A DNA stretch of 64,000 nt from NCBI GenBank assembly GCA_050084515.1, contig CM114271.1, positions 40,610,001-40,674,000 on the forward strand. Direction: 5' to 3'. The notes beneath the pieces were generated by a model. It was not told the DNA's origin. It did not search any database and saw nothing but the letters and a program-made list of their open reading frames with translations. The DNA is from Blasia pusilla. Lineage: Eukaryota. Of the stretch, positions 1 through 64,000 are shown piece by piece. The position numbers were made by a program, and so were the translations under genes. How positions within the stretch are numbered: position 1 is the first letter of the stretch; the number at the start of each line of letters is the position of its first letter.

Positions 1-1529
1 TTGTTATTCTAGTTGATGTTTATCAAGGAGTTATATCCCAAGTAGCAACTCTCATGATCAAATTGAAATCCTCAATGGGATCATTGATATGCCTTTCTCA
101 CTCAATGAACATAATTATATATACATGGAGCACATTTCTTATCTACATGATAGATTGAAAAATGTACATTCTTTGTCGAAAATTTTCCAGAGCACATATA
201 TAATTTAATTGCATCTAATCCAAAATAAAAATCTAGGCAAGAGTTTTTAAGTCATTGCTTCATTTTTGAAAGTTTTGCTTAGGTTTTAGATAAACTTAGT
301 GACTAACATTTCCCATACTAGCATTTCGAGCTAGTAAAGTTTTGGGTCATTTTGGAGTGTTTTGTTTATATTAGTAAGGACTCGTAAGGGATTATACGAT
401 GCACAGATCCTTGTTTAATGTCATATTTCAATGTGATATCCAATTAACATAATATAACCCCCAATTAGCGTAACCAAAAGTAATTTTGAGGGATATCTAA
501 TGTCACATATCAAACAAAGGAACAACTAAAAAAATTGCATCCTCCAATTAGTATATATATTAGCACTCAACCCTATAGTTTAGGAGTATCTTATAACTTT
601 GGGTTGTTCTATATTTTTTCAATATTTTTCATTTGAAAACGTATTTTCCTACATTTTAATGTTCTTGAGATGACCGAAATTCCATAAGCATCTATTTTGA
701 CTATAATGCATATATGATTGTAAACTTCCACCAAATACTTCTTTCCAATTTGTACTTTTTTGGTCATATAACAATTAAGGTATATATTTTCATAATTCAC
801 TATTATTTTTCTTATATTTTATCTACACATATATAGACAAATGATAAATCTATTGTTATGTTTAAACATCGAACTATTTTTTTTCAATAATATAGACATT
901 GATCCTAGCAGCTTTCCGCTTAATTAAATGGAACTTCTATCATTCAACATTGCACTTGTGATAAACTTCTCAACAAACTAATTTTCTGAAATTTTCTCAT
1001 GTCTAATTTAGATTTTTCTAAACTCCGTGTTTTTTTTGGACAAACGAGTCAGTACATTGTAATTGCTACTACACTCATCCGCTTAGCCACTTCTACTTTT
1101 TGTTTCCATCTCATGGATTTAAATTTTCTTCAACATTAAATCAATTACACACCTAATCATTTTAATGGATACTTCAACTCATATAACTCCACGCCTAACA
1201 ATTCAATACCAAAATTTTGCTCATTTCCAAATTAAGCTACATCCAAGTAATAATGGTATCCGCTAGATCCACTACAATGAATATATCACATGCAATTCAC
1301 CTCGACACCTTCAAAGTTTACTTCATGTGCATCTCGATCTTCTACATTGTATTATGTACACTCAAATTTTTGCAACCGACATCTAAACTATCACTCACAC
1401 CACTCATGTACTTTACATTACCTCAACCCATGTTAACTAAATCATTGCTTGTGGAGCCTAAGCTTAGTAATATTCAACCTCGCAAAATATCAACTCCATA
1501 ATTGCAATTCTTTATTTAGTATAGTATCA

Positions 1530-2070
1530 TGGTCGCATTCTTGTTTTATTAATTAGAGACAAGTGAAAGTGAAGCCTCAATAAACAACCGATGATGGAAA
1601 ACCCATCGAGTGTACAAAAATGGGGATTCAAAGAGTCGAGTACATGAAGGCCACAACCGGTCCGGAAAAAGAAAAGCGGGCACCCTCTACCGGCTAAACT
1701 CACCAATGACAGAGACAATATCAACAACATCTAGAGAGCTATGACTACCGCTAAGTGGGCGTCTAGCGCCGGCGTCTTCGATAGCTTCAACCCGTCGCAA
1801 AGCCCATTAGCCTCAACACGTTCCAAAATTATGGAGACATGTTGTCTACAATAAAGAATTGTAGTAGCAAAGGACAACCCATTTCTCGATTGGCGATGAT
1901 GAACATAATGTGTACGAAACAAGGCAAACCTCCCTCCATAACCCCATATATCTTAATGGTAGGGGGAAGAATCGATATCCATCACTATAGAGGCGGGTTT
2001 TCTTCACCGCCACTACTCCTTATAACAATATCCCTTGTGCCATCATCCGCACAAGCTCCACACTCTCACG
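1530..2070 (-). mobile_element. Degenerate 3' fragment of a CRE-like (RLE) non-LTR retrotransposon
   Basis: Frameshifted minus-strand peptides VAVKKTRLYSDGYRFFPL / IKIYGVMEG / ILYCRQHVSIILERVEA resemble the C-terminus of the CRE-like ORF at 45454-46401 (KELSY..FIPFAVEVFG..YFWQCISMALQRAQA). Confidence 0.4.
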
Positions 2071-3427
2071 CCTAACCGCTTAGGATTAATGGGAAGACTC
2101 CCTTTGCCAACTCCTTCTTCTTATTACTAATAGGGATGAACCCTAACTTCCGGACAACTTCGAGGCGCCCTTTCATGGATGAGAGTTCGTCTGCCCCCGC
2201 TCTCTCATCTATGAAAGGGCACATCGTGGAGTCGTAGGGAAGCGTGTGGCCGTTTTCGTATACGACTCGAGAGTATGTCTCTGTCCCCGAAGTAGGAGAT
2301 CGCAGCTGCGCCGACGCTCCAGACGTTGTCCGGGAAAAAGGCAGCATGCTTTCCACGAGACCTTGCGAGACGTGACAGTCAGAATGCGAGTGAGAACAGA
2401 ATGGCGGGGTCGCTGACTTCTAACGAGCACCGAAACAATCGTCCGGCGAGCGTGTGGATCGACTGTGTGAAGTCCCGCGTGTGATCCTGTCCGGATCGTG
2501 CAGGGAGTCTGCCGTTCTATTCGCTTTCTCGCTGATTGCAGTCGAGCACATCATTCGCTTTCTTGTGGATTGCAGGCTCCCTCATCGTTCGCTTTTTCGT
2601 TAATTGTATTTCATGAAGAGAGTAGTCATCCGTGCAAGGCCAGCGTCGAAGTGGATCATCGCCTTTTGGATAAACGGCTTCGCGTCCGGCCTTTCTTTCG
2701 AAGTTTTTCGAAGACGTCAACGGCAATCGTCTTCTCTCGGCATCACATCATGAGGCCAGGACCACGACAATCAGGTCAGGTGAAACAACTCTTGCCTCGG
2801 GTGAAAATTTTCATTGCAGCGCGGCAATCGATGAAAACGTAAGGCTGGATCGTCTGCATGTCGAAGTCCTCCATAAATTTCATGTGGTTTACTGCGTCGT
2901 ACGACATGAACGTCGAACAGGTTCGGATCACACTGTCACAGATGTGAAATACACGGCGATAAGCTATTTGATAACGCTAGAGCGTGGTGCCCGTCCGAAT
3001 TTTCAGTGGTTTGTATGCATTATTGCATCGACTCTCGATAAAAAGCTCCACACCGACTTTGAACGGGATATTCATCAGAGCCAGGGTTTCAGTGACTTGT
3101 CGTAATATAGCATCGAATGAAGACAAATCTGGCCATCGATTGTGAAAGTGTGTGATACAGACAATCCACAGGTGGAGCAACAATAAGTTTCGTAGTCGTT
3201 GTCTGTTCATTTCAATCTTTACTTTACTTTCTCGACACTAGTCGCGCAAGTGTACTTGAAGACATCGAGGACGAAGGTTTCATTTCGAAAGCGACTGTCA
3301 TGACGTTTATTGGTGTCATCATGGCCTCGGGACTCCAATCCAATCAATTTCCGACCTTGTGAACCAGATTAAGCCTACATGTCCGTCAAATGCGGCCTGC
3401 TGCATCTATACAACATTTTCTTTGCAA

Positions 3428-4438
3428 CTATGCCAAGTTTACATCACGCACCTGCGAGTTCAGAGCCTCAACTACGCTCTCCACCCATCCCTCGATGCCA
3501 GGGCTTTCCGGGCAGTAAACATTCGCGAGCCCCGCTTTTCTCGCTGCTTGGGCGGACGTCGTGCCAATGCAAGCTGCTGCACCACTCCAGGACCCTATGA
3601 GATCCATCCATGCTCGGACAGCGGTAGGTGATGCGAACGTAGCGACCGGGGCAGCCAAAGCGGCAACCACCTTCTCTTTGTCGAGAGCTTTCACACTTTC
3701 CGTGGAGTATGTGTTTAAGCGTGTTACTGCAAAACCTCGTTCCGACAGACCAGTTTCAAGATCACTACCAGCTTTGGCAGATGAAGGATAGAGCACTCGA
3801 CCATTTCCATTTTCCAACTTCGGTAGCTCTGCGGCCAAGACCTTTGCAGTGGCTTTGGAGGGTGTGAAGTCGAGTTCTATACTGTTCCTGTTCTCTTTCA
3901 CATCCTCAAGAACCTCCCCTGTTCCACCACCCACCACGGCAACTCGTACATTGGGGCAACCGGCATCCCTCCAACCATTCACAAAAACTGTGGCAGCCTC
4001 AGGCGACGTCACTACAATCCACTCGAATTCGACGTCGCGGAGAGTTGGTGCAAGTTTGGGAAGATCCGCGCCTTCCCTGTGCTCGATTAGTGGAAGCTCG
4101 AGACACTGAATCCCGCGAGCACTCAGGGCATTTATCAGCTTTCCATTCTTCCCTTTCTCCCGTGTTACCACCACAATGGCATTGCCCTCGCTTCCCGAAC
4201 TACTCGAACACCTCGCCCTCTTCACGGGAATAGCCAGCCATTCCTTACCTCCCGTACCTATGCAACCAGAACCAGAATGACCCCATCCCTTTCGCACCGC
4301 CAAGCTTATGTTTCCTTTCACGGCCTGGAATTCTCGCATGCACGCACACTGAACCCCGACAAGTCCCTTCACCCCATCCCGTCTCAATTCTCGGCCGATA
4401 AACGCATTGATCTGGAAAGCGGTCACCGAAATCGCCAT
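3428..4438 (-). CDS. UROS: Uroporphyrinogen-III synthase (HEM4/HemD domain), plastid transit peptide, uninterrupted ORF
   Basis: 336-aa ORF with VVVTREKGKNGKL, LELPLIEH, WIVVTSPEAA, VLYPSSAKA, RLNTYST, FASPTAV, ACIGTTSAQAA and PGIEGW motifs, all typical of plant HemD. N-terminal extension is about 85 aa. Confidence 0.93.
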   Translation of the reverse strand: MAISVTAFQINAFIGRELRRDGVKGLVGVQCACMREFQAVKGNISLAVRKGWGHSGSGCIGTGGKEWLAIPVKRARCSSSSGSEGNAIVVVTREKGKNGKLINALSARGIQCLELPLIEHREGADLPKLAPTLRDVEFEWIVVTSPEAATVFVNGWRDAGCPNVRVAVVGGGTGEVLEDVKENRNSIELDFTPSKATAKVLAAELPKLENGNGRVLYPSSAKAGSDLETGLSERGFAVTRLNTYSTESVKALDKEKVVAALAAPVATFASPTAVRAWMDLIGSWSGAAACIGTTSAQAARKAGLANVYCPESPGIEGWVESVVEALNSQVRDVNLA

Positions 4439-4689
4439 GTCCTCTCCTCAAGGAGCTGTCTCAACGCTGAGGGCGCCGAGCGGCGAGCTCTGTCTCCATC
4501 CGGACACCATCGAAACCATGAAAATCTAAGTCCTGATCTAACCGGAACTGAAGAGAAGACGAATGACGTACAGAAGTGCATGTTCGCAGAAATCCTACCT
4601 GATATCGATAAGACAAATCACTGTCGTAATAAGTAAAATAAATACACGGCACTCAATACCATCATACAGAACCGCCACTGGAAACGCAC

Positions 4690-4958
4690 CACGTGGATCC
4701 CACTCCACCTCGTGCTCATCAGTCCATGCATTCAGTACTCGTGCCCGCCGAACCTGCCTGACGTTAGGGCACACTCGGACCGCGGACGGTGTTGCAAACT
4801 CGCAGGGGTCTACCGCGGCTCACAGCCTCACAGACCTCCAACCAGTGTGCGGCCCTTTGTGAGAGAGGGGGGAGAAAGTAATTATCGTTATCGAACATGT
4901 ATTAGGCAGGACACGTGGATAGACTACGTGAAAAAAAGGCCGTAAATATTGCCACGTG
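4690..4958. promoter_or_regulatory. Cluster of three G-boxes (CACGTG) in the UROS / COQ11-like bidirectional promoter
   Basis: CACGTG at 4690-4695, 4912-4917 and 4953-4958, each followed by G (CACGTGG). Extra ACGT cores near 4926 and 5074. All lie between divergent ATGs at 4438 and 5198. Confidence 0.5.
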
Positions 4959-5197
4959 GGTGAATGGGTAGTCGAAGCTGGCAAAGTGTTTGCCGAACCT
5001 ACTGAGGGCGAATGGGAAGGTCCGGGAACTGGAAGTAATTGGTGGATTGACTGCCAGATGTCTATCGAGGGACACGTCGACAAACACAAGTGAGCATCTA
5101 TTGTACCATTGTAGTCGGCAGGAATCGGGAAGCGAGTGACGGGAGGAAAGGAAGAGTGACAAGAGGGCGCAGAGGGACGGCACGGAGGTATTTGACA

Positions 5198-8100
5198 ATG
5201 GCAGCACGGGGCTTGCGAAATGCACGAGCGCAAGCAGCTCGCCTCGGGTATGTGCCTTCCTGATTTTTAACGGACGGAAGAGTGTGCATGAATGAGCGTC
5301 CTGTGGTGAAGCTTAAAGAAATTGGTTACGCCGTATTGATTGCATGCCTGCTGCCTGCTGGCTGTTGCGATTGGTGACAGCGGAATGCGCGCACTTGTCC
5401 TGTTCTTTTCATGCAGATCCACACAGATCTGTCCAGTTAGAAATGCCGATTTCTCTTGTTTAGGGGATCGTGATTGTTTTCAACAATTGAAGGGACTTCC
5501 CGGATTCGTTGTCTTGTAAATCGCTCTTCTGTACAGCTTTCCTGTATCACAAATTAGTAGAGGAATTCTTCTGGAAAATTCGATGGTTGCAGATTCATTT
5601 GAGCTTGAATTCCTGTTATGGATGATGTTGAACAGTACCAGGGTAAAGAGTGGAAGGTATATTGCTTGTCCTTGGTTCCGAACCCCACCCATCTGCAGCA
5701 CAGAAACCCTATGCGGGGTTTTAGGTTTTCCTCTGTATAATTTTGTGCAATTGACGGGATGCGTCTTCATTTCATAACCTCGAGAGTGGATCCATTTGCT
5801 CTTTGTTCACTAAACGCACTATTTCACAAAAAGATCTTAGCCTCGTAGTAAGAATTGTTGCATGAGGAAAGTCCTCACGTTGTGTTTTAATTTCACCTTT
5901 GTAAAGCGTAACAGGATTGTATTCCCTGCGATCGTATATTTTCCTTCCGAACCCGCTTGTTCATCCGAATTCGGCGAGTAGTAGTCTTTGTTTCTGCCCG
6001 GGTTGTATCTGATACATGAAATTGAGTAGGGTTGGGGGCCGACATTATTGCGTCAGTCTGCCGTTGAGCTCGCGATTTCTTGGAAAGCGTGCTCGTTCCG
6101 TCCAACTGGTGCCAATCAGATTAATGCATACGCGCACAGAGAGTGGATTAGACTTGGATACCATGTGAATGGAGACGAGAGGCACAGGAAGTTACTGTCG
6201 CCGGCTAAGTTCTTGGCCAATAAAAAGCTTGCCTCGCAGGACAAATATCAGTTGCAACACGATATTAAATCATTGCACGTTCGCGTGAACAGGCAGTGGC
6301 TGGGCTCCGTGGACATGAGTGGCAGACCAATCTCGACTGTCTCATCTAGTCTGCAAAATTCTCCATCAGGGAAAGTTGAAGAAGCGGAAACTGTAGATAC
6401 ACCAAAGCCCAAGGATCGGACGAAGGTGAAGAAGTCCACCTTAGGTTACGTGGTTCCAGGTTTTCTTCCTTAGGCTTGTGAACTTCGATTCTATTGTGAT
6501 GGTCCACTGAGTCTAGATTTTGCTATTTGCATAAAGTAGATGTGCTGCTTGTCCGAGAACTTACCGCTTGACTGCCACAGTCTTAGTATAATCTTCATTC
6601 TGAAAGACAAACACTATTTGATTGGTTTTCAAGAACCCGAGACTGTCTTCTCCGCAGATACTTGTGATAGGAGGAAGTGGATTTGTAGGCTCACACGTCT
6701 GCCAGGAAGCTCTACAACGGGGTTTTCCGGTTTTGAGTCTCAGCAGGTACAAACTATTCTGGGGCAACTCTTTCTGAGTGAACGATGCAAAGCACAAAAT
6801 ATGCTCAGAAAAATTGCTTGATCCAGATATTTTCCGAGAGGAAGTATCGACTTGTCTTCCTGGGAGAAAGGTTTGGTGGCTGCTGGATAAAAAGATCTCG
6901 TGTTGAGTGAATCTTTGATATTCTACTCTAGTGGACCACAGCTGTGCAGTTGTTCCAGAGGGACATACTGAGGCAAGAACGTAGAATGTGACTCTCTATA
7001 ACATAAACCAGACTTTCTGGAACAAAATTTTGTGCTTAACACTTCCCTTCTTACTGCTTTCGCAGATCAGGCAGACCACCAGTAGCTCAATCATGGATGA
7101 ATGACGTTACTTGGTTACGAGGTGCCTATCAAATTGATCAGTAAATTTGTTTTCGTATCTGAGCATATTATTCTCAATTCTGTTCTGTGTATCAAGGGGG
7201 ACTAATTTGTGACCAGAGCGATAGCATTTTAGCGTACCCCCCTCAAATGACCCAAGATCTGGATGTCCTAGGAACGCTGGTAGGGGTTTTTATAATCTTA
7301 TAAGCTTGAGTTGCCAACGGGCCAATGGTCAGCTCACGTTAATACAAAACTGCATGAAAGCAGTCAACCCCAAAGACTGCGTACATGCTTCACCTAAGGG
7401 GTATGGTGGAATTTCAACAGGAAGCGTCTTTGACTCAGAGAAATGGAGCAACTACTTGAAAGAGGTGTCCGCAGTGGTATGGACTCAACCCAGATTCCAG
7501 CTACAGTAAAATGAATCATTTCATATCACGGACGTGTGTATTTGATTGAATGTACCGGGTTGGGTTGTAGTCCTTGGTGGACTAAATTTTTCTACTTTGG
7601 TCGAAATTGGAACACGAAGAGGTATTTTTATTTCTCAACTCGCGTACTTCAGGTTTCTGACCAAGATCTGATACTTGTTCTACTGCCTCCTTTCTCAAGA
7701 TTTCGTGCGTGGGAGGATTTGGATCGAACGCAACAATGCGTAAAGTGAATGGGGATGCCAATATAGCTGCTGTAAATGTTTCTGCTGATAAAGGTGAAGC
7801 AGTTGCAGATTTGTGCAATGACGTCAAAGACATTTGTGATAAATATTGACCGACCGTGGTACCTATATAGATACTGTTTACTCATTTGTGAGACCCTTGA
7901 AATGATGTTCACTCTATTGCTGCTCTTTTATGAATCGTATGCTGGCATCGATAGGCTGCGGAATCGGTTGGTCCAGAAGTTGTTCCTTGGTAGAGAGAAC
8001 GTTGCCTTACTCGAAGATCATATAAATGTACTTGATGATCGACCTTTCCCTCTGGCAGGCGTGCACCGTTTTGTGTATATATCAGTTGCTGAGTATGGAT

Positions 8101-9118
8101 TCCCTCCATTTGTGTTGAGGGGTTATTTTGAGGGAAAGGTAAAGGTTCCCGAACATGTCCAGTTCTGCACGTTTACACATGTCTACTGTTCCTCTATATC
8201 TTATGAAGTGTCTGATCATGTTATTGACCCTGACATTTGTTGTGCGGTCAACCGAATTCAATTCCTACTGCGATTAGCTCATGTCATAAGTCTTGGAAAA
8301 TAGGCCTCTGACGTTCTCTTTATTTCGACTTGAATACAGAGAGCCACCGAAGAGGCAATCCGTTTGAAATTTCCCTACAGTGGTATGTCATTTTCAACCC
8401 ACGATGCACCCTGGATATGTTCAGGTTTGCGTTCGTGTTTACGACCCTACTACATACAATCCACGTGTCCTCCACACGTGTTCATTTATTACTTCGTCTC
8501 CCACCCCTCTCAAAGGGCCAGACTGATTTCATATTATACTGTGGCTTGAGGTTCAGATTGCTCTGGCTTGCTGTCCGAAGAGGACACTCCGTTAATTCTT
8601 AGAGTGGATGCCTAAATGAGGAGTCGGATGCCAAAGTTTCGAAAGTCATGTAAGTGTGTTTGGATTAATGTGTCCAGGTGTTATTTTGAGGCCAGGATTT
8701 ATCCATGGCAATCGTCAAGTTGGCACCATGAACCTTCCTTTAAGTGCAATAGGCACTCCGCTTGAGCTTGTAAGTATACTCAGTGATTTCTTCCAGCTTT
8801 TATTTTGGAGTAAGTCTCAAGTTTTATGGCCGAATCAGTTTTCTCAAGCAACATCTCCTCCGTGACGGAAAGGTGCCGTGTTGTGATGAAACCTTGGGAA
8901 TGAGCAGGACAAACTTCTGAAGATCGCCTTACTATTGGGTGCAGGTGATGCGGAACCTGAAGTCAGCGACACAAATTCCAATTGTAGGCCCCCTACTGAT
9001 CCCGCCAGTAAAGGCAACCGCTGTAGCAAAAGCTGCTGTGCGAGCAGCCGTCGACAATGCTGTTCCCCCTGGAATCCTTGACGTATGGGGTATCATGCGT
9101 CTCGGGGATTCCAGTTAG
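5198..9118 (+). CDS. NAD(P)-binding Rossmann-fold protein, atypical SDR (COQ11 / Arabidopsis At5g10730-like), about 10 exons
   Basis: Spliced by eye with GT-AG introns: 5198-5247, 6293-6425 (VEEAETV), 6658-6746 (ILVIGGSGFVGSHVCQEAL), 7066-7121, 7421-7476, ~7700-7793 (ISCVGGFGSN), ~8059-8138 (RFVYIS..LRGYFEGK), ~8340-8382, ~8678-8769 (ILRPGFIHG), ~8945-9118 (TAG). The first exon (MAARGLRNARAQAARLG, presequence-like) is less certain. Confidence 0.88.
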
Positions 9119-11199
9119 AGAGGCTTGCTATTGACTGCTGTGCTCAATGCAACTGATGGCAGGCCGGTTATTGGAGAAATCGCTCTTAGGTTTTCTGCCC
9201 TACTTGTATTTAAGCTCTCATCCCTGCAATGTTGTCTTCCTTCCGTAAGGGTGCTTCTGCGCTGCTCCAAAAGCGCACCGTCAGCCGGACTGTTAAAGAT
9301 CTAACCACGTGGGTAGACTGCTGCTTTTGAACCGAATGCAAGTAGGAGAAAGCCATCGTCAACGACAATTTCCGCCTCAACTGTAGACGAGAAGATGTAA
9401 TCGTCATTAGAGGCAAGCGACTTGGAGAGAACGCTGTGCTTACAACTGGTTCACAAATCTGCAACAGCTCCGGTGGAAGTGTAGGAAGGTTGGTTCCTCA
9501 TTCTCTTGGCCGAAATTCTCACTATTCCCGATGTTGTAACGCATCACTCCGTTGATGACATTATTTCTTTTTTACATGAAGTTCACTTTTACGGTTGAAT
9601 GGCCGTCGGATTTCTAGATAGCATTGTTCATCCTTGTGTATGCGAGGATTCCTGGTCCTTCCAAAAAGGGGTGTACGACATTACCATCAGTTTTTACACA
9701 TGGAAGCACATTATGCACCGACTCCATGAGATTCGTGTGAGAGGCCAAGATTCTGATGTCAAGTATCATTGCAACGGATTCCATGTGAGCAGTCCACCCG
9801 TACACAATAATATTATGTTTAAATTGATTGAAACATGGACTAGTTATCTATCTATTTGCCTTCTTGATCTGCAAACACGAGGAAAAATGTTTCATATTAC
9901 GGTAATAAGAAAAATTTTTTTTTGAATTTTTTTTTGAATTTGTGTGCAACATGGATAGTCCTCTCATTCACATGCATGCCACGGGCTGTACAATAGTATT
10001 TACTAATTGGACATTAGTATATCTACGAATTGGAGGATGGAGTGTTTGCAATTGCTCCTCCCTTTGTTAAATGGATCAACACATGCAGAAATGGCATCTT
10101 CCAAAAAGTTTTTTTTATGAAAATGTGCTTGGTCATTGTAAGTGGGATCATGTGAAGAGAAATTAGCATTTGGTGAATAGGGACCCGTTCATATGGTAAA
10201 AATTTAATATGGGACTTGTTCATATGTCCCTTAGTGGTTGTGTAATACATGGTCCAATAAAATAAACTCTCTGAGTCTTTGGCACATTTGCAAAAGAATC
10301 CATAGCAATTTTGTGCTATGGTTTGTAAATTCCCACAGTTCAGTCGGGTCAGTTGCGAGTCCTTATTTTCATACTAGTCTAAATCCATTGAATTAGGATT
10401 TTCTCCATAAGTTGCATTGATGATATGAATTCTTTCCATGGGACTGGTTCATTGGGACAAAAATGATGGTCCTTCACATCTCGGCGACTTAATCTTGAGG
10501 TTGTAGGAAGGGTTTGTAATTGAAGAGTCATTGACCTTCAATGTGGTGACTTTCTAGGAAGCAACCATAGAAAAATCCCATGAGACCTTGATGGACCAGG
10601 TACAGTCACTCACCTCTCCAAAATCTTCTTCTTCACCTTTGTGTCATGTCTTGTTGGCCATGGAGAGTAGTTACTTCCGTACTTAAATTTTTTGTCTAAT
10701 GCATGTTTTCTCATGCATCAACCAAGGGTTTGGCTAGTGCCAACGTTCATTATGAAGCCGAGCAACAAAATTTGAAGATCTTAAAGGGTTGCTGCGAGGC
10801 CTAAAATGTGGTAGGCGAACTTGGATGTCCGAAATTTCCAACATGGACGTGCGTGTCTAAATGACAGGCATACGTTTGTGTACTTGTTCGTGTTTGTAGA
10901 CATGAAGTTTGTTATGGCTCTTGCGGCTCTTGGGAAGGACAAGTGGTGGCTTCTTGCGTAAGGAACTCCTAGACTAGAGAAGAAATGCTAATGTCTACAA
11001 GTCAGCCAACATGTGAAAAAGTGCCAATGTCTACAAGTCAAGTGACCAAGAGTATGAATCAAGTATGAATAATGTTCCTCCCATGCGATGGCATGGATGT
11101 AGGGACAATAGGAGAATAATATTTCTTTGGATGTTGTGCAATAGTAGGTAGTCACAATTTCCACTCGTAGCCATTTCCTATGTGACACCAAGGTTTGTG

Positions 11200-13400
11200 T
11201 GACATTGGGTGATATGTCCTAATTCCTAAACTCTGAATTTATTTTGAAGACTTGATAACCAACTTTACATGGGTTTTAGTAGGAATATTAATTAAAAAGA
11301 TTTTTTCAAATTCACCTATGGTTTTTTGCTTACCTCATGTAAAGATTTTCAAAGTGCCCAATAATTGAGTATGAATCCGATAGGCTTCTTAGTTCCCTAA
11401 GAAGTTCTAGATATATTTCCAAGCTCATTTAGTTCATGAAGTTGAGGAGTACAATTCAGAATCATACGTGACTCGACGGGATTCAGATAACTTTATATGG
11501 TGGTTTGTGAGAAAGTGCATATTGTGCAAGAAGAGATATAGGTAGTTATTGTAATCAAGGAAAAACTTAAATCACAAGGGTGAGAATTATGGAATTGCAA
11601 ATAACATCATTATTGTCATGAAAGAATGTATGTTAGGGATAACTTAAGAGGTAGAGGAAATAACCATAACCAAAGTATGGATCATTTCGATATTTTGATT
11701 ATTTTTGAATTGAATTGCATTGCTAAAGAGAATGATATTAGACATTGAATTCGTCCATAAGAGAATTAAATGTAACAAAACTCTAATAATGGTGGTCATA
11801 GATCACATAATGCAAAGTTTCATGGGATAATGGCATTAGGGAGCTTAAGTACTATGTGCAAGGTTTTTGTTTGGTCCAAGAGTATCTAGCCATATGACTA
11901 CTCATAAGGAGTAGTTGTAACAACCCATAACTAAGGGATTTTTTTACAAATGTATTATAAAAGACTATAGAATATTAAACTAACATGGGTGAAATTGTTT
12001 TTGAAACTAATCCCCGTGCATTAGTGTTTTGGAAGATGGGTGTATAGCCACTACAACCAGAAAGCTATTCATTGGTAGAGAAAAAATCCAACTAAACTCT
12101 TAAGATAACATTCAATAACTAAGATTAGTTTGTTGAAAATCCAGCCACCCTTGACATAATACTTTGAAGTTCCAAATAAGGTCAAAGACCCTCATTGTAG
12201 ACTAAAACAAAACCATCTTCAATGATGAGGCAAATTTTGTAGAACTTTATTGCAAGTGAAAGGGCATACAAATCCACTTCCTCTAAATTACAAGGATACA
12301 TTGTCCAAAGTTTGTGTGAAAACCAATCAATTCATGTTTGTATCTTCAAGAACCAAGTTCACAAGAGACAATGGCCAATTAAGGAAAGCTCCTTGGTAAG
12401 TGGCACATCATCGAAACATAGGACCTGCACCGATTTGACCATTGCAACACGGCTCCTCTGTGCCCTCTTCCACCTTCACTCCCATCATTTGTACTTTCAT
12501 TGCGAAAAAGGTTTATTCTAATGAAAAATTTACTCTATCTTTAAAGTAAAAGTCGATTCCAATCTACACAAGTCTCTCCCTCCTTGGCCGTAAGTTTCCT
12601 CATGAGGGTAAATTTCCCCTCATGAGACCCTAATAAAATCCCTGTACATCTATTCGACATAAATGGGTAGACTCATCATCCTCAAACAAATCTTGTGGGC
12701 GTAAGGTTGATGATAAAGTGCCTGAAATTCCTTTTATTTCCTTTCGTGAAACCCATCCATGGAAAGTTAGGGTGTCTTGTTTGGCTAATATTTGTAACAT
12801 TCTTCAGAAATTTATAGAGCAAGGTCAGCTTGAAGATGTGCTCCTTGTTACCTCATATCTATTCCAAAATTTGGAAAACTTCTTCCTTACAACTTGTGTA
12901 GCCTCACCTTAACCACAAATGGAACCCAAAACTCATGCTCTTTATCTATATGATCATTGAGAACTAGTGGCTCAAAAGCTTCTTGCAATTAGCTTTGAAG
13001 ACTTATCCTGAGAGGAGTAAGGATGAGTGAATCTCAACTACACATCCTACACAATCTCAAGGTTTTGTAGTTGATCTCTTTAGAACACCTTCAAAATGTG
13101 GATGTCTTTAAGTGATATTTTGTTTCCACCTTTTAGCCATGTAATTCATGGGGTACAAATATGATACTTTCTCCAATCTACCCAGCCTTCATCCTAGTTT
13201 ATACCAATAGAGAGAATAAAATGCCATGAATGTGGTTGCATCTTTTTACCATTGCCTTAGGGTTACAAGAAGCTGCCAGACCTAGAGATTCCATACCTCT
13301 TGAATTGAGTATTGGTACAATTTGAGAGCCAGGTGGAATAATATATTCCACAGAAGTAGGGTGACTCCTTTGGAGTCACTTGAAGAAGTCTTCACTACAA
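11200..13400 (-). mobile_element. Highly degenerate LINE-like relic (AT-rich, no intact ORF)
   Basis: The minus strand near 12400-12620 gives frameshifted motifs resembling an APE endonuclease (GKFT..., RL(D)RFYF, FDDVPL for SDH.PL). Boundaries are uncertain. Confidence 0.3.
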
Positions 13401-14461
13401 AGTATGATAATCTTTCAAGAAATTGTGCTTGAGAAAAGAGAAGAAGAGATTTTTTTTAAGCACATTTTGAGATGGGCAAACTGCACCAAACTCAAAATTC
13501 GGTGCACACTCTAGTTTGTGGTTAGCTATTTGCACTTACGCCTCCTTCAAGTAAGAACTAGATAAATATGAAAGGGTCCCTATATCTCATGAGGAGAAGA
13601 AAGCAAAGACGAACTTCAACCTTGTCAAACAAGACCGTACCCATACACGACCCCGACATGGATGCACACTATTGGCTGAAGGTAAATTTTGGCATTTCTA
13701 CAAACCATCTTGAATTGAGAATACATCCCGTGTAGACTTATTTGTGGGGCAGATAGAACTCACATGGCTTGACCATAAATATTGGGGATACTCATTTGGG
13801 AGAAGAACAAGATTCAAATGACTTCTCTCATAGAATGCACCTGTGGAGGAAACCGAATTGGGATCTTCACCTGATCGATGAGTCGCTACCATTTGAGCTC
13901 CCTCCTTGAGAGTTCTTTGATTTGGCAAAGAGTACTAGGGCTATCAACAGACAGCTCAGATCAATTGGAGGAACCCACAGAAGCAGCAAAGGCCGTGCAA
14001 TAACTCTCCACCTCAGTCCTCATTTTGGGATGTTGGATAAGAAAGGTCTGCACACATCAGGAGATTATCTGTAGATACTTCCCAATTTGGCACCATGAGT
14101 TTGAGAGTAATCTAACCCTTCCACTTAGCTGAGATCTTTCTTCGAAGGGATGATCATGGTGAAAAGATGTTCATGAATAACAATGGGGATGGGAATAGCC
14201 CATTGAGAAAGTAACAAGGGGGAACTGACATAGTTGAGCACCCACAACCACAATGCGCTAACTTTGAGATTTGGCACCATGACAGATGCTGGCAAGATAG
14301 ATATCCTACGATTGGCCCCACCCGTCTTGGAGAGAGATGTGGAAGCCCAGCAGTAGCTGGTGATTAGTACAGAATTTTTTTGAGACATTTCTAGTAATGT
14401 GCAGGGGGGTTTGAATATTCCATGGACTGACTGGATAACGAGGAGAGATTTGTGAACTCTC

Positions 14462-17400
14462 TTAGTCATCTTTGTGGTCTGTAGTGAAATGTTTGGACTG
14501 ATGTGTTTGCCTTTCTTTTGAGGAGTTGCGATAATGCTCTTCTGTCAATGACTTTGGCCAATCTGCTCGCCATTCACTAGTAGAAATATGTATGCGGGTA
14601 ACAATCCAGCCTGCTGCTTTAAGCTGCAACAAAGCTCAAAGTACAAATGTTATCCCAACATTCTTGTGGTTTTTGTCATCAACAGTTCATTTCAAGAATG
14701 CCATGCATAGACAAAGAGTAAGGTGTCTGTTTAGAGAGATGAAGTTGAATGCAAAGGTGGGTGGACTATCATCCCGGGCTAATTTACCAAGTTGAACTCC
14801 TTTTGCATCTTCCAAGCAGACAACTAATGACAAGTAGATTCAAGGGATACTCTCTCATAAAACTTACCGAATTTAAGAAGCCACCATAAGACCCATCCAT
14901 CCATTGAAAGCTTTCCATCTCTGCAGCGTCTGTTGAGGTAGCTTTGCAAGGAATGTAACTTGCTTCCAGAACCTCCTTCATATACAGTGCATGGACATAT
15001 CCACGAAGACAGTCTTCAACTGTTGCATTCAGGTGTAGTATCACGTGGATGGTGCCACCTTCAATTGCCACCATGTAAGCTTCTGCATCATATCTCAATC
15101 AAGTCAAATCCCCCTTAGACAAGCTGTATTCTGGTGTTCTAGCAGTCAGTAGAAAATTCAAGTTGATACATTGACTGCATCAGTAAGGGTTTTGGACATC
15201 TCTGTGCCGGAAGTTATGGTCAGCAGAACTCTTGTTGTAGGCAGGGACACACCATGAAGCTACCCCAAAAAGACATTGTGACGTGCTAAAAAGAGTCTCA
15301 GATTGTGGCCTATATCACATAACCTACATGAGCCAAGAATATTCCACCCATGTTTCCACAAGGTAACTTCAATTTAATGCACTGCTTCACAAAGACGAAT
15401 TATTTGAAAGAACTAATTATATCCCTGACCCTGCCCTGTCTAACAGATTTATCAGTGCGTAGCATGCATTCAAAAGAAAAATAAGATATAGACTGCAATT
15501 TACCTTTATTATGGCGCCATACCATATCCCTAAAATGTCTTAACTTTGAAAAAATTGACTTTGTTAATTTGAAACAGAGTAAATGGATTCCCACCACACT
15601 ATCTACAGTTCTTCATCTCCAGCTCCAATTCAGTGGATAAAAGAGGTTTCAATCCACAAAGAGTGAAAGAGAAGCCTTATGATTCTTCTCAAGCAATGAC
15701 ATGCAAGGGTTAACATATGATTTTCTTCTGTACCTTTTCCATAGCGCTGGATCAGTGAGGGTAGGCGAGATTCCCATCTATAGTCAGTAAAAATGAAACT
15801 ATCAGCTTCCTTTAAAGCAAAAGCACTTCTCCCAGCTTAATTACGAAAATTCACAAGAAGCTCATTGATGTAATTACCCTCTAAGCCAGGATTCCTACAG
15901 AATATCAGAACTTAAAATGCCAACAAGATTATGCACAAATAATTACCCTCCCAAGGGCTGCAGGGAAGAAATACGAGATCCATAGGAGATTCTCCAGCGT
16001 TTGTTGCCACCCCAAAGATTCCAAGAAGGAAGCTGAGGCAGCACATGTTCCAGTGAAGATAGTTCTTTTGGAGAAGGAATTATGCCTGTTACACACAGGA
16101 TGTTCTCTTAATCTCTGTTGATGCACACTTAAAAATCAATGTCATTGCAATGAAAATTTAGAGTGGACAAAGAAAGAATATGGCAGAAGAAAATCTGGAC
16201 TGCTCAACCTTTTCATCACATATGTTCACTATACATGGATGATTACAAAACTTCATGACGTTTATTACTCAAGTTATATTTGATCCTGGCCAGTCAGTCA
16301 GAACTACTCGCAAATTAAGAATGACCCTCAAATTACTGGTGAGACACAGTTAAGGATATGCAACCTGGTTTGAGCTAAATCTTGAAAGGCTGTAAAGTTC
16401 AACTGCTTAATGCTGCTCCGTGGACAGGGACAATGACCAACTGATTGAGGAACATTAAGAACACGGTAGCTTAGCCCAACCCAGAAAGGCTTGTGGCTGT
16501 AAACAATGGGGAACTGGAGTACGACTTATTCAGAAATGACAAAACAGTTCTGACTAAAACTTGCAGCCCAGGCAAGCTCCATCCATCTGCAGCCAGAACA
16601 TCTTCCTGATGTATTCAACTCAATTGTCTTGAAGGAAAAGGCAAAGACATACCTGCACTTTTAGAAAGAAAAGATCTCAAGATCAGTTGTGTTCTTGTAG
16701 GATTTAAGCTTGTTAAACAAAGACTACGAACTGCCCTGTAGTTTGCTGCAAGGAGCGACAAGATCAACCATCGTCAACGTGGGACAGTGTGGTAGGACTA
16801 AGAATCACAGTAACCAAAAGTATTGATGACACAACTGGGTAAATCTTGCTGCCTTATGCTGCAGATCAGCTCTTATGGCACAAGTCGACATGAAACAAAA
16901 ACCAAAGTGAGTAAACTCCAGTGTCTGAAAGAGCTTACAATTGACCTATGGTTAGCCCACACTCATCAAATGGCAATCTTTCCTCAAAACATCTAGAACA
17001 ACACAGTGTCGAGAGAAACTATGGACAAAGGAACAAACCTATGGGAAACCATGTAACCACAAAGGCGTACACTTCAGAAGGAAATTGGAAAAATCATCGC
17101 AAATCTTAGAAAGAGGCATGTAAATTGAAACATGAAGTCTGGTGTGAAAAATAGGTTGACCTCTCAGCCTTGTTTGAGGCTATGATGGTGCCTTCTTAAG
17201 ATGATACATCACTATGTGATCAGCTAACATTGAAAGATTTCAAATTTTCTTGGACTGACATACCGTACATGTGGAAAACTGTGAGTGCTAGGAAGGACGC
17301 CCACATGGTTACAGTCTTTCCGGCAGTGATGCGTGCTACCACCATGCCAAGCAACATCCCCACCATAGTAGCTGCTGTCTCCTGGCTTCCTTCCTGGAAA

Positions 17401-19657
17401 ATTGTTTGGAGTTAAAACACACCTCTCACATGGTCGTGCACAGTAACATGAGCACAATAACAGGATCACAGAGGCATTTCATTGTCACTAGTTTGTACCT
17501 TAGCAGAGATATCTGCCGCATTCTGTCGCAAAGCAAAGTGCTGAGTAAGAGCTGCTCTGGTAGCCCCACTAGCTACTCCAGCTGAATTTAATAAAAACAT
17601 TCTCTTCTCGTCAATATACATTATTTTCCTCAGACCAGTCAATGTTTCAGACAAGATTGAGCACCCTGAGCCAAAATGCGTACGAACCCCACACTCAAAA
17701 CTCAATAATACTCAAAGAACCTTTGAAGTTAGAGTTGGCAATCAAACTCACTGATGGACCTTGCGATGCTCCCAATACAGAGAATTGTGAGAAAGGACCC
17801 AGGAAAGAGAGGAGAAATGAGGTCCATCAGCATCCCTGCACAAAATATCGTTTGTGAACCAGTGGTCACTATTCCATGGTTGGTGAACTCTATGTTTGAC
17901 TTTGTCACCATCTTGTCAACATTGTACCCAAAATCCCACATCTAGTTCAAGTGATCGAGTTATAGGCTATCAGCTTCAGGCAAGATGCACTGTATATCCA
18001 GACCACACTTCAAATCATCACATTCATTAGGATATTACCTCACAAGACAAAGCTAATGAATAAGCATGGTGGTTCTTATTAAAAGCAAGGGCAAATACCC
18101 ATGTCATTTAGTAGATCTGCAGCAAGACGCCATTGCTTTGCACTGCTATCCAAGTTTGAACCCTGAAAGTTCCATGGGAAGATGTAGTTATTGGTGACGC
18201 CAAGTTCTGGGGAATTGATCTACGACAGCCAAACTACACAAAAGTCCTCCCAAACAGAAGTAAGTGCAACAACCCGGTATACCAAAGCATTCCTTTTGAT
18301 AGGTGATGTTCAATACTTGATAGAGTGTGAAGAGAATTCCACCCAGCATCCCTGTAAGATCACGCAAGAACCACTGTATGCTCAAACAGGGAAAAGTGTT
18401 AGATAATTACAATTCAAAGAGCATCCTCGATTCGGTGGGAGCTAGGCATGTGCTTGATGGCAGAAAGTGATAATCAAAGAACCAACCTCGTCTGAGGTAC
18501 CACTTAAACTTATCCGCCATTCAATTGGTAAATACTAATCCTCCCTTCCAGCTCCAACACGGACCATCCCCTTCAGACGCCTAGTTTTTAGGCCATCTGT
18601 GGGCACTTGGTAGATTGCCGTAGAACTCATAGTCTTCTCACCTGAAATGTTGCTCCTACAACTGTTGCATTGGTTTCTCCCACACCAATCGCCCCAAGGA
18701 GAGCCTGCAGACATAACCAGTGATTCTTATCCGGCGAGACACTTCAACCGATACGCTCAAATCGAAGTCTGCGTGAAGATGCTGCTTGGAATTGATGAGA
18801 GAACTTAAGGAGAGACTCTACTTCACCTGAGTCGAAAGCATGCTACGTATGTAGGTTGATAGGCCCTGCGTGCCACATGACCACCAAACCAGGGTAAAAC
18901 CATGTGCCATGTGCCATTGTCTCCTCGAGCATGAAGAAGGAAACTTGGAGTCTGTGGAATGAAGACCTTTCAAGCAGGTACTATCAGGGGAGACAAGTGA
19001 GCGCAATGTGCCCCGGAACTAACCTGTAACGTATCCCATGTTTGAAATGCCCCATAATCAGCGGTTACACTGTTAGGATAGCCCTGCAGTACAGACACAT
19101 GAAATTCAGATGCAATCACTCACTGTCTTCTCACATTCCAATGTCCAGATCCCAAGTAGCCATTCTTCCGCACCATGAGGACTCAGACAATTGTGGATGA
19201 AAAGTTTAGACGCAGGATCCGACCAGCTGGCACTGGGCGAATTGCCCATACGATTGACATGGTGTGACCTGGTTGAAGTGATAACTGAGCTGCTGGTACC
19301 AAAAAACGCGAAGAGAAATGTAACTGACAGTCCACGCCTGATCACTCGCTCACCTCGGGGAGAAACGCGGATCTGACATTTTTCCAGACACCCAATGATG
19401 GCAGCCGCCCACGTCTGCAACCCACAACAACAGCCCCCCGCTCGGTCCGATTGTACCGAGCGGTCCATGCGTCAGCTCCACAATCTCACCACCTGCACTA
19501 CCAAACTTGTGCAGTCACCACGCAAGTCGGAAAACTTACTGCACCTCTTGACAGAATCGAAGTCGAGTCCACCTCCATTCCAGCGCACCAGAGCTGCAGT
19601 CCTCAGCGGGTGCAACCCCCCGGTGCTGAATTCCGCGATCAGGGAGTCCTCCGCCAT
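14462..19657 (-). CDS. RUS3: ROOT UVB SENSITIVE family (DUF647) protein, RUS3-like, about 15 exons
   Basis: Exons spell SAFLPE|GYPNSVTADYGAFQTWDTLQ|GLSTYIRSMLSTQ|ALLGAIGVGE..GATFQ|WFLRDLTGMLGGILFTLYQ|GSNLDSSAKQWRLAADLLNDM|GMLMDLISPLFP..|GVASGATRAALTQHFAL..ADISAK|EGSQETAATMVGM..FHMY|ANYRAV..|..|LKAAGW..WRADW..stop at 14462-14464. Canonical GT-AG junctions. Confidence 0.9.
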
Positions 19658-20200
19658 GACAATCCGACCCGCCGCCCACTCAATCGATCAGGAGGAGGAG
19701 CTGCAGGAGAAGAAGCCAACTGGAGCGCTCGCGCGCGGTGGTGCGAGAAGATTTGCTTTCGAGTGCGGGCGCTCTGCTCTAGAGGCGCATTGCGCATTGG
19801 TGTCGTTGGCGCTCGCTCCCTGGGCCCGAGCCCGCGATGGGCTGCGCGGGCCGGATTAGGGTACAGTGCTAGATGGGTCGTTCGTTCGTTCGTATCCGCG
19901 GATGGGGAGGGAACGGGCTTTGGGGTTGCCCGTGTTTGAATGAATGAAAATGGATGGAAGAAAGAAGAGCCGAACGAGGCAGTCTGTTGTCATGACTGAC
20001 ACTGAACGAATGCATGAATGAAGGTAGCGAGGGAGGGAGGTATAGAGAGAGAGAGAAAGCGAGGGAGGGAGGCAAGAATGGATGAATGCAATGCAAGGAG
20101 CGGAGTGGGAAGGGATCGTCGGGTCCTCCGCGTCTGCAGGCTGGAGAGGGCTGTGGGATCCATGCAGTGAGTGGGGAAGAATTGGGAGGCAGCAGAAGCG

Positions 20201-20225
20201 GAGAGAGAGAGAGAGAGAGGGAGAG
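20201..20225 (+). repeat. (GA)n microsatellite in OEP80 5' leader
   Basis: gagagagagagagagagagg directly upstream of the ATG at 20241. Confidence 0.7.
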
Positions 20226-20240
20226 GCAGAGAGGGGCAGC

Positions 20241-23200
20241 ATGCGCGCGGGATCACCCGCTTCGCGCTCGCCACGGCCGAGGCCAGTTCGCATTTCGTTC
20301 TCCACCGTGAAGCTGCCAGTAGTGGGCGGGCGGCCAACAATCCACGAGGGGCCAAATCCCGTGGGCCTCGCGGTGAAATCAGCCCAGGTTCTGCTGCAGA
20401 GCGTATGGAGGAAATGGGAGTCGGAGGCCGAGAGGGCGAGGGATTTGTGGGAGAAAATTGTGGCCAGCCGTGGCGGTGGGTTGGAGAGAATTACCAGCGC
20501 AGTGTGCTCCACTTCTCTGGCTCTGTCCAGCGCGGGCGACCATGGGCAAAGTGGAAGAGATCCTCGGAGGGCGGATAAGATTTCAGCTGATAGGTTACCG
20601 GGGGGAGACAGGGAAGTCCGCAGGAAGGGAGGTGTCGGGCAATTGCCGCAGGAAGGTGGGGAGGATGAGGAGAGGGTGTTAATCAGTGAGATTCTGATTC
20701 AAGACAAGGACGGGCAGGAGTTAGAGGATACAGAGCTCTTGGCTACTGTTCGCAGCGCATTGAAGGCGTGTAAACCCAACTTCGCATTGACAACTAGTGA
20801 AGTGCAAGAAGACGTACACCGTATCATTGATACTGGATTTTTCGCCTCTTGCATGCCCACTGCCGAAGACACCCGAGACGGCGTTAGGCTAGTTTTCAAG
20901 GTAAAGAATTGTCCTTACCTGCGATCCGACAAAGTGAGGATTGTTGCTTTCCATGATTCGTCACAGTCAGCCTGACTTGTGTTCGGTGCTGGATCTCCTT
21001 GGCCATGGTTTCGTTATCCATGGCTTCGTTTCGTTGGTGTTTGTCCTAAATTCCTTTTCTTTTTGGGTCATAGTCTTGGAGGGAAGCGAGAATGGTTGAA
21101 GGATATGCGAAGATTGGTAGTTTTCACTTTCTACAGGAATGGGTGCTGCGGTGTCGCTGTGTACGAGTCTGAAGAACGATTTCTTGATAGAGCATGGGAT
21201 GACATGTTCAATGTAAACATGAAGTAAAATTTTCAGTTTTGGGGTTTAAAGATTCGCACATGGGTTGCCTTTGGTGTCTCAATTAATGGCGAGTCTACTT
21301 CAAATCTCAAGGAATAGGAGGTTCCGGGCTTTAGTGGAAGTTGAGTTGTTTTCAACGCTTTCGATTTCGCCCAAAAAAGTACTGCAATCTCGGATCTTGA
21401 AGCTTTCCAAGCAGCTTCCAACTCAGATTTAGATTTTTATGCGCTCAGCGGTCGGAGCGTATGGTAAGCATGATCGCACAACGCTTAAAGTTTAGTTTTG
21501 TGGGTATGTGTTAAACGCCAATGAAGGCAGGATGCTCGTCTTTAACGATCTCGTAGATTTTCAGAGAGTACACGTGGATCAGTTTCCTTTGGGTTCCAAC
21601 CGAACAAAGTCAACGAGATATTTTTCTTGTTCATTCCGTTGTTGCTGTGGTTAATGTCAGTTGTGTAATTCCTGATTATCAAAGTTTGGATACTCCATGG
21701 TTCTCACCTTGTCCACTTCAAATCACCGTGGCCATAACTCAGATCAAATGTTTATGAGGTAACTCTTCTTATTTTAATCAATATGCATGCTGGAAATGAA
21801 GGTAGAGTCCAACCAGGAGCTGAAGGGACTGGTTTGTAACGGTGCCAATGTTCTTCCGACGAGAGTGGTGGAGGATGCGTTTAAAGATGAATATGGTATA
21901 ATTCGCCCTTTGCTAGCCGTTCATGATATTGCTAAGACGTCATATTCCTCGGGCCAGTCTCTTCAGAGGGTGCACTTAAACATGTGAGGTGCTGGAGCTT
22001 GGATAACACCAGATTTCATGTTCTTCATCTTCTGTGGTAGTTTCTTGTCTGGCTGACGAGAAGATTGAAAGCCAGCTGACTTGACAACCCAGGTGGTTTT
22101 ACAAAGCTTCTCGTGAGATTGTGCAGGTAAGGTTGTCAACATTCAGCGATTGAACAAAGTGTTGGATACTCTGAATGGCTGGTATAGAGAAAGAGGTCTT
22201 TTTGGACAGGTGAGACATACCGCTTTCGCGTATGTGTTATCGAGAAATTCGACTCTCTTTTGAAGTACTCGTATGGGCTGTGGTAAACCTTTAAAGAAGA
22301 TCTCTTTCAATCATTCGTATGGATTCTTTTCACCGGAAATTGGTTTCCTGTTCTTGATTGACTCCACTATCATTGTAGAATTTGTAAATTAGGAATTCCT
22401 GAAGGACAGAAATTTGGGGTGCCAGGTTACAGATGTGGAAATATTATCAGATGGCATCATCCGAGTTCAAGTTGCTGAGGCCGATGTACACAACATCAAC
22501 ATTAGGTTTCTTGATAGGAAGACGTATGTAAACCAGGAACCCTGCAATCCTGAAGTTGTCTGTCATTGGAGGTTTTGGTTTGCTCAAAGAATCAACTGAA
22601 ATTTATATTTTTGGAGATCCAGTTTCATTGAAGGAGCCTTGGAGTTTGAATAATGCTAGTTTCCTGTCCTGATAAGAGCATGCTTTTTCAGGGGAGAACC
22701 AACAACTGGCAAAACACAACCAGAAACTTTACTTCGACAACTCACAACAAAGAAAGGACAGGTAGGCCACAATTGACTAGAAGATGACCTGTCCTTACCC
22801 CAGGCTTTGTTCTGGTGCAAAACCGGTGAACGTTGTTGAAGTCCTGTTGAAGATCGAAGCAAGTGAATCATGACGAGAGACCCAGTACTACGTGCCGAGA
22901 AAGCGTCTGAAAATACCTCAGGAATCATGTATTACCTCTAATGGATAATAGCACAGCACGTTTTCTTGTCAGGCTATTATCTGCTCCTTTGAAAAGCACT
23001 TCGAGTGAGACTGTGATGTGATATGCCATAAATCAATTAGTCGGAACCTCATCATTTTATTTCAAATGCAGCTGCAATAAATTGATGTTATTTATGGTTT
23101 CAATGGGCACAGGTATACAGTCTGCAGCAAGGGAGGCGAGATGTAGAAACGGTTTTTACCATGGGTATTATGGAAGATGTTAATCTTGTGCCACAGCCTG

Positions 23201-26200
23201 CTAGTGGTAAGGCTCCATATACATCTATTATGGCTAATACCACTATTGTGGTATGTTGATTGATAATAAAATCCCATGGTAGTTTGAAGATCTCATTCAG
23301 AATATCACAACTTACGGTATGTTGCAGACACAGGGATGGTGGATCTTACAATGAATGTTGTGGAGCGGGTTACTGGAGGGTTTTCTGCTGGTGGGGGTTT
23401 ATCAGGAAATGGGTGAGTTTACTTGAAAATTTAGTTTAAGTAAATTTCGGATTCCTTCAGATTCCTCCATAAATTAATTTTCCGGCTGCATAGGTACCTG
23501 TTTGCCGCACTACACGTCGAAAAGTTCAAGACAAGAGGAGAGGAAGGTGAGGGGAGGGTCAAGGGATTTGCACAAGTACTTAAGAATTAAAGAGATGCAG
23601 GCTTCTATTCTCTGACCGTTTTTTTGTCATGTTTTCTACGTTACAGCATAACAAATGGAGCCCTCTCAGGTCTGGTTGGAAGGTATGTTGTTATTTGAGA
23701 GATGCTGACACCTAGTTTCAGTTTTGCTAGGTGAATAGCCATTTCGTGTTCTTTGTCAGTCGTGATGAAGGTTCTAGCCCGATGATTCTGGATTTATAAT
23801 GAAGAAGTGCACTGAACGTCTGGGAATTTGTGCAGTCAAACCATCTCTCATGAGTCAAGTGAGGGCTCTGTAGTAAGAATAGAGATTTCCGGATAGAGTG
23901 TTTGTCGTTGCGTTCAATACTTTTTGTTCTCTGGTTTCTTCACTCTGGTCCTATCAAAATGGGGGTGTGGGTTGGGTATGTAAAGCATGCACGAACATAC
24001 ATGAAGTATTTGTCGGTTCATTCATCTCTGGCAACAGTCTTTCCTTTTAACTCTTTCATATCCTGATCCATGGATTCCCCATCTTTTATGAGCCTCTTCT
24101 CGTTTCTCCCTTTCAAATCCTGCTCTGGGGTGGGTGGTTCATGCGAGCAAATTAGAGCTCAGCTGTGCAGTTCAGCAAATTATGATGGTTTTTGTGTGCT
24201 ACCTCAGTGAAGAGTTTACAGCAGTGTAAGGCCATGTCACTGCTGGTGTCCTGAGTACCCTGTTTTGGGTGATTGCAGTTTTGCCTATTCGCATAGAAAT
24301 GCATTTGGTCGAAATCAAAAGCTGAACATTTCCTTGGAAAGGGGCCAAGTTGACTCAATGTTCCGAATCAACTACACAGACCCTTGGATTGAGGGTGATG
24401 ACAAGCGAACATCCCGATCAATTAATATTCAGGTTTTGTTTTACTCTAAAAGTTGATTGCTGGCCATTTTAAAGGACTTATGATCTCTGTGCTAATCTCA
24501 GCAGTTGAAGTTTATCAGCATGGTAGACCTCACATTTTTTGGTTGATGGCAAGATGCTTTCAAAGGACAGGAAGAAAAGTGATGAAAGGTAGTGCAATAA
24601 TGTCTGCAGAATTCACGGAGCCCTGGCACTACAGTCCATGGAATAAGGAGAGATGCACGATCATCAGGTCCCCTGCATGGCGGAGTCACCATAGGCAGGC
24701 TCATGGCTGGTGTTGATTACAGTCGACCTCTGCGTCCAAAGTGGAGTGGCACTGCTGGTATCAATTTCCAGGTATTTATTCCTGGTGAGATCTGACGATG
24801 TTGGTCGTTTGTGGGTTTTAATTATCCCACATGGTTTGTTGTTCGAGTTAGCGAGTTCACAGTTACTTAGGTTTTGGTTTTCTATCTGCTGTGTGAGCAC
24901 ACTCATCACATTGTTTTAGTTAAAGAAAGGAAGCTTATGGACTTTGCTGAAAGTTTTGATGCCAAGCGCTGCTACTGGTATCTCGTTATAAAAGAAAGTG
25001 TCTTAGAACCTCATATTTGTTATGAGCAGGTGGGGTTTAGAGTGGTGTCCACGGCAGACTGTTTTAACACAGCGTTCTGTACGAAAGCATTAGACTCCCA
25101 CGAATTGACGTTTATTGGGAGCACCACTAGTGCCAACTTGTCATTTGCAGATGACATACCTTCCCCAAGAGAGTTTATACACTGGTTATGTGAGACAGGA
25201 AGTCAAAGATTTTGAGGGAGGAACTCACAGAAGAAGGCTGACATCTGGTTTCCATTCCTAAACACATTGTTTGGTCATCTTTCCTCAGCGTGCAGGAGCT
25301 CGTGATGATCATGGTCAACCAAAGGTGGTGGACTTGTACGGCGGGCCCCTCACATTCAGGTCTATTATTAAGATCCTAGCATTCTCCTATGCATTTCAAG
25401 TCAGAATCAGCCATCAAATGCTCTGCATGATCCTAAGAACTCATGGACGATGATGGTCTTGAATGTCACAGTGGGCGTGCATATGATGATATGATGGTTG
25501 CGAAGCTTGAGATAGTGTACACAGATTCTGGGGACAACGGATCATCTCAGGTGATTTTCAATTTGTTCATTTTCTCCATGCGTTCTTCTACTAGGAACTC
25601 GGTTGGGCAGAAAGGATAGGGTACGACTAACGATGTCCATCTTCCATGTCCATGTCCAGCTTGTCTGCAATACAGAGCAAGGACTTCCCATTGCAGCTGA
25701 TTGGCTATTCTTCAATCGAATAAACGTCCGTGCTAGGCAGGGTTTGCGGATTGGTCCCATGCGATGCATAGCAAGGTATCCACAGTCCTGCAACACCAGA
25801 GAGAGCATGGCTTGTCATATTCTCCTCGTACTGGACTTCATCTATTGCTGTCCATGTTGATAGTATGTATACCCAAACGAGGCTATTTCTGTTGGCACGA
25901 GTGACTCGTACTCCTCCGATAGTCCTGTCATGGGCATTTGATTTACTTCATCCTTGAACTTGACAGCTTTTCAGGTGGAACTGTCATTGGAGATCTGGCT
26001 CCGCATGAGGCATTTCCAATCGGAGGTACCAACAGTGTCCGTGGTTATGACGAAGGAGCAGTCGGTTCTGGCCGCTCTTGCATCGTTGGCAGTGGTGAAA
26101 TCTCAGTACCTTTGGTAAGTTCCAAGTCGTTTCCTCACTTGCCTGCGATCGTTTCCAAAAGGTCACATCTTCTCCTGCGAAATCCTTCTTCATAACGCAT

Positions 26201-26603
26201 CTGCTGCCGTCAACTTTCACCTTCAGGTGGGACCAGTTGAAGGAGCTGTATTTGCCGATTATGGCGGAGACTTAGGATCTGGAAAGACCGTTCCCGGTGA
26301 GTGGACTCTGATTTTGCCGCCATCCCATCAGTCGAGGTTTCGTTGAATGCGCTGAGCGAATGGTCCCCACTTTGGATTGAATCCTTGGATGGAAATTGAA
26401 GCCTATCCGCAAAGACGAAAAATGGACTGACCGGTAATTGTGAAACAGGAGACCCAGCTGGTGCCCGTGGCAAACCAGGCAGTGGCTATGGCTACGGAGC
26501 TGGTATCAGAGTCGACTCGCCGCTAGGACCGTTGCGACTAGAGTATGCCTTCAATGATCAGCATGCCCGCCGGTTCCACTTTGGCATTGGCTACCGCAAC
26601 TAA
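20241..26603 (+). CDS. OEP80: Chloroplast outer envelope protein 80 (Toc75-V, Omp85/BamA family), about 16 exons
   Basis: [37 protein letters not shown] (POTRA) through [41 protein letters not shown] and C-terminal [24 protein letters not shown] (TAA 26601-26603). Includes a 36-nt exon at ~23648-23683. Start codon uncertain: in-frame ATGs at 20082, 20091 and 20241. Confidence 0.93.
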
Positions 26604-27702
26604 GTACGGTTGTGCCTAGGGAGAATCCTCCCCGTGTAGTTCTAGTTCAAAGCATTCAAGGCTCCCAAGAGAAAATGAAAATCTCCAAGTTTTCCCGGCG
26701 TATGTTTTCCCTGCATTAGTCGCCCCAGGAGTTTGTAACATGCCCCAGACGTAGGTTTACATTCCCGCATTGATCACACTCTACTACGAGTAGAGTGATG
26801 TATAGGCCCGATTTCAGGGCCAGTCAGGACAATTATATGAGAAAAATCCGAACGTTCACAGTGCGAGCCTGAATTCTTCATCCCCTGAAGAAGAGAAGGC
26901 CGGAGAATTCAGGCGATGCCCTTCTAATGGGCATCACGCCGTGAGGCCTAAATTGGTCCTTTCTCACGTCATTATTCTTTGTACACTTCGTTCGTAACGA
27001 TTTCTTCTTCATTCACTGGGCAGCGAGCTCCGAACTGCTTCATTGATGGATCAGCAAAGCTTGCATCGCCTCTGCAGACTGTGGAGGTCGGAGGTCTTGC
27101 GTCGTGTTGCACTGAAGAATGGAAAATCACCGCCGCGTTTCTGCCTCAAGCCCTTGAGCCATCCACGAACTGTACAACCATTTTTCGACTTCACCCAGCC
27201 GATGGAAAATTACGTAGGGAAATCCGTGTATTCGGGCGAGATACCACTGCGGCGTCTAGCAGCGTTCTGTGCGCTTGCAGCCATTATTACACTGAGAATT
27301 GAAATTTGACTCTCAACGTAGAGAGACCTGAATGGTCAGGAAGTGTGAGGGTCCATCGTGCGTTCAGCCTCATTCTTCACTGTGACTGAGTCTTGAAGGG
27401 AGACATTTGAGTATTCAGTGAACATACGTATCTAGTGAATGTTGTCGGAAAGAGCTCTGAATGTGCATGAGGAGTTCGAACGAACCTATGTTTTGTTGTT
27501 AATCTTGTTGGAAAGAGTTCTGATTGTGCATGACAAGTAAGCGGGTTTCAACTTACTCCCCTTCATTGCGGAACGCAACATAGGTTGGGACTTACGCGCT
27601 TTGCGAGCAGTTCACGTGAAACGAGCTGGTGGTGTTCATGCAGCGCATATTTATATGTTTCTAGGACACTAACACTTATAATATTATTAGCAAGAACAAA
27701 CA

Positions 27703-28017
27703 TCTCTCCATTTGACACCTCTGTTGTTTCAGGTCTTGACACCTGTCCCCTCTAATAGTTCAGATTTATCTAAGGAAGACTTCTTTCATGCTCTAATGAT
27801 TCAGTTTCATCTAACTAAACTAGATGAGAAGGAAGACTTCTTTCACCCTCGGTTGTTTCAGGTCTTGACACCTGTCCCCTCTAATAGTTCAGATTCATCT
27901 AACTAAACTAGATGAGAAGGAAGACTTCTTTCACCCTCTAATAATTCAGTTTCATCTAACTAAACTAGATGAGAAGGAAGACTTCTTTCACCCGTGCGGG
28001 GCACGGTTATCGACTAG
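27703..28017 (+). mobile_element. Putative non-autonomous Helitron containing an internal minisatellite
   Basis: 3' terminus: GC hairpin CCGTGC-ggg-GCACGG (27992-28006) followed 7 nt later by CTAG|T (28014-28018). The 5' end is tentative (A|TC at 27702-27704). Confidence 0.55.
27716..27993 (+). repeat. Imperfect tandem repeat (about 53-bp core with a repeated ~30-bp module)
   Basis: Core ctctaat.rttcag.ttcatctaactaaactagatgagaaggaagacttctttcacc occurs three times plus a partial copy. gttgtttcaggtcttgacacctgtccc occurs twice. Confidence 0.85.
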
Positions 28018-28634
28018 TTAAGTCGTACGAGGCGACCCTACAAGTTTTTCCGTTACATTTAGTTAACTCGATCATGGATCTAAGCCATCTCCATGAGGGT
28101 GAAGGTTGGTAGTACTAAGCACATGTGACATGGTAGTTGCTCTGTTTAGCTGAATGCGGAAGGTTTGTATTGTGAACTTCTATGTAGTTTGGATATGTTA
28201 CCATAGTATTTGAACCCTAATACTAAAGCGATACCTAACTCTCTACCTAGTTGTGCATCTTATATATTACTGTCTTTGTTCCATGCTTGCTCTAAGATGA
28301 GAAATATTTGCGTTCTAAGCTCGTCTTGTATGTGTAGTCATCCATGCGCTCCAACCAACTATGTCAGATCTAATTGACCTAAGATAGTTTGCTGTTGTAG
28401 CTGCGCATCTCGCGGAGATTGCATTCAGTTTCAAAATTGAAGCCTTTACTTCATATACTACTCTACCACAATGTAGTGGATCCGTTTTAAGGTGTATTCT
28501 CTATTGACACTTGATCTCGTGGATGAGAGGATATCATAGTTTCTATGAAACATTCATTTTGTTTTAGTGTTGAATGCTTATGGTTTCGTTTCTTTCGTTG
28601 TGGTTTTGTTTATTCAATTTTAGACCACACTAGA

Positions 28635-29623
28635 TGTCGTGCGTCTACTCTCCTTGAACGTAAATCTTTAGTGTTGCGGAAGCGTGCGTTCAGTAGGACA
28701 CGCTCTCACTGTTGATCTGCACCCAAACATGCACTCATGTTAGTCAGGTCTCGGTCAATCAGCGCTCCATCTCACCGATATCTCAACTCGGCCTCTCATC
28801 AAGCTCAACCTTCCTAATTTCTCGCTTTACAACACGGACAAGTCTCTCAAGACTCGAGACAAACTTTCTAGTCGGTCCGGGAACCTCAAACGGCGTTTGC
28901 ACGCCTGATGGTCCCAACTGTCCAATGGACCTCCAATGAGTCCCTAAGTGAGACTCACTAAAATGAGTCGCGGGTTGGAATCCAAGTGTGGCTTTCGAAA
29001 TCCAATCCCTTGGATGAGGTTTGGGTTTCGAATTCCAATACTAAACTACCATTCCATTCCATATGGCGTCCCAAGGTGGGATTTGGGTCCTTAGAATCCT
29101 TGGAGACACTCCCCCTTACTAGTACTTCTGGGGATCTCTGCCCTTCCCCTAACTTTGGGGAAAGGATAGTCGGGCCCCTCATTTTGGCCCTCAACCCAAC
29201 TTCCCATACAGTTGTTTTCGGCCAATATCTTAGCCTCTTGTTGTGCGTTTGCTAAGATCTTTATTGCACCGGAATCGGCTTTGCATAAGCTTTCTAATCC
29301 CACCTTATTTGGGTGGCACCCAAATTAACGCATTTATGGTCCGAAATATTGTCCAAACCCCAAACACTATTCGCGTTCCAAATCCGATTCTCACCTCTTT
29401 GGCAACCAACCTTCCTAGACTCGACTCATATCAAGTCTTGGTTCACTTTTGGTTAAGGTTTCTTGGTCGTGACCATAAACACATGAAACACACAAACTCT
29501 ATTCGCGCGTTTCGTCTCTTGGACTCTTTCAAGAGACCTCTCCAAAGCGTAACCATCCTCACGTGAGCTCGCTAAAGTTTTGATGTTCCGCTTGGCGTTC
29601 GTTTGGTCATGAGGGTCGCGACA
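28635..29623 (-). mobile_element. Solo LTR of a chromovirus-related family, reverse orientation
   Basis: Reverse complement runs TGTCGCGACCCTCATGACC...GCACGACA, homologous to the LTR at 30531. Flanked by the 5-bp TSD CTAGA (28630-28634, 29624-29628). Confidence 0.9.
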
Positions 29624-30530
29624 CTAGATGTAATCAAAACATTTTTTATTTCTGTATAGCTATTCTATACATTCTCATAACCATTTATGGCTGTGTTCTA
29701 GATCATAGAGTCAATTGAAAACATTGAATTTTTATAGCCCAATTGAAATCTTGTGAGTTTATCCTTTTTTCACCACAATTTTTTTTTTATCTAGACAACA
29801 TGGATTATGGGTATGTATAGCCACAATTACTTCCACTTGAGACATGCCGACTCTTGTTTGGTTTGCTCATTCTAGATTGTTCTATCTATCCATTTGTTAT
29901 TAAGTCATGGGGATATCAGTAGCGATGTGTCACAATTGTTCAAACTTTGTCGCCTCTTGTGCATTTACTTGAGTGGATTTTAAATGACCATATCCAACTT
30001 GGTGGTGTGGTGTAGCTTTATATAGTTTCTGCTCTCTTATCTCAAAATTGAATGATGGCACTTTTTGAATACCTAAATGCGTTTTAAAGGAAACCCCCTT
30101 GTCAGCTTATAACGCTATGTTGAAGCAGTGATTAAGACAGACATAATTTCAATGTCTCACGTCTTCACTCCTTCTGTATGTTGTTGTATAGTGCAATGAT
30201 GACCATTGTACAACCTTAGGTTGAATTTTGTTTTATATGATTATGCAGCGAGGCCTACATTCAATTTGTCAACGAACACCTTTGTTTTTCTTTCCATTTC
30301 CTCGGATGGTCACAAGCAGAAACCACGGCTCTAGTTGTTCCCTCATCCGGTTGTCGCGTTTACAAATTATGGACTAGGTATGTATACTCCACAATCACAA
30401 TGACTTCAAAGTTTTGCTTAATGCTTGGTAATCTATGGAATTTTATGAAGCAAGAATTTACCACATATGGTGCAACTGAATAGCATCCCCCGGGGTATTC
30501 GCCGGGCATGAATACCTGCGGTCCATCATG

Positions 30531-33500
30531 TGTCGCGACCCTCATGACCAAACGAGTGCCAAGCGGAACATAGGAACATTAGCGGGCTAATGCTAAGATG
30601 GTTTGCGCGTTGGAGTAGTCTCGAAGAAGAGACAAGAGACGAGACGCGAACGAGGCTTAGCGTTTCAAATGTTTTGGTTGCGACTGAGAAACCTGGACCA
30701 AACGCGGAATAAGACTTGAAAGGAGTCGAGTCTAGATAGTGGGTGCCAAAAGGAAGAATCCGGATTTGGAACGCCACTAGCGTTTGAGAGTTTCCGACTG
30801 TATTTATAACCATAACTTTTAGCGCCAAGATGCGTTTGGATTAAAAAAGGGTGCGTTGGAAGGCTTATGGAAAGCCAATTCAAACGTACTAAAGATCTTT
30901 GCAAACGCATGAGCACCGGCTGAGAAACAACCCAGAAACGATTGTAAGTAGAGTTGGGTTGAGGGCCACAATGAAGGGTCCGACCCTCCTTTTCCAAAGG
31001 GGCGGTTATTGGAGAACCCAGAAGTACTAGTAAGGGGGAAGGTCTCCGAGAGTGCTTGGAACTCGAACCCCACTTTGGGCACCATGGGGCGGCTCAAGAG
31101 CATGGAACGGATCGAGAGTTTGGGGTTGGGTTGGAAAACCAGAACCAAGTCTACGGAGGCGATTTTAGACATCCCTCTTGGATTTCATCCCAAGACTCAA
31201 TTACTTGGGTCTCGGTTTGGAACTCACATGAGGTCCGTTGAACAGTTGGGATCCCTAGGCGCGCAAGTGCCGTTTTAGGTTCCTCGACTAATCAGGAAGT
31301 CTATTCCAAGTCTTGAAGGACTTGCCATGTTTTGGAAACTAGGAATTAAGGAAGGTTGAGCTTGATGAGACGCCGAGTTGAGAACTCGGTGGGTTGGAAC
31401 GCTGGTTGGCCCGGACCCTACTAACGAGAGTGCGTGTTTGGGTGCAGATCGGCGATGAGATCGTGTTGTACTGAACGTACGCTTTTGCAACACTAAAGAT
31501 TGGCGTTCAAGGAGACTGAGGCGCGACAAGTGGTATCAGAGCTAATCCTTGGTGAGCAAGAACTTGGGGTCGTGGGATCAACCAGACGCTTGGGAAAACG
31601 CAAGGTAGCGGCTAGACTCAGATGCTCGAGGAGGGACGCAAGAAACGAGGAGGAGATCTGAGTGAGTTGGCTTGAAAATGGCTATCGAGGGAGAACAACC
31701 CAAGAAGCGCCGAATCAAGCGACGTGAACCAAGAGAGGAACCAATGCCGGACCGTGAAGCTATGGAGGAGACGGAGACTGCCGAAGAGCTGAACGCCAGT
31801 CGTGAGGACGTTCCAGGGGCGAATCCTTCCACGGGGCCATCGGGCCCAAGCTCAAGGGAACGGACCGAGTCAAGCTAGATGTTGGACTTGTTGAAGCTAT
31901 TGGTGGAGCAAATGTCACAGCAAAGCAAGCGAATTGCAGAGTTAGAGGCCACCCGAACTTCGGGTGCGGGCAAAAGCTCGCAAGACAAACCGCCACGCCA
32001 TTCATTGGGGTGGGGCGCCATGAAAGTGAAGGATTTCCTTACGGAACTGGAACTGTACTTCGGCGTAGAGGGCAGTTGAGGAGGGCAAGGTGACGGTAGA
32101 CGTTACTTTCCTGAAGGATCATGCGCTACAATGGTGGACAGCTCAACGAGAGGAATATCTGGTCGGCGAGTCACCTCTGAGTTGGGAGGAGTTCAAGGTG
32201 TTGATTGGGGATCGATTCACTCCGGAGTACCAAGGGTTGCGCGACACGGTGGAATGCGTGCAGATGCGGCAGAGTGGTTCCTTAAGCGCGTATGTGAGGG
32301 AGTTTAGTGCGAAACTGACTTCTCTTCCAAAGATGGATGAGCACGTAAAGAAGGCTATCTTCATTAGTGGACTCAAGCCGAGCGCTGAAAAGGCCCTTTA
32401 CCGAATGCCGACGTTTCCAGATACCTGCGCGGATCTTCTGAAGCTAGCGGAGCGGATTGGGGACGATGAGGTCCAAACCCAGAAACCCTTTGAGCCAGAA
32501 GGTTTTTCAAAGAAGTCGAAAAATAAGGAGTCGTTCAAAAGAGTCTGGAGTGGGGGCCAGCACGATCCAGGAGAGTCGTCTGCCCCGGCAGCAAAACGAG
32601 TGAAACTTCATGCGAAGCCGAGAGGAGGACAACACTCGAAGTCAGGGAACGGCAAGGTCATATGCTACAACTGTGGCGAACCGGGGCACCTGGCGAAAGT
32701 GTGTTCAAAACCGAAGGTTAGTAATGGGAGTATGATTGCGTTTTCTGCTAAGCATCTATTGGCGGGTGATCTTGAGACGTCCCTTCAGGTCACCAAGAGG
32801 ACGCACAATTTGGTGTACCTAAGATCCAAGATTGCTGATCGCGATGTGTTGTTGCTCGTGGATACAGGTGCTTCGCACTCCTTCTTAAGCCCGAGAATTG
32901 TGAAGGAACTGGGGTTGTCTACCTCTAAGGCGGATGGGCCCATTCGATTAGGATTTGCAGGAGGCAAGTCTCATCGGACTTTTGAATTGGTCTTGGGTTT
33001 GACCGTAGGATGCGGGGTATTCGAGTTGAAGGAGAATTTCACTGTGTGCGAAGTGGATGGCATTGACGGAGTCTTGGGGAATACATTCCTAAATGCGTAT
33101 GAGGTGGAGTTAAGATGTAGACCCTTGAGGTTGAGCGTCTTGCTAAAAGGCAAACGGTTACAGGTGCGGTTGGTCCGTGAAGTTCCGGCAAAAAAGGAGT
33201 TAGTGAACTCAATTACAAGGAGGAGCATGATCGAGTTGGAGGATGGATTTCTCTGCTTGATGAGACAAGTGGAGGAGGCTACAAGCCGAATACGCAGAGA
33301 TCAGGTTACTGCTTCAAGGGGAATCCCAGAACCACTCCAGGAAGTGGTCAAGGAGTTTGAGGATGTCTTGACAAATGAGCTCCCGACTGAATTTCCACCA
33401 CATAGAGCCGTCGATCATAAGATAGAGATCATACCTGGTTCCCAACTGCCTTCAAAAGCACCATATAGGTTGAATCAGGAGGAACTTCTTGAGTTGAAAA

Positions 33501-36500
33501 GGCAGTTAAGTGAGCTCTTGGAAAAGGGTTACATTAGGACTAGCAAGTCACCTTATGGAGCACCAGTTCTTTTTGTGAAGAAGAAGGATAGAAAGATGAG
33601 GCTATGTGTTGATTACCGTGCGCTGAATAAAGTGACGGTTCGGAACAATTATCCTCTTCCGAGGATAGATGATCTCTTCGTTAGGCTGGCAGGCGTGAGA
33701 TATTTCAGTAGGATTGACTTGAAGTCAAGATATTACCAAATCCGGATTGCCGAGGCAGATGTGGAGAAGACTGCGTGTAGGACAAGATACGGTTCCTTTG
33801 AGTTTGTAGTGATGCCTTTCGGTCTATGTAACACGCCTCCGACGTTCACCACATTGATGAACTCCATTTTTCACAAGGAAATGGATGAGTATGTTATCAT
33901 CTATATTGATGACATACTTATCTATTCGAAGTCACTAGAGGAGCACGTTCGACATGTGAGAGCGGTCTTGTCTAAGCTAAGGGAAAATCAGCTGTATGCG
34001 AATGTAGAGAAGAGCGAATTTGGTTTGAGCAAGATCAAATTATTGGGTCACGTGGTCAATGCAGATGGCGTCAGTCCAGACATGGAGAAGGTGAAAGTGA
34101 TTGTCGAGTGGGAACCCCCATCCATTGTAAAGGGGATGAGGAGGTTCATAGGTGCGGTGTAGTTCTATCGCACTTATGTGAAAAACTTTTCGGGAATTGT
34201 GAGACCTCTCACGGATTGGACAGCAAATTTTTCCAACACGACTTGGACCCAAGAAGTTAATGAGGCATTCCGCCGAGTGAAGCAGATTCTATCGCAGGAA
34301 CCAGTATTGAAGCTGCCGGAGTTTGACAAACCGTTCGAAGTGCATACCGATGCTAGTGATTTCGCGGTTGCAGGAATGTTGGTGCAAGAAGGGAGATCGG
34401 TAGCATACGAGAGCAAGAAGCTTAGCGATACTGAAAGGAGATGGCCCACTCACGAGAAAGAGTTGTTCGTGGTGGTACATTGCTTGAGGAAGTGGCGGCA
34501 TTATCTAGGGCTCCACAGGACTCGAGTATTCACCGATAATATATCACTCAAGTATTTTGAGACCCAGGATCGAGTGACACCGAAACAACTGCGATGGCAT
34601 GATACCTTTGCGCTGATGGATGTTGAGTTGATTCACAAGCCAGGTAAAGATAATGTCTTTCCAGATGCGTTGAGTCGCAAGGAGGAACACATGCCATCGA
34701 CGACACAGGTCTTGAGAGCAATGTTTCCTAAAGAAATAGACCTGGAAAGAAGGATTCGTGAAGGATATATGAAGGATGCTCACGCAGGGGAGTACCTGAG
34801 GAAGTTGAAGCAGGGTGAGAAGGTGGCCAACATAAGTTTGAGCCACGGTTTACTAAGGTTCAAGCAGAGTAGGATCTATGTAGGGCAAGGCAGGATGCGA
34901 ACCAAAGTGTTAACGGAGTGTCACGACGGACCCTTGGCAGGACATAAAGGAGAGAAATCTATGTTGGCTGTTCTGTCGAGGCGAAGCGGTTCTTTTGGCC
35001 CAACATGAAAGAGGATGTTGCTCAATATGTGAAGACCTGTGTGACCTGCCAAGCGAATAGAGTTTCTTATGATAAGAAACAAGGCTTGTTGCATCCCTTG
35101 CCGATCCCAGAAGGACCCTTGCAAAGTGTGAGTATGGATCTCATCACGAGTCTTCCGGAATCTGAGGGATACAACGCTATACTTGTGATTGTTGATTGGT
35201 TTAGCAAGTTGGCGAGATTCGTGCCGACGGTGGATTCCGCAACGGCTTATACGACGTCGCAACTATTTCTCGATAGCTGGTGGCGTGCTCACGGTTTTCC
35301 AAGGAGCATTGTTTCAGATCGGGATCCAAAGTTTACCAGTGCTTTCTGGAAGCACTTGTTCAAGAGGTTTAAGACCAAGCTGAGTTTCAGTATGGCTTTC
35401 AACCCACAGACGGATGGACAGACTGAAAAGGTAAACTCAATCGTGAATCAGTACTTAAGGAATTATGTCAGTGCTGATCAACGAGATTGGGTCAAGTGGC
35501 TGAGCATGGCGGAGTACTGCTACAACTCGACCAAGCATTCTGCAAGTGGAGAATCTCCGTTTCTCGTGGAAAATGGACGAGAGCCAGAAGGGCCTCTTGA
35601 CCTAGACCTTTCGAAGGGTACTACATTGGCACGAACACGACAAGCGACGGCAGAAGGTTTGTTGGTAGAGATGCGAGAACGGGAAGAGCGAGCAAGGCAA
35701 AGTCTTGCAAAGGCTTAAATGAGGTACGTTAAGCATGCTAACAAGAGTCGGCGCCAAGTACGATTTCAAGTTGGAGAGCAAGTGTGGTTGAGTGTGAAGA
35801 ACCTCACTCTTCCGAAAGAGTTGTTTGCGAAGCTGTCTGCCAAGTTTGCTGGACCGTATGTGATTGTGGCAAACCCGTTTGAGGATGTGTATACTTTGGG
35901 GCTGCCGATCGAGTTCAAGATTCACCCAACCTTTCATGTGTCATTGTTGAAGAAATATCTTCAAGATAATGGACGTTTCGAGCAGAGACAAGTGGTGAGG
36001 CCGCACCCGGTGATCATAAATGAAGAGCCGGAGTTTGAGGTGGAGACCATCTTACGTTCGAGGCGTCGGGCCAACAAGTATGAATACTTGGTTAAATGGA
36101 AGGTCTACCATGTGAAGGAGGCAACTTGGATTGCGGAGGCGGATTTGGAACACGCGCAAGAGTTGTTGCGAGACTTCAAACATAAGCAAGTTTAAGCACA
36201 TACGTTAGTACGAGGAGAAGCTAGAGACATGACTTGTACCCATTGGAATCTTGGGCCAAAGGCCGTTGTAACTAGAATATGCTAGTGTTGCAATAAAGGA
36301 GTGTATGGATTTGGAGATTCGATGCCAGAGTTGATTGCAATTTGTATGTGGGAGTGCATGGCTATGAGTCGTTCATCATAGGCTTAGGATGTAAGTCAAG
36401 AGGACAGACAAGGAGTATTTGAGGTGAGAGCTCGTATGTGGATAAGCACCTAGAACAGGACCTTGTGTTGGATTGCACTCGGGCTCTCCCTAGCTTCGGC

Positions 36501-37899
36501 GGGGCAGATGAAGTCTGTCTTGGGGCTTGAGGTGATCTTACTTGTGGCTACATAAGTAAACTTAGTGACGCGCCTAAGTCGAATACGAGAGCTACCCAAT
36601 AGTAGTATGAATTGTAGACCAGGTAAACAAGTGTGATGTTTACAGGAATGAGCGAGAAAAGTCTAAGGTTGCATACTTAGTTAGCTTATTTGATAGGTTA
36701 GTTCTTCGGAACGAGTCCAGGCTTATCAAAGAGGAGAGGCTAATAATTCTAAGTGGTGCAAAGCGAAAAGTGTAGACTAAGAAGAATTGCGGGTTAGCCA
36801 CCAGAACGCAATTCAATGTCAAGGGGTAGGCTGCCCAGGAAACTTGACATAACAAAGGTTTGCGTTGATGAGGGCATCAACCTCTAAAGAGGGGTGAGTG
36901 TCGCGACTGTCATGACCAAACGAGTGCCAAGCGGAACATCGGAACATTAGCGGGCTCACGCTAAGATGGTTTGCACGTTGGAGTAGTCTCGAAGAAGAGA
37001 CAAGAGACGAGACGCGAGCGAGGCTTCGCGTTTCAAATGTTGTGGTCACGACCAAGAAACCTGGACCAAATGCGGAATAAGACTTGAAAGGATTTGAGTC
37101 TAGAAAGTGGGTGCCAAAAGGAAGAATCGGGATTTGGAACGCCACTAGCGTTTGAGAGTTTTCGACTGTATTTATAACCATAACTTTTAGTGCCAAGATG
37201 CGTTTGGATTAAAAAAGGGTGCGTTGGAAGGCTTATGGAAAGCCAATTCAAACGTACTAAAGATCTTTGCAAACGCATGAGCACCGGCTGAGAAACAACC
37301 CAGAAACGATTGTAAGTAGAGTTGGGTTGAGGGCCACAATGAAGGGTCCGACCCTCCTTTTCCAAAGGGGGGCGGTTATTGGAGAACCCAGAAGTACTAG
37401 TAAGGGGGAAGGTCTCCGAGAGTGCTTGGAACTCGAACCCCACTTTGGGCACCATGGGGCGGCTCAAGGGCATGGAACGGATCGAGAGTTTGGGGTTGGG
37501 TTGGAAAACCTGAACCAAGTCTACGGAGGAAATTTTAGACATCCCTCTTGGATTTCACCCCGCGACTCAATTACTTGGATCTCGGTTTGGAACTCGCACG
37601 AGGTCCGTTGAACAGTTGGGATCCCTAGGCGCGCAAGTGCCGTTTTAGGTTCCTCGACTAATCAGGAAGTCTATTCCAAGTCTTGAAGGACTTGCCATGT
37701 TTTGGAAACTAGGAATTAAGGAAGGTTGAGCTTGATGAGACGCCGAGTTGAGAACTCGGTGGGTTGGAACGCTGGTTGGCCCAGACCCGACTAACGAGAG
37801 TGTGTGTTTGGGTGCAGATCGGCGATGAGATCGTGTCCTACTGAACGTATGCTTCCGCAACATTAAAGATTGGCGTTCAAGGAGAGTAGGGGCGCGACA
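30531..37899 (+). mobile_element. Full-length Ty3/gypsy chromovirus LTR retrotransposon (pseudogenised)
   Basis: 5' LTR 30531-31528 and 3' LTR 36899-37899 (TG..CA). TSD TCATG on both sides. PBS TGGTATCAGAGC (tRNA-iMet) at 31531-31542. PPT AAAGAGGGGTGAG just before 36899. Confidence 0.96.
31678..36195 (+). pseudogene. gag-pol of the chromovirus: gag, CCHC knuckle, protease, RT, RNase H, integrase, chromodomain; several stops and frameshifts
   Basis: CYNCGEPGHLAKVC, LLVDTGASHSF, YIDDILIYS, FEVHTDASDFA, CVTCQ, IVSDRDPKFTS, PQTDGQTE, GPY, FEVETILRSRRRANKYEYLVKWK..ATW. In-frame stops at 34160-34162 and 35716-35718; frameshift near 35000. Confidence 0.93.
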
Positions 37900-37904
37900 T
37901 CATG

Positions 37905-40380
37905 TGTCATAAATCAATCTCTGAAATAAAAGTGTGAGTGTAGACCAAATGAAGACCATGCCTTGCACTTCTCCACATTCCTTGGTTGATCAACACGTGC
38001 CAACTGAGCATCAAAGTGTCAGAATTTAGGGATAACTACATCTCCAAGACATACAATATGATTATTGTCCGCAAATAAAAGGGAAATACAATCAAGAAAG
38101 GCCGACCTCCATTATATAGAGAAATTTTTAGTAATAAGCTTATGCAAATGGGGCACCACCGAGGAAATCTCATATACAACTACATTTGGAGAACTCCAAA
38201 ACCATAACCTCCTCTTCAAACCTACCATTGTCGCGACCCTCATAACCAAAGAGCACCAAGTAGGCGCCAAGCAAAATATCAGAACTCAAGGGAACTCACG
38301 TTACGAGGTTTGCGCTTTGGAGAGGCGTTTGGAAAAGAGGAATTGCGGGTTAGCTACCAGAACGCGATTCAATGTTAAGGGGTCGGCTTCCCAGAACTTA
38401 ACATTAATAAGGTTTGCGTTGAAAAGGAAATCAACCTTCTAAGGAGGGGTGAGTGTCGCGACCCTCATAACCAAACAACACCAAATAGGCGCCAAGCGAA
38501 ACATTACAACTCAAGGGAACTCACGCTGCGAGGTTTGCGCTTTGGAGAGGCGTTTGGAAAAGTCTCTTGGAAAAGTCTAAGAGAAGAAACGCGAAACAGA
38601 GTTGTGCGTTTCATGCGTTAGTGGTCGCGACCAGGAAACTTAGACCAAAAGCGAGCCAAGACTTGAGATGAGTTGAGTGTGGGGAGGTTGGTTGCCAAAG
38701 AGGTGAGAACCAGTTTGGAACACGACTAGCGTTTGGGAGAATCTGACTGTGTTTAGGACCATAACGTTGAGCTCCAAGATGCGTTTGGGACAAGTAAGGG
38801 CGCGTTGGAAATCTGATCTTAAGACACTTCCGACCCACCAAAGATCTCAGCAAACGCATAAGTACAGGCTGAGATATTGGCCAAAAACGATTGAGAGAGC
38901 AATCGGGTTGAGGGCCAATTGGAGAGGCTCGGGTGTCTTTCCCTAAATGTAGGGGGCCCCTGGAGATCCCCAGAAGTACTAGTAAGGGAGGAGTCCCTCG
39001 GAGATGTCTCGAGAAACGAGTCCCCACTTTGGGCGCCAAACGACGTTTCAGAGGCACGGGATGGAACGGGAGTTTGGCGTGGGAACTCGAAACCCAAACC
39101 TGATCCAAGGGAGTGGACTTTATACGCCACACTTGGATTCCAACCCGAGATTCACTTCATGCAAGTCTCGATGAGGAACTCATTGGATTTCCATCGGACA
39201 GTTGGAACCGCTAGGCGCGAAACGCCGTTTCAGGTTCCTGAACCGCCCATAAAGTCTGTCCCAAGTCTTTCGAGATTTGCCCGTGTTGTAAACCGCGAAA
39301 CTAGGAAGGTTGAGCTTGATGAGAGTCCGAGACGAGAACTCGGAAAGTAATCCCGCTGATTGATCCAAGACCTGACTAACCAAAGTGCGTGTTTGGATGC
39401 AGATCAGCGTTGAGAGCGTGACCTACTGAACGCACGCCTCCGCAACAAACAAGATTAACGTTCAAGGAGAGTAGGCGCACGACAACCATGGTGCAAATAG
39501 AGGGCAAAAGGGGCCCCACTAAAAGCTCACACAAAAGAGATGAGGCTTGTAACGGGGCCATTTGCACCCTTCACCTCAGAGAAGATGATTGCACGAGACA
39601 CTAGGTTGACGGTATTCTCAACATCTACTTGTTAAACCACCCTCTCTGAATGTATATCAAACAAAGACCTCAAACCTAGTGTGACAGTTTGACGATTGGT
39701 TGGGATGGCCATTCCAAATTGATGCAAATAGAGGTGTGACTAGAAGGCCTCACGGCGTTGCAAAGAAATAGTGCTTTTCACCAACCTCAAAGTAACTATG
39801 ACGTTCGGACAAATCTCTCTAGCCCTTAGACAAGAGCCAAGAGTAACTCTGTCCTCAATACCAAGGCCATTGGTGCTAGAAGTCTCCATGGAGCTACGTG
39901 AGAGGCAACTTGTAGCAACTTGGAGAAGCCATTGGAAAATTCTTTGGGGGAAAAATCCTAAACATGTTCTTACACCATGCGAAAGAAACCTCTAAAAAGC
40001 AAGCTGTAGAGATGGTCCAAGTGCCTGTGCAAAGAGAGTTGAGTTTAAGCAAAGAACTATGTGAGGATAGAAGTTGACCAAAATGTCAATCCTTGGGCAA
40101 GGATGTAGCCTCCTAAGGACATGGGTAGTATCAATAGAGAGAGGGTGAAGAGGTAGCGCTACTCATGAGTACTCCCAAGCATGTCTTAGTGTCATATAAC
40201 ATCACAACGTGGGTGCTCCAAGGTCATCTCGGGGGAAACCAAGTGTAGTGCTTCCTTTGGATGCAAGCCGCAAACTCGCTCTCAGTAGACTCCTAATCAC
40301 ATGTACGAAACTACTTCAATCGAGCCAAAGTCCACCTATGGCCGGTCTTCCTACCTCGAGTATAGCACAGACATCAACGT
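37905..40380 (-). mobile_element. Old CRE-clade non-LTR retrotransposon RT relic, interrupted by the 38229-39484 insertion
   Basis: Minus-strand peptides RLVKSTISLQRREAF*SHLYLHQ(F)G, LRSLFDIHSERVV*QVDVENTVNLVSRAIIF, then across the insertion DFLGGAPFA, FADNNHIV and QLARV..NVEKCKAW follow the order of RT subdomains 2-7. Confidence 0.65.
38229..39484 (+). mobile_element. Internally deleted LTR element: ~105 bp of 5' LTR + 3' UTR/PPT + complete 3' LTR
   Basis: TGTCGCGACCC at 38229 and again at 38454. The spacer is homologous to 36781-36898 and ends in AAGGAGGGGTGAG (PPT). TSD ACCAT at 38224-38228 and 39485-39489. Confidence 0.9.
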
Positions 40381-41407
40381 GGAAGGAGAAATAGTAGATG
40401 TCAAGAGAACTCATCGAGAGGGAGTATATAATGGAGAAGAAGATTTCTTGCTGGAATCGCCTCTATACATTTACTTGTGCATCCATCATACGAACCAGTC
40501 ACAAACATATACTAATACAACTTCAATCCCACTTCAAATTAGAAATAATCTAACATGATACATAGAATCCAGTTATTAATATGATAGAAGCTTTGATGAC
40601 AAAAACCACAACTTAAGATGAATGAAAGCGTAAAGAATATCCCTAAAGAAAAAACCTGTTCAAATGGAAAAGCGATTTGTCCTTTGGGGTGAGTCGACAA
40701 CTGCCATTCAACGAGTCCCTCCACCACTTCCAGAACGCCACCTGGTAAAGCTCCTATATCCAACAGTCTAACCTCCCGAAGCTCACCACAACCGCAATTA
40801 CGACGCGGCCCGCTCACGGCGTTCTTCTCCCAAGTTGTTCTTGTAGCGTCCCGGATGCCAATCCGCTGGCAGTTACAGTCAGTCGCCAGGTGACTCCGTC
40901 GTCATCCACGTGAGCCCTCCATTCAACGATCCGACGGCGAGCAGGCCGTCGTGAGACCGCGTATGGATCGTAAACGTAAGTCCGTGCCTCCCGCTGTCCG
41001 GCGACGGACGGAAGTCTACAGAGGGATGGCGCGCAGAGGGCGGGGGTCGAGATGAGAAGAGCGGCGAGAGGAGTTGGGCCGATGGCTCCGTGCGGTTTGT
41101 GAGACGGACGAGAGGAGAAGGAGAGACTCAGAGAGAGAGAGAGAGAGCGAAGGAGGAGAGGAGAGGAGAGGAGAGGCAGAGGTTCTGCTTTTGGGCTGGA
41201 ATCTGTGGGAGGAAGGGATGGAGGGGAGGCTGCAGAGGAGTGCGCTTTAATGGGAAGCGACGGGAGCCACAGGAAGACCGGAGGGAGTGCGAGGTCGATT
41301 GGATTGGATCGGATGGAAGGATGAAGCGCGCGGATTGAGAAGCGGAGGATTGGTGTGCGCGCGACCACAGAGAAGCAGAGGCCGGAGGAGAAAAGAGGAC
41401 GCGCGAC

Positions 41408-42622
41408 ATGGGCAATATGTGTTTCTGCGTGGCGAAGGTCAGAACGTCCGTCGTGGGTTGTTCTGTCGGGCTTTCAATGTCGTCCCTGAGAACCTTTAAC
41501 AATATAAACACCGCATTTGTGTTTCCAGGATCCTATCCTGTTGTTCGGAAAAATAACTCCTTTCGTGCGTTTAGAGTGGACAATTCGCTTGCAGCGATGC
41601 CTTCTGTGGATTGTGCAACAGTGCTGGGGATGAGACCCTTAGTTGTGACCAGTATTAATCAAATAATAAAGAGGCGCACCGTTGAAAGGTTTCAATTCAC
41701 TAAAGGCGGATGTTTGAAGCACGGATTGGTGAAGATTAGAGGGAAAAATTCGCTTAAAAAGAATTCTGTCCTCACTACCAATGGTCCACCCGGTCTTTCT
41801 CTTGAAACGAGTTCTGGCCAGGTTTCTGGGGATGGGGGCCAGGACGAAGATGGAGGAACGGGATCTCCATTTCCTCGAGCTGGGAACTCCCCATCCCCCC
41901 GTGCAGGGAGTGGCCACATCAAGGACGTGAACGTGACCGGCGGCGATTCTACGCAAGTTGCGATGATGGCGGAATTGGAAGATGCCCTCGGTTTCCCCCT
42001 GGGACAAGACCCTCAATCTCCCTCTCCGAAACCTTTGGTTATTGTAATAAGTGGTCCGAGTGGCGTGGGAAAGGACGCAGTTATCAAGCACCTGCAGCAT
42101 GCCCGACGAGATATACACTTCGTCGTAACGGCCACCACGAGGATGATGAGGCCCGGTGAGGTTGATGGTGTGGACTATTTTTTCATGAGCAAAACAGAGT
42201 TTCAGGAGATGATTGAGAATCAAGAACTCTTAGAACATGCTATTGTGTATGGAGATTACAAGGGGATTCCAAAGCAGCAAGTGCGAGAGTGTATAAACCA
42301 GGGTATGGACGTCGTCTTGAGGGTGGACGTTCAAGGAGCTGCAACTGTACGTTCAATTCTCGGGTCTGAAGCGGTGTTCATATTTCTCGTTGCGGAGAGT
42401 GAAGTGGCACTTGCCAAAAGGCTTATCGAACGGAAAACTGAAACTATGGATAAGCTGCTTGTGAGAGTAGCCACTGCCCGAGAAGAACTAACACGAATGG
42501 AAGAATTCGATTACGTGGTAGTGAACGCTGAAGGATATCTCGACAATACTGTTTCTCTTATATGCTCAATCATTGACGCGGAGAAGGCGAGGGTGAAACC
42601 CAAAGCCGCTCAGCTCCTGTAG
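41408..42622 (+). CDS. GK3: Guanylate kinase, organellar (plastid/mitochondrial GK3/V2 type), uninterrupted ORF
   Basis: P-loop ISGPSGVGKD, FVVTATTR.MRPGEVDGVDYFF, LLEHAIVYGDYKGIP, VLRVDVQGA, FDYVVVN. Long N-terminal transit-like extension. True start may be 41477 or 41597. Confidence 0.9.
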   Translation: MGNMCFCVAKVRTSVVGCSVGLSMSSLRTFNNINTAFVFPGSYPVVRKNNSFRAFRVDNSLAAMPSVDCATVLGMRPLVVTSINQIIKRRTVERFQFTKGGCLKHGLVKIRGKNSLKKNSVLTTNGPPGLSLETSSGQVSGDGGQDEDGGTGSPFPRAGNSPSPRAGSGHIKDVNVTGGDSTQVAMMAELEDALGFPLGQDPQSPSPKPLVIVISGPSGVGKDAVIKHLQHARRDIHFVVTATTRMMRPGEVDGVDYFFMSKTEFQEMIENQELLEHAIVYGDYKGIPKQQVRECINQGMDVVLRVDVQGAATVRSILGSEAVFIFLVAESEVALAKRLIERKTETMDKLLVRVATAREELTRMEEFDYVVVNAEGYLDNTVSLICSIIDAEKARVKPKAAQLL

Positions 42623-45453
42623 TCCCGCTGCAAAGGTATTGTTTTACGTTCAACTCAAGGCCTCCTCTCAATCAGAACACAATCTCAATTCTGTCTCTAC
42701 ATTGTTGGCACCACACCGGTAAGTCGGGTTGTGTACTGCATTTTGCTGCGTCATTTCCGATATGCGGAGTAACGCATGAGAAGCCCGAATGCCCGATAGT
42801 TCCTTAAGTTTGGCGCCGTGGAGACGTGTGATCACACCGTCTCCAAATGGTGCTCGTATCCGCTCAACGTTTTAAATTTACGCGCAACTTCTTCAAACGC
42901 CCAAAGTGCGGAGGCGAGTGTTACACTTGAACTTTATTTCTCGCTGTGAATGTCTTTCTCACATTTGCCTCTTAACTCAGCTAGGGTTTCCAAGCTTTGA
43001 ATTGGAAATTGCAACGTCCGCTGCTAAAGAAATCCTGCCATGTACCTCTCGCCATGCTCAGTCAGTTCGTCACTGTTCAAATGCAGGTATGATGATCACA
43101 GGTTTGCAGTTCTGACTACACCCGTACCTGTGAGCAAATTGCTTCATATCACGTTGAAGTTTTTTTCCACTCCTATTTGAGTTGCAATTGCGACAAGTAG
43201 CTTAATTGTTACGGAGCAGCTAAAGCTGAAGGTGTTCGACATTCCGGTTTGTCTCTAATTCTTGTGTGCTGCTTGGGAATTGTCGAGGGTCTTGAATTCG
43301 GTTGTCAGAAGCTTGACTTGATGCCCATTGTTTTATGTTGTCAAATGGTCCCTTAGTGACTTCTTCTCCACTCCGGACACAGTGTTACAGCCCACCATGT
43401 TCAAAGAAGCGTCATGACTGCTCAGCGATGCGGTTTCCATGCTCCTCGTCGCTGTCCGTTTCTATGAAGTGTCATCCCTTTCGAACGCGTTGGACTCGTG
43501 GGCTGAATTCAGGCTGGTCTAACTCATCCTCGATTGTGCAGGCCCGTCTTGGTGGACAGGTCTTTCAAACAGACTAAGGGCGTTTTTAGGCCGGACCAAT
43601 GAGCCGTTCAAACCTTAATTTCGATAACCGAAATCCTCTGTTTATCCTACACCAAGTGCACCGGTTTTGGAAACGTGAAGATCGACACTTGCCCAGCCAG
43701 GATCTTGTTGTAGATACCTGGTTTGAACTTCTCCCTCCACAACTAGGAGAGTGCATTTCGACTGGACAAGGCAATGAGAGTGAAGGCATTACCTGAAACT
43801 ACCTGTGGGTGGAGAAGAAACCAAGAGGTGAGGAGCTTATTTAGGATTGCACGTCTGTGCCCTGTAACATATCATGATTTGTAACTTTTGCGGACTCTAC
43901 CTTCGGGCAGTCCGAGTACGGGAGTGTATAAAGACGTTGTTTCGTGTGGGTATCCGGCGGGTTGTGAATTGGAACGTGACTGCCGTGTATATCGTCCCTG
44001 TACTTCGGGCTCCCACTCGCTCCTCTGCTCATGTTGGCACTTCTCCAGAACCGGGCTCGTTCTAGAGTCCGGGCATGTGCAAAACTTTTTCTTCGGGAGC
44101 ATCAGCTTTTTCTTCGGGACGAGTCATAACGGCGTCTGCAAGCGACTGCTGTTTTCGGTTCTCGTTCGGCCTATCCACACGAACTCTATTCACCATTCAC
44201 CATCTTTCTCGTACTAGGAATAGTTACGGCCCCTACGGCTAGTCGAGTCCGAGTGCAGATGCTGCACAATACAAGTTATTCCGTATCCTCTGCTCTTTTG
44301 ATTGGAATTTTCCGACGGTCAGATCGATAGAAATGAGTTTAGGGTGCTAGTGCTCTCCATTTACACCTGAGTAAATTGAATTAACGCGATTCTTCTTGGC
44401 CGTGTTTCTTCTCGTTGCGGCTCTGCGGAGCATTACTCTCTTCCCTTCGAACCCTCTTCCTCCGGCCTTATTAGTCTCTCAGGAGTCCGAGTGCAGACGT
44501 CGCAAGTTATTCTTGTTCCAGACAATTTTTTTTCGATGTTTCTTCTCGTGTTTCTTTTCGTTGCGGCTCTCCCGGAGCATTCCTCCCTTCCCTCCGAACC
44601 CTCTTCCTCCGGCAGTATGAATCTGCCCGTCCCTCTTTAAGAAGCCAAAATCTGGGCCGCATACTTCCCCCATGGGAGGAGCCTAATCCTTCCCCACCTC
44701 ACCGACCCATACGTCCAAAGTTCGTCGAAGTTTGTGATTGGAATAATGAGGATTTTCTCCTTTTTAGAATCAAGCGATTCTTCACTTTAAAAATTGTGCG
44801 ACTTCAAAAGAGATCTTGCAGAATTTCGTTCCTGCTGAGGGTTTTTGAGGAAAATCCTTTAGGAAGTCTTAATTAGTTAGGCCTACGGGATGGCCTTAGT
44901 GCTCAAGCACGGGGTGTGGAATGCGTGAATCTATATTCGTACGTTCCCCAAGACATGTGGTACAAATATATTCTTTAAAGTGTTTTGTATTGTTATAAGA
45001 GTGGGATTGGTTTTGAAGAAGATATCCTCGTCCAAACTAATTCACGTATAGACAACTTGAGATGGGGTGGATAGGGAGGTAGTTTAAAAGTCGGTGCACT
45101 TGGAGAGTCATGTGAATACATATTTGTCAATGTACATAGACTTTCATGCACGGCCACGTTTCATCTAATTACGAATGTTAGCGCATTTATGGATGCTTGA
45201 TTGGACGCATCGATATAGAACTAGATATAAAATGAATATGTTTCAACCAAATATTCATGTAACATAAAATATATCCACTTTATTATAAAATAAACTTCAT
45301 AAGGGGACAAAGAAAGGTAATAAAAATTCAAAAGAGGAATCAAAAAATGCATACAAGAATGCAAAAAGAAAATGACAATCAGCCAACGCAAACATCGGCT
45401 CAACGTGCTACAGGATTGATAGCCTGAAACAAATATGACAAGAACACGAGTGG

Positions 45454-46401
45454 TTAGTCAGACGTGAATGGACGACGAGGCGAGCGATCCCCCATCACCT
45501 CCGCAAGACGTATCAATGCCAAGGCTTGTGCACGTTGTAAGGCCATTGAGATGCATTGCCAAAAATAAGTAATAACTATCGAGAGAGAAGGACTACGGGA
45601 AGGGGCAAGGTGATGATTCTCAAGGGAGTGGTGAGCACATGTTTTCAGGAAAGTATCAAAAGACACATGTAAATGACCGAATACTTCCACTGCAAAAGGA
45701 ATAAATCCATCATGTCTCACAACATAACTTAACTCCTTGATTCTTGCTGCAGTTTTGGCCGCCAAACCTTTGGTATGTGCGGCTCGACACACCAAGTCAG
45801 AATGTGTTGGATCAACAACCACCACATCACCTAGTGTCCCGAATCCACCTTGAGACATAACAAGATCCAGTCTCCGACGAGAGGTTGCTTGTGTGGTTGA
45901 AGGTAGGACGTGGAGTTGCTCTTGCCCAACGGTGTATCCTGCAGTACGAGCCACCGATGCTACCGCCTCTCTAATGACATCATGTGTAGCCGTTCGTTCT
46001 CCACCATGTGCACATCGGAGAATATGGATACCCTTGGCATCAATGGGATCCCCGCATACACAATTCGACACACCTAAGAGAGAAGGATGGGGAAGTCCAA
46101 GACGTAACCGCAAAGCTATCGAGAATATACTTCGAGGAAGACGAAATGGAAGAATAAGAGGATTTGCAGTAAGCCACGCCCCCGCTCCGGTACCCGCACA
46201 TGAACCTAGACGAGCTCGATTAGCGTCAGAGGATGCCTTGGAGAGAATGCTGGAAAAGTTGATTTCATGCAGATTCTCTGAGATATGCTCTTGAAGTCGA
46301 TCAAGCCCTTCCGTAATCAGTTGACTGAAAGGGGGTAGAATTGCTTGTGTAGCAAGAGGAAGAAGAGGTGGTGCAGATCTCAATTGTTGTTGAAATAACA
46401 A
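45454..46401 (-). mobile_element. 5'-truncated CRE-clade non-LTR retrotransposon: CCHC knuckle + restriction-like endonuclease
   Basis: 315 open codons: RARLGSCAGTGAGAWL, ALRLRLGLP, CVCG...HILRC, THD, RRRLDLV..GDVVVVDP, K..Y, FIPFAVEVFG, ISMALQRAQA. AATAAA lies in the AT-rich 3' tail near 45280. Confidence 0.8.
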
Positions 46402-47559
46402 GATAATCCAGCTCTCTAAAAGAGAATCGAGCTTTCTAATAAGAGCTTCCTTATAAGGAAGAAGTTTGGGAGTTTGTTATTGAGTCCATGAGAATGGACC
46501 TTGTTTATTAGCAATAATTTCCTAAAAATTTTACAAATTAAAATTAGTGTGGCGGCCCCAAAAGATGGGGCCTTAAACAACAATTAAACATAAATGTTCC
46601 AATTATATTTCACAAAAATATGAATAGAATCCGTGTAGAATTCGATACAAATAATTTAGAATTAATTTAACATGTTAAAAAAGAATGATCCCTACAAGAA
46701 TACAATATACATAGTCTACGTGTATATAGTCTATGAACACGATAGAAAAAATTTAAAATGATAAATCCATATAAAATAGAGGAATAAATTGAATTTGCCT
46801 TGATTTAATACATACACTTATGTAGAACCAAACATACACCAACAACAATGTGACAAGCACGCAATCTTTCAAGCCATCCATTATAGAGGAAGGTAAATAT
46901 GAGATTTAGATTCGAAACTTAACCCTATAGCTACTGAAACGAGATCTTACCCTACAAGGAAGTAATAAATGCAGACTATAATGCACAAACAACTAAATAC
47001 AAAAGAGGTAGTGAAGATGCCATACCCTCAACCAATCAAGGGAGAAGAGAGCAACTATGGCATTTACTTTCCTAACCTATCAAATATAGTGGACACAACT
47101 AAACCTAAATCAATATAGCACATATATATTAACCTCCATCTAGTCTTAACTTAATTTTATTTAAAATGGTAGCAATTAAGTATGATGGATACAAATATTA
47201 ATCCGTGTCATGTGAATATGGAGGTGATTCATTTTTTGAGCATGTGCTTGTGGCCAACCTTGAAATACGAGGACTAAGTTAAGGCCGTAACAAAACAATA
47301 TGACTTTACAAAAATCGTTGATTTATTTCTAACTAAAATGGGCCACCTTGCAAAAAATCTCTAGAAATCATTGAAATGGTATGAAAAAATTAAGACCCAA
47401 TAAGACAAAACATATGGCTTTCTCTACAAACTTTGCACAAAAGATAAACATGTATATGCTTGAACCTCATTTACAATGACTTGGATAAAAAGTTAATCTA
47501 TATTATTATTGGAGAGTGTCTTTTTATTTTGCAAAGTCCTCTCCTCTTGAAAACTTCAG

Positions 47560-49850
47560 CCAATGAGAATGTTCGCCTTCTAAACCATTAATTGTTCAAA
47601 AAGGTGTTTATCACGTCTTTTAGGATAGATCGGTGAGATCTAGTAGAGCTCCTTCTCTAGTAGTGAAGGAAAGGCTCATGAGGTCAAAGATGACATGCTG
47701 AGGCCCCGATTAACCTAAGAGAGCAGGTTTCCCCTTCGTTTCGGCTCATTTGGAGCTATATTGAGGAACTTACTATTTTAGGTAAGTACCATTTTGAGTA
47801 GATGGTCGAATTTCTATTTTTGGTAAGTGGCCCTTGACCTCCTACATCAGGTCAAGAGCCAAGGAGGTGATTTGGGAGCATAGGTTACCATGGAGAGAGC
47901 TCGGGGGAGGGGAGGGGTATACCTCAAGGAGAGGCAGTTTGAGAGTTCATTCTCTTTTGTTGAACCTCTTGGCAAGAGGCGGCAGAGCTATGGTCCCTTG
48001 CCTTGTGAGTGTAACCCAAGTCTCTCATTAGGAGAGTGGGTTTGGTTTGACATTGAGAGAGACATGTGTAATGTCCAAGTGTTTCTTATTTACAGTCAAT
48101 TGTAGAGTTCGATCCCCAAGAGGATGATTGTTGGATGAAAAGAGAGTATAAAGTGATTATTATGTTGTAAAAGTAGTGTGATTGATTATGTAATTCAAAT
48201 TTAGTATTCCAGTAATATCTTCCGATCCTTTTTAGTACCTATGTTTTCTTCTTCAATTCTCTCGAGTGGAATTTAAAGTACGCTCAGGCAATTTGTTCTC
48301 TCGACATCTCGGAACCTCACAGAGACCTCAAGAATAAAGTTGGCTTCTCCTACTTTCGGAACTCAATCCGTCTGGGCAGGTTACTCTCTGTCAAACAGAT
48401 TTCATACAACTCTATGTTGATTATTCCATTGATGAGAAAGGTTTTCCTGATTCATTCTTCACTCGGCAGACCCAAAAAGAATATTCAGACATAAGCATCG
48501 CACATCAGAATGAATGAATGAGTGCTTTACGACTCCATCAAGAATTGGAAGACTTCAAAGTATATACAAGCTCGAGAGGGTACAACTCTCTTGCTCGGAC
48601 CATTCCTACAGCATAAGGACTTCATGAGTGAATGATAATAATAGTTCATCTGTTTCTTAAATATTCTAGAGTAGGAGCGTTTCTATGATCCGAAGCGTTT
48701 TTGATGAAGTTGGTGTCTCTTCAATATCTGTAACTACCTAGATCTATGGTGTGTGTTCCTTTTCCTATGATCCCTGTGAATCTGCGGTACAAAACTGTTC
48801 TAACTACCAATTTGATACAAAGGGTCGCGCCCCTTCCTAGTCTAATTGTTTTAACTATGTGCCGGTTCGAATCACAATCATCTTTGAAGCCATTGCGCTA
48901 AATTTCCGGAGGACGAAGTTCTTCATTCTTCATTCTCTTCGTGCTTCGCTCTTCGTGCTTCGCTTAAGAGCGAAGTACTTCGTATACAGAGCTTCGTTGA
49001 GCTTCGCTAAGCTTCGCGTTGATCCTTTATACCTCGTTACTGCTTTTGATTCTCCTCTAAGGCAAATCCTTGATCTTCCATCTCTCTGCCTTGTCTTAGG
49101 AGCTTCGTGATTCACTTGAATCTTATTCGTTCTTCTCCATAATTGCATATAATAATCCAAACCATAATGTACAAGAGTCTTTGTTCAATAAAAAGATATA
49201 TTTCTTCCAAAGTACAAAATTGTGGATATCACAACATGTGAGAGTGCATATATGTGAGAACTATGGTATTGTGAGAGAGATTGGATCTTATTTTACAAAG
49301 GTAGAATGAGTGAGTGAGAGAGCTTCATGGGGGAGTTCGCTAGTTGCTCGATGTTTGGTGCACGTTGGGGGACAGTATTCCCCACTTCATGGCTCATGGG
49401 AGTGCTCACCGGAGTAAGAGCCGTGCGAGTTTGCTGTTTTGCTTTGCTGATTTTTTGCACGGGAGAGTGGCACGCGGAAGCGCTACCCAATTTTTGATAG
49501 GAATTGAGTATGGGGGCGGATTTCTCCATGCCGGTGCTCTTGGGAGCACCATATAGCTTGCTGATTTGTGTTCTCACAGGTCTTACATTTTCCTTGGGAG
49601 AAATCAGAGCGGAAGCGCTCCCGAATTTTGTGTAGGAGAAAGAGACGTTGGGCTTTACGATAGTCCCCGTCAATTTTTACTGGAATGTCCGATTCAAAAT
49701 ATTTTTTGACGCCATTGTAGATCGTGAAGCTGTGCAAGCTGTGAAACACACGGTGTGCAATTTGGATTGCGAGCAAAAATTTATGGTCAATCTTGCAAAA
49801 CTGCCATTGCTAGGCAATTTTAGGGTTAAATTGTTCAAACTCTAAACCAG
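47560..49850. mobile_element. LTR-like retroelement debris, boundaries unresolved
   Basis: The minus strand at ~48810-48835 reads GGGGCGCGACC-c-TTTGTATCAAA, resembling the LTR end GGGGCGCGACA followed by a decayed TGGTATCAGAG PBS. No coding motifs found. Confidence 0.3.
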
Positions 49851-52800
49851 CCGCCACGCCGGCGGTGGCAGTCGCCGTCATAGTCACCATCAACGGTCCG
49901 CCATCGATAGTCAACCGTCACCATCAACAATCCACCGTCCTCCGTCCATCGTCGGCTGCCTCTGCCGTCTATCGCTACTCAGAGTCGCGTTCGGCCGTTC
50001 TCCACCCTTGGTTGCCATTGCCGCCATTACAGAGTGGAGGGTCTTCCACAACGACCGTTGATTCTTTGACTTGCGCGGCTACCACATACTTTCTTTTGTC
50101 CGCCACCGTCATCGTAGTTTCGTCATCAACCAGTGATGGCAGGTGACCTCGGGTTATGGAGTTTGAGTTTTCATTTCATGCTGGTATGTTGTGATTGGTA
50201 GCCACTCGACGATGATCGAGTACTGTGCCATGACGCCCAAAGCCGCAACGCGTTGTCGATTGCCGCGCCGTGCCAGTCATGGCTGCATCGCACCATCTCG
50301 ATTGCGGAGCCGCTCCTTCACTAAGGAGCAGAGCATGGGAATTTATGATTGAGGAGGGTATGCCTTCGAGTGCCGCACCCCATTCCCGAGTGTCGTGCCG
50401 TTTTTAGCTGATCCGTGCCACCAATGCCGCACCGGACCGCTGGACCTGCACCGCACATCGAGGAGGTTTGAGCAGCGTCAGTATGAGAGGAGTACAACTT
50501 GCTGATTGGAGGAGTTATCGTCACGACCAAGTTGGGCTTGATATTTGCAATTGCCGAGGAGCAATATCGACATTATTGTCAGGTTACCCATTCTGGTCTC
50601 TTACCCTGTAGGTGTGAGGGATTTCCGGGTATTCGGAAGTTATTTGGGATATTGGGTTTTGTACTGATGCTGAGAGCATTGATGATGTATGGGTTTAGGG
50701 GACATAGACCTATGTGGGATGTCCAGAGTTGAGGATGGTCTTTCGATGAGACGATAGATCAGTTGATTTGCCGCACCACGCCGCTTGTTGCCGCATAGCA
50801 CACGTCTCAATGAGAGAGGGTAGATTGAGTGCCGCATGTTTAGTTTGAGTGATTGAAGGATTACTCGCAAGATTGAGAGTGATCGTGTGAGAGGGGCACG
50901 AGGGTCATCACGGCGTCCTTTCATGATTTTGAGAGGCGAGGTAGTGGACCTGAAGGTAGCTCTGGAGGGTTTGCCCGGAGTGATACGAGGTTTCAAGGAT
51001 CTCCACGTGAGAGAATACATCGATCTCCTTCTATGTCATCTTCAGACAAGGGGGAGCGTGTAGAGGAGTGTGTTAGTGATCCACCGTACATATTGAGTGG
51101 TCCTACTAGTTGGGCGTACCAGATGGACGACTAGGATAGAGGACCGCGTAGGTTTTTGGATGTTGTAGGCACTAAAGAGCTACACGACTTCATTGCGGAG
51201 TTTAGGAGTCGGTGTGACTCATAACGGGCTAGGAACTCTAGAGAGTTCAACCCATTTACAGCATGGAACGGTATGTTCAAGCATTTAGAGGAGGCGCCCA
51301 TGGACGATTACCATGAGTTCTCCCATAGATATGCCCATGAGATTAAGGCATGGCGACTCTACTATGACTCACATTATGTGTCATGGACAGAGCCGTTTCG
51401 AGATGAGGAGGAGGATTCAGGAGAGGCTACTTCCTCTTCCACTAGTGATGTTTTAGGAGGGGTCACTTGCACTGGAGCAGTTGCACCGTCTAGTCGGGTT
51501 TTTTCCCAGGTTCAACACCGTGGTTGAGTTCTTCGCTGAGTTGAGGGCGAGCTACCAGGGGATACGGATGAAGAAGTTGCGGAGCATCCACGAATTCCAC
51601 AGGCGCCCGGGTGAGAGTTTGTGTGAGGCTTACACTCACTTGCAACGGTTGATCAATGTCACTCAAGGGGTGATAGAGGCTTAGGTTATCCAATCATGGT
51701 ACGCAATGTTGGATCGGACCCTGCGGACACGGGTGTGCGAGGGGGTGCTTCTTATGAACACCTTCCCTACATTGAGAGATGGTTTTAGGATCGCCGAGAA
51801 CATTGAGCGCAACATGGCGGAGGAGAGTGTAGCCACCATGGGTTCTGGGCGAGAGCAATCATGATTATCTACACCACTGGTGCATCAACGTGGACTCCGA
51901 GATAGGTTGAATGTGGCACCACGAGCTCAGGGAGGATACCGGAAGGCCGTGCCACAGAGACCTGCTCCTTTATATGCGGCTCAACAATAGCCGCCTACGA
52001 TTACTTGTTGGTCATGTGGCAGACCCCATCATCAACATGAAGGTCATGGACGTGTGCCTCAGCATGGATGAGGAGATGGTACTACACCAAGAGGTTATCA
52101 GTGTGACTATTTTCAGAGGTATGGTCACACATGCGCCAAGTGTTTCAATTTACACGCTCAATTATGTCCCAATTGAGGGCCAGAGAGGGCACCACAACGA
52201 GTAGCCGGTCCGGGTGGGCTAGAGATTGTGCACTTGGTGGTCCTGTTGGGGGACGAGGAGCTGGAGTTGCTCAACAGGATGGTGGAGCTGGACGTGGAGG
52301 AGGTAGAGTCCCACCACCTAGAGGCGTCGAGGAAGATACAACAGCTACAGGAGGAGATTGCCGCTATAGCATTGAGGTTACCCGATGCCGGATCCATGGT
52401 ATCGACATCATATGGAGGATCCTGGTTGGATGTGCGAGATTGCCCAAATGGAGGCCGCAAAAATTGTGACGCGTGGAGCCGCCGCAATTGTGACGTGGGG
52501 AGCAGCCGCAGCGTTGGATCCACAGCGAGCGGAAGCCAAGAAATAGACCAGGCTTTCTCAGTATTTCACGTTGTCCAAGGCGATGAGGACCCCATCGATG
52601 GGTCCTAATCAGAGTTCCCAGAGAGTTGGTGATGTTATTGGTGTGCATGCACAGAGGGCAATGGGAGAAATGAGTGGGACATCTCCTATTGATGATGCTC
52701 AAGAGGAGCATGTGTCGAGTACGATGTTGGGGGCGGCCTCGATGGTGTATCGTGCTCCGCTATTTTCTGCTTCCGATGTTATGACATTGGGAGGTACGCC

Positions 52801-53812
52801 CGCCGAGGTGTTCTAGCTGGCCGCTACGCTATATGAGCATGGAGTTGGAGTTCCTACATCACGTTCAGAGGTGATTGCAGAGGAGGTGATGGACCTGCCC
52901 TTGGAGCTGATGCTCGGGCCGTCCACGTCAGATTCATGGTAGGCTGCGACAACTAGGATGGCGGAGATGCCCGCTCGACCCGCGATAGAGCATGCCATGG
53001 CTTCTCCTCATGTTGTGTTATTGGATAACCGGGGAGAGGTTTTCTAGTTGGTGAGTCCCAGAGGTAAAGCTTTTAGTCCGCAGCGCGTCTTGTTGGATTC
53101 ATGATCAGGAGCGCAACCCCTGATGTTGGGGAAAGCGTCATTCAGAGGATTGGGCTTGACGAGAGCTGATATGGAGCGTTGTCCATTTCGGATACAGACA
53201 TCCTTGGGTGGAACGAGTACCACATAGTATATCACCCGACAGGAGGTCGTGGTGAGAATTTTCTCGGGACATCCTATGGATGAGTGCTTGGTGCAAACCA
53301 AGGTGATAGTGACTGACGTAGAGTCCTACAACGTCTTGGTTGGTGGAGTTGTGTTATATCCGATGGGGTTTTCCCTAGATTATTGGGAGGAATCAGCGTC
53401 CTACAGACCAGGATGGCAATTAGGTGATTGGCGCCTTAGCTCATTATCCGTTCGATTCACAGGTGCAGTGATCGAGCGACGGCCAAGAGAGATGGCGATC
53501 TTAACAACATTTAGCAGTGCCATCACTTGGCCTAGTGATTTGATTGAGGGACATGTCCAACCGGATAATACTCTTGTTCTTGACATTTCTATGGAGAGGA
53601 GTGTTATGGTAGCCGAATCAGTCCGTGGAGGAGAGGTGCCACTTTGGGGCTCGACTGAGGAGCTTTGGCGCTTAGCCACTGAGCATGTGCACATCCTGTG
53701 AAGCGAGACGTTTGCACTAGAGTGTGAAGGGTTAGAGGAACCCTAGGTAGCCAAGAGTTTTGCTATGACCCCTTTGGACACCACCCTGATTGTGTGGTGC
53801 ATCCCCGAGGAG

Positions 53813-54720
53813 AGTATTCGGGTGTTGGATCTCTTTGGAGGGATCAACACTGGGTTAGCTGCTGTTTTGCAGGCAAGAATACGCATGCAAAAATACCTAT
53901 ATGTGGAGATTGATGATGTTGCGAGGCGCGCTTCACTTCACCATGTGGCGCAGTTACGCCTCAATTTTCCCGACTTATTGTTTGCGTCCGCTGTCTAGGG
54001 ATACAAGAGTTTCCTACCAAGGGACATTTCATTGTTGGGGGCGCAGGACTTGGACCGGGTAGGGGCCATAGATTTGGTCATTGCTGGTTGGTCGTGTCAG
54101 GGCCAATCAAGTGCTGGACGAGGAAACTGATGCTGATTTTTTGAAACTTGCAGGAGCATCAGTTTCGTTCTCCAGCATACAATCTCGAGAATATGCCGAT
54201 TTTGGGTGATTTGAGGTCTCGCGTGGTGTAGATTGCACATCAAGTGCGCCCATGGATTGGCCGGTCAATTTTGTTGGATGCGGCGAGTGTGGGTTCACGA
54301 GCACATTGCCCGCATCTTTGGTGGACCAACTAGGTACCACACGAGGTGTTTCCGAGGGCATATGCCAAAATGGAGCGCCCCTCGGATTTTTTGGTGGATT
54401 CTATATTGGATCCGGGCCGTCTATCATAGGCAGTGAGGCTAGATGATCAACCGCCGTTGACTGTGGTCAACAGGATTGGCATGCCACAAGCAACCTTTCC
54501 CACATTGGTGAGTTTTCTCGCTTCCTATGCATTCAAGGAGGCCGTACCTAGCTTGGTTTGGGATGACCAGGAACAGAAGTTGGTGGAGCCCAACGCCGAT
54601 GAGTGAGAGCGAGCGATGGGATTCCCCACAAGAGTGACGGCAATACTGTCACTATCAGAGGCATCACGACGTCATGTCTTGGGTTAGGCGATGGACCTGA
54701 ACTGCTTGACATGGATTTTC
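53813..54720 (+). pseudogene. C5-cytosine DNA methyltransferase domain (DNMT3-like motif pattern) embedded in retrotransposon pol
   Basis: Motif I IRVLDLFGGI; II YVEID; III PRDI; IV DLVIAGWSCQG (Cys codon 54095-54097); VI YNLENMP; VIII DAASVGSRAHCPHLWWTN; IX E*ERAMGFP; X RRHVLG*AMDLNC. Motifs are in canonical order, with several stops and a small deletion/frameshift after motif IV. Confidence 0.88.
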
Positions 54721-57700
54721 AGCTTAGGAGTAGCTGAGCAACATGGTTTGAGGATGTGACAGATCACACCAGTTGCGTTGGTGATCCCCATGCCTACCGA
54801 GACGGTTATGGGAGGAGCTGGGGACGAGATCCGAGGAAATCGACACACCAAGGATGATCGGGAAAGACACCCTTGGACTTCTTGGGATGTTTTGCAGGTA
54901 TGTTAAGAGATGGTAGCCACAATATCCACTTTTGTAGTTGGATGCAAGGGAGCAGTCGAGTTTTGTTGTCCGAGACGGGGTTGCACCATAGCAACCACCG
55001 ACACCCGCGTCAGAGAGTCCTATTGTAGTCACGATGGAGACTTGGGAGACAGATATGGGCCCTAAGTTGACAGGAGGAGAGCGGCGCCGGATACACCAAT
55101 TCCTTAGGAGTTATAGGAGTTGTTTTGCATTTAGTATGCATGATTTGGGTACGCTGAAGGGTCCAGGGATCCGCATTGAGTTGTTGATTGACACGTCGTT
55201 CTTCCGACAATCCTATAGGTACAATGACATGGAGAGGGCTCTGATTCAGAGTAGGATCTAGGGCTTGGTTGGAGCAAGACTAGTGGAGATGTCTCATGGA
55301 GAGTATGCATTTGCCATTTTCATGCCCGCCAAGAAGGATGTGCATGGCAACTTGACGAATAGCCAGATGTGTGGAGATTATCGACCTATCAATCGGCAGA
55401 CGAAGTCCGATAGGTATGCCATGCCCACTCTTGAGGAGATCTTTGATGCTATTGGGCATTCAAAGGTCTTCAGTTTGTGAGATCTTCGAGCCGGATACCA
55501 TCAACTGCCTATCAGATTGGGTGATAGGCAGAAGATGGCATTTTGGGGCATCGATCCTCATGGGAAGGATTGCTTGAACCAATGGTGGTTCTTACCATTT
55601 GGGTTAAAGAACGCCCTGGATGAGTTTCAGAGGGTCATGGATAGGATCTTGGCAGGTCTCAATTTTGGTAGGTGTTATATTGATGACAACGTAGTTTTTA
55701 GCGCCACGGTTGAGGAGCATGAGCAATATCTAGAGGAGGTGTTTCGACCATTGCAGTTACATGGGCTGAAGCTACATCTAGGCAAGTGCAAGTTCTTCTA
55801 CGACCAAATTGAGTACTTGGGTCATACGATATACCCAGGGGGCCTTGGTGTGCAACAGACGAAGGTAGAGGCTATTTCACGCATTCCATGCCCTAGAGAT
55901 GTGAGTGGAGTTCGTGCATTCATGGGATTGGCGAACTTCTATCGACAATACGTCAAGGATTTCAGTTCAATTGTGAAGCCGCTAACCTTGCTGACCAACG
56001 TGGATTAGGAGTGGCACTGGGGGGATGAGCAGCAGAGAGCATTTTAGTTGCTCAAGGATAGATTGACCTTCGTGACCATATTGAGGAGACCGATCAGGGG
56101 GCGCCCTTTCCAATTGCATACCGATTGGAGCATGTTGGGGCTTGGAGCTGTGCTCATCTAGCATGACAATGATGGTAGAGAGTTTGTGGTGGCTTACGCT
56201 AGTCGCTCAAATAACGCTGCAAAGGCGAAGTATAGCTGGTATGAGGATGAGTGCTTGGCTCTAGTGTGGGTTGTCGCACATTTCAGATGTTATCTATTCG
56301 GAAATCACTTTATCATCATTACTAATCATCAACCACTTAAGTGGTTGATGGAGTCCGACAAGCTTATAGGGAAGCTTGCGAGGCAGGCTCTTTCCTTGCA
56401 GGAGTATGACTTCCAGGTGGTGCATAGATCTGGGATGCTCAACCAAGATGCATATGGTTTGAGCCATAACCCATGCTCGAGTCAACGAGATGCGACTGGA
56501 GCTCGTTGGCATGGTGAGAGTGATGAGGAGTTGGTGCCAGGATGGCATGCGTCAACCTATTTGGGCTTGTTGGCTATAGAGAGCAAGATTGTTCACACTT
56601 CGATGGCGAGGTCAGATCGAGAGGCTGGTGAGGAGACAACAGGTGGCCGAGACATTCACGACGATGGAGTGGTCTTGGAGAACCTGCGTAGTGGCAGCAT
56701 CGCAAGCACAGTGGATGCTAGAGAGCGGGATCGGATCTTACAGCGAGCCAGACGGCTCTGATGGGAGGGGACACATGTGTTGCGAGTGTGTGTAGTGCCT
56801 TATCCTTTGCAGAGAGCACGTTTGGTGCGTCATGCTCATGAGGAGTTGGATCATTTTGGAGTGAAGCGGACATACACCTTGCTCCAGATTCTGTATTGGT
56901 GGCGAGGGATGCAAATTGACGTTCAGTAGTTTGTTGCCAGATGCATGGTGTGTGATTGAGTCTGAGCATTTTTCAATGCTCCGACTCCACATTTGCATCC
57001 ACTTCCCATCATGGGTTTAGGTTAAAGATGGAGTTTGGATTTTGTAGGACCTTTGCCTTTGACAGAGCACCATAGTCGCTATGAGTTGGTGATGGTCAAG
57101 CACTTCTCGAAGTGGATAGAGTTGGTTGCATATTCGGGAAAAGCGAGTGAGGGAGTAGCGTGTGCCTTCCTAGATTGGATGCTAAGTTATTACAATGCAC
57201 CAGCGGAGGTGTTGACAGACAAAGGTACAGAGTTCCGTGGGGAGTTTCAGGCCTTGTGTGATTAGGCACTGATCGACCACCGCACTACTTCGCGAGATCA
57301 TCTTGAGGCGGATGGACTAGCGGAGCGGGTTGTGCAAATGGTGAAGAGAGGACTACGCAGGTATGACTTGCACAGAGGTCACCTAGGACATTGGGACCTC
57401 CAGTTGCCGTGGTTGGTGATGGGATACATATTCAGCAAGTAGACATCCTTAGCGTCGTTCTCACCGTACTTGCTTTTGTATGGCCGAGAGCCAGATTTAC
57501 GTGTGGCCATTCGTCGAGATGTTGAACCTTGATGACCTTGATGTATGGATGCGAGCATGTTCTTAGAGGGCTGAGTTGTTTTGGAGAGTGATGCCCATGG
57601 CGTTGAGAACTTGGCGATTGCGCAACATCGGGATACATTGAGGTATGCAACTATTCGGGGAGGTGGTTATCAACCTACTATCTAGAGGTTTCATCATGGA

Positions 57701-57922
57701 GATTATGTCTACTTATAGCAGACAGAACCCTCAACGTTGGATGTGATTGCAGGGCGAACCATTTTGAGAGTGCGTGAGGTTTTGCCATTCGATGTTCTCT
57801 TATTGGAGGGACGTGATGGTATGGTTTGGAAGGACCATGTGCATAACTGTGCGCCATGTCATCTTTTGAACATTGAAAATACAGTTGACCCGAGCTTAGC
57901 AGTAGTTCCTACCGGCTTGCAG

Positions 57923-58063
57923 TGTATGTTGGGTGGTTTTGCCTGTGGTGCAGCCACTATGCTAGTCTATGATGGATGTTCGAGAGGATGGCATATGGCA
58001 TGTTTGACGCTACCTCTCACTAGGGTTCTTTAAGGATGATGGATGTATCTTAGATGTACATAG
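57923..58063 (+). pseudogene. PHD finger (C4HC3) at the integrase C-terminus
   Basis: CMLGG..ATMLVYDGCSRGWHMACLTLPLTRVL*G*WMYLRC. The inverted copy gives CMLCG..MLVYDGCSR*WHMACLTPPLTRVLQGRWMCLRC. Confidence 0.8.
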
Positions 58064-58346
58064 CGTAGATAGTTCTATATTCTTACTTATGTTTGTGACA
58101 TGGATGACAAGAAGGCGACCAACGATAGGGCCACATGAGCACTTGGCCTTCTTGCTCTTAACATTTGAGAGATGTATGTCATGGTAGGTAGGGATAGATG
58201 GCTATCTGGAGTTAGAGGGACCTAACCACGAGCTAGGGGGGCGATTGGAGATATTTTGGTACTTCTTGTCTCGTTGTTTGGATGCCATGAGTTAGCATGG
58301 GATTGTGCGTGTGTTTAGTGATAGCGATGTGTATACGCACGACAGC

Positions 58347-61300
58347 TGTCACGTCTGTTGTACGCATACACATCGCTACACAACATACATCATTGTCACC
58401 AAACACACACACAAACACGCACAATCCCATGCCAATTCATGGCATCCAAACAACGAGACAAGAAGTACCAAAATATCTCCCCCCTAGTTGGTGTTTAGGT
58501 CCCTCTAACTCCACATAGCCATCTATCCCTACCTACCATGATATACATCTCTCGGACGCTAAGAGCAAGAAGGCCGAGTGCTCATGTGGCCCCATCATTA
58601 GTCGCCTTCTTGTCATCCATGTCACAGACCCAAGTTGGAATGTAGAACTATCTACTCTATGTACATCTGAGACACATCCATCGTCCTTGAAGAACCCTAG
58701 TGAGAGGTGGCGTCAAACATGCCATATGCCATCATCTCGAACATCCATCATAGACTAGCATAGTGGCTCCACCATAGGAGGAACCACACAACATACAACC
58801 CAAGCCTGTAGGAACTATTGCTAAGCTTGGATCAACTATATTGTCAATGTTTGGAAGATGACACGGCGCACAGTTACGCACATGGTCCTTCCAAACCATA
58901 CCATTGCGTCCCTCCAATAAGAGAATACCGGATGGCAAAACCTCACGCACTCTCAAGATGGTGCACCTTGCAATCACATCCAACATCGTGGGTGCCATCT
59001 GCTGCAAGTAGACATAGTATCCTTGATGAAACCTCCAGTTAATAGGTCGATAACCACCTCCCGGAATAGTCCCATACCTCAACGTATCCCCATGTTGCGC
59101 AATCGCCAAGTTCTCAAACACCATGGGCATCACTCTCCGAAACAACTCACCCCTCCGAGAACATGTTCGTATACATACATCAAGGTCATCAAGGTTCAAC
59201 ATCTCACCAACATCTTGACGAATGGCCGCAGGTAAATCTGGCTCTTGGCCACAAAGCAACAAGTACGGTGAGAAGGACGCTAAGGATGCCTGCCAGCTGA
59301 ATGTGTATCCCATCGCCAACCACGGCAAGTGAAGGTCCCAATCTCCTAGGTGACCTCTCTACAAGCCATACTTACGTAGTCCTCTCTTCACCGTCTGCAC
59401 AACTCGCTCCGCTAGTCCATCCGCCTCAATATGATCTCGCGAAGTAGTGCGGTGGTCGATCAGTGCCTAATCACACAAGGCTTGAAACTCCCCGCGGAAC
59501 TCTGTACCCTGGTTTGTCAACACCTCAGCTGGTGCACTATAATGACTCAACACTCAGTCTAGGAAGGCATACGCTACTCCCTCACTTGCTTTGTTAGGAA
59601 ATGAAACCAACTCTATCCACTTCGAGAAGTGCTCGACCATCACCAACACATAACGACTATGGCGCTCTGTCAAAGGCAAAGGTCCTGCAAAATTCATCTA
59701 TAACCTAAACCCATGATCGGAAGTGGATGCAACTATGGATTTGGAGCATTGAACGATGCTCGTACTTGATCACACATCATACATCTGGCAACAAAGTGCC
59801 GAACGTCAGACTGCATGTCTCGCCCCATCACTATTGAATTTGTAGCAAGATGTACGTCGCTTCACTCCAAAATGACCCAACTCCTCGTGGGCATGACTCA
59901 CCAAACGTGCTCTTTGCAAAGGATGAGGTACTACACGCACTCTACCATCCCCCCACACTCGTAACACATGTGTGCCTTCCCATCAGAACCGCCTGGCTCG
60001 TTGTAGGATCCGATCCTGCTCTCTAGCACCCATTGTGCTTGCAACGCTGCTAGTACGCAGGTACTTCAAGACCACTCCATCGTCGTGAATGTCTCGGCCA
60101 CCTGTTGTCTCCTCATCAGCCTCTGGATCTAAGGACTCTCCATCAGACCTCGCCATCGAAGTCTCAGCAATCTGGCTCTCCATAGCCAACAAGCCCAAAT
60201 AGGCTGATACATGCCATCTTGGCACCAACTCCTCATCACTCTCACCATGCCAACGATGTTGCGACCCTCATAACCAAACAACACCAAATACGCGCCAAGC
60301 GAAACATCAGAACTCAAAGGAACTCACGCCGCGAGGTTTGCGCTTTGGAGAGGCGTTTGGTAGAGTCTCTTGGAAAAGTCTAAGAGACGAAACGCGGAAC
60401 AGAGTTGTGCGTTTCATGCGTTAGTGGTCGCGACCAGGAAACCTAGACCAAACGCGAGCCGAGACTTGAGATGAGTTGAGTCTTGGAGGTTGGTTGCCAA
60501 AGAGGTGATAACCAGTTTGGAACATGACTAGCGTTTGGGAGAATCTGACTGTGTTTAGGACCATAACGTTGAGCTCCGAGATGCGTTTGGGACAACTAAG
60601 GGCGCGTTGGAAAGCTGATCTTGAGACGCTTCCAACGCACCAAAGATCTCAGCAAACGCATAAGTACAGGCTGAGATATTGGCCAAAAACGATTCAGAGA
60701 GCAATCGGGTTGAGGGCCAATTGGAGGGGCCCGGGTGTCTTTCCCTAAATGTAGGGGGCCCCCGGAGATCCCCAGAAGTACTAGTAAGGGGAGTACCTTC
60801 TCTGAGATGTCTCGGGAAACGAAACCCCACTTTGGGCGCCAAACGGCGTTTCAGAGGCACGGGATGAAACGGGAGTTTGGCGCGGAAACCCGAAACCCAA
60901 ACCTGATCCAAGGGAGTGGACTTTGTACGCCACACTTGGATTCCAACCCGAGATTCACTTCGTGCGAGTCTTGGTGAGGAACTCATTGGATGTTCATCGG
61001 ACAGTTGGAACCGCTAGGCGCGAAACGCCGTTTCAGGTTCCTGAACCGACCAGAAAGTCTATCCCAAGTCTTTCGAGGCTTGCCCGTGTTGGAAACCGCG
61101 AAACTAGGAAGGTTGAGCTTGAAGAGAGAGTCCGAGACGAGAACTCGGAAAGTAATCCCGCTGATTGATCCAAGACCCGACTAAATGAAGTGCGTGTTTG
61201 GATGCAGATCAGCGTTGAGAGCGTAACCTACTGAACGCACGCTTCCGCAACAAACAAGATTAACGTTCAAGGAGAGTAGGCGCACGACAAACGAGCTCTA

Positions 61301-62797
61301 GTCGTATCTCATTGACTCGGGCATGGGTTACGGCTCAAACCATGTGCATCGTGGTTGAGCATCCCAGTCTATGCACCATCTGGTAGTCGTACTCCTGCAA
61401 CAAAAGAGCCCACCTCGCAAGCTTCCCTATAAGCTTGTTGGACTCCATCAACCACTTAAGTGGTTGATGATCAGTAATGATGGTAAAGGGATTGGCAAAT
61501 AGATAACATCTAAAATGTGTGACAACCCACACTGATGCCAAGCACTCATCCTCATACGAGCTATACTTCGCCTCTACAGCATTGTTCAAGCGACTAGCGT
61601 AAGCCATCACGAACTCTCTACCATCATCATCATGTTGGGTGAGTATGGCTCCAAGCCCCAACGTGCTCCAATCGGTATGCAACTGGAAAGGACACCCCTT
61701 GATTGGTCTCCTCAATATGGGCAGGGACGTCAATCTGTCCTTGAGCATCTGAAATGCTCTCTCTTGCTCATCCTCCCAATGCCACTCCTTATCCACCTTG
61801 GTCATCAAGGTTAGCGGCTTCGCAATCAAACTGAAACCCTTGAGGTATTTTCGATAGAAGTTTGCCAATCCCAAGAATGCACCAACTCGATTCACATCTG
61901 TTGGGCGTGAAATAGCCTCTACCTTTGTCTGTTGCACACCAAGGCCCCCTGGGTATATTGTATGATCCAAGTACTCAATCTGGTCGTAGAATAACTTGCA
62001 CTTGCTTGGATGTAGCTTCAGCCCATGTAACTGCAATCGTCGAAACACCTCCTCTAGATGTCGCTCATGCTCCTCAACTGTGGCGCTAAACACTATGATA
62101 TCATCAATATAACACCTAACAAAATCGAGACCTACCAAGATCCTATCCATGATCCTCTGAAACTCAACCGGGGCGTTCTTTAACACGAATGGTAAGAACC
62201 GCCACTCGTACAAACAATCCTTCCTATAAGCATCGATGCCCCAAAATGCCATCTTCTGCATGTCTTCTAATCTGATAGGCAACTGATGGTATCCGGCTCG
62301 CAATCCAATGAACTAAAGACCTTTGCATGGCCAATCACATCAAAGATCTCCTCAGGGGTGGATATGGCATACCTATCAGACTTTGTTTGCTGATTGATAG
62401 GTCGGTAATCTCCACACATTCGCCTATCCGTCTAGTTGCCATGCACATCCTTCTTGGCAAGCATGATAGTGGCAAATGCATACTCTCCATGCGACATCTC
62501 CACTAGTCCTGCTCCAACCAAGTCCAGGCTCCTACTCTAAATCAGAGCCCTCTCCATGTCACTATACTTGTAGGATCGTCGAAAGATCAGAGTGTCACTC
62601 GACAACTCAATGCGGATCCCTCGACCATTCAACGTACCCAAATCATGCATACTAAATGCAAAACAGCTCCTATAACTCCTAAGGATCTGGTGTATCCGAC
62701 ACCGCTCTCATCCTGTCAACTTAGGGCCCATATCAGGCTCCCAAGTCTCCACCATGACTACGATAGGACTCTCCGGCGTGGATGTCGGTGGTTGCTA
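58347..62797 (-). mobile_element. Second, inverted copy of the PHD/DNMT gypsy family (RT-RH-IN-PHD-3' LTR); interrupted by a solo LTR and cut off just before the DNMT region
   Basis: ORFs 61335-62303 (RT/RH: CYIDDIIVFS, FQLHTDWS), 59983-60228 and 58732-59328 are collinear homologues of 54990-58345. LTR at 58347-58543 ends in CGTGACA on the minus strand. Confidence 0.9.
60257..61289 (+). mobile_element. Solo LTR, same subfamily as 38454-39484, inserted in the inverted gypsy pol
   Basis: TGTTGCGACCCTCATAACC...GCACGACA. TSD AACGA at 60252-60256 and 61290-61294. The host pol resumes on both sides. Confidence 0.92.
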
Positions 62798-63543
62798 CGT
62801 AACCATCCTTTGTTAGTCATAGTTAAGTTAGAATCTATGACATGAAGCGCATAAGTGAGAAAGAATCAACCAAAAAGAGAAAAAGACAAGATACATGAGA
62901 TAAAGATGAGAGTGGGGCCATAGGTTGGTGAAAAGGAAGATAAGGATGAGGTTGAGGAAGATGAGGTTGGGACATTAGACTCCAAAGGAGATCCTTTCAT
63001 GCTATGAGAGTAGGACATGTGGCATAAGGATAGGTAGAACTAATTTGTCTTCATTGTACCTATCTCTAAGTATATAAAGGAAGAGGAGAGGCCTTGAGAG
63101 CATTCTACCTTTGAGCAATTCTAGAGTGGTTCCGTGAGCTAGAGAGCTACAATGGTATCATAGCAAGGTTGATCTTTCAACGAGAGTGGATTATCCCTCT
63201 TGGAAGTATGACCAAGTAATGTTTTTTAACACTCGATGTATAGTCCATGTGGTTTGTCAACCTAAGATAGCATATAGAGAGTTTATGGTGAGGAAGTTTG
63301 GCCAAGAGTATTATGATAAAGTCATTACGTCAACACTGCCTTTTATAGTCCCTATTGTGCAAAATTGGCAAGTATATATCTTGATCTTATATTAGAGTGA
63401 TATTAAAGGGTTAGGGAAAAGTCGGAGCGATCATGGAAGAAACTTTGAGGGATATGATTCGTGAATTGAGAGAGTTGAGAGTTGTATTTGATTAAAGTCA
63501 AAACCAAGTCCAAGAATTAGCGCAAGAAGTTGCTTTGGTCAGA

Positions 63544-63580
<37 letters not shown>

Positions 63581-63859
63581 CCAATAGGTGGGATGGAGAC
63601 GGAAACCACGAGTGTCGTGACTTCTGGGAAGAGTAACGAAACCTTAAGGGCACGAGCATTGGAGGCCCAAGTAGCACAAAGAGTGATGGAGATGAATGCT
63701 CAAGCATCATTGATATTGAAAACGACAAAGGCATGCAAGGTAGAACCGTACAAAGGAAGTCGATCCATGGGGGTATTAGAGGGTTGGATCACTCGAATGG
63801 AAATCCATTTATCCCTTTTCAACATTGATGATCATATTGTAGGGATTGTTGCAATTTGA
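62798..63859 (+). mobile_element. 5' end of another LTR retrotransposon: ~350-bp LTR, PBS, gag fragment
   Basis: LTR (C/T)GTAACC...GCTACA at 62798-63151. PBS TGGTATCATAGC at 63153-63164. Gag-like KVEPYKGSRSMGVLEGWITRMEIHL. (GA)n tract at ~63549-63574. Confidence 0.7.
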
Positions 63860-64000
63860 GCAAAACCTTTGACAAATCTTTGATAGAATCCTGTAAATCC
63901 TAGAAAACTCTTCAATTGAGTTTGATCTTCATGTGCACTCCATTTTTGGATCGCTTATACCTTCTCACTCATCACTTGAATACCTTCTGCGCTTACTCGA
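63851..64000 (-). mobile_element. Gypsy RT/RNase H connection fragment on the minus strand
   Basis: RVSAEGIQVMSEKV*AIQKW..QLKSFLGFTGFYQRFVKGFAQIA. Confidence 0.75.

Follow-up and report, generated by a model that had tools for sequence, protein, structure and literature searches.

A decayed Ty3/gypsy-type retrotransposon copy in a liverwort genome, from a family that very probably carries a DNMT3-type cytosine methyltransferase ahead of a candidate leaky stop codon

Retrotransposons encoding a DNA methyltransferase (DNMT) were first described in algae, and the nearest known element to the one reported here is KnitGypsy-Dnmt3 of the alga Klebsormidium nitens (de Mendoza et al. 2018, PMC5890265), which has a non-rearranged DNMT3-type domain within a streptophyte retrotransposon of the gypsy type and which, in the accessible part of that report, was described with DIRS-like repeats. 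The Klebsormidium domain did not methylate DNA in yeast, a result that its authors judged inconclusive, and the same authors put forward the idea that such an element methylates its own cDNA (PMC5890265, accessible part). The Symbiodinium elements SymbioDIRS-Dnmt3 and SymbioLINE-Dnmt also have a retrotransposon polyprotein with a DNMT, which is of the DNMT3 type in the DIRS elements, and the SymbioDIRS-Dnmt3 domains methylated CG in yeast; however, they have backbones with a tyrosine recombinase (DIRS) or an endonuclease (LINE), live in another host lineage and are treated as independent acquisitions in the same part of PMC5890265. EpiLTRs (bioRxiv 10.64898/2026.05.21.726589), as far as the accessible text of that preprint goes, likewise unite a DNA methyltransferase with chromatin-reader domains in LTR elements, but their DNMT is sister to DNMT4, stands at the 3' end of pol and is accompanied by an adenine methyltransferase and a chromodomain; indeed, the preprint's authors regard that acquisition as distinct from the streptophyte Gypsy-DNMT3.

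The element analyzed here lies on the + strand of a 64,000-nt stretch of DNA (the window). Its Gag region with the remnant of a CCHC knuckle (51138..52413; tblastn of residues 9 to 423 of the Marchantia protein P0001, 36 to 47% identity) is decayed, spread over two frames and interrupted by six in-frame stops. It is followed by an aspartic protease (52988..53602; tblastn of residues 644 to 830 of the related protein P0309 and of the protease segment of P0001), whose active-site motif LLDSG is broken by a 6-nt stop-carrying insertion at about 53099 to 53104 that is absent from 1,296 of 2,120 genomic reads. Beyond the methyltransferase, ORF1 ends at its native TAG, followed by CAA CCA (54989..54997), and ORF2 (54992..58057) continues in a single frame with 20 stops. 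Pfam recognized its RT (55361 to 55831; RVT_1, 6.8e-21), RNase H (56018 to 56407; RT_RNaseH, 1.6e-30) and integrase (56810 to 57292; Integrase_H2C2, 4.4e-12; rve, 4.4e-9), and the remnant of a PHD finger (about 57923 to 58057) was found by tblastn with P0309 and P0024, both of which have a Pfam PHD finger at this place. The order protease-RT-RNase H-integrase (the protease by tblastn, the rest by Pfam), with a gypsy-type RT_RNaseH and an H2C2 integrase, is that of Ty3/gypsy elements, and the original prediction was right that a protease (LLDS*SGAQP, about 53085) and an RT flank the methyltransferase on the same strand. Since neither an LTR pair nor a primer-binding site (PBS) nor a target-site duplication was found for the + copy, the label "LTR" refers only to the type of its RT and integrase. 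At the 5' boundary, self-comparison revealed no second occurrence of the upstream 3.2 kb in the window and a motif search recognized no PBS, no direct repeats of at least 60 nt occur in 44 to 64 kb of the window, and the 3' end of the copy is lost at a palindrome. The methyltransferase had been predicted to lie within the pol of an LTR retrotransposon; it is indeed integral to a gypsy-type element, but it closes ORF1 before a leaky-stop motif instead of lying inside a continuous pol, and LTRs were not found for this copy. A second, partial copy is inverted (58415..62797, - strand), consists of ORF2 only, differs from the + copy by 11.6% substitutions (384 of 3,298 aligned positions) and contains a roughly 1-kb LTR-like insert (60256 to 61290). 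It has no DNMT, but its homology begins precisely where ORF1 stops, which marks it as a truncated copy and not as a form of the element lacking the domain. The same window also contains an apparently intact chromovirus (30.5 to 37.9 kb), whose RT-RNase H is distant and sits on a long branch in the tree.

According to the alignment to relatives, the DNMT domain extends from about 53790 to 54735. Three-frame translation of 53700 to 54800 recovered all seven C5-methyltransferase motifs (I, II, IV, VI, VIII, IX and X) in canonical order on the + strand at about 53.8 to 54.7 kb, and every motif and coordinate predicted for 53813 to 54720 was found. The N-terminal half (53747..54130, frame of 53702) contains motifs I (IRVLDLFGGINTGL), II (YVEID) and IV (DLVIAGWSCQG, with the core GWSCQG); the C-terminal half (54127..54735) is shifted by -1 into the frame of 53701, where 54127 to 54750 contain motifs VI (NLENMP), VIII (LLDAASVGSRAHCPHLWWTN), IX (ERAMGFP) and X (RRHVLG*AMD). 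The match to these motifs is judged to be more than chance. The N-terminal half is 62 to 66% identical to five Marchantia proteins (E, 2.7e-37 to 4.8e-32), and the C-terminal half is 58% identical to a protein of Calypogeia fissa and matches 680 protein clusters at an E value of at most 1e-3, 337 of them at at most 1e-10. A search against PF00145, which had been proposed as a check, came out differently for the copy and its relatives: neither window half nor any of three read-through frames of 50000 to 58300 gave a Pfam match, whereas four of the five Marchantia relatives scored above the cut-off (28.9 to 36.0 bits versus 22), and P0012, P0024, P0040, P0074 and ORF1 of the metagenome contig L001 (51.1 bits) were matched as well. 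The domain of the window copy has seven in-frame stops, one in the N-terminal half (53996) and six in the C-terminal half (54142, 54229, 54331, 54427, 54604 and 54685). Furthermore, about 37 nt (roughly 12 codons and one further base) are lost between motifs IV and VI in the alignment, at about 54124 to 54127, which shifts the frame, and the catalytic residues are altered from Pro-Cys to Ser-Cys, from ENV to ENM and from HRAR to HCPH. The copy had been called dead on account of several stops, and dead it is; no functional protein is made from it.

The window copy already resembles DNMT3. With phmmer against the PDB, DNMT3A/B/C came out on top for the N-terminal half, collinear though with a weak E value of 0.014 (34 of the 36 sequences listed were C5-methyltransferases), the top matches of the C-terminal half were DNMT3A in eight out of eight cases, again collinear and weak (E, 1.1 to 1.8), and in the printed alignments motifs VIII to X resembled those of DNMT3A. 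The tests of class by profile and by fold were run on relatives of the window copy. A family profile matched DNMT3A at 9.7e-22, DNMT3C at 2.8e-20 and DNMT3B at about 3e-19; the next matches in the PDB were tobacco DRM (5.9e-11), M.HhaI (5.8e-9) and DRM2 (9e-8), and both a DRM-type and a bacterial Dcm-type reading were rejected on the distance of these values from that of DNMT3A. An AF2 model of the relative P0029 (pLDDT, 92.3) was used for Foldseek, and all rows listed (ranks 1 to 47, with gaps) were DNMT3A/B/C with E values of 8e-21 to 7e-17. By profile and modeled fold, the element domain is closest to DNMT3, over DRM and bacterial enzymes, which agrees with the DNMT3-like motifs noted in the original prediction. 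Its motif order is that of DNMT3 and is not rearranged, whereas the motifs of DRM are. Unlike DNMT3A/3B/3C of animals and DNMT3/DRM of plants, which give the best profile and fold matches, the element chain has neither PWWP nor ADD and is embedded in a Gag-protease polyprotein.

Gag-protease-DNMT proteins of Marchantia polymorpha are collinear with 51138 to 54897 of the window (tblastn with P0001). Among 205 related proteins, 39 have the layout (CCHC)-PR-DNMT-RT-RH-INT(-PHD), 76 have a second layout, RT-RH-DNMT-INT-PHD, which is found in green algae, and 90 are fragments not assignable to a layout. A metagenome scan with P0304 yielded six loci; a scan with P0012 found no relative. The intact contigs L001 and L003 encode the DNMT in ORF1, and no terminal direct repeat was found within the 9.3 kb of L001. 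In L001, an in-frame TAG followed by CAR YYA separates an open ORF1 from an open ORF2. The junction reads TAG CAG TTA in L001 and L002, TAG CAA TCA in L003 and TAG CAA CCA in both the + and the - copy of the window; P0040, P0309 and P0313 have a single continuous ORF instead. At the level of sequence, this is the type I leaky-stop motif (UAG_CAR_YYA; PMC3542737), in frame with the downstream ORF. The anatomy is new: ORF1 encodes Gag, protease and DNMT3 and ends at UAG-CAR-YYA, and ORF2 encodes RT, RNase H, integrase and a PHD finger. An in-frame UAG, here with CAR YYA, between a structural or protease ORF and the polymerase ORF recalls the type I read-through of tobamoviruses and the gag-pol read-through of gammaretroviruses, but here it is seen at sequence level in a plant retrotransposon family. 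Read-through of the stop would give a longer Gag-PR-DNMT-RT-RNase H-integrase-PHD product. Judging from the motif, the UAG is probably read through at a low rate, in which case the enzyme would, like Gag, be produced in excess and be packaged into particles.

The PHD finger was recognized by Pfam (PF00628) in L001, L003, P0024 and P0309. Its nearest solved relatives are the PHD fingers of CHD4, PHF12, PHF21A, KAT6A, ATXR5 and KDM5. Chromoviruses, which are Ty3/gypsy elements with an integrase chromodomain, also have a chromatin reader fused to the C terminus of the integrase, but in the DNMT element the reader is a PHD finger and not a chromodomain. Chlamyvir was considered as a PHD-bearing precedent and dropped, since the literature consulted describes chromodomains and not PHD fingers for it. 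The finger of the DNMT element, whose closest counterparts recognize the unmodified H3 tail, could steer insertion away from active promoters, a possibility to which we give somewhat less than an even chance.

The K. nitens protein GAQ93235.1 (P0139), a candidate copy of KnitGypsy-Dnmt3 with a CCHC motif upstream of the DNMT, matches the C-terminal half of the window domain with an E value of 1.4e-18 and 36% identity. A homologous DNMT3 is present in a gypsy polyprotein of a streptophyte, but it does not group with the liverwort sequences in the DNMT tree, and the host here is a liverwort, a land plant. The accessible part of PMC5890265 makes no mention of a leaky-stop junction or an integrase PHD finger for KnitGypsy-Dnmt3. 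Our literature search found no paper with a land-plant host, although the DNMT catalogues of PMC5890265 and PMC12344493 may already list liverwort sequences. That the host is a land plant and not an alga, as had been predicted, is borne out by a guanylate-kinase tree, in which the window gene falls within a liverwort-only clade (support, 97). Named hosts among the matches listed are Calypogeia fissa, Marchantia, Klebsormidium nitens, Closterium spp., Scenedesmus and Chlamydomonas eustigma; only a minority of the matches carry host names, and many relatives come from environmental contigs. In the DNMT tree, the window groups with six Marchantia rows, Calypogeia and one environmental row (support, 100). 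Neither Klebsormidium nor Closterium is the sister group of this liverwort clade, which nests among environmental sequences (support, 99 for a set of 24 rows); in a quick DNMT tree with weak deep branches, K. nitens groups elsewhere with two environmental rows, adjoining the clade of the second layout. Such a position would agree with elements that had been passed horizontally into liverworts, from an alga or some other source, instead of persisting vertically from streptophyte algae, and the named matches listed included no protein of a moss, a fern or a seed plant. However, the environmental neighbors may themselves be bryophytes, and Marchantia, Calypogeia and the window host belong to different liverwort orders and yet form one clade, which fits presence in their common ancestor. 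We consider horizontal transfer unlikely, although it keeps some weight.

To our knowledge, methyltransferase activity has never been demonstrated for the gypsy-DNMT class. In the proposed mechanism, the methyltransferase would be freed by protease cleavage and would then act on the element's new cDNA or on a fresh insertion; we regard methylation of the element's own DNA in this way as possible, at a little under even. The catalytic cysteine is retained in 138 of 142 rows of relatives, the glutamate of ENV in 159 of 165 and the two arginines of RxR in 173 and 178 of 187, and this conservation in 92 to 97% of relatives argues for catalysis, as opposed to a living family whose domain does not methylate element DNA, having instead an RNA target (for example, packaged genomic RNA), host chromatin as a target in trans or a role as a non-catalytic DNA-binding module. 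The latter reading would agree with the lack of DNA methylation by the Klebsormidium domain in yeast (PMC5890265, accessible part), with the replacement of the proline before the catalytic cysteine by glutamate in 68 of 142 relatives and with a placement in ORF1 beside Gag that would bring the domain near RNA. The nearest folds, however, are the DNA enzymes DNMT3A/B/C, and the DIRS domains of Symbiodinium do methylate CG in yeast (PMC5890265, accessible part). A domain that leaves the element's DNA unmethylated is quite improbable in our view.

The family is highly abundant and transcribed from the sense strand in the host. Raw genomic read depth was 1,300 to 2,724 in the DNMT bins, 1,760 to 2,400 over most of gag and protease (one gag bin, 930) and 2,480 to 3,560 over ORF2, and in three RNA runs the first mates from the - strand were about ten times as frequent as those from the + strand along the entire element. 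That the domain was captured a single time from a host DNMT3 gene, or is a pseudogene remnant of one, and happens to lie between retrotransposon pieces, as the missing LTRs or target-site duplication defining one element and the DNMT-free second window copy might suggest, is rejected as highly improbable, because Gag-PR-DNMT(-RT) is collinear in the Marchantia proteins and the 39 related proteins out of 205, the intact contigs L001 and L003 have the DNMT in ORF1 and genomic reads cover the DNMT to a depth similar to that of gag and protease; the DNMT is thus integral to the element, as had been claimed.

Taken together, the window very probably contains a dead, 3'-truncated Ty3/gypsy-type copy in a liverwort genome, from a family whose DNMT3-type C5-methyltransferase is the last domain of ORF1, before UAG-CAR-YYA. 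More tentatively, and with rather more doubt than confidence, we envisage one old gypsy-type lineage extending from chlorophytes to liverworts, equipped with a DNMT3 and, on the integrase, a PHD finger reading the histone H3 tail, in which the enzyme of streptophytes and liverworts, encoded ahead of a virus-type leaky UAG, would be produced in Gag-like amounts, and which would be still transcribed and abundant in liverworts, with ORFs in Marchantia polymorpha. For annotation, there is a warning that some bryophyte genes labeled "DNMT3-like" or "hypothetical" are transposon ORFs. Cytosine methylation is the main route by which plants silence transposons, and a transposon with its own de novo methyltransferase is therefore a paradox. 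The position of the DNMT before a leaky stop offers a handle on enzyme dosage, and the integrase PHD finger offers one on insertion sites. If liverworts, and among them the transformable model Marchantia polymorpha, are home to such elements, knock-outs, methylome maps and data on life-cycle reprogramming would be applicable. If the reading as one old lineage is true, the question of why transposons methylate DNA would become directly testable in a land plant, and these elements may have shaped, or swapped genes with, the de novo methylation of plants.

The C5-cytosine methyltransferase (DNMT) motifs quoted in the original prediction were all recovered, in canonical order, when the plus strand from 53700 to 54800 was translated in three frames. 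The N half (53747-54130, plus strand, frame of 53702) carries motifs I IRVLDLFGGINTGL, II YVEID and IV DLVIAGWSCQG, and the C half (54127-54750, plus strand, frame of 53701) carries VI NLENMP, VIII LLDAASVGSRAHCPHLWWTN, IX ERAMGFP and X RRHVLG*AMD; plant DRM, unlike this domain, has a rearranged order. The copy had been called dead, and indeed, the halves are separated by a -1 frameshift, about 12 codons and one base are absent between motifs IV and VI in the alignment with relatives, seven in-frame stops interrupt the domain (53996, 54142, 54229, 54331, 54427, 54604 and 54685), the catalytic Pro-Cys has become Ser-Cys, and ENV has become ENM. A PF00145 match, which had been anticipated, was not obtained for the window's own sequence: Pfam did not find DNA_methylase in either half, nor when 50000-58300 was read through in three frames. 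RVT_1, RT_RNaseH, Integrase_H2C2 and rve were found in one read-through frame of that stretch. When each half alone was compared with PDB sequences, the top matches were DNMT3A/B/C, collinear, with weak E values of 0.014 and 1.1. Read in the best-matching frames, ORF1 as a whole contains 23 stops and changes frame at least three times, and ORF2 has 20 stops within a single frame. The protease active site contains a 6-nt insertion with a stop that is absent from 1296 of 2120 genomic reads. The observed/expected ratio of CpG is 0.68 in the element versus 0.90 in two host genes. The window copy is a relic.

DNMT3 affinity was tested by profile and by fold, in both cases with relatives in place of the window's dead copy. 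A family profile, built from 19 full-length environmental DNMT domains and run against the PDB, gave E values of 9.7e-22 for DNMT3A, 2.8e-20 for DNMT3C and about 3e-19 for DNMT3B, whereas tobacco DRM (5.9e-11), M.HhaI (5.8e-9) and DRM2 (9e-8) were far weaker. The AlphaFold2 model of one relative, P0029 (mean pLDDT, 92.3), had only DNMT3A/B/C catalytic domains as its best Foldseek PDB matches, with E values of 8e-21 to 7e-17 and target TM scores of 0.38 to 0.81 (at least 0.72 against catalytic-domain-only chains). The DNMT3-like pattern claimed for the domain was thus confirmed in the relatives, and the window halves agree with it weakly. Among 205 relatives, the catalytic Cys is present in 138 of the 142 rows covering motif IV, the ENV Glu in 159 of 165 rows, and the two motif VIII arginines in 173 and in 178 of 187 rows, respectively. 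The residue preceding the Cys is Pro in 61 and Glu in 68 of the 142 rows; Glu-Cys stands in place of the canonical Pro-Cys in about half of them, and the Cys itself is nearly always retained.

The interpretation as a DNMT-carrying retrotransposon was supported by three lines of evidence: collinearity with Marchantia, the layout of relatives and read depth over the DNMT. In a search of polyprotein-length proteins, the N half matched five Marchantia polymorpha proteins of 1034 to 1333 amino acids (E 2.7e-37 to 4.8e-32; 62 to 66% identity), four of which have PF00145 above the curated cut-off; one, P0005, extends into reverse transcriptase (RT). The Marchantia protein P0001 aligned with the window by tblastn collinearly over gag, protease (PR) and DNMT (51138-54897, 36 to 48% identity). 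The C half, searched with HMMER against 1.84 billion representatives, matched 680 clusters at E<=1e-3; at stricter cut-offs, 337 (<=1e-10) and 13 (<=1e-30) remained, and a Calypogeia fissa protein was the best match (58% identity). Domain segments were then mapped on the 205 related proteins (P0001-P0160 and P0281-P0325), the majority from environmental assemblies. The type A layout, (CCHC)-PR-DNMT-RT-RH-INT(-PHD), where RH is RNase H and INT is integrase, was found in 39, with Marchantia, Klebsormidium nitens (GAQ93235.1) and three Closterium strains as named hosts; type B, RT-RH-DNMT-INT-PHD, was found in 76, with Scenedesmus and Chlamydomonas eustigma as named hosts; and the remaining 90 were fragments without assignable layout. 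In chlorophyte and many environmental relatives (e.g., P0024, P0073 and P0316), the DNMT lies between RNase H and integrase. P0291 additionally has a precomputed G-patch domain (PF01585).

An apparently intact relative is carried by a 9.3-kb metagenome contig, L001. Its ORF1 (976-5085, 1369 codons) contains the protease and PF00145 at 51 bits, and its ORF2 (5086-8229, 1047 codons) encodes RT, RNase H and integrase together with a PHD finger recognised by Pfam; both ORFs share one frame, with a single TAG between them. This junction recurs in two further metagenome contigs, L002 and L003. The six bases after the TAG are CAG TTA in L001 and L002, CAA TCA in L003, and CAA CCA both in the window (TAG at 54989) and in a second, inverted copy there, so all five junctions match UAG_CAR_YYA, which in tobamoviruses is the type I signal for read-through (Firth and Brierley 2012, PMC3542737). 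Six bases fit CAR YYA by chance in 1/512 of cases. Since the TAG and the CAR YYA pattern are retained among relatives whose letters vary, the TAG at 54989 is, on comparative grounds, the native end of ORF1 and not decay, and the DNMT is the last domain of a Gag-PR-DNMT ORF1. The placement "inside pol" in the original prediction was thus right in that the DNMT lies between protease and RT on the same strand, but it belongs to ORF1, before the stop. In some relatives (P0040, P0309 and P0313), one continuous ORF replaces the TAG junction.

A land-plant host had been inferred. The single-exon guanylate kinase at 41408-42619 had its best matches in Marchantia (536 bits, full length), Calypogeia (450 bits) and Riccia, and in a tree of the window and 26 hand-picked matches out of 120 listed, it fell into a seven-row liverwort-only clade with a support of 97 (Marchantia, two Riccia, Calypogeia and two without names), outside both the Marchantia+Riccia and the Calypogeia groups. 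Therefore, the host is, judging from this gene, a liverwort other than the sampled Marchantia, Riccia and Calypogeia species, in agreement with the inferred land plant. Between this gene and the DNMT element lies a 340-codon open frame (45454-46476, minus strand). For the DNMT, a quick IQ-TREE of 75 rows was calculated. Besides the C half of the window, it took in every one of the 14 named rows, each type A row spanning 290 or more of the 340 domain positions, the first 22 of the type B rows reaching that span and the first 10 unassigned rows, leaving out 131 proteins. The window grouped with six Marchantia rows, Calypogeia and one environmental row (support 100), nested in a 24-row type A set (support 99); the Klebsormidium and Closterium rows branched elsewhere in the tree, and type B formed one clade (support 100). 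In an RT-RNase H tree of 29 rows, whose sole outgroup was the chromovirus lying in the same window, the two window copies were sisters (support 100) and a type B clade (support 91) arose within a type A grade. Among the DNMT-bearing relatives and the one outgroup sampled, this topology is compatible with a common lineage whose DNMT may have moved position once.

Raw genomic reads of the host, about 1.97 Gb in total, were mapped on 51100-58300 at a likeness of at least 80%. Depth, summed over both orientations, was 1760 to 2060 in gag (one bin, 930), 2300 to 2400 in the protease, 1300 to 2724 in the four DNMT bins and 2480 to 3560 in ORF2. Only 608 of 144,250 mapped reads were at least 99% alike to the window copy, and 113,633 were less than 90% alike. 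Moreover, 1088 reads continue with other letters at 54123, and therefore, other copies are not deleted there. Three RNA-seq runs gave 5845, 5990 and 6201 reads across the whole element. First mates were about tenfold more frequent on the minus than on the plus strand (e.g., 155 versus 15 in bin 55197-55437 of run X17; 25.6 to 98.8 versus 0 to 7 in the DNMT bins), which by stranded-library convention means sense transcripts, and since the majority of the RNA reads were less than 90% alike to the window copy, they were transcribed from other copies. By this uncalibrated read evidence, the family is large, old and still transcribed, with the DNMT as a regular part. A joint that skips 1071 nt (55155-56227), and would remove most of RT, occurs in 5, 13 and 5 reads of the three RNA runs and in zero genomic reads; its ends, GA..GC, do not fit a canonical intron, and either a transcript form with a deletion or an artefact of the library could account for it.

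The second, partial copy lies inverted at 58415-62797. Its homology starts exactly at the ORF1 stop codon TAG (62797), and therefore, it is without DNMT. The copies differ at 384 of 3298 aligned sites (11.6%; 267 transitions) and have at least two stops in common (56759 and 57263). Both copies break off at the centre of a palindrome, near 58363 and about 250 nt beyond the PHD finger, which suggests inverted duplication of an already dead copy. The resulting 3.3-kb palindrome (region 58245-58480; arms 54989-58312 and 58415-62797) has arms that are 86 to 88% alike overall and 97% in the 66 nt adjoining the 102-nt spacer. At 58244, many genomic and RNA reads continue with other letters, and thus, the palindrome junction is particular to this locus. 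ORF2 of the inverted copy is interrupted by a chromovirus LTR-like sequence (60256-61290); another such diverged copy lies at 38611-39484 (70 to 83% alike at 38.7-39.5 kb). The apparently intact Ty3/gypsy chromovirus itself (30530-37899) encodes gag-PR-RT-RH-INT-chromodomain in long open frames (32069-36195) and is flanked by direct repeats of about 1.0 to 1.4 kb (30530-31529 and 36898-37899; 84 to 99% alike). A short fragment of another gypsy-type RT (63805-63999, minus strand) at the window end adjoins AT-rich sequence with a (GA)n microsatellite (about 63540-63590).

Whereas the anatomy and its conservation are observed, how the living element works is our inference. Leaky termination at the UAG would make Gag-PR-DNMT the major product and its fusion with RT-RH-INT-PHD the minor one, the latter domains being made only via read-through. 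The DNMT would enter particles in Gag-like numbers and then be released by the protease. Its most economical role would be to methylate newly made cDNA of the element itself, or its fresh insertion, as proposed by de Mendoza et al. (PMC5890265), a reading that we hold tentatively. The Klebsormidium DNMT domain showed no methylation in yeast, a result graded inconclusive by its authors (PMC5890265); it counts against a DNA-methylation role. Rival readings are that the domain methylates RNA, that it acts in trans on the chromatin of the host, or that its role does not involve catalysis. The element has a decayed but recognisable PHD finger at about 57923-58057 of the plus copy and also in the inverted copy. 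The nearest solved relatives of the L001 finger are the PHD fingers of CHD4, PHF12, PHF21A, KAT6A, ATXR5, KDM5A/B, DPF3 and UHRF1, and many PHD fingers among these bind the H3 tail unmethylated at K4. By analogy with the integrase chromodomain of chromoviruses, the integrase PHD finger might anchor integration at chromatin whose H3 tails are unmodified and so keep it off active promoters.

De Mendoza et al. 2018 (PMC5890265) described a gypsy polyprotein of K. nitens that contains DNMT3, and reported that Symbiodinium has DIRS and LINE elements with DNMTs; two later papers from this field, PMC12344493 and bioRxiv 10.64898/2026.05.21.726589, refer, citing that work, to "streptophytes (Gypsy-DNMT3)." A full-text literature search, supplements and subscription papers aside, found no published liverwort or land-plant host of Gypsy-DNMT3. 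In their accessible portions, Schmid et al. 2018 list five Marchantia DNA methyltransferases, none transposon-borne, and no such case is mentioned by Yaari et al. 2019 or by Neumann et al. 2019, who surveyed plant LTR elements. Gypsy-DNMT3 is a known kind of element, now in a land plant, whose anatomy is extended here by two layouts, a PHD finger and the leaky-stop junction; the window copy being a relic, the interest resides in the family.

What the first reader, a model, noticed from the sequence alone, without database searches (positions are those of the whole stretch)
57923..58797. PHD finger instead of chromodomain on integrase: a chromatin reader paired with the methylation writer
Seen: both copies end pol with a C4HC3 pattern (consensus CMLC-x9-LV(Y)DGCSRGWHMACLTPPLTRV.QGRWMCLRC, then stop). 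Both carry TAT where the third Cys is expected. Established: PHD fingers read the histone H3 N-tail, and animal DNMT3s use a PHD-like ADD domain. Inference: the polyprotein combined a histone-reading targeting module with a de novo methylase. It could choose its insertion chromatin and pre-mark its own DNA, in contrast to the chromodomain element 22 kb upstream.
Basis: partly seen in the sequence, partly recalled or inferred. Interest (0 to 1): 0.72.

Follow-up and report, generated by a model that had tools for sequence, protein, structure and literature searches.

The report
PHD-tipped integrase in methylase-carrying retrotransposon

Summary
The PHD finger is real. Copy B passes the Pfam cut-off (E 9.9e-9); copy A is more decayed (5 of 8 ligands). 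Of 41 copies, 26 have Cys at ligand 3; the TAT in 13 is scattered on a star-like tree and sits in a CHG context, so it is repeated decay. The PHD is in frame with integrase, behind an SH3-like barrel, where chromoviruses carry a chromodomain. The element is a Ty3/Gypsy with a DNMT3-like domain and A…B-A-B split repeats, as described for KnitGypsy-Dnmt3. PHD and DNMT travel together from chlorophytes to bryophytes, in two domain orders. An in-frame stop with the TMV-type readthrough signal (26 of 28 copies) lies between DNMT and RT, so the DNMT is probably made mostly without the PHD. The PHD belongs to the unmodified-H3 class (closest fold ATXR5, no K4me3 cage) but has lost most acidic H3-binding residues. 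No binding, targeting or methylation is shown; the Klebsormidium enzyme was inactive in yeast. Gypsy PHDs and reader-plus-writer elements are both published. New variant of a known kind.

The parts
57923..58063 (+). Copy A PHD finger (5 of 8 ligands, two internal stops) and terminal stop
58657..58797 (-). Copy B PHD finger (7 of 8 ligands, one internal stop) and terminal stop
57671..57874 (+). Copy A SH3/Tudor-like barrel (integrase C-terminal domain) before the PHD; bounds mapped from the model of another copy
   Evidence: residues 50-117; foamy virus integrase 308-375 Z 6.7, rmsd 2.9, 67 aligned
56810..57330 (+). Copy A integrase zinc-binding and DDE core
   Evidence: PF17921 E 1.7e-13, PF00665 E 8.7e-10
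55361..56407 (+). Copy A reverse transcriptase and RNase H
54989..54997 (+). Family-conserved in-frame TAG followed by CAACCA (CAR-YYA readthrough context) between DNMT and RT
53795..54750 (+). Copy A DNMT3-like C5 methyltransferase, decayed (frameshift between motifs IV and VI, stops); bounds approximate
   Evidence: other copies: PF00145 E 1.6e-11 to 8.9e-9, DNMT3A best in PDB
51400..53500 (+). Copy A Gag region with zinc knuckle (52006) and protease region (53105); by motif and position only, no Pfam hit; bounds approximate
47609..49295 (+). Copy A 5' repeat A1, split by an insertion at 48069-49233; 4-bp target duplication TGTT at 47605-47608
58244..58353 (+). Copy A repeat B1 and the B1|A2 junction, an end-to-end palindrome (…GACA-2 nt-TGTC…, from 58338)
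58356..62797 (-). Copy B, RT to B1, inserted antisense just inside copy A's A2 repeat; holds a solo LTR of another family at 60257-61290; its conserved stop is at 62797-62795
62798..63150 (.). LTR of a younger nested element that separates copy B's RT from its DNMT (partner LTR 23.4 kb further on, outside the window)
36034..36183 (+). Chromodomain of the unrelated chromovirus used as comparison

Best explanation
Both PHDs belong to dead copies of a Ty3/Gypsy family built as A1 - Gag - PR - DNMT3-like - leaky stop - RT - RNase H - integrase (Zn, DDE core, SH3-like barrel, PHD) - B1 - A2 - B2 (shown). The PHD is the integrase's tail and most likely tethers the integration complex to nucleosomes through the free, unmodified H3 N-terminus (Ala1, Arg2), not H3K4me3, which would bias insertion away from active promoters (inferred). 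The DNMT is translated ahead of the stop, so it is made in excess over RT-integrase-PHD, which needs readthrough (stop shown, readthrough inferred); it most likely acts on the element's own cDNA in the particle (inferred, after PMC5890265). Reader and writer are two modules serving one element at different steps, not an ADD-DNMT3-like unit. The TAT at ligand 3 is repeated deamination of a methylated CHG cytosine after insertion (scatter and context shown, cause inferred).
For: Frame and order. Barrel then PHD: model pLDDT 86.8; best fold ATXR5 PHD-H3, Z 9.6, rmsd 1.2, 51 aligned. The 60 best PDB sequence matches shown include CHD4, KAT6A, DPF3, KDM5 PHD1, PHF21A, AIRE, BAZ2A/B, UHRF1 and ATXR5, and no ING, BPTF, TAF3 or PYGO finger (ligand classes from PMC3241642 passages and recall). 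On KDM5A PHD1 numbering (10.1101/715474), the Ala1 pocket (L309 41, P331 33, W335 38 of 41) and the essential Arg2 Asp312 (40 of 41) are kept and the cage Trp place is Gly (40 of 41; Trp in 0 of 143 distant PHDs). Complex with the host H3 tail: weak support, 0.43 against best control 0.02, runs agree in at least 89% of contacts, partner pLDDT at least 54; such a mark was reached by 51 of 78 solved and 2 of 108 mismatched pairs, but at 0.60 or under by only 5 of 78 solved and by all 4 passing mismatches, and may come from memory of solved PHD-H3 structures. Stop: 26 of 28 copies, CAR-YYA behind it in 26 of 28, the only family-wide stop among 1,337 codons scored; 0 of 212 decay stops have CAR-YYA; 23 of 30 metagenome loci have stop-CAA-YC there; CAR YYA is the TMV readthrough signal (PMC2754532). 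TAT: 13 of 41 copies, 12 changes on the tree against 11.1 shuffled; CHG has the highest C/T difference rate.
Against: The acidic sites at KDM5A 292, 305/306 and 315 are absent in all 41 own copies and nearly all 15 near public proteins; net charge about +4, which may weaken or abolish H3 binding. Close relatives P0015 and P0020 have DNMT through PHD in one open frame, and 25 of 30 distant proteins place the DNMT directly before integrase, so the separation is not general. In 14 of the 23 metagenome loci the context is CAACCC with an ATG close behind, which allows re-initiation. Gag-to-protease phase is unclear (6, 7, 5 of 18). No DNMT activity is shown for this lineage. No insertion-site data.
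Confidence: 0.55

Rival explanations
1. Coupled reader-writer: PHD and DNMT act in one complex, the PHD placing or activating the DNMT on H3K4-unmethylated chromatin at the insertion site, as ADD does for DNMT3.
For: PHD and DNMT stay together through a change of domain order; in 25 of 30 distant proteins the DNMT adjoins integrase-PHD in one frame; P0015 and P0020 are single frames; the PHD class fits unmodified H3.
Against: In this family a conserved stop and the whole RT-RNase H lie between them; protease would normally cut the domains apart (established for Ty3/Gypsy, recalled); P0256 has RT-RH-IN-PHD with no DNMT in its frame (upstream DNA not seen); co-occurrence also follows from shared descent.
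Confidence: 0.2
2. In the land-plant branch the PHD no longer reads H3: the basic finger binds DNA, the nucleosome surface or a host protein, or only stabilises the integrase tail.
For: Loss of three acidic sites and net +4 in own copies against median -4 in five distant proteins; most distant PHDs keep acidic residues before Cys1 (103 of 143) and at 305/306 (91 of 143); plant PHDs without H3 binding exist (PMC9640981, title and abstract start only).
Against: Asp312 and the Ala1 pocket are kept; in KDM5A several Lys4 contacts are main-chain carbonyls (10.1101/715474 passages); weak complex support.
Confidence: 0.2
3. The conserved stop is a true end of the Gag-PR-DNMT frame, and RT-integrase-PHD is made from its own start codon or a separate RNA, so DNMT and PHD are never in one chain.
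For: A Met lies 2 codons (metagenome subfamily) or 14 codons (own family) behind the stop; RNA depth is about twice as high 3' of the stop.
Against: The six bases behind the stop fit CAR-YYA in three divergent subfamilies; no joint at 54989 among the 15 shown (19 not shown); the depth step may reflect better mapping of related families on RT.
Confidence: 0.25

Closest known systems
KnitGypsy-Dnmt3 of Klebsormidium nitens (PMC5890265; read sections 9-11, passages, searched 3 supplements)
   Same: Gypsy domain set, intronless DNMT3-like domain in the coding region, DIRS-like split repeats
   Different: The main text has no mention of a PHD (0 occurrences) or of a stop between DNMT and RT, and places the DNMT in the Pol ORF. 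Fig. 4c and the main supplementary PDF could not be seen and may draw a PHD. No direct sequence comparison was possible.
Gypsy-7a_cRei and REM1 of Chlamydomonas reinhardtii (PMC9940879 passages; REM1 paper not read)
   Same: PHD finger in a Gypsy Gag-Pol, proposed to steer insertions; intergenic insertions 2.6 times expected
   Different: No DNMT listed in the figure legend; ordinary LTRs; position of its PHD relative to integrase not seen
EpiLTRs of Cymbomonas and Euglena (10.64898/2026.05.21.726589 passages)
   Same: Histone reader plus cytosine methyltransferase in one LTR element
   Different: Chromodomain, DNMT4-sister enzyme and a DAM; here a PHD and a DNMT3-like enzyme
Chromoviruses (e.g. 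the element at window 32-36 kb; MAGGY, via 10.1101/2021.11.30.470311 passages)
   Same: Small reader domain after the integrase SH3-like barrel
   Different: Chromodomain read-out of methyl-lysine versus PHD read-out of the H3 N-terminus; no BLASTP similarity between the two tails; RT far apart
ATXR5, KDM5A PHD1, BAZ2A/B, DPF3 PHD2, UHRF1 PHD fingers
   Same: Fold, spacing, Ala1 pocket, Arg2 Asp, no aromatic cage
   Different: Acidic residues before Cys1 and before strand 1 are missing in the land-plant branch
ADD domain of animal DNMT3 (recalled)
   Same: PHD-like reader of unmethylated H3K4 in a system with a DNMT3 catalytic domain
   Different: ADD adjoins and regulates the catalytic domain; here the PHD is on integrase, beyond RT and a stop; no ADD among the 60 PDB matches shown

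Membership tests
PHD finger (PF00628) | C4HC3 ligands and profile score over cut-off | tested here: met
   Copy B 35.5 bits, cut-off 24; copy A below it; 11 of 31 copies with all eight ligands; 58 of 58 aligned relatives hit
PHD finger (PF00628) | PHD fold | tested here: met
   ATXR5 PHD Z 9.6, rmsd 1.2, 51 aligned
H3K4me3-reading PHD | Aromatic cage with invariant Trp | tested here: not met
   Gly in 40 of 41 copies; Trp in 0 of 143 distant PHDs. The place (two before His) is recalled; the feature is from PMC3241642
Unmodified-H3K4-reading PHD | Ala1 pocket and Arg2-binding Asp | tested here: met
   L309, P331, W335, D312 equivalents kept (10.1101/715474)
Unmodified-H3K4-reading PHD | Acidic cluster N-terminal to Cys1 and acidic patch before strand 1 | tested here: not met
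   Absent in 41 of 41 own copies; present in most distant relatives
Unmodified-H3K4-reading PHD | Measured binding to H3 | not testable with these tools
   Only a weak predicted complex
Ty3/Gypsy | Order PR-RT-RH-IN with DDE integrase, TG…CA ends, short target duplication | tested here: met
   4-bp duplications match in 5 of 6 copies with both true ends and 3 of 4 bases in the sixth, and in copy A
Gypsy-DNMT3 (KnitGypsy-Dnmt3 kind) | DNMT3-like domain in the coding region | tested here: met
   PF00145; DNMT3A best PDB match, E 1.4e-12; motifs I, IV, VI, VIII-X
Gypsy-DNMT3 (KnitGypsy-Dnmt3 kind) | DIRS-like split repeats | tested here: met
   A…B-A-B in own copies and metagenome loci
Gypsy-DNMT3 (KnitGypsy-Dnmt3 kind) | DNMT in the same ORF as RT | tested here: inconclusive
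   Same phase but a conserved stop between; one frame in P0015 and P0020
Gypsy-DNMT3 (KnitGypsy-Dnmt3 kind) | Grouping with the K. nitens sequences | not testable with these tools
   No protein named as K. nitens came back
De novo DNMT3 | Catalytic activity on DNA | not testable with these tools
   Motif IV Pro-Cys in at least 11 of 23 copies; KnitGypsy enzyme inconclusive in yeast
Chromovirus | Chromodomain at integrase C-terminus | tested here: not met
   PHD then stop; no Chromo hit
EpiLTR | DAM plus DNMT plus chromodomain | tested here: not met
   Frame ends at the PHD in 30 of 31 copies; no chromodomain

The most novel reading that the evidence does not exclude
A green-plant-wide Gypsy clade has rebuilt the ADD-DNMT3 logic from parts: an integrase-borne PHD selects nucleosomes with unmodified H3 tails while a DNMT3, loaded in excess thanks to a TMV-type leaky stop, methylates the cDNA, so that each new copy arrives already marked in chromatin that matches. 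The pairing has survived a move of the DNMT between two slots of the polyprotein, from chlorophytes to liverworts and mosses.
Probability: 0.2. Interest if true: 0.8.

Novelty: new variant of a known kind. Interest (0 to 1): 0.5.

Why it matters
Gypsy-DNMT3 has been reported from one alga and its enzyme's role is open. This family shows that the element is abundant in a land plant, that its relatives span chlorophytes to bryophytes, and that the DNMT comes with a PHD-tipped integrase. It gives testable handles on two open questions: whether retrotransposon PHDs really target integration, and when and where a retrotransposon DNMT acts. The conserved leaky stop predicts DNMT in excess over RT and integrase, which favours action on cDNA in the particle. 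Stand-alone 'PHD-type' gene models in Marchantia and Sphagnum that match this tail are probably pieces of this element.

Tried and rejected
TAT as a shared ancestral change: rejected, scattered on the tree (the tree is poorly resolved, 1 of 38 branches strong). Tail-to-tail copies as a fold-back: rejected, copy B is nested antisense in copy A's A2 and copy A has its own target duplication; the far junction of copy B is not clean. Copy B as a spliced or subgenomic copy starting at the stop: rejected, a younger LTR element inserted there. Four other frequent stops at 57530-57572 are artefacts of a local frameshift in copy A. CG excess as a trace of self-methylation: not seen; C/T differences relative to transversions were CG 5.8, CHG 8.0, CHH 1.9 against 4.6, 4.4, 1.5 in the chromovirus, 29 copies each; host methylation and age would mask it, so this is weak. 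First structure model (9 sequences) was useless, pLDDT 37.6. Pfam missed copy A's DNMT, Gag and protease; one query was in the wrong frame (protein 5). DNMT homolog search returned only 4 proteins from 8,000 scored candidates. ESM Atlas gave leads only: one integrase-PHD cluster at 0.90 (commonest Mollusca), two Chlorophyta PHD clusters under 0.9. No RNA holder of the exact stretch was listed. Nine paper searches listed no paper describing PHD with DNMT3 in one Gypsy element or this stop; most subscription papers and all figures are outside the library.

Full report
Observation. Copy A keeps 5 of 8 ligands and has two stops; copy B keeps 7 of 8 and has one. Pfam PHD passes its cut-off for copy B (E 9.9e-9) but not copy A. 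The window lies in a 390-Mb genome where the tail has 5,737 first-look candidates, of which 40 were scored. Among copy B and the 30 best loci, each ligand is the commonest residue at its place and 11 of 31 keep all eight. In 41 copies ligand 3 is TGT in 26 and TAT in 13; TAT needs 12 changes on a star-like tree (11.1 by shuffle, end branches about 0.06), so it arose repeatedly. The codon context is CHG, the context with the most C/T differences in this family.

Anatomy. Anchor spacing across 39 copies puts protease region, DNMT motifs, RT, RNase H, integrase and PHD in one modal phase; Gag to protease is unclear. The DNMT hits PF00145 in three of three copies tested in frame and DNMT3A is the best PDB match. 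A model of the integrase tail (58 sequences, pLDDT 86.8) shows a helix, an SH3/Tudor-like barrel and the PHD; the barrel matches foamy virus integrase C-terminal residues (Z 6.7, a middling score shared with many barrels) and the PHD matches ATXR5 (Z 9.6, rmsd 1.2). So the PHD occupies the slot of the chromodomain in the element at 36 kb (SH3_Tf2-1 then Chromo). The repeats are A…B-A-B, with TG…CA ends, an internal end-to-end palindrome at the B1|A2 junction and 4-bp target duplications. Copy A runs from 47609 to about 30 kb past the window (duplication TGTT at both ends); copy B sits antisense inside its A2 repeat and has its own DNMT beyond a 23.7-kb nested insertion.

Between DNMT and RT, at 54989, 26 of 28 copies have an in-frame stop and 26 of 28 have CAR-YYA behind it; it is the only family-wide stop among 1,337 codons scored, once four artefacts of a local frameshift in copy A are set aside. 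None of 212 decay stops has that context. Of 30 metagenome loci examined (several are the same locus in different samples), 23 have stop-CAA-YC at the same place: 9 full CAR-YYA, 14 CAACCC; 5 have a one-letter variant and 2 are frameshifted. In L099 a 728-codon frame holding the DNMT ends at TAG CAATCA, followed by a 1,047-codon RT-to-PHD frame. CAR YYA is the TMV readthrough signal (PMC2754532, passages). Readthrough is inferred; re-initiation at a nearby Met is a live rival. Relatives P0015 and P0020 have no stop there.

Co-occurrence. A DNMT anchor lies upstream of the PHD in 32 of 39 own copies within 10 kb and in 29 of 29 metagenome loci with room upstream of RT, out of 80 fetched. Named relatives of the tail are from Marchantia, Calypogeia and Sphagnum (61-78% identity). 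A profile search found 304 representatives at E under 1e-30; of the best 150, 30 span RNase H to integrase and 25 of these carry a DNMT between the two, one being a Scenedesmus pol. On a quick RT-RNase H tree of 36 rows the two domain orders separate (SH-aLRT 95 and 99; for five of the eight rows in the 'before RT' group the upstream DNA was not seen). Shared descent alone can explain co-occurrence, and P0256 has a PHD without a DNMT in its frame.

What the PHD reads. Its closest solved relatives are fingers of the unmodified-H3 class (class from PMC3241642 passages and recall). It registers without gaps on KDM5A PHD1 numbering as given in 10.1101/715474 (passages): the Ala1 pocket and Asp312 are kept, the cage Trp is absent, but acidic residues at 292, 305/306 and 315 are missing in all 41 copies and the finger is basic; most distant relatives keep them. 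A predicted complex with the host H3 tail gave weak support only (0.43, best control 0.02; calibration counts under Best explanation; may reflect solved look-alikes). The likeliest role is a weak or Lys4-tolerant H3 N-terminus tether; loss of H3 binding in this branch is possible.

Activity. No copy examined has an open integrase-to-PHD frame (at least 2 stops in all 21 in-phase copies listed). RNA reads of relatives lie along the whole element, mostly sense and mostly under 90% alike, deeper over RT-PHD (three raw-read runs of one study); this shows transcription of some family members or relatives, not of these copies. There is no CG excess in decay over the chromovirus control.

Comparison. 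KnitGypsy-Dnmt3 has the same domain set and repeat structure, and its DNMT gave no methylation in yeast, called inconclusive (PMC5890265 sections 9-11). Its text never mentions a PHD; Fig. 4c and the main supplementary PDF were not visible and may show one. PHDs in Gypsy polyproteins, with the same targeting idea, are published (PMC9940879, PMC6673714 passages), as are reader-plus-writer EpiLTRs (10.64898/2026.05.21.726589 passages). The plant LTR survey PMC6317226 has no occurrence of PHD or methyltransferase. My nine searches found no description of the PHD-DNMT3 pairing, its two domain orders or the stop.

Verdict. Real feature, partly right reading. A decayed member of a Gypsy-DNMT3-like clade whose integrase ends in a PHD; the pairing and the leaky stop appear unreported, the functions are untested. 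New variant of a known kind; interest 0.5.

Noticed in passing
window 58338-58353; L099:8235; many loci: The B1|A2 junction is a palindrome that looks like a joined pair of element ends, conserved as far as L099. Some copies (L005, L014, L018, copy B) end at B1 rather than B2, as if integrase can cut at the inner junction.
   Followed up: partly
P0017, P0128-P0130, P0198 and others: Distant, partly chlorophyte relatives have DNMT between RNase H and integrase and a tail of about 130-500 residues after the PHD with a Asp-Pro-Phe-x-Gly motif, which recalls an adenine-methyltransferase fold (recalled, no Pfam hit); they could be PHD versions of EpiLTRs.
   Followed up: partly
window 62797-62798: A younger LTR element inserted immediately before copy B's conserved stop; its LTR has many 96-97% copies, often in pairs about 5.6 kb apart.
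   Followed up: partly
window 28627-39485 and 60257-61290: Several related 1-kb LTRs: a 95.6% pair (30530-31528, 36898-37899) around the chromovirus, and more distant solo copies, one inside copy B.
   Followed up: no
G000:C1, about 1-16 kb beyond the window end: A diverged relative of the same family (65-74% identity) lies in pieces inside the nested insertion, so several subfamilies exist.
   Followed up: no
P0058: A protein of this element is labelled as from an uncultured cyanobacterium, probably plant or algal DNA in a metagenome bin.
   Followed up: no
L099:504-2606 and 2477-4660: Two long frames overlap out of phase ahead of the DNMT, suggesting a frameshift as well as the stop in that relative; the first frame was not identified.
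   Followed up: no
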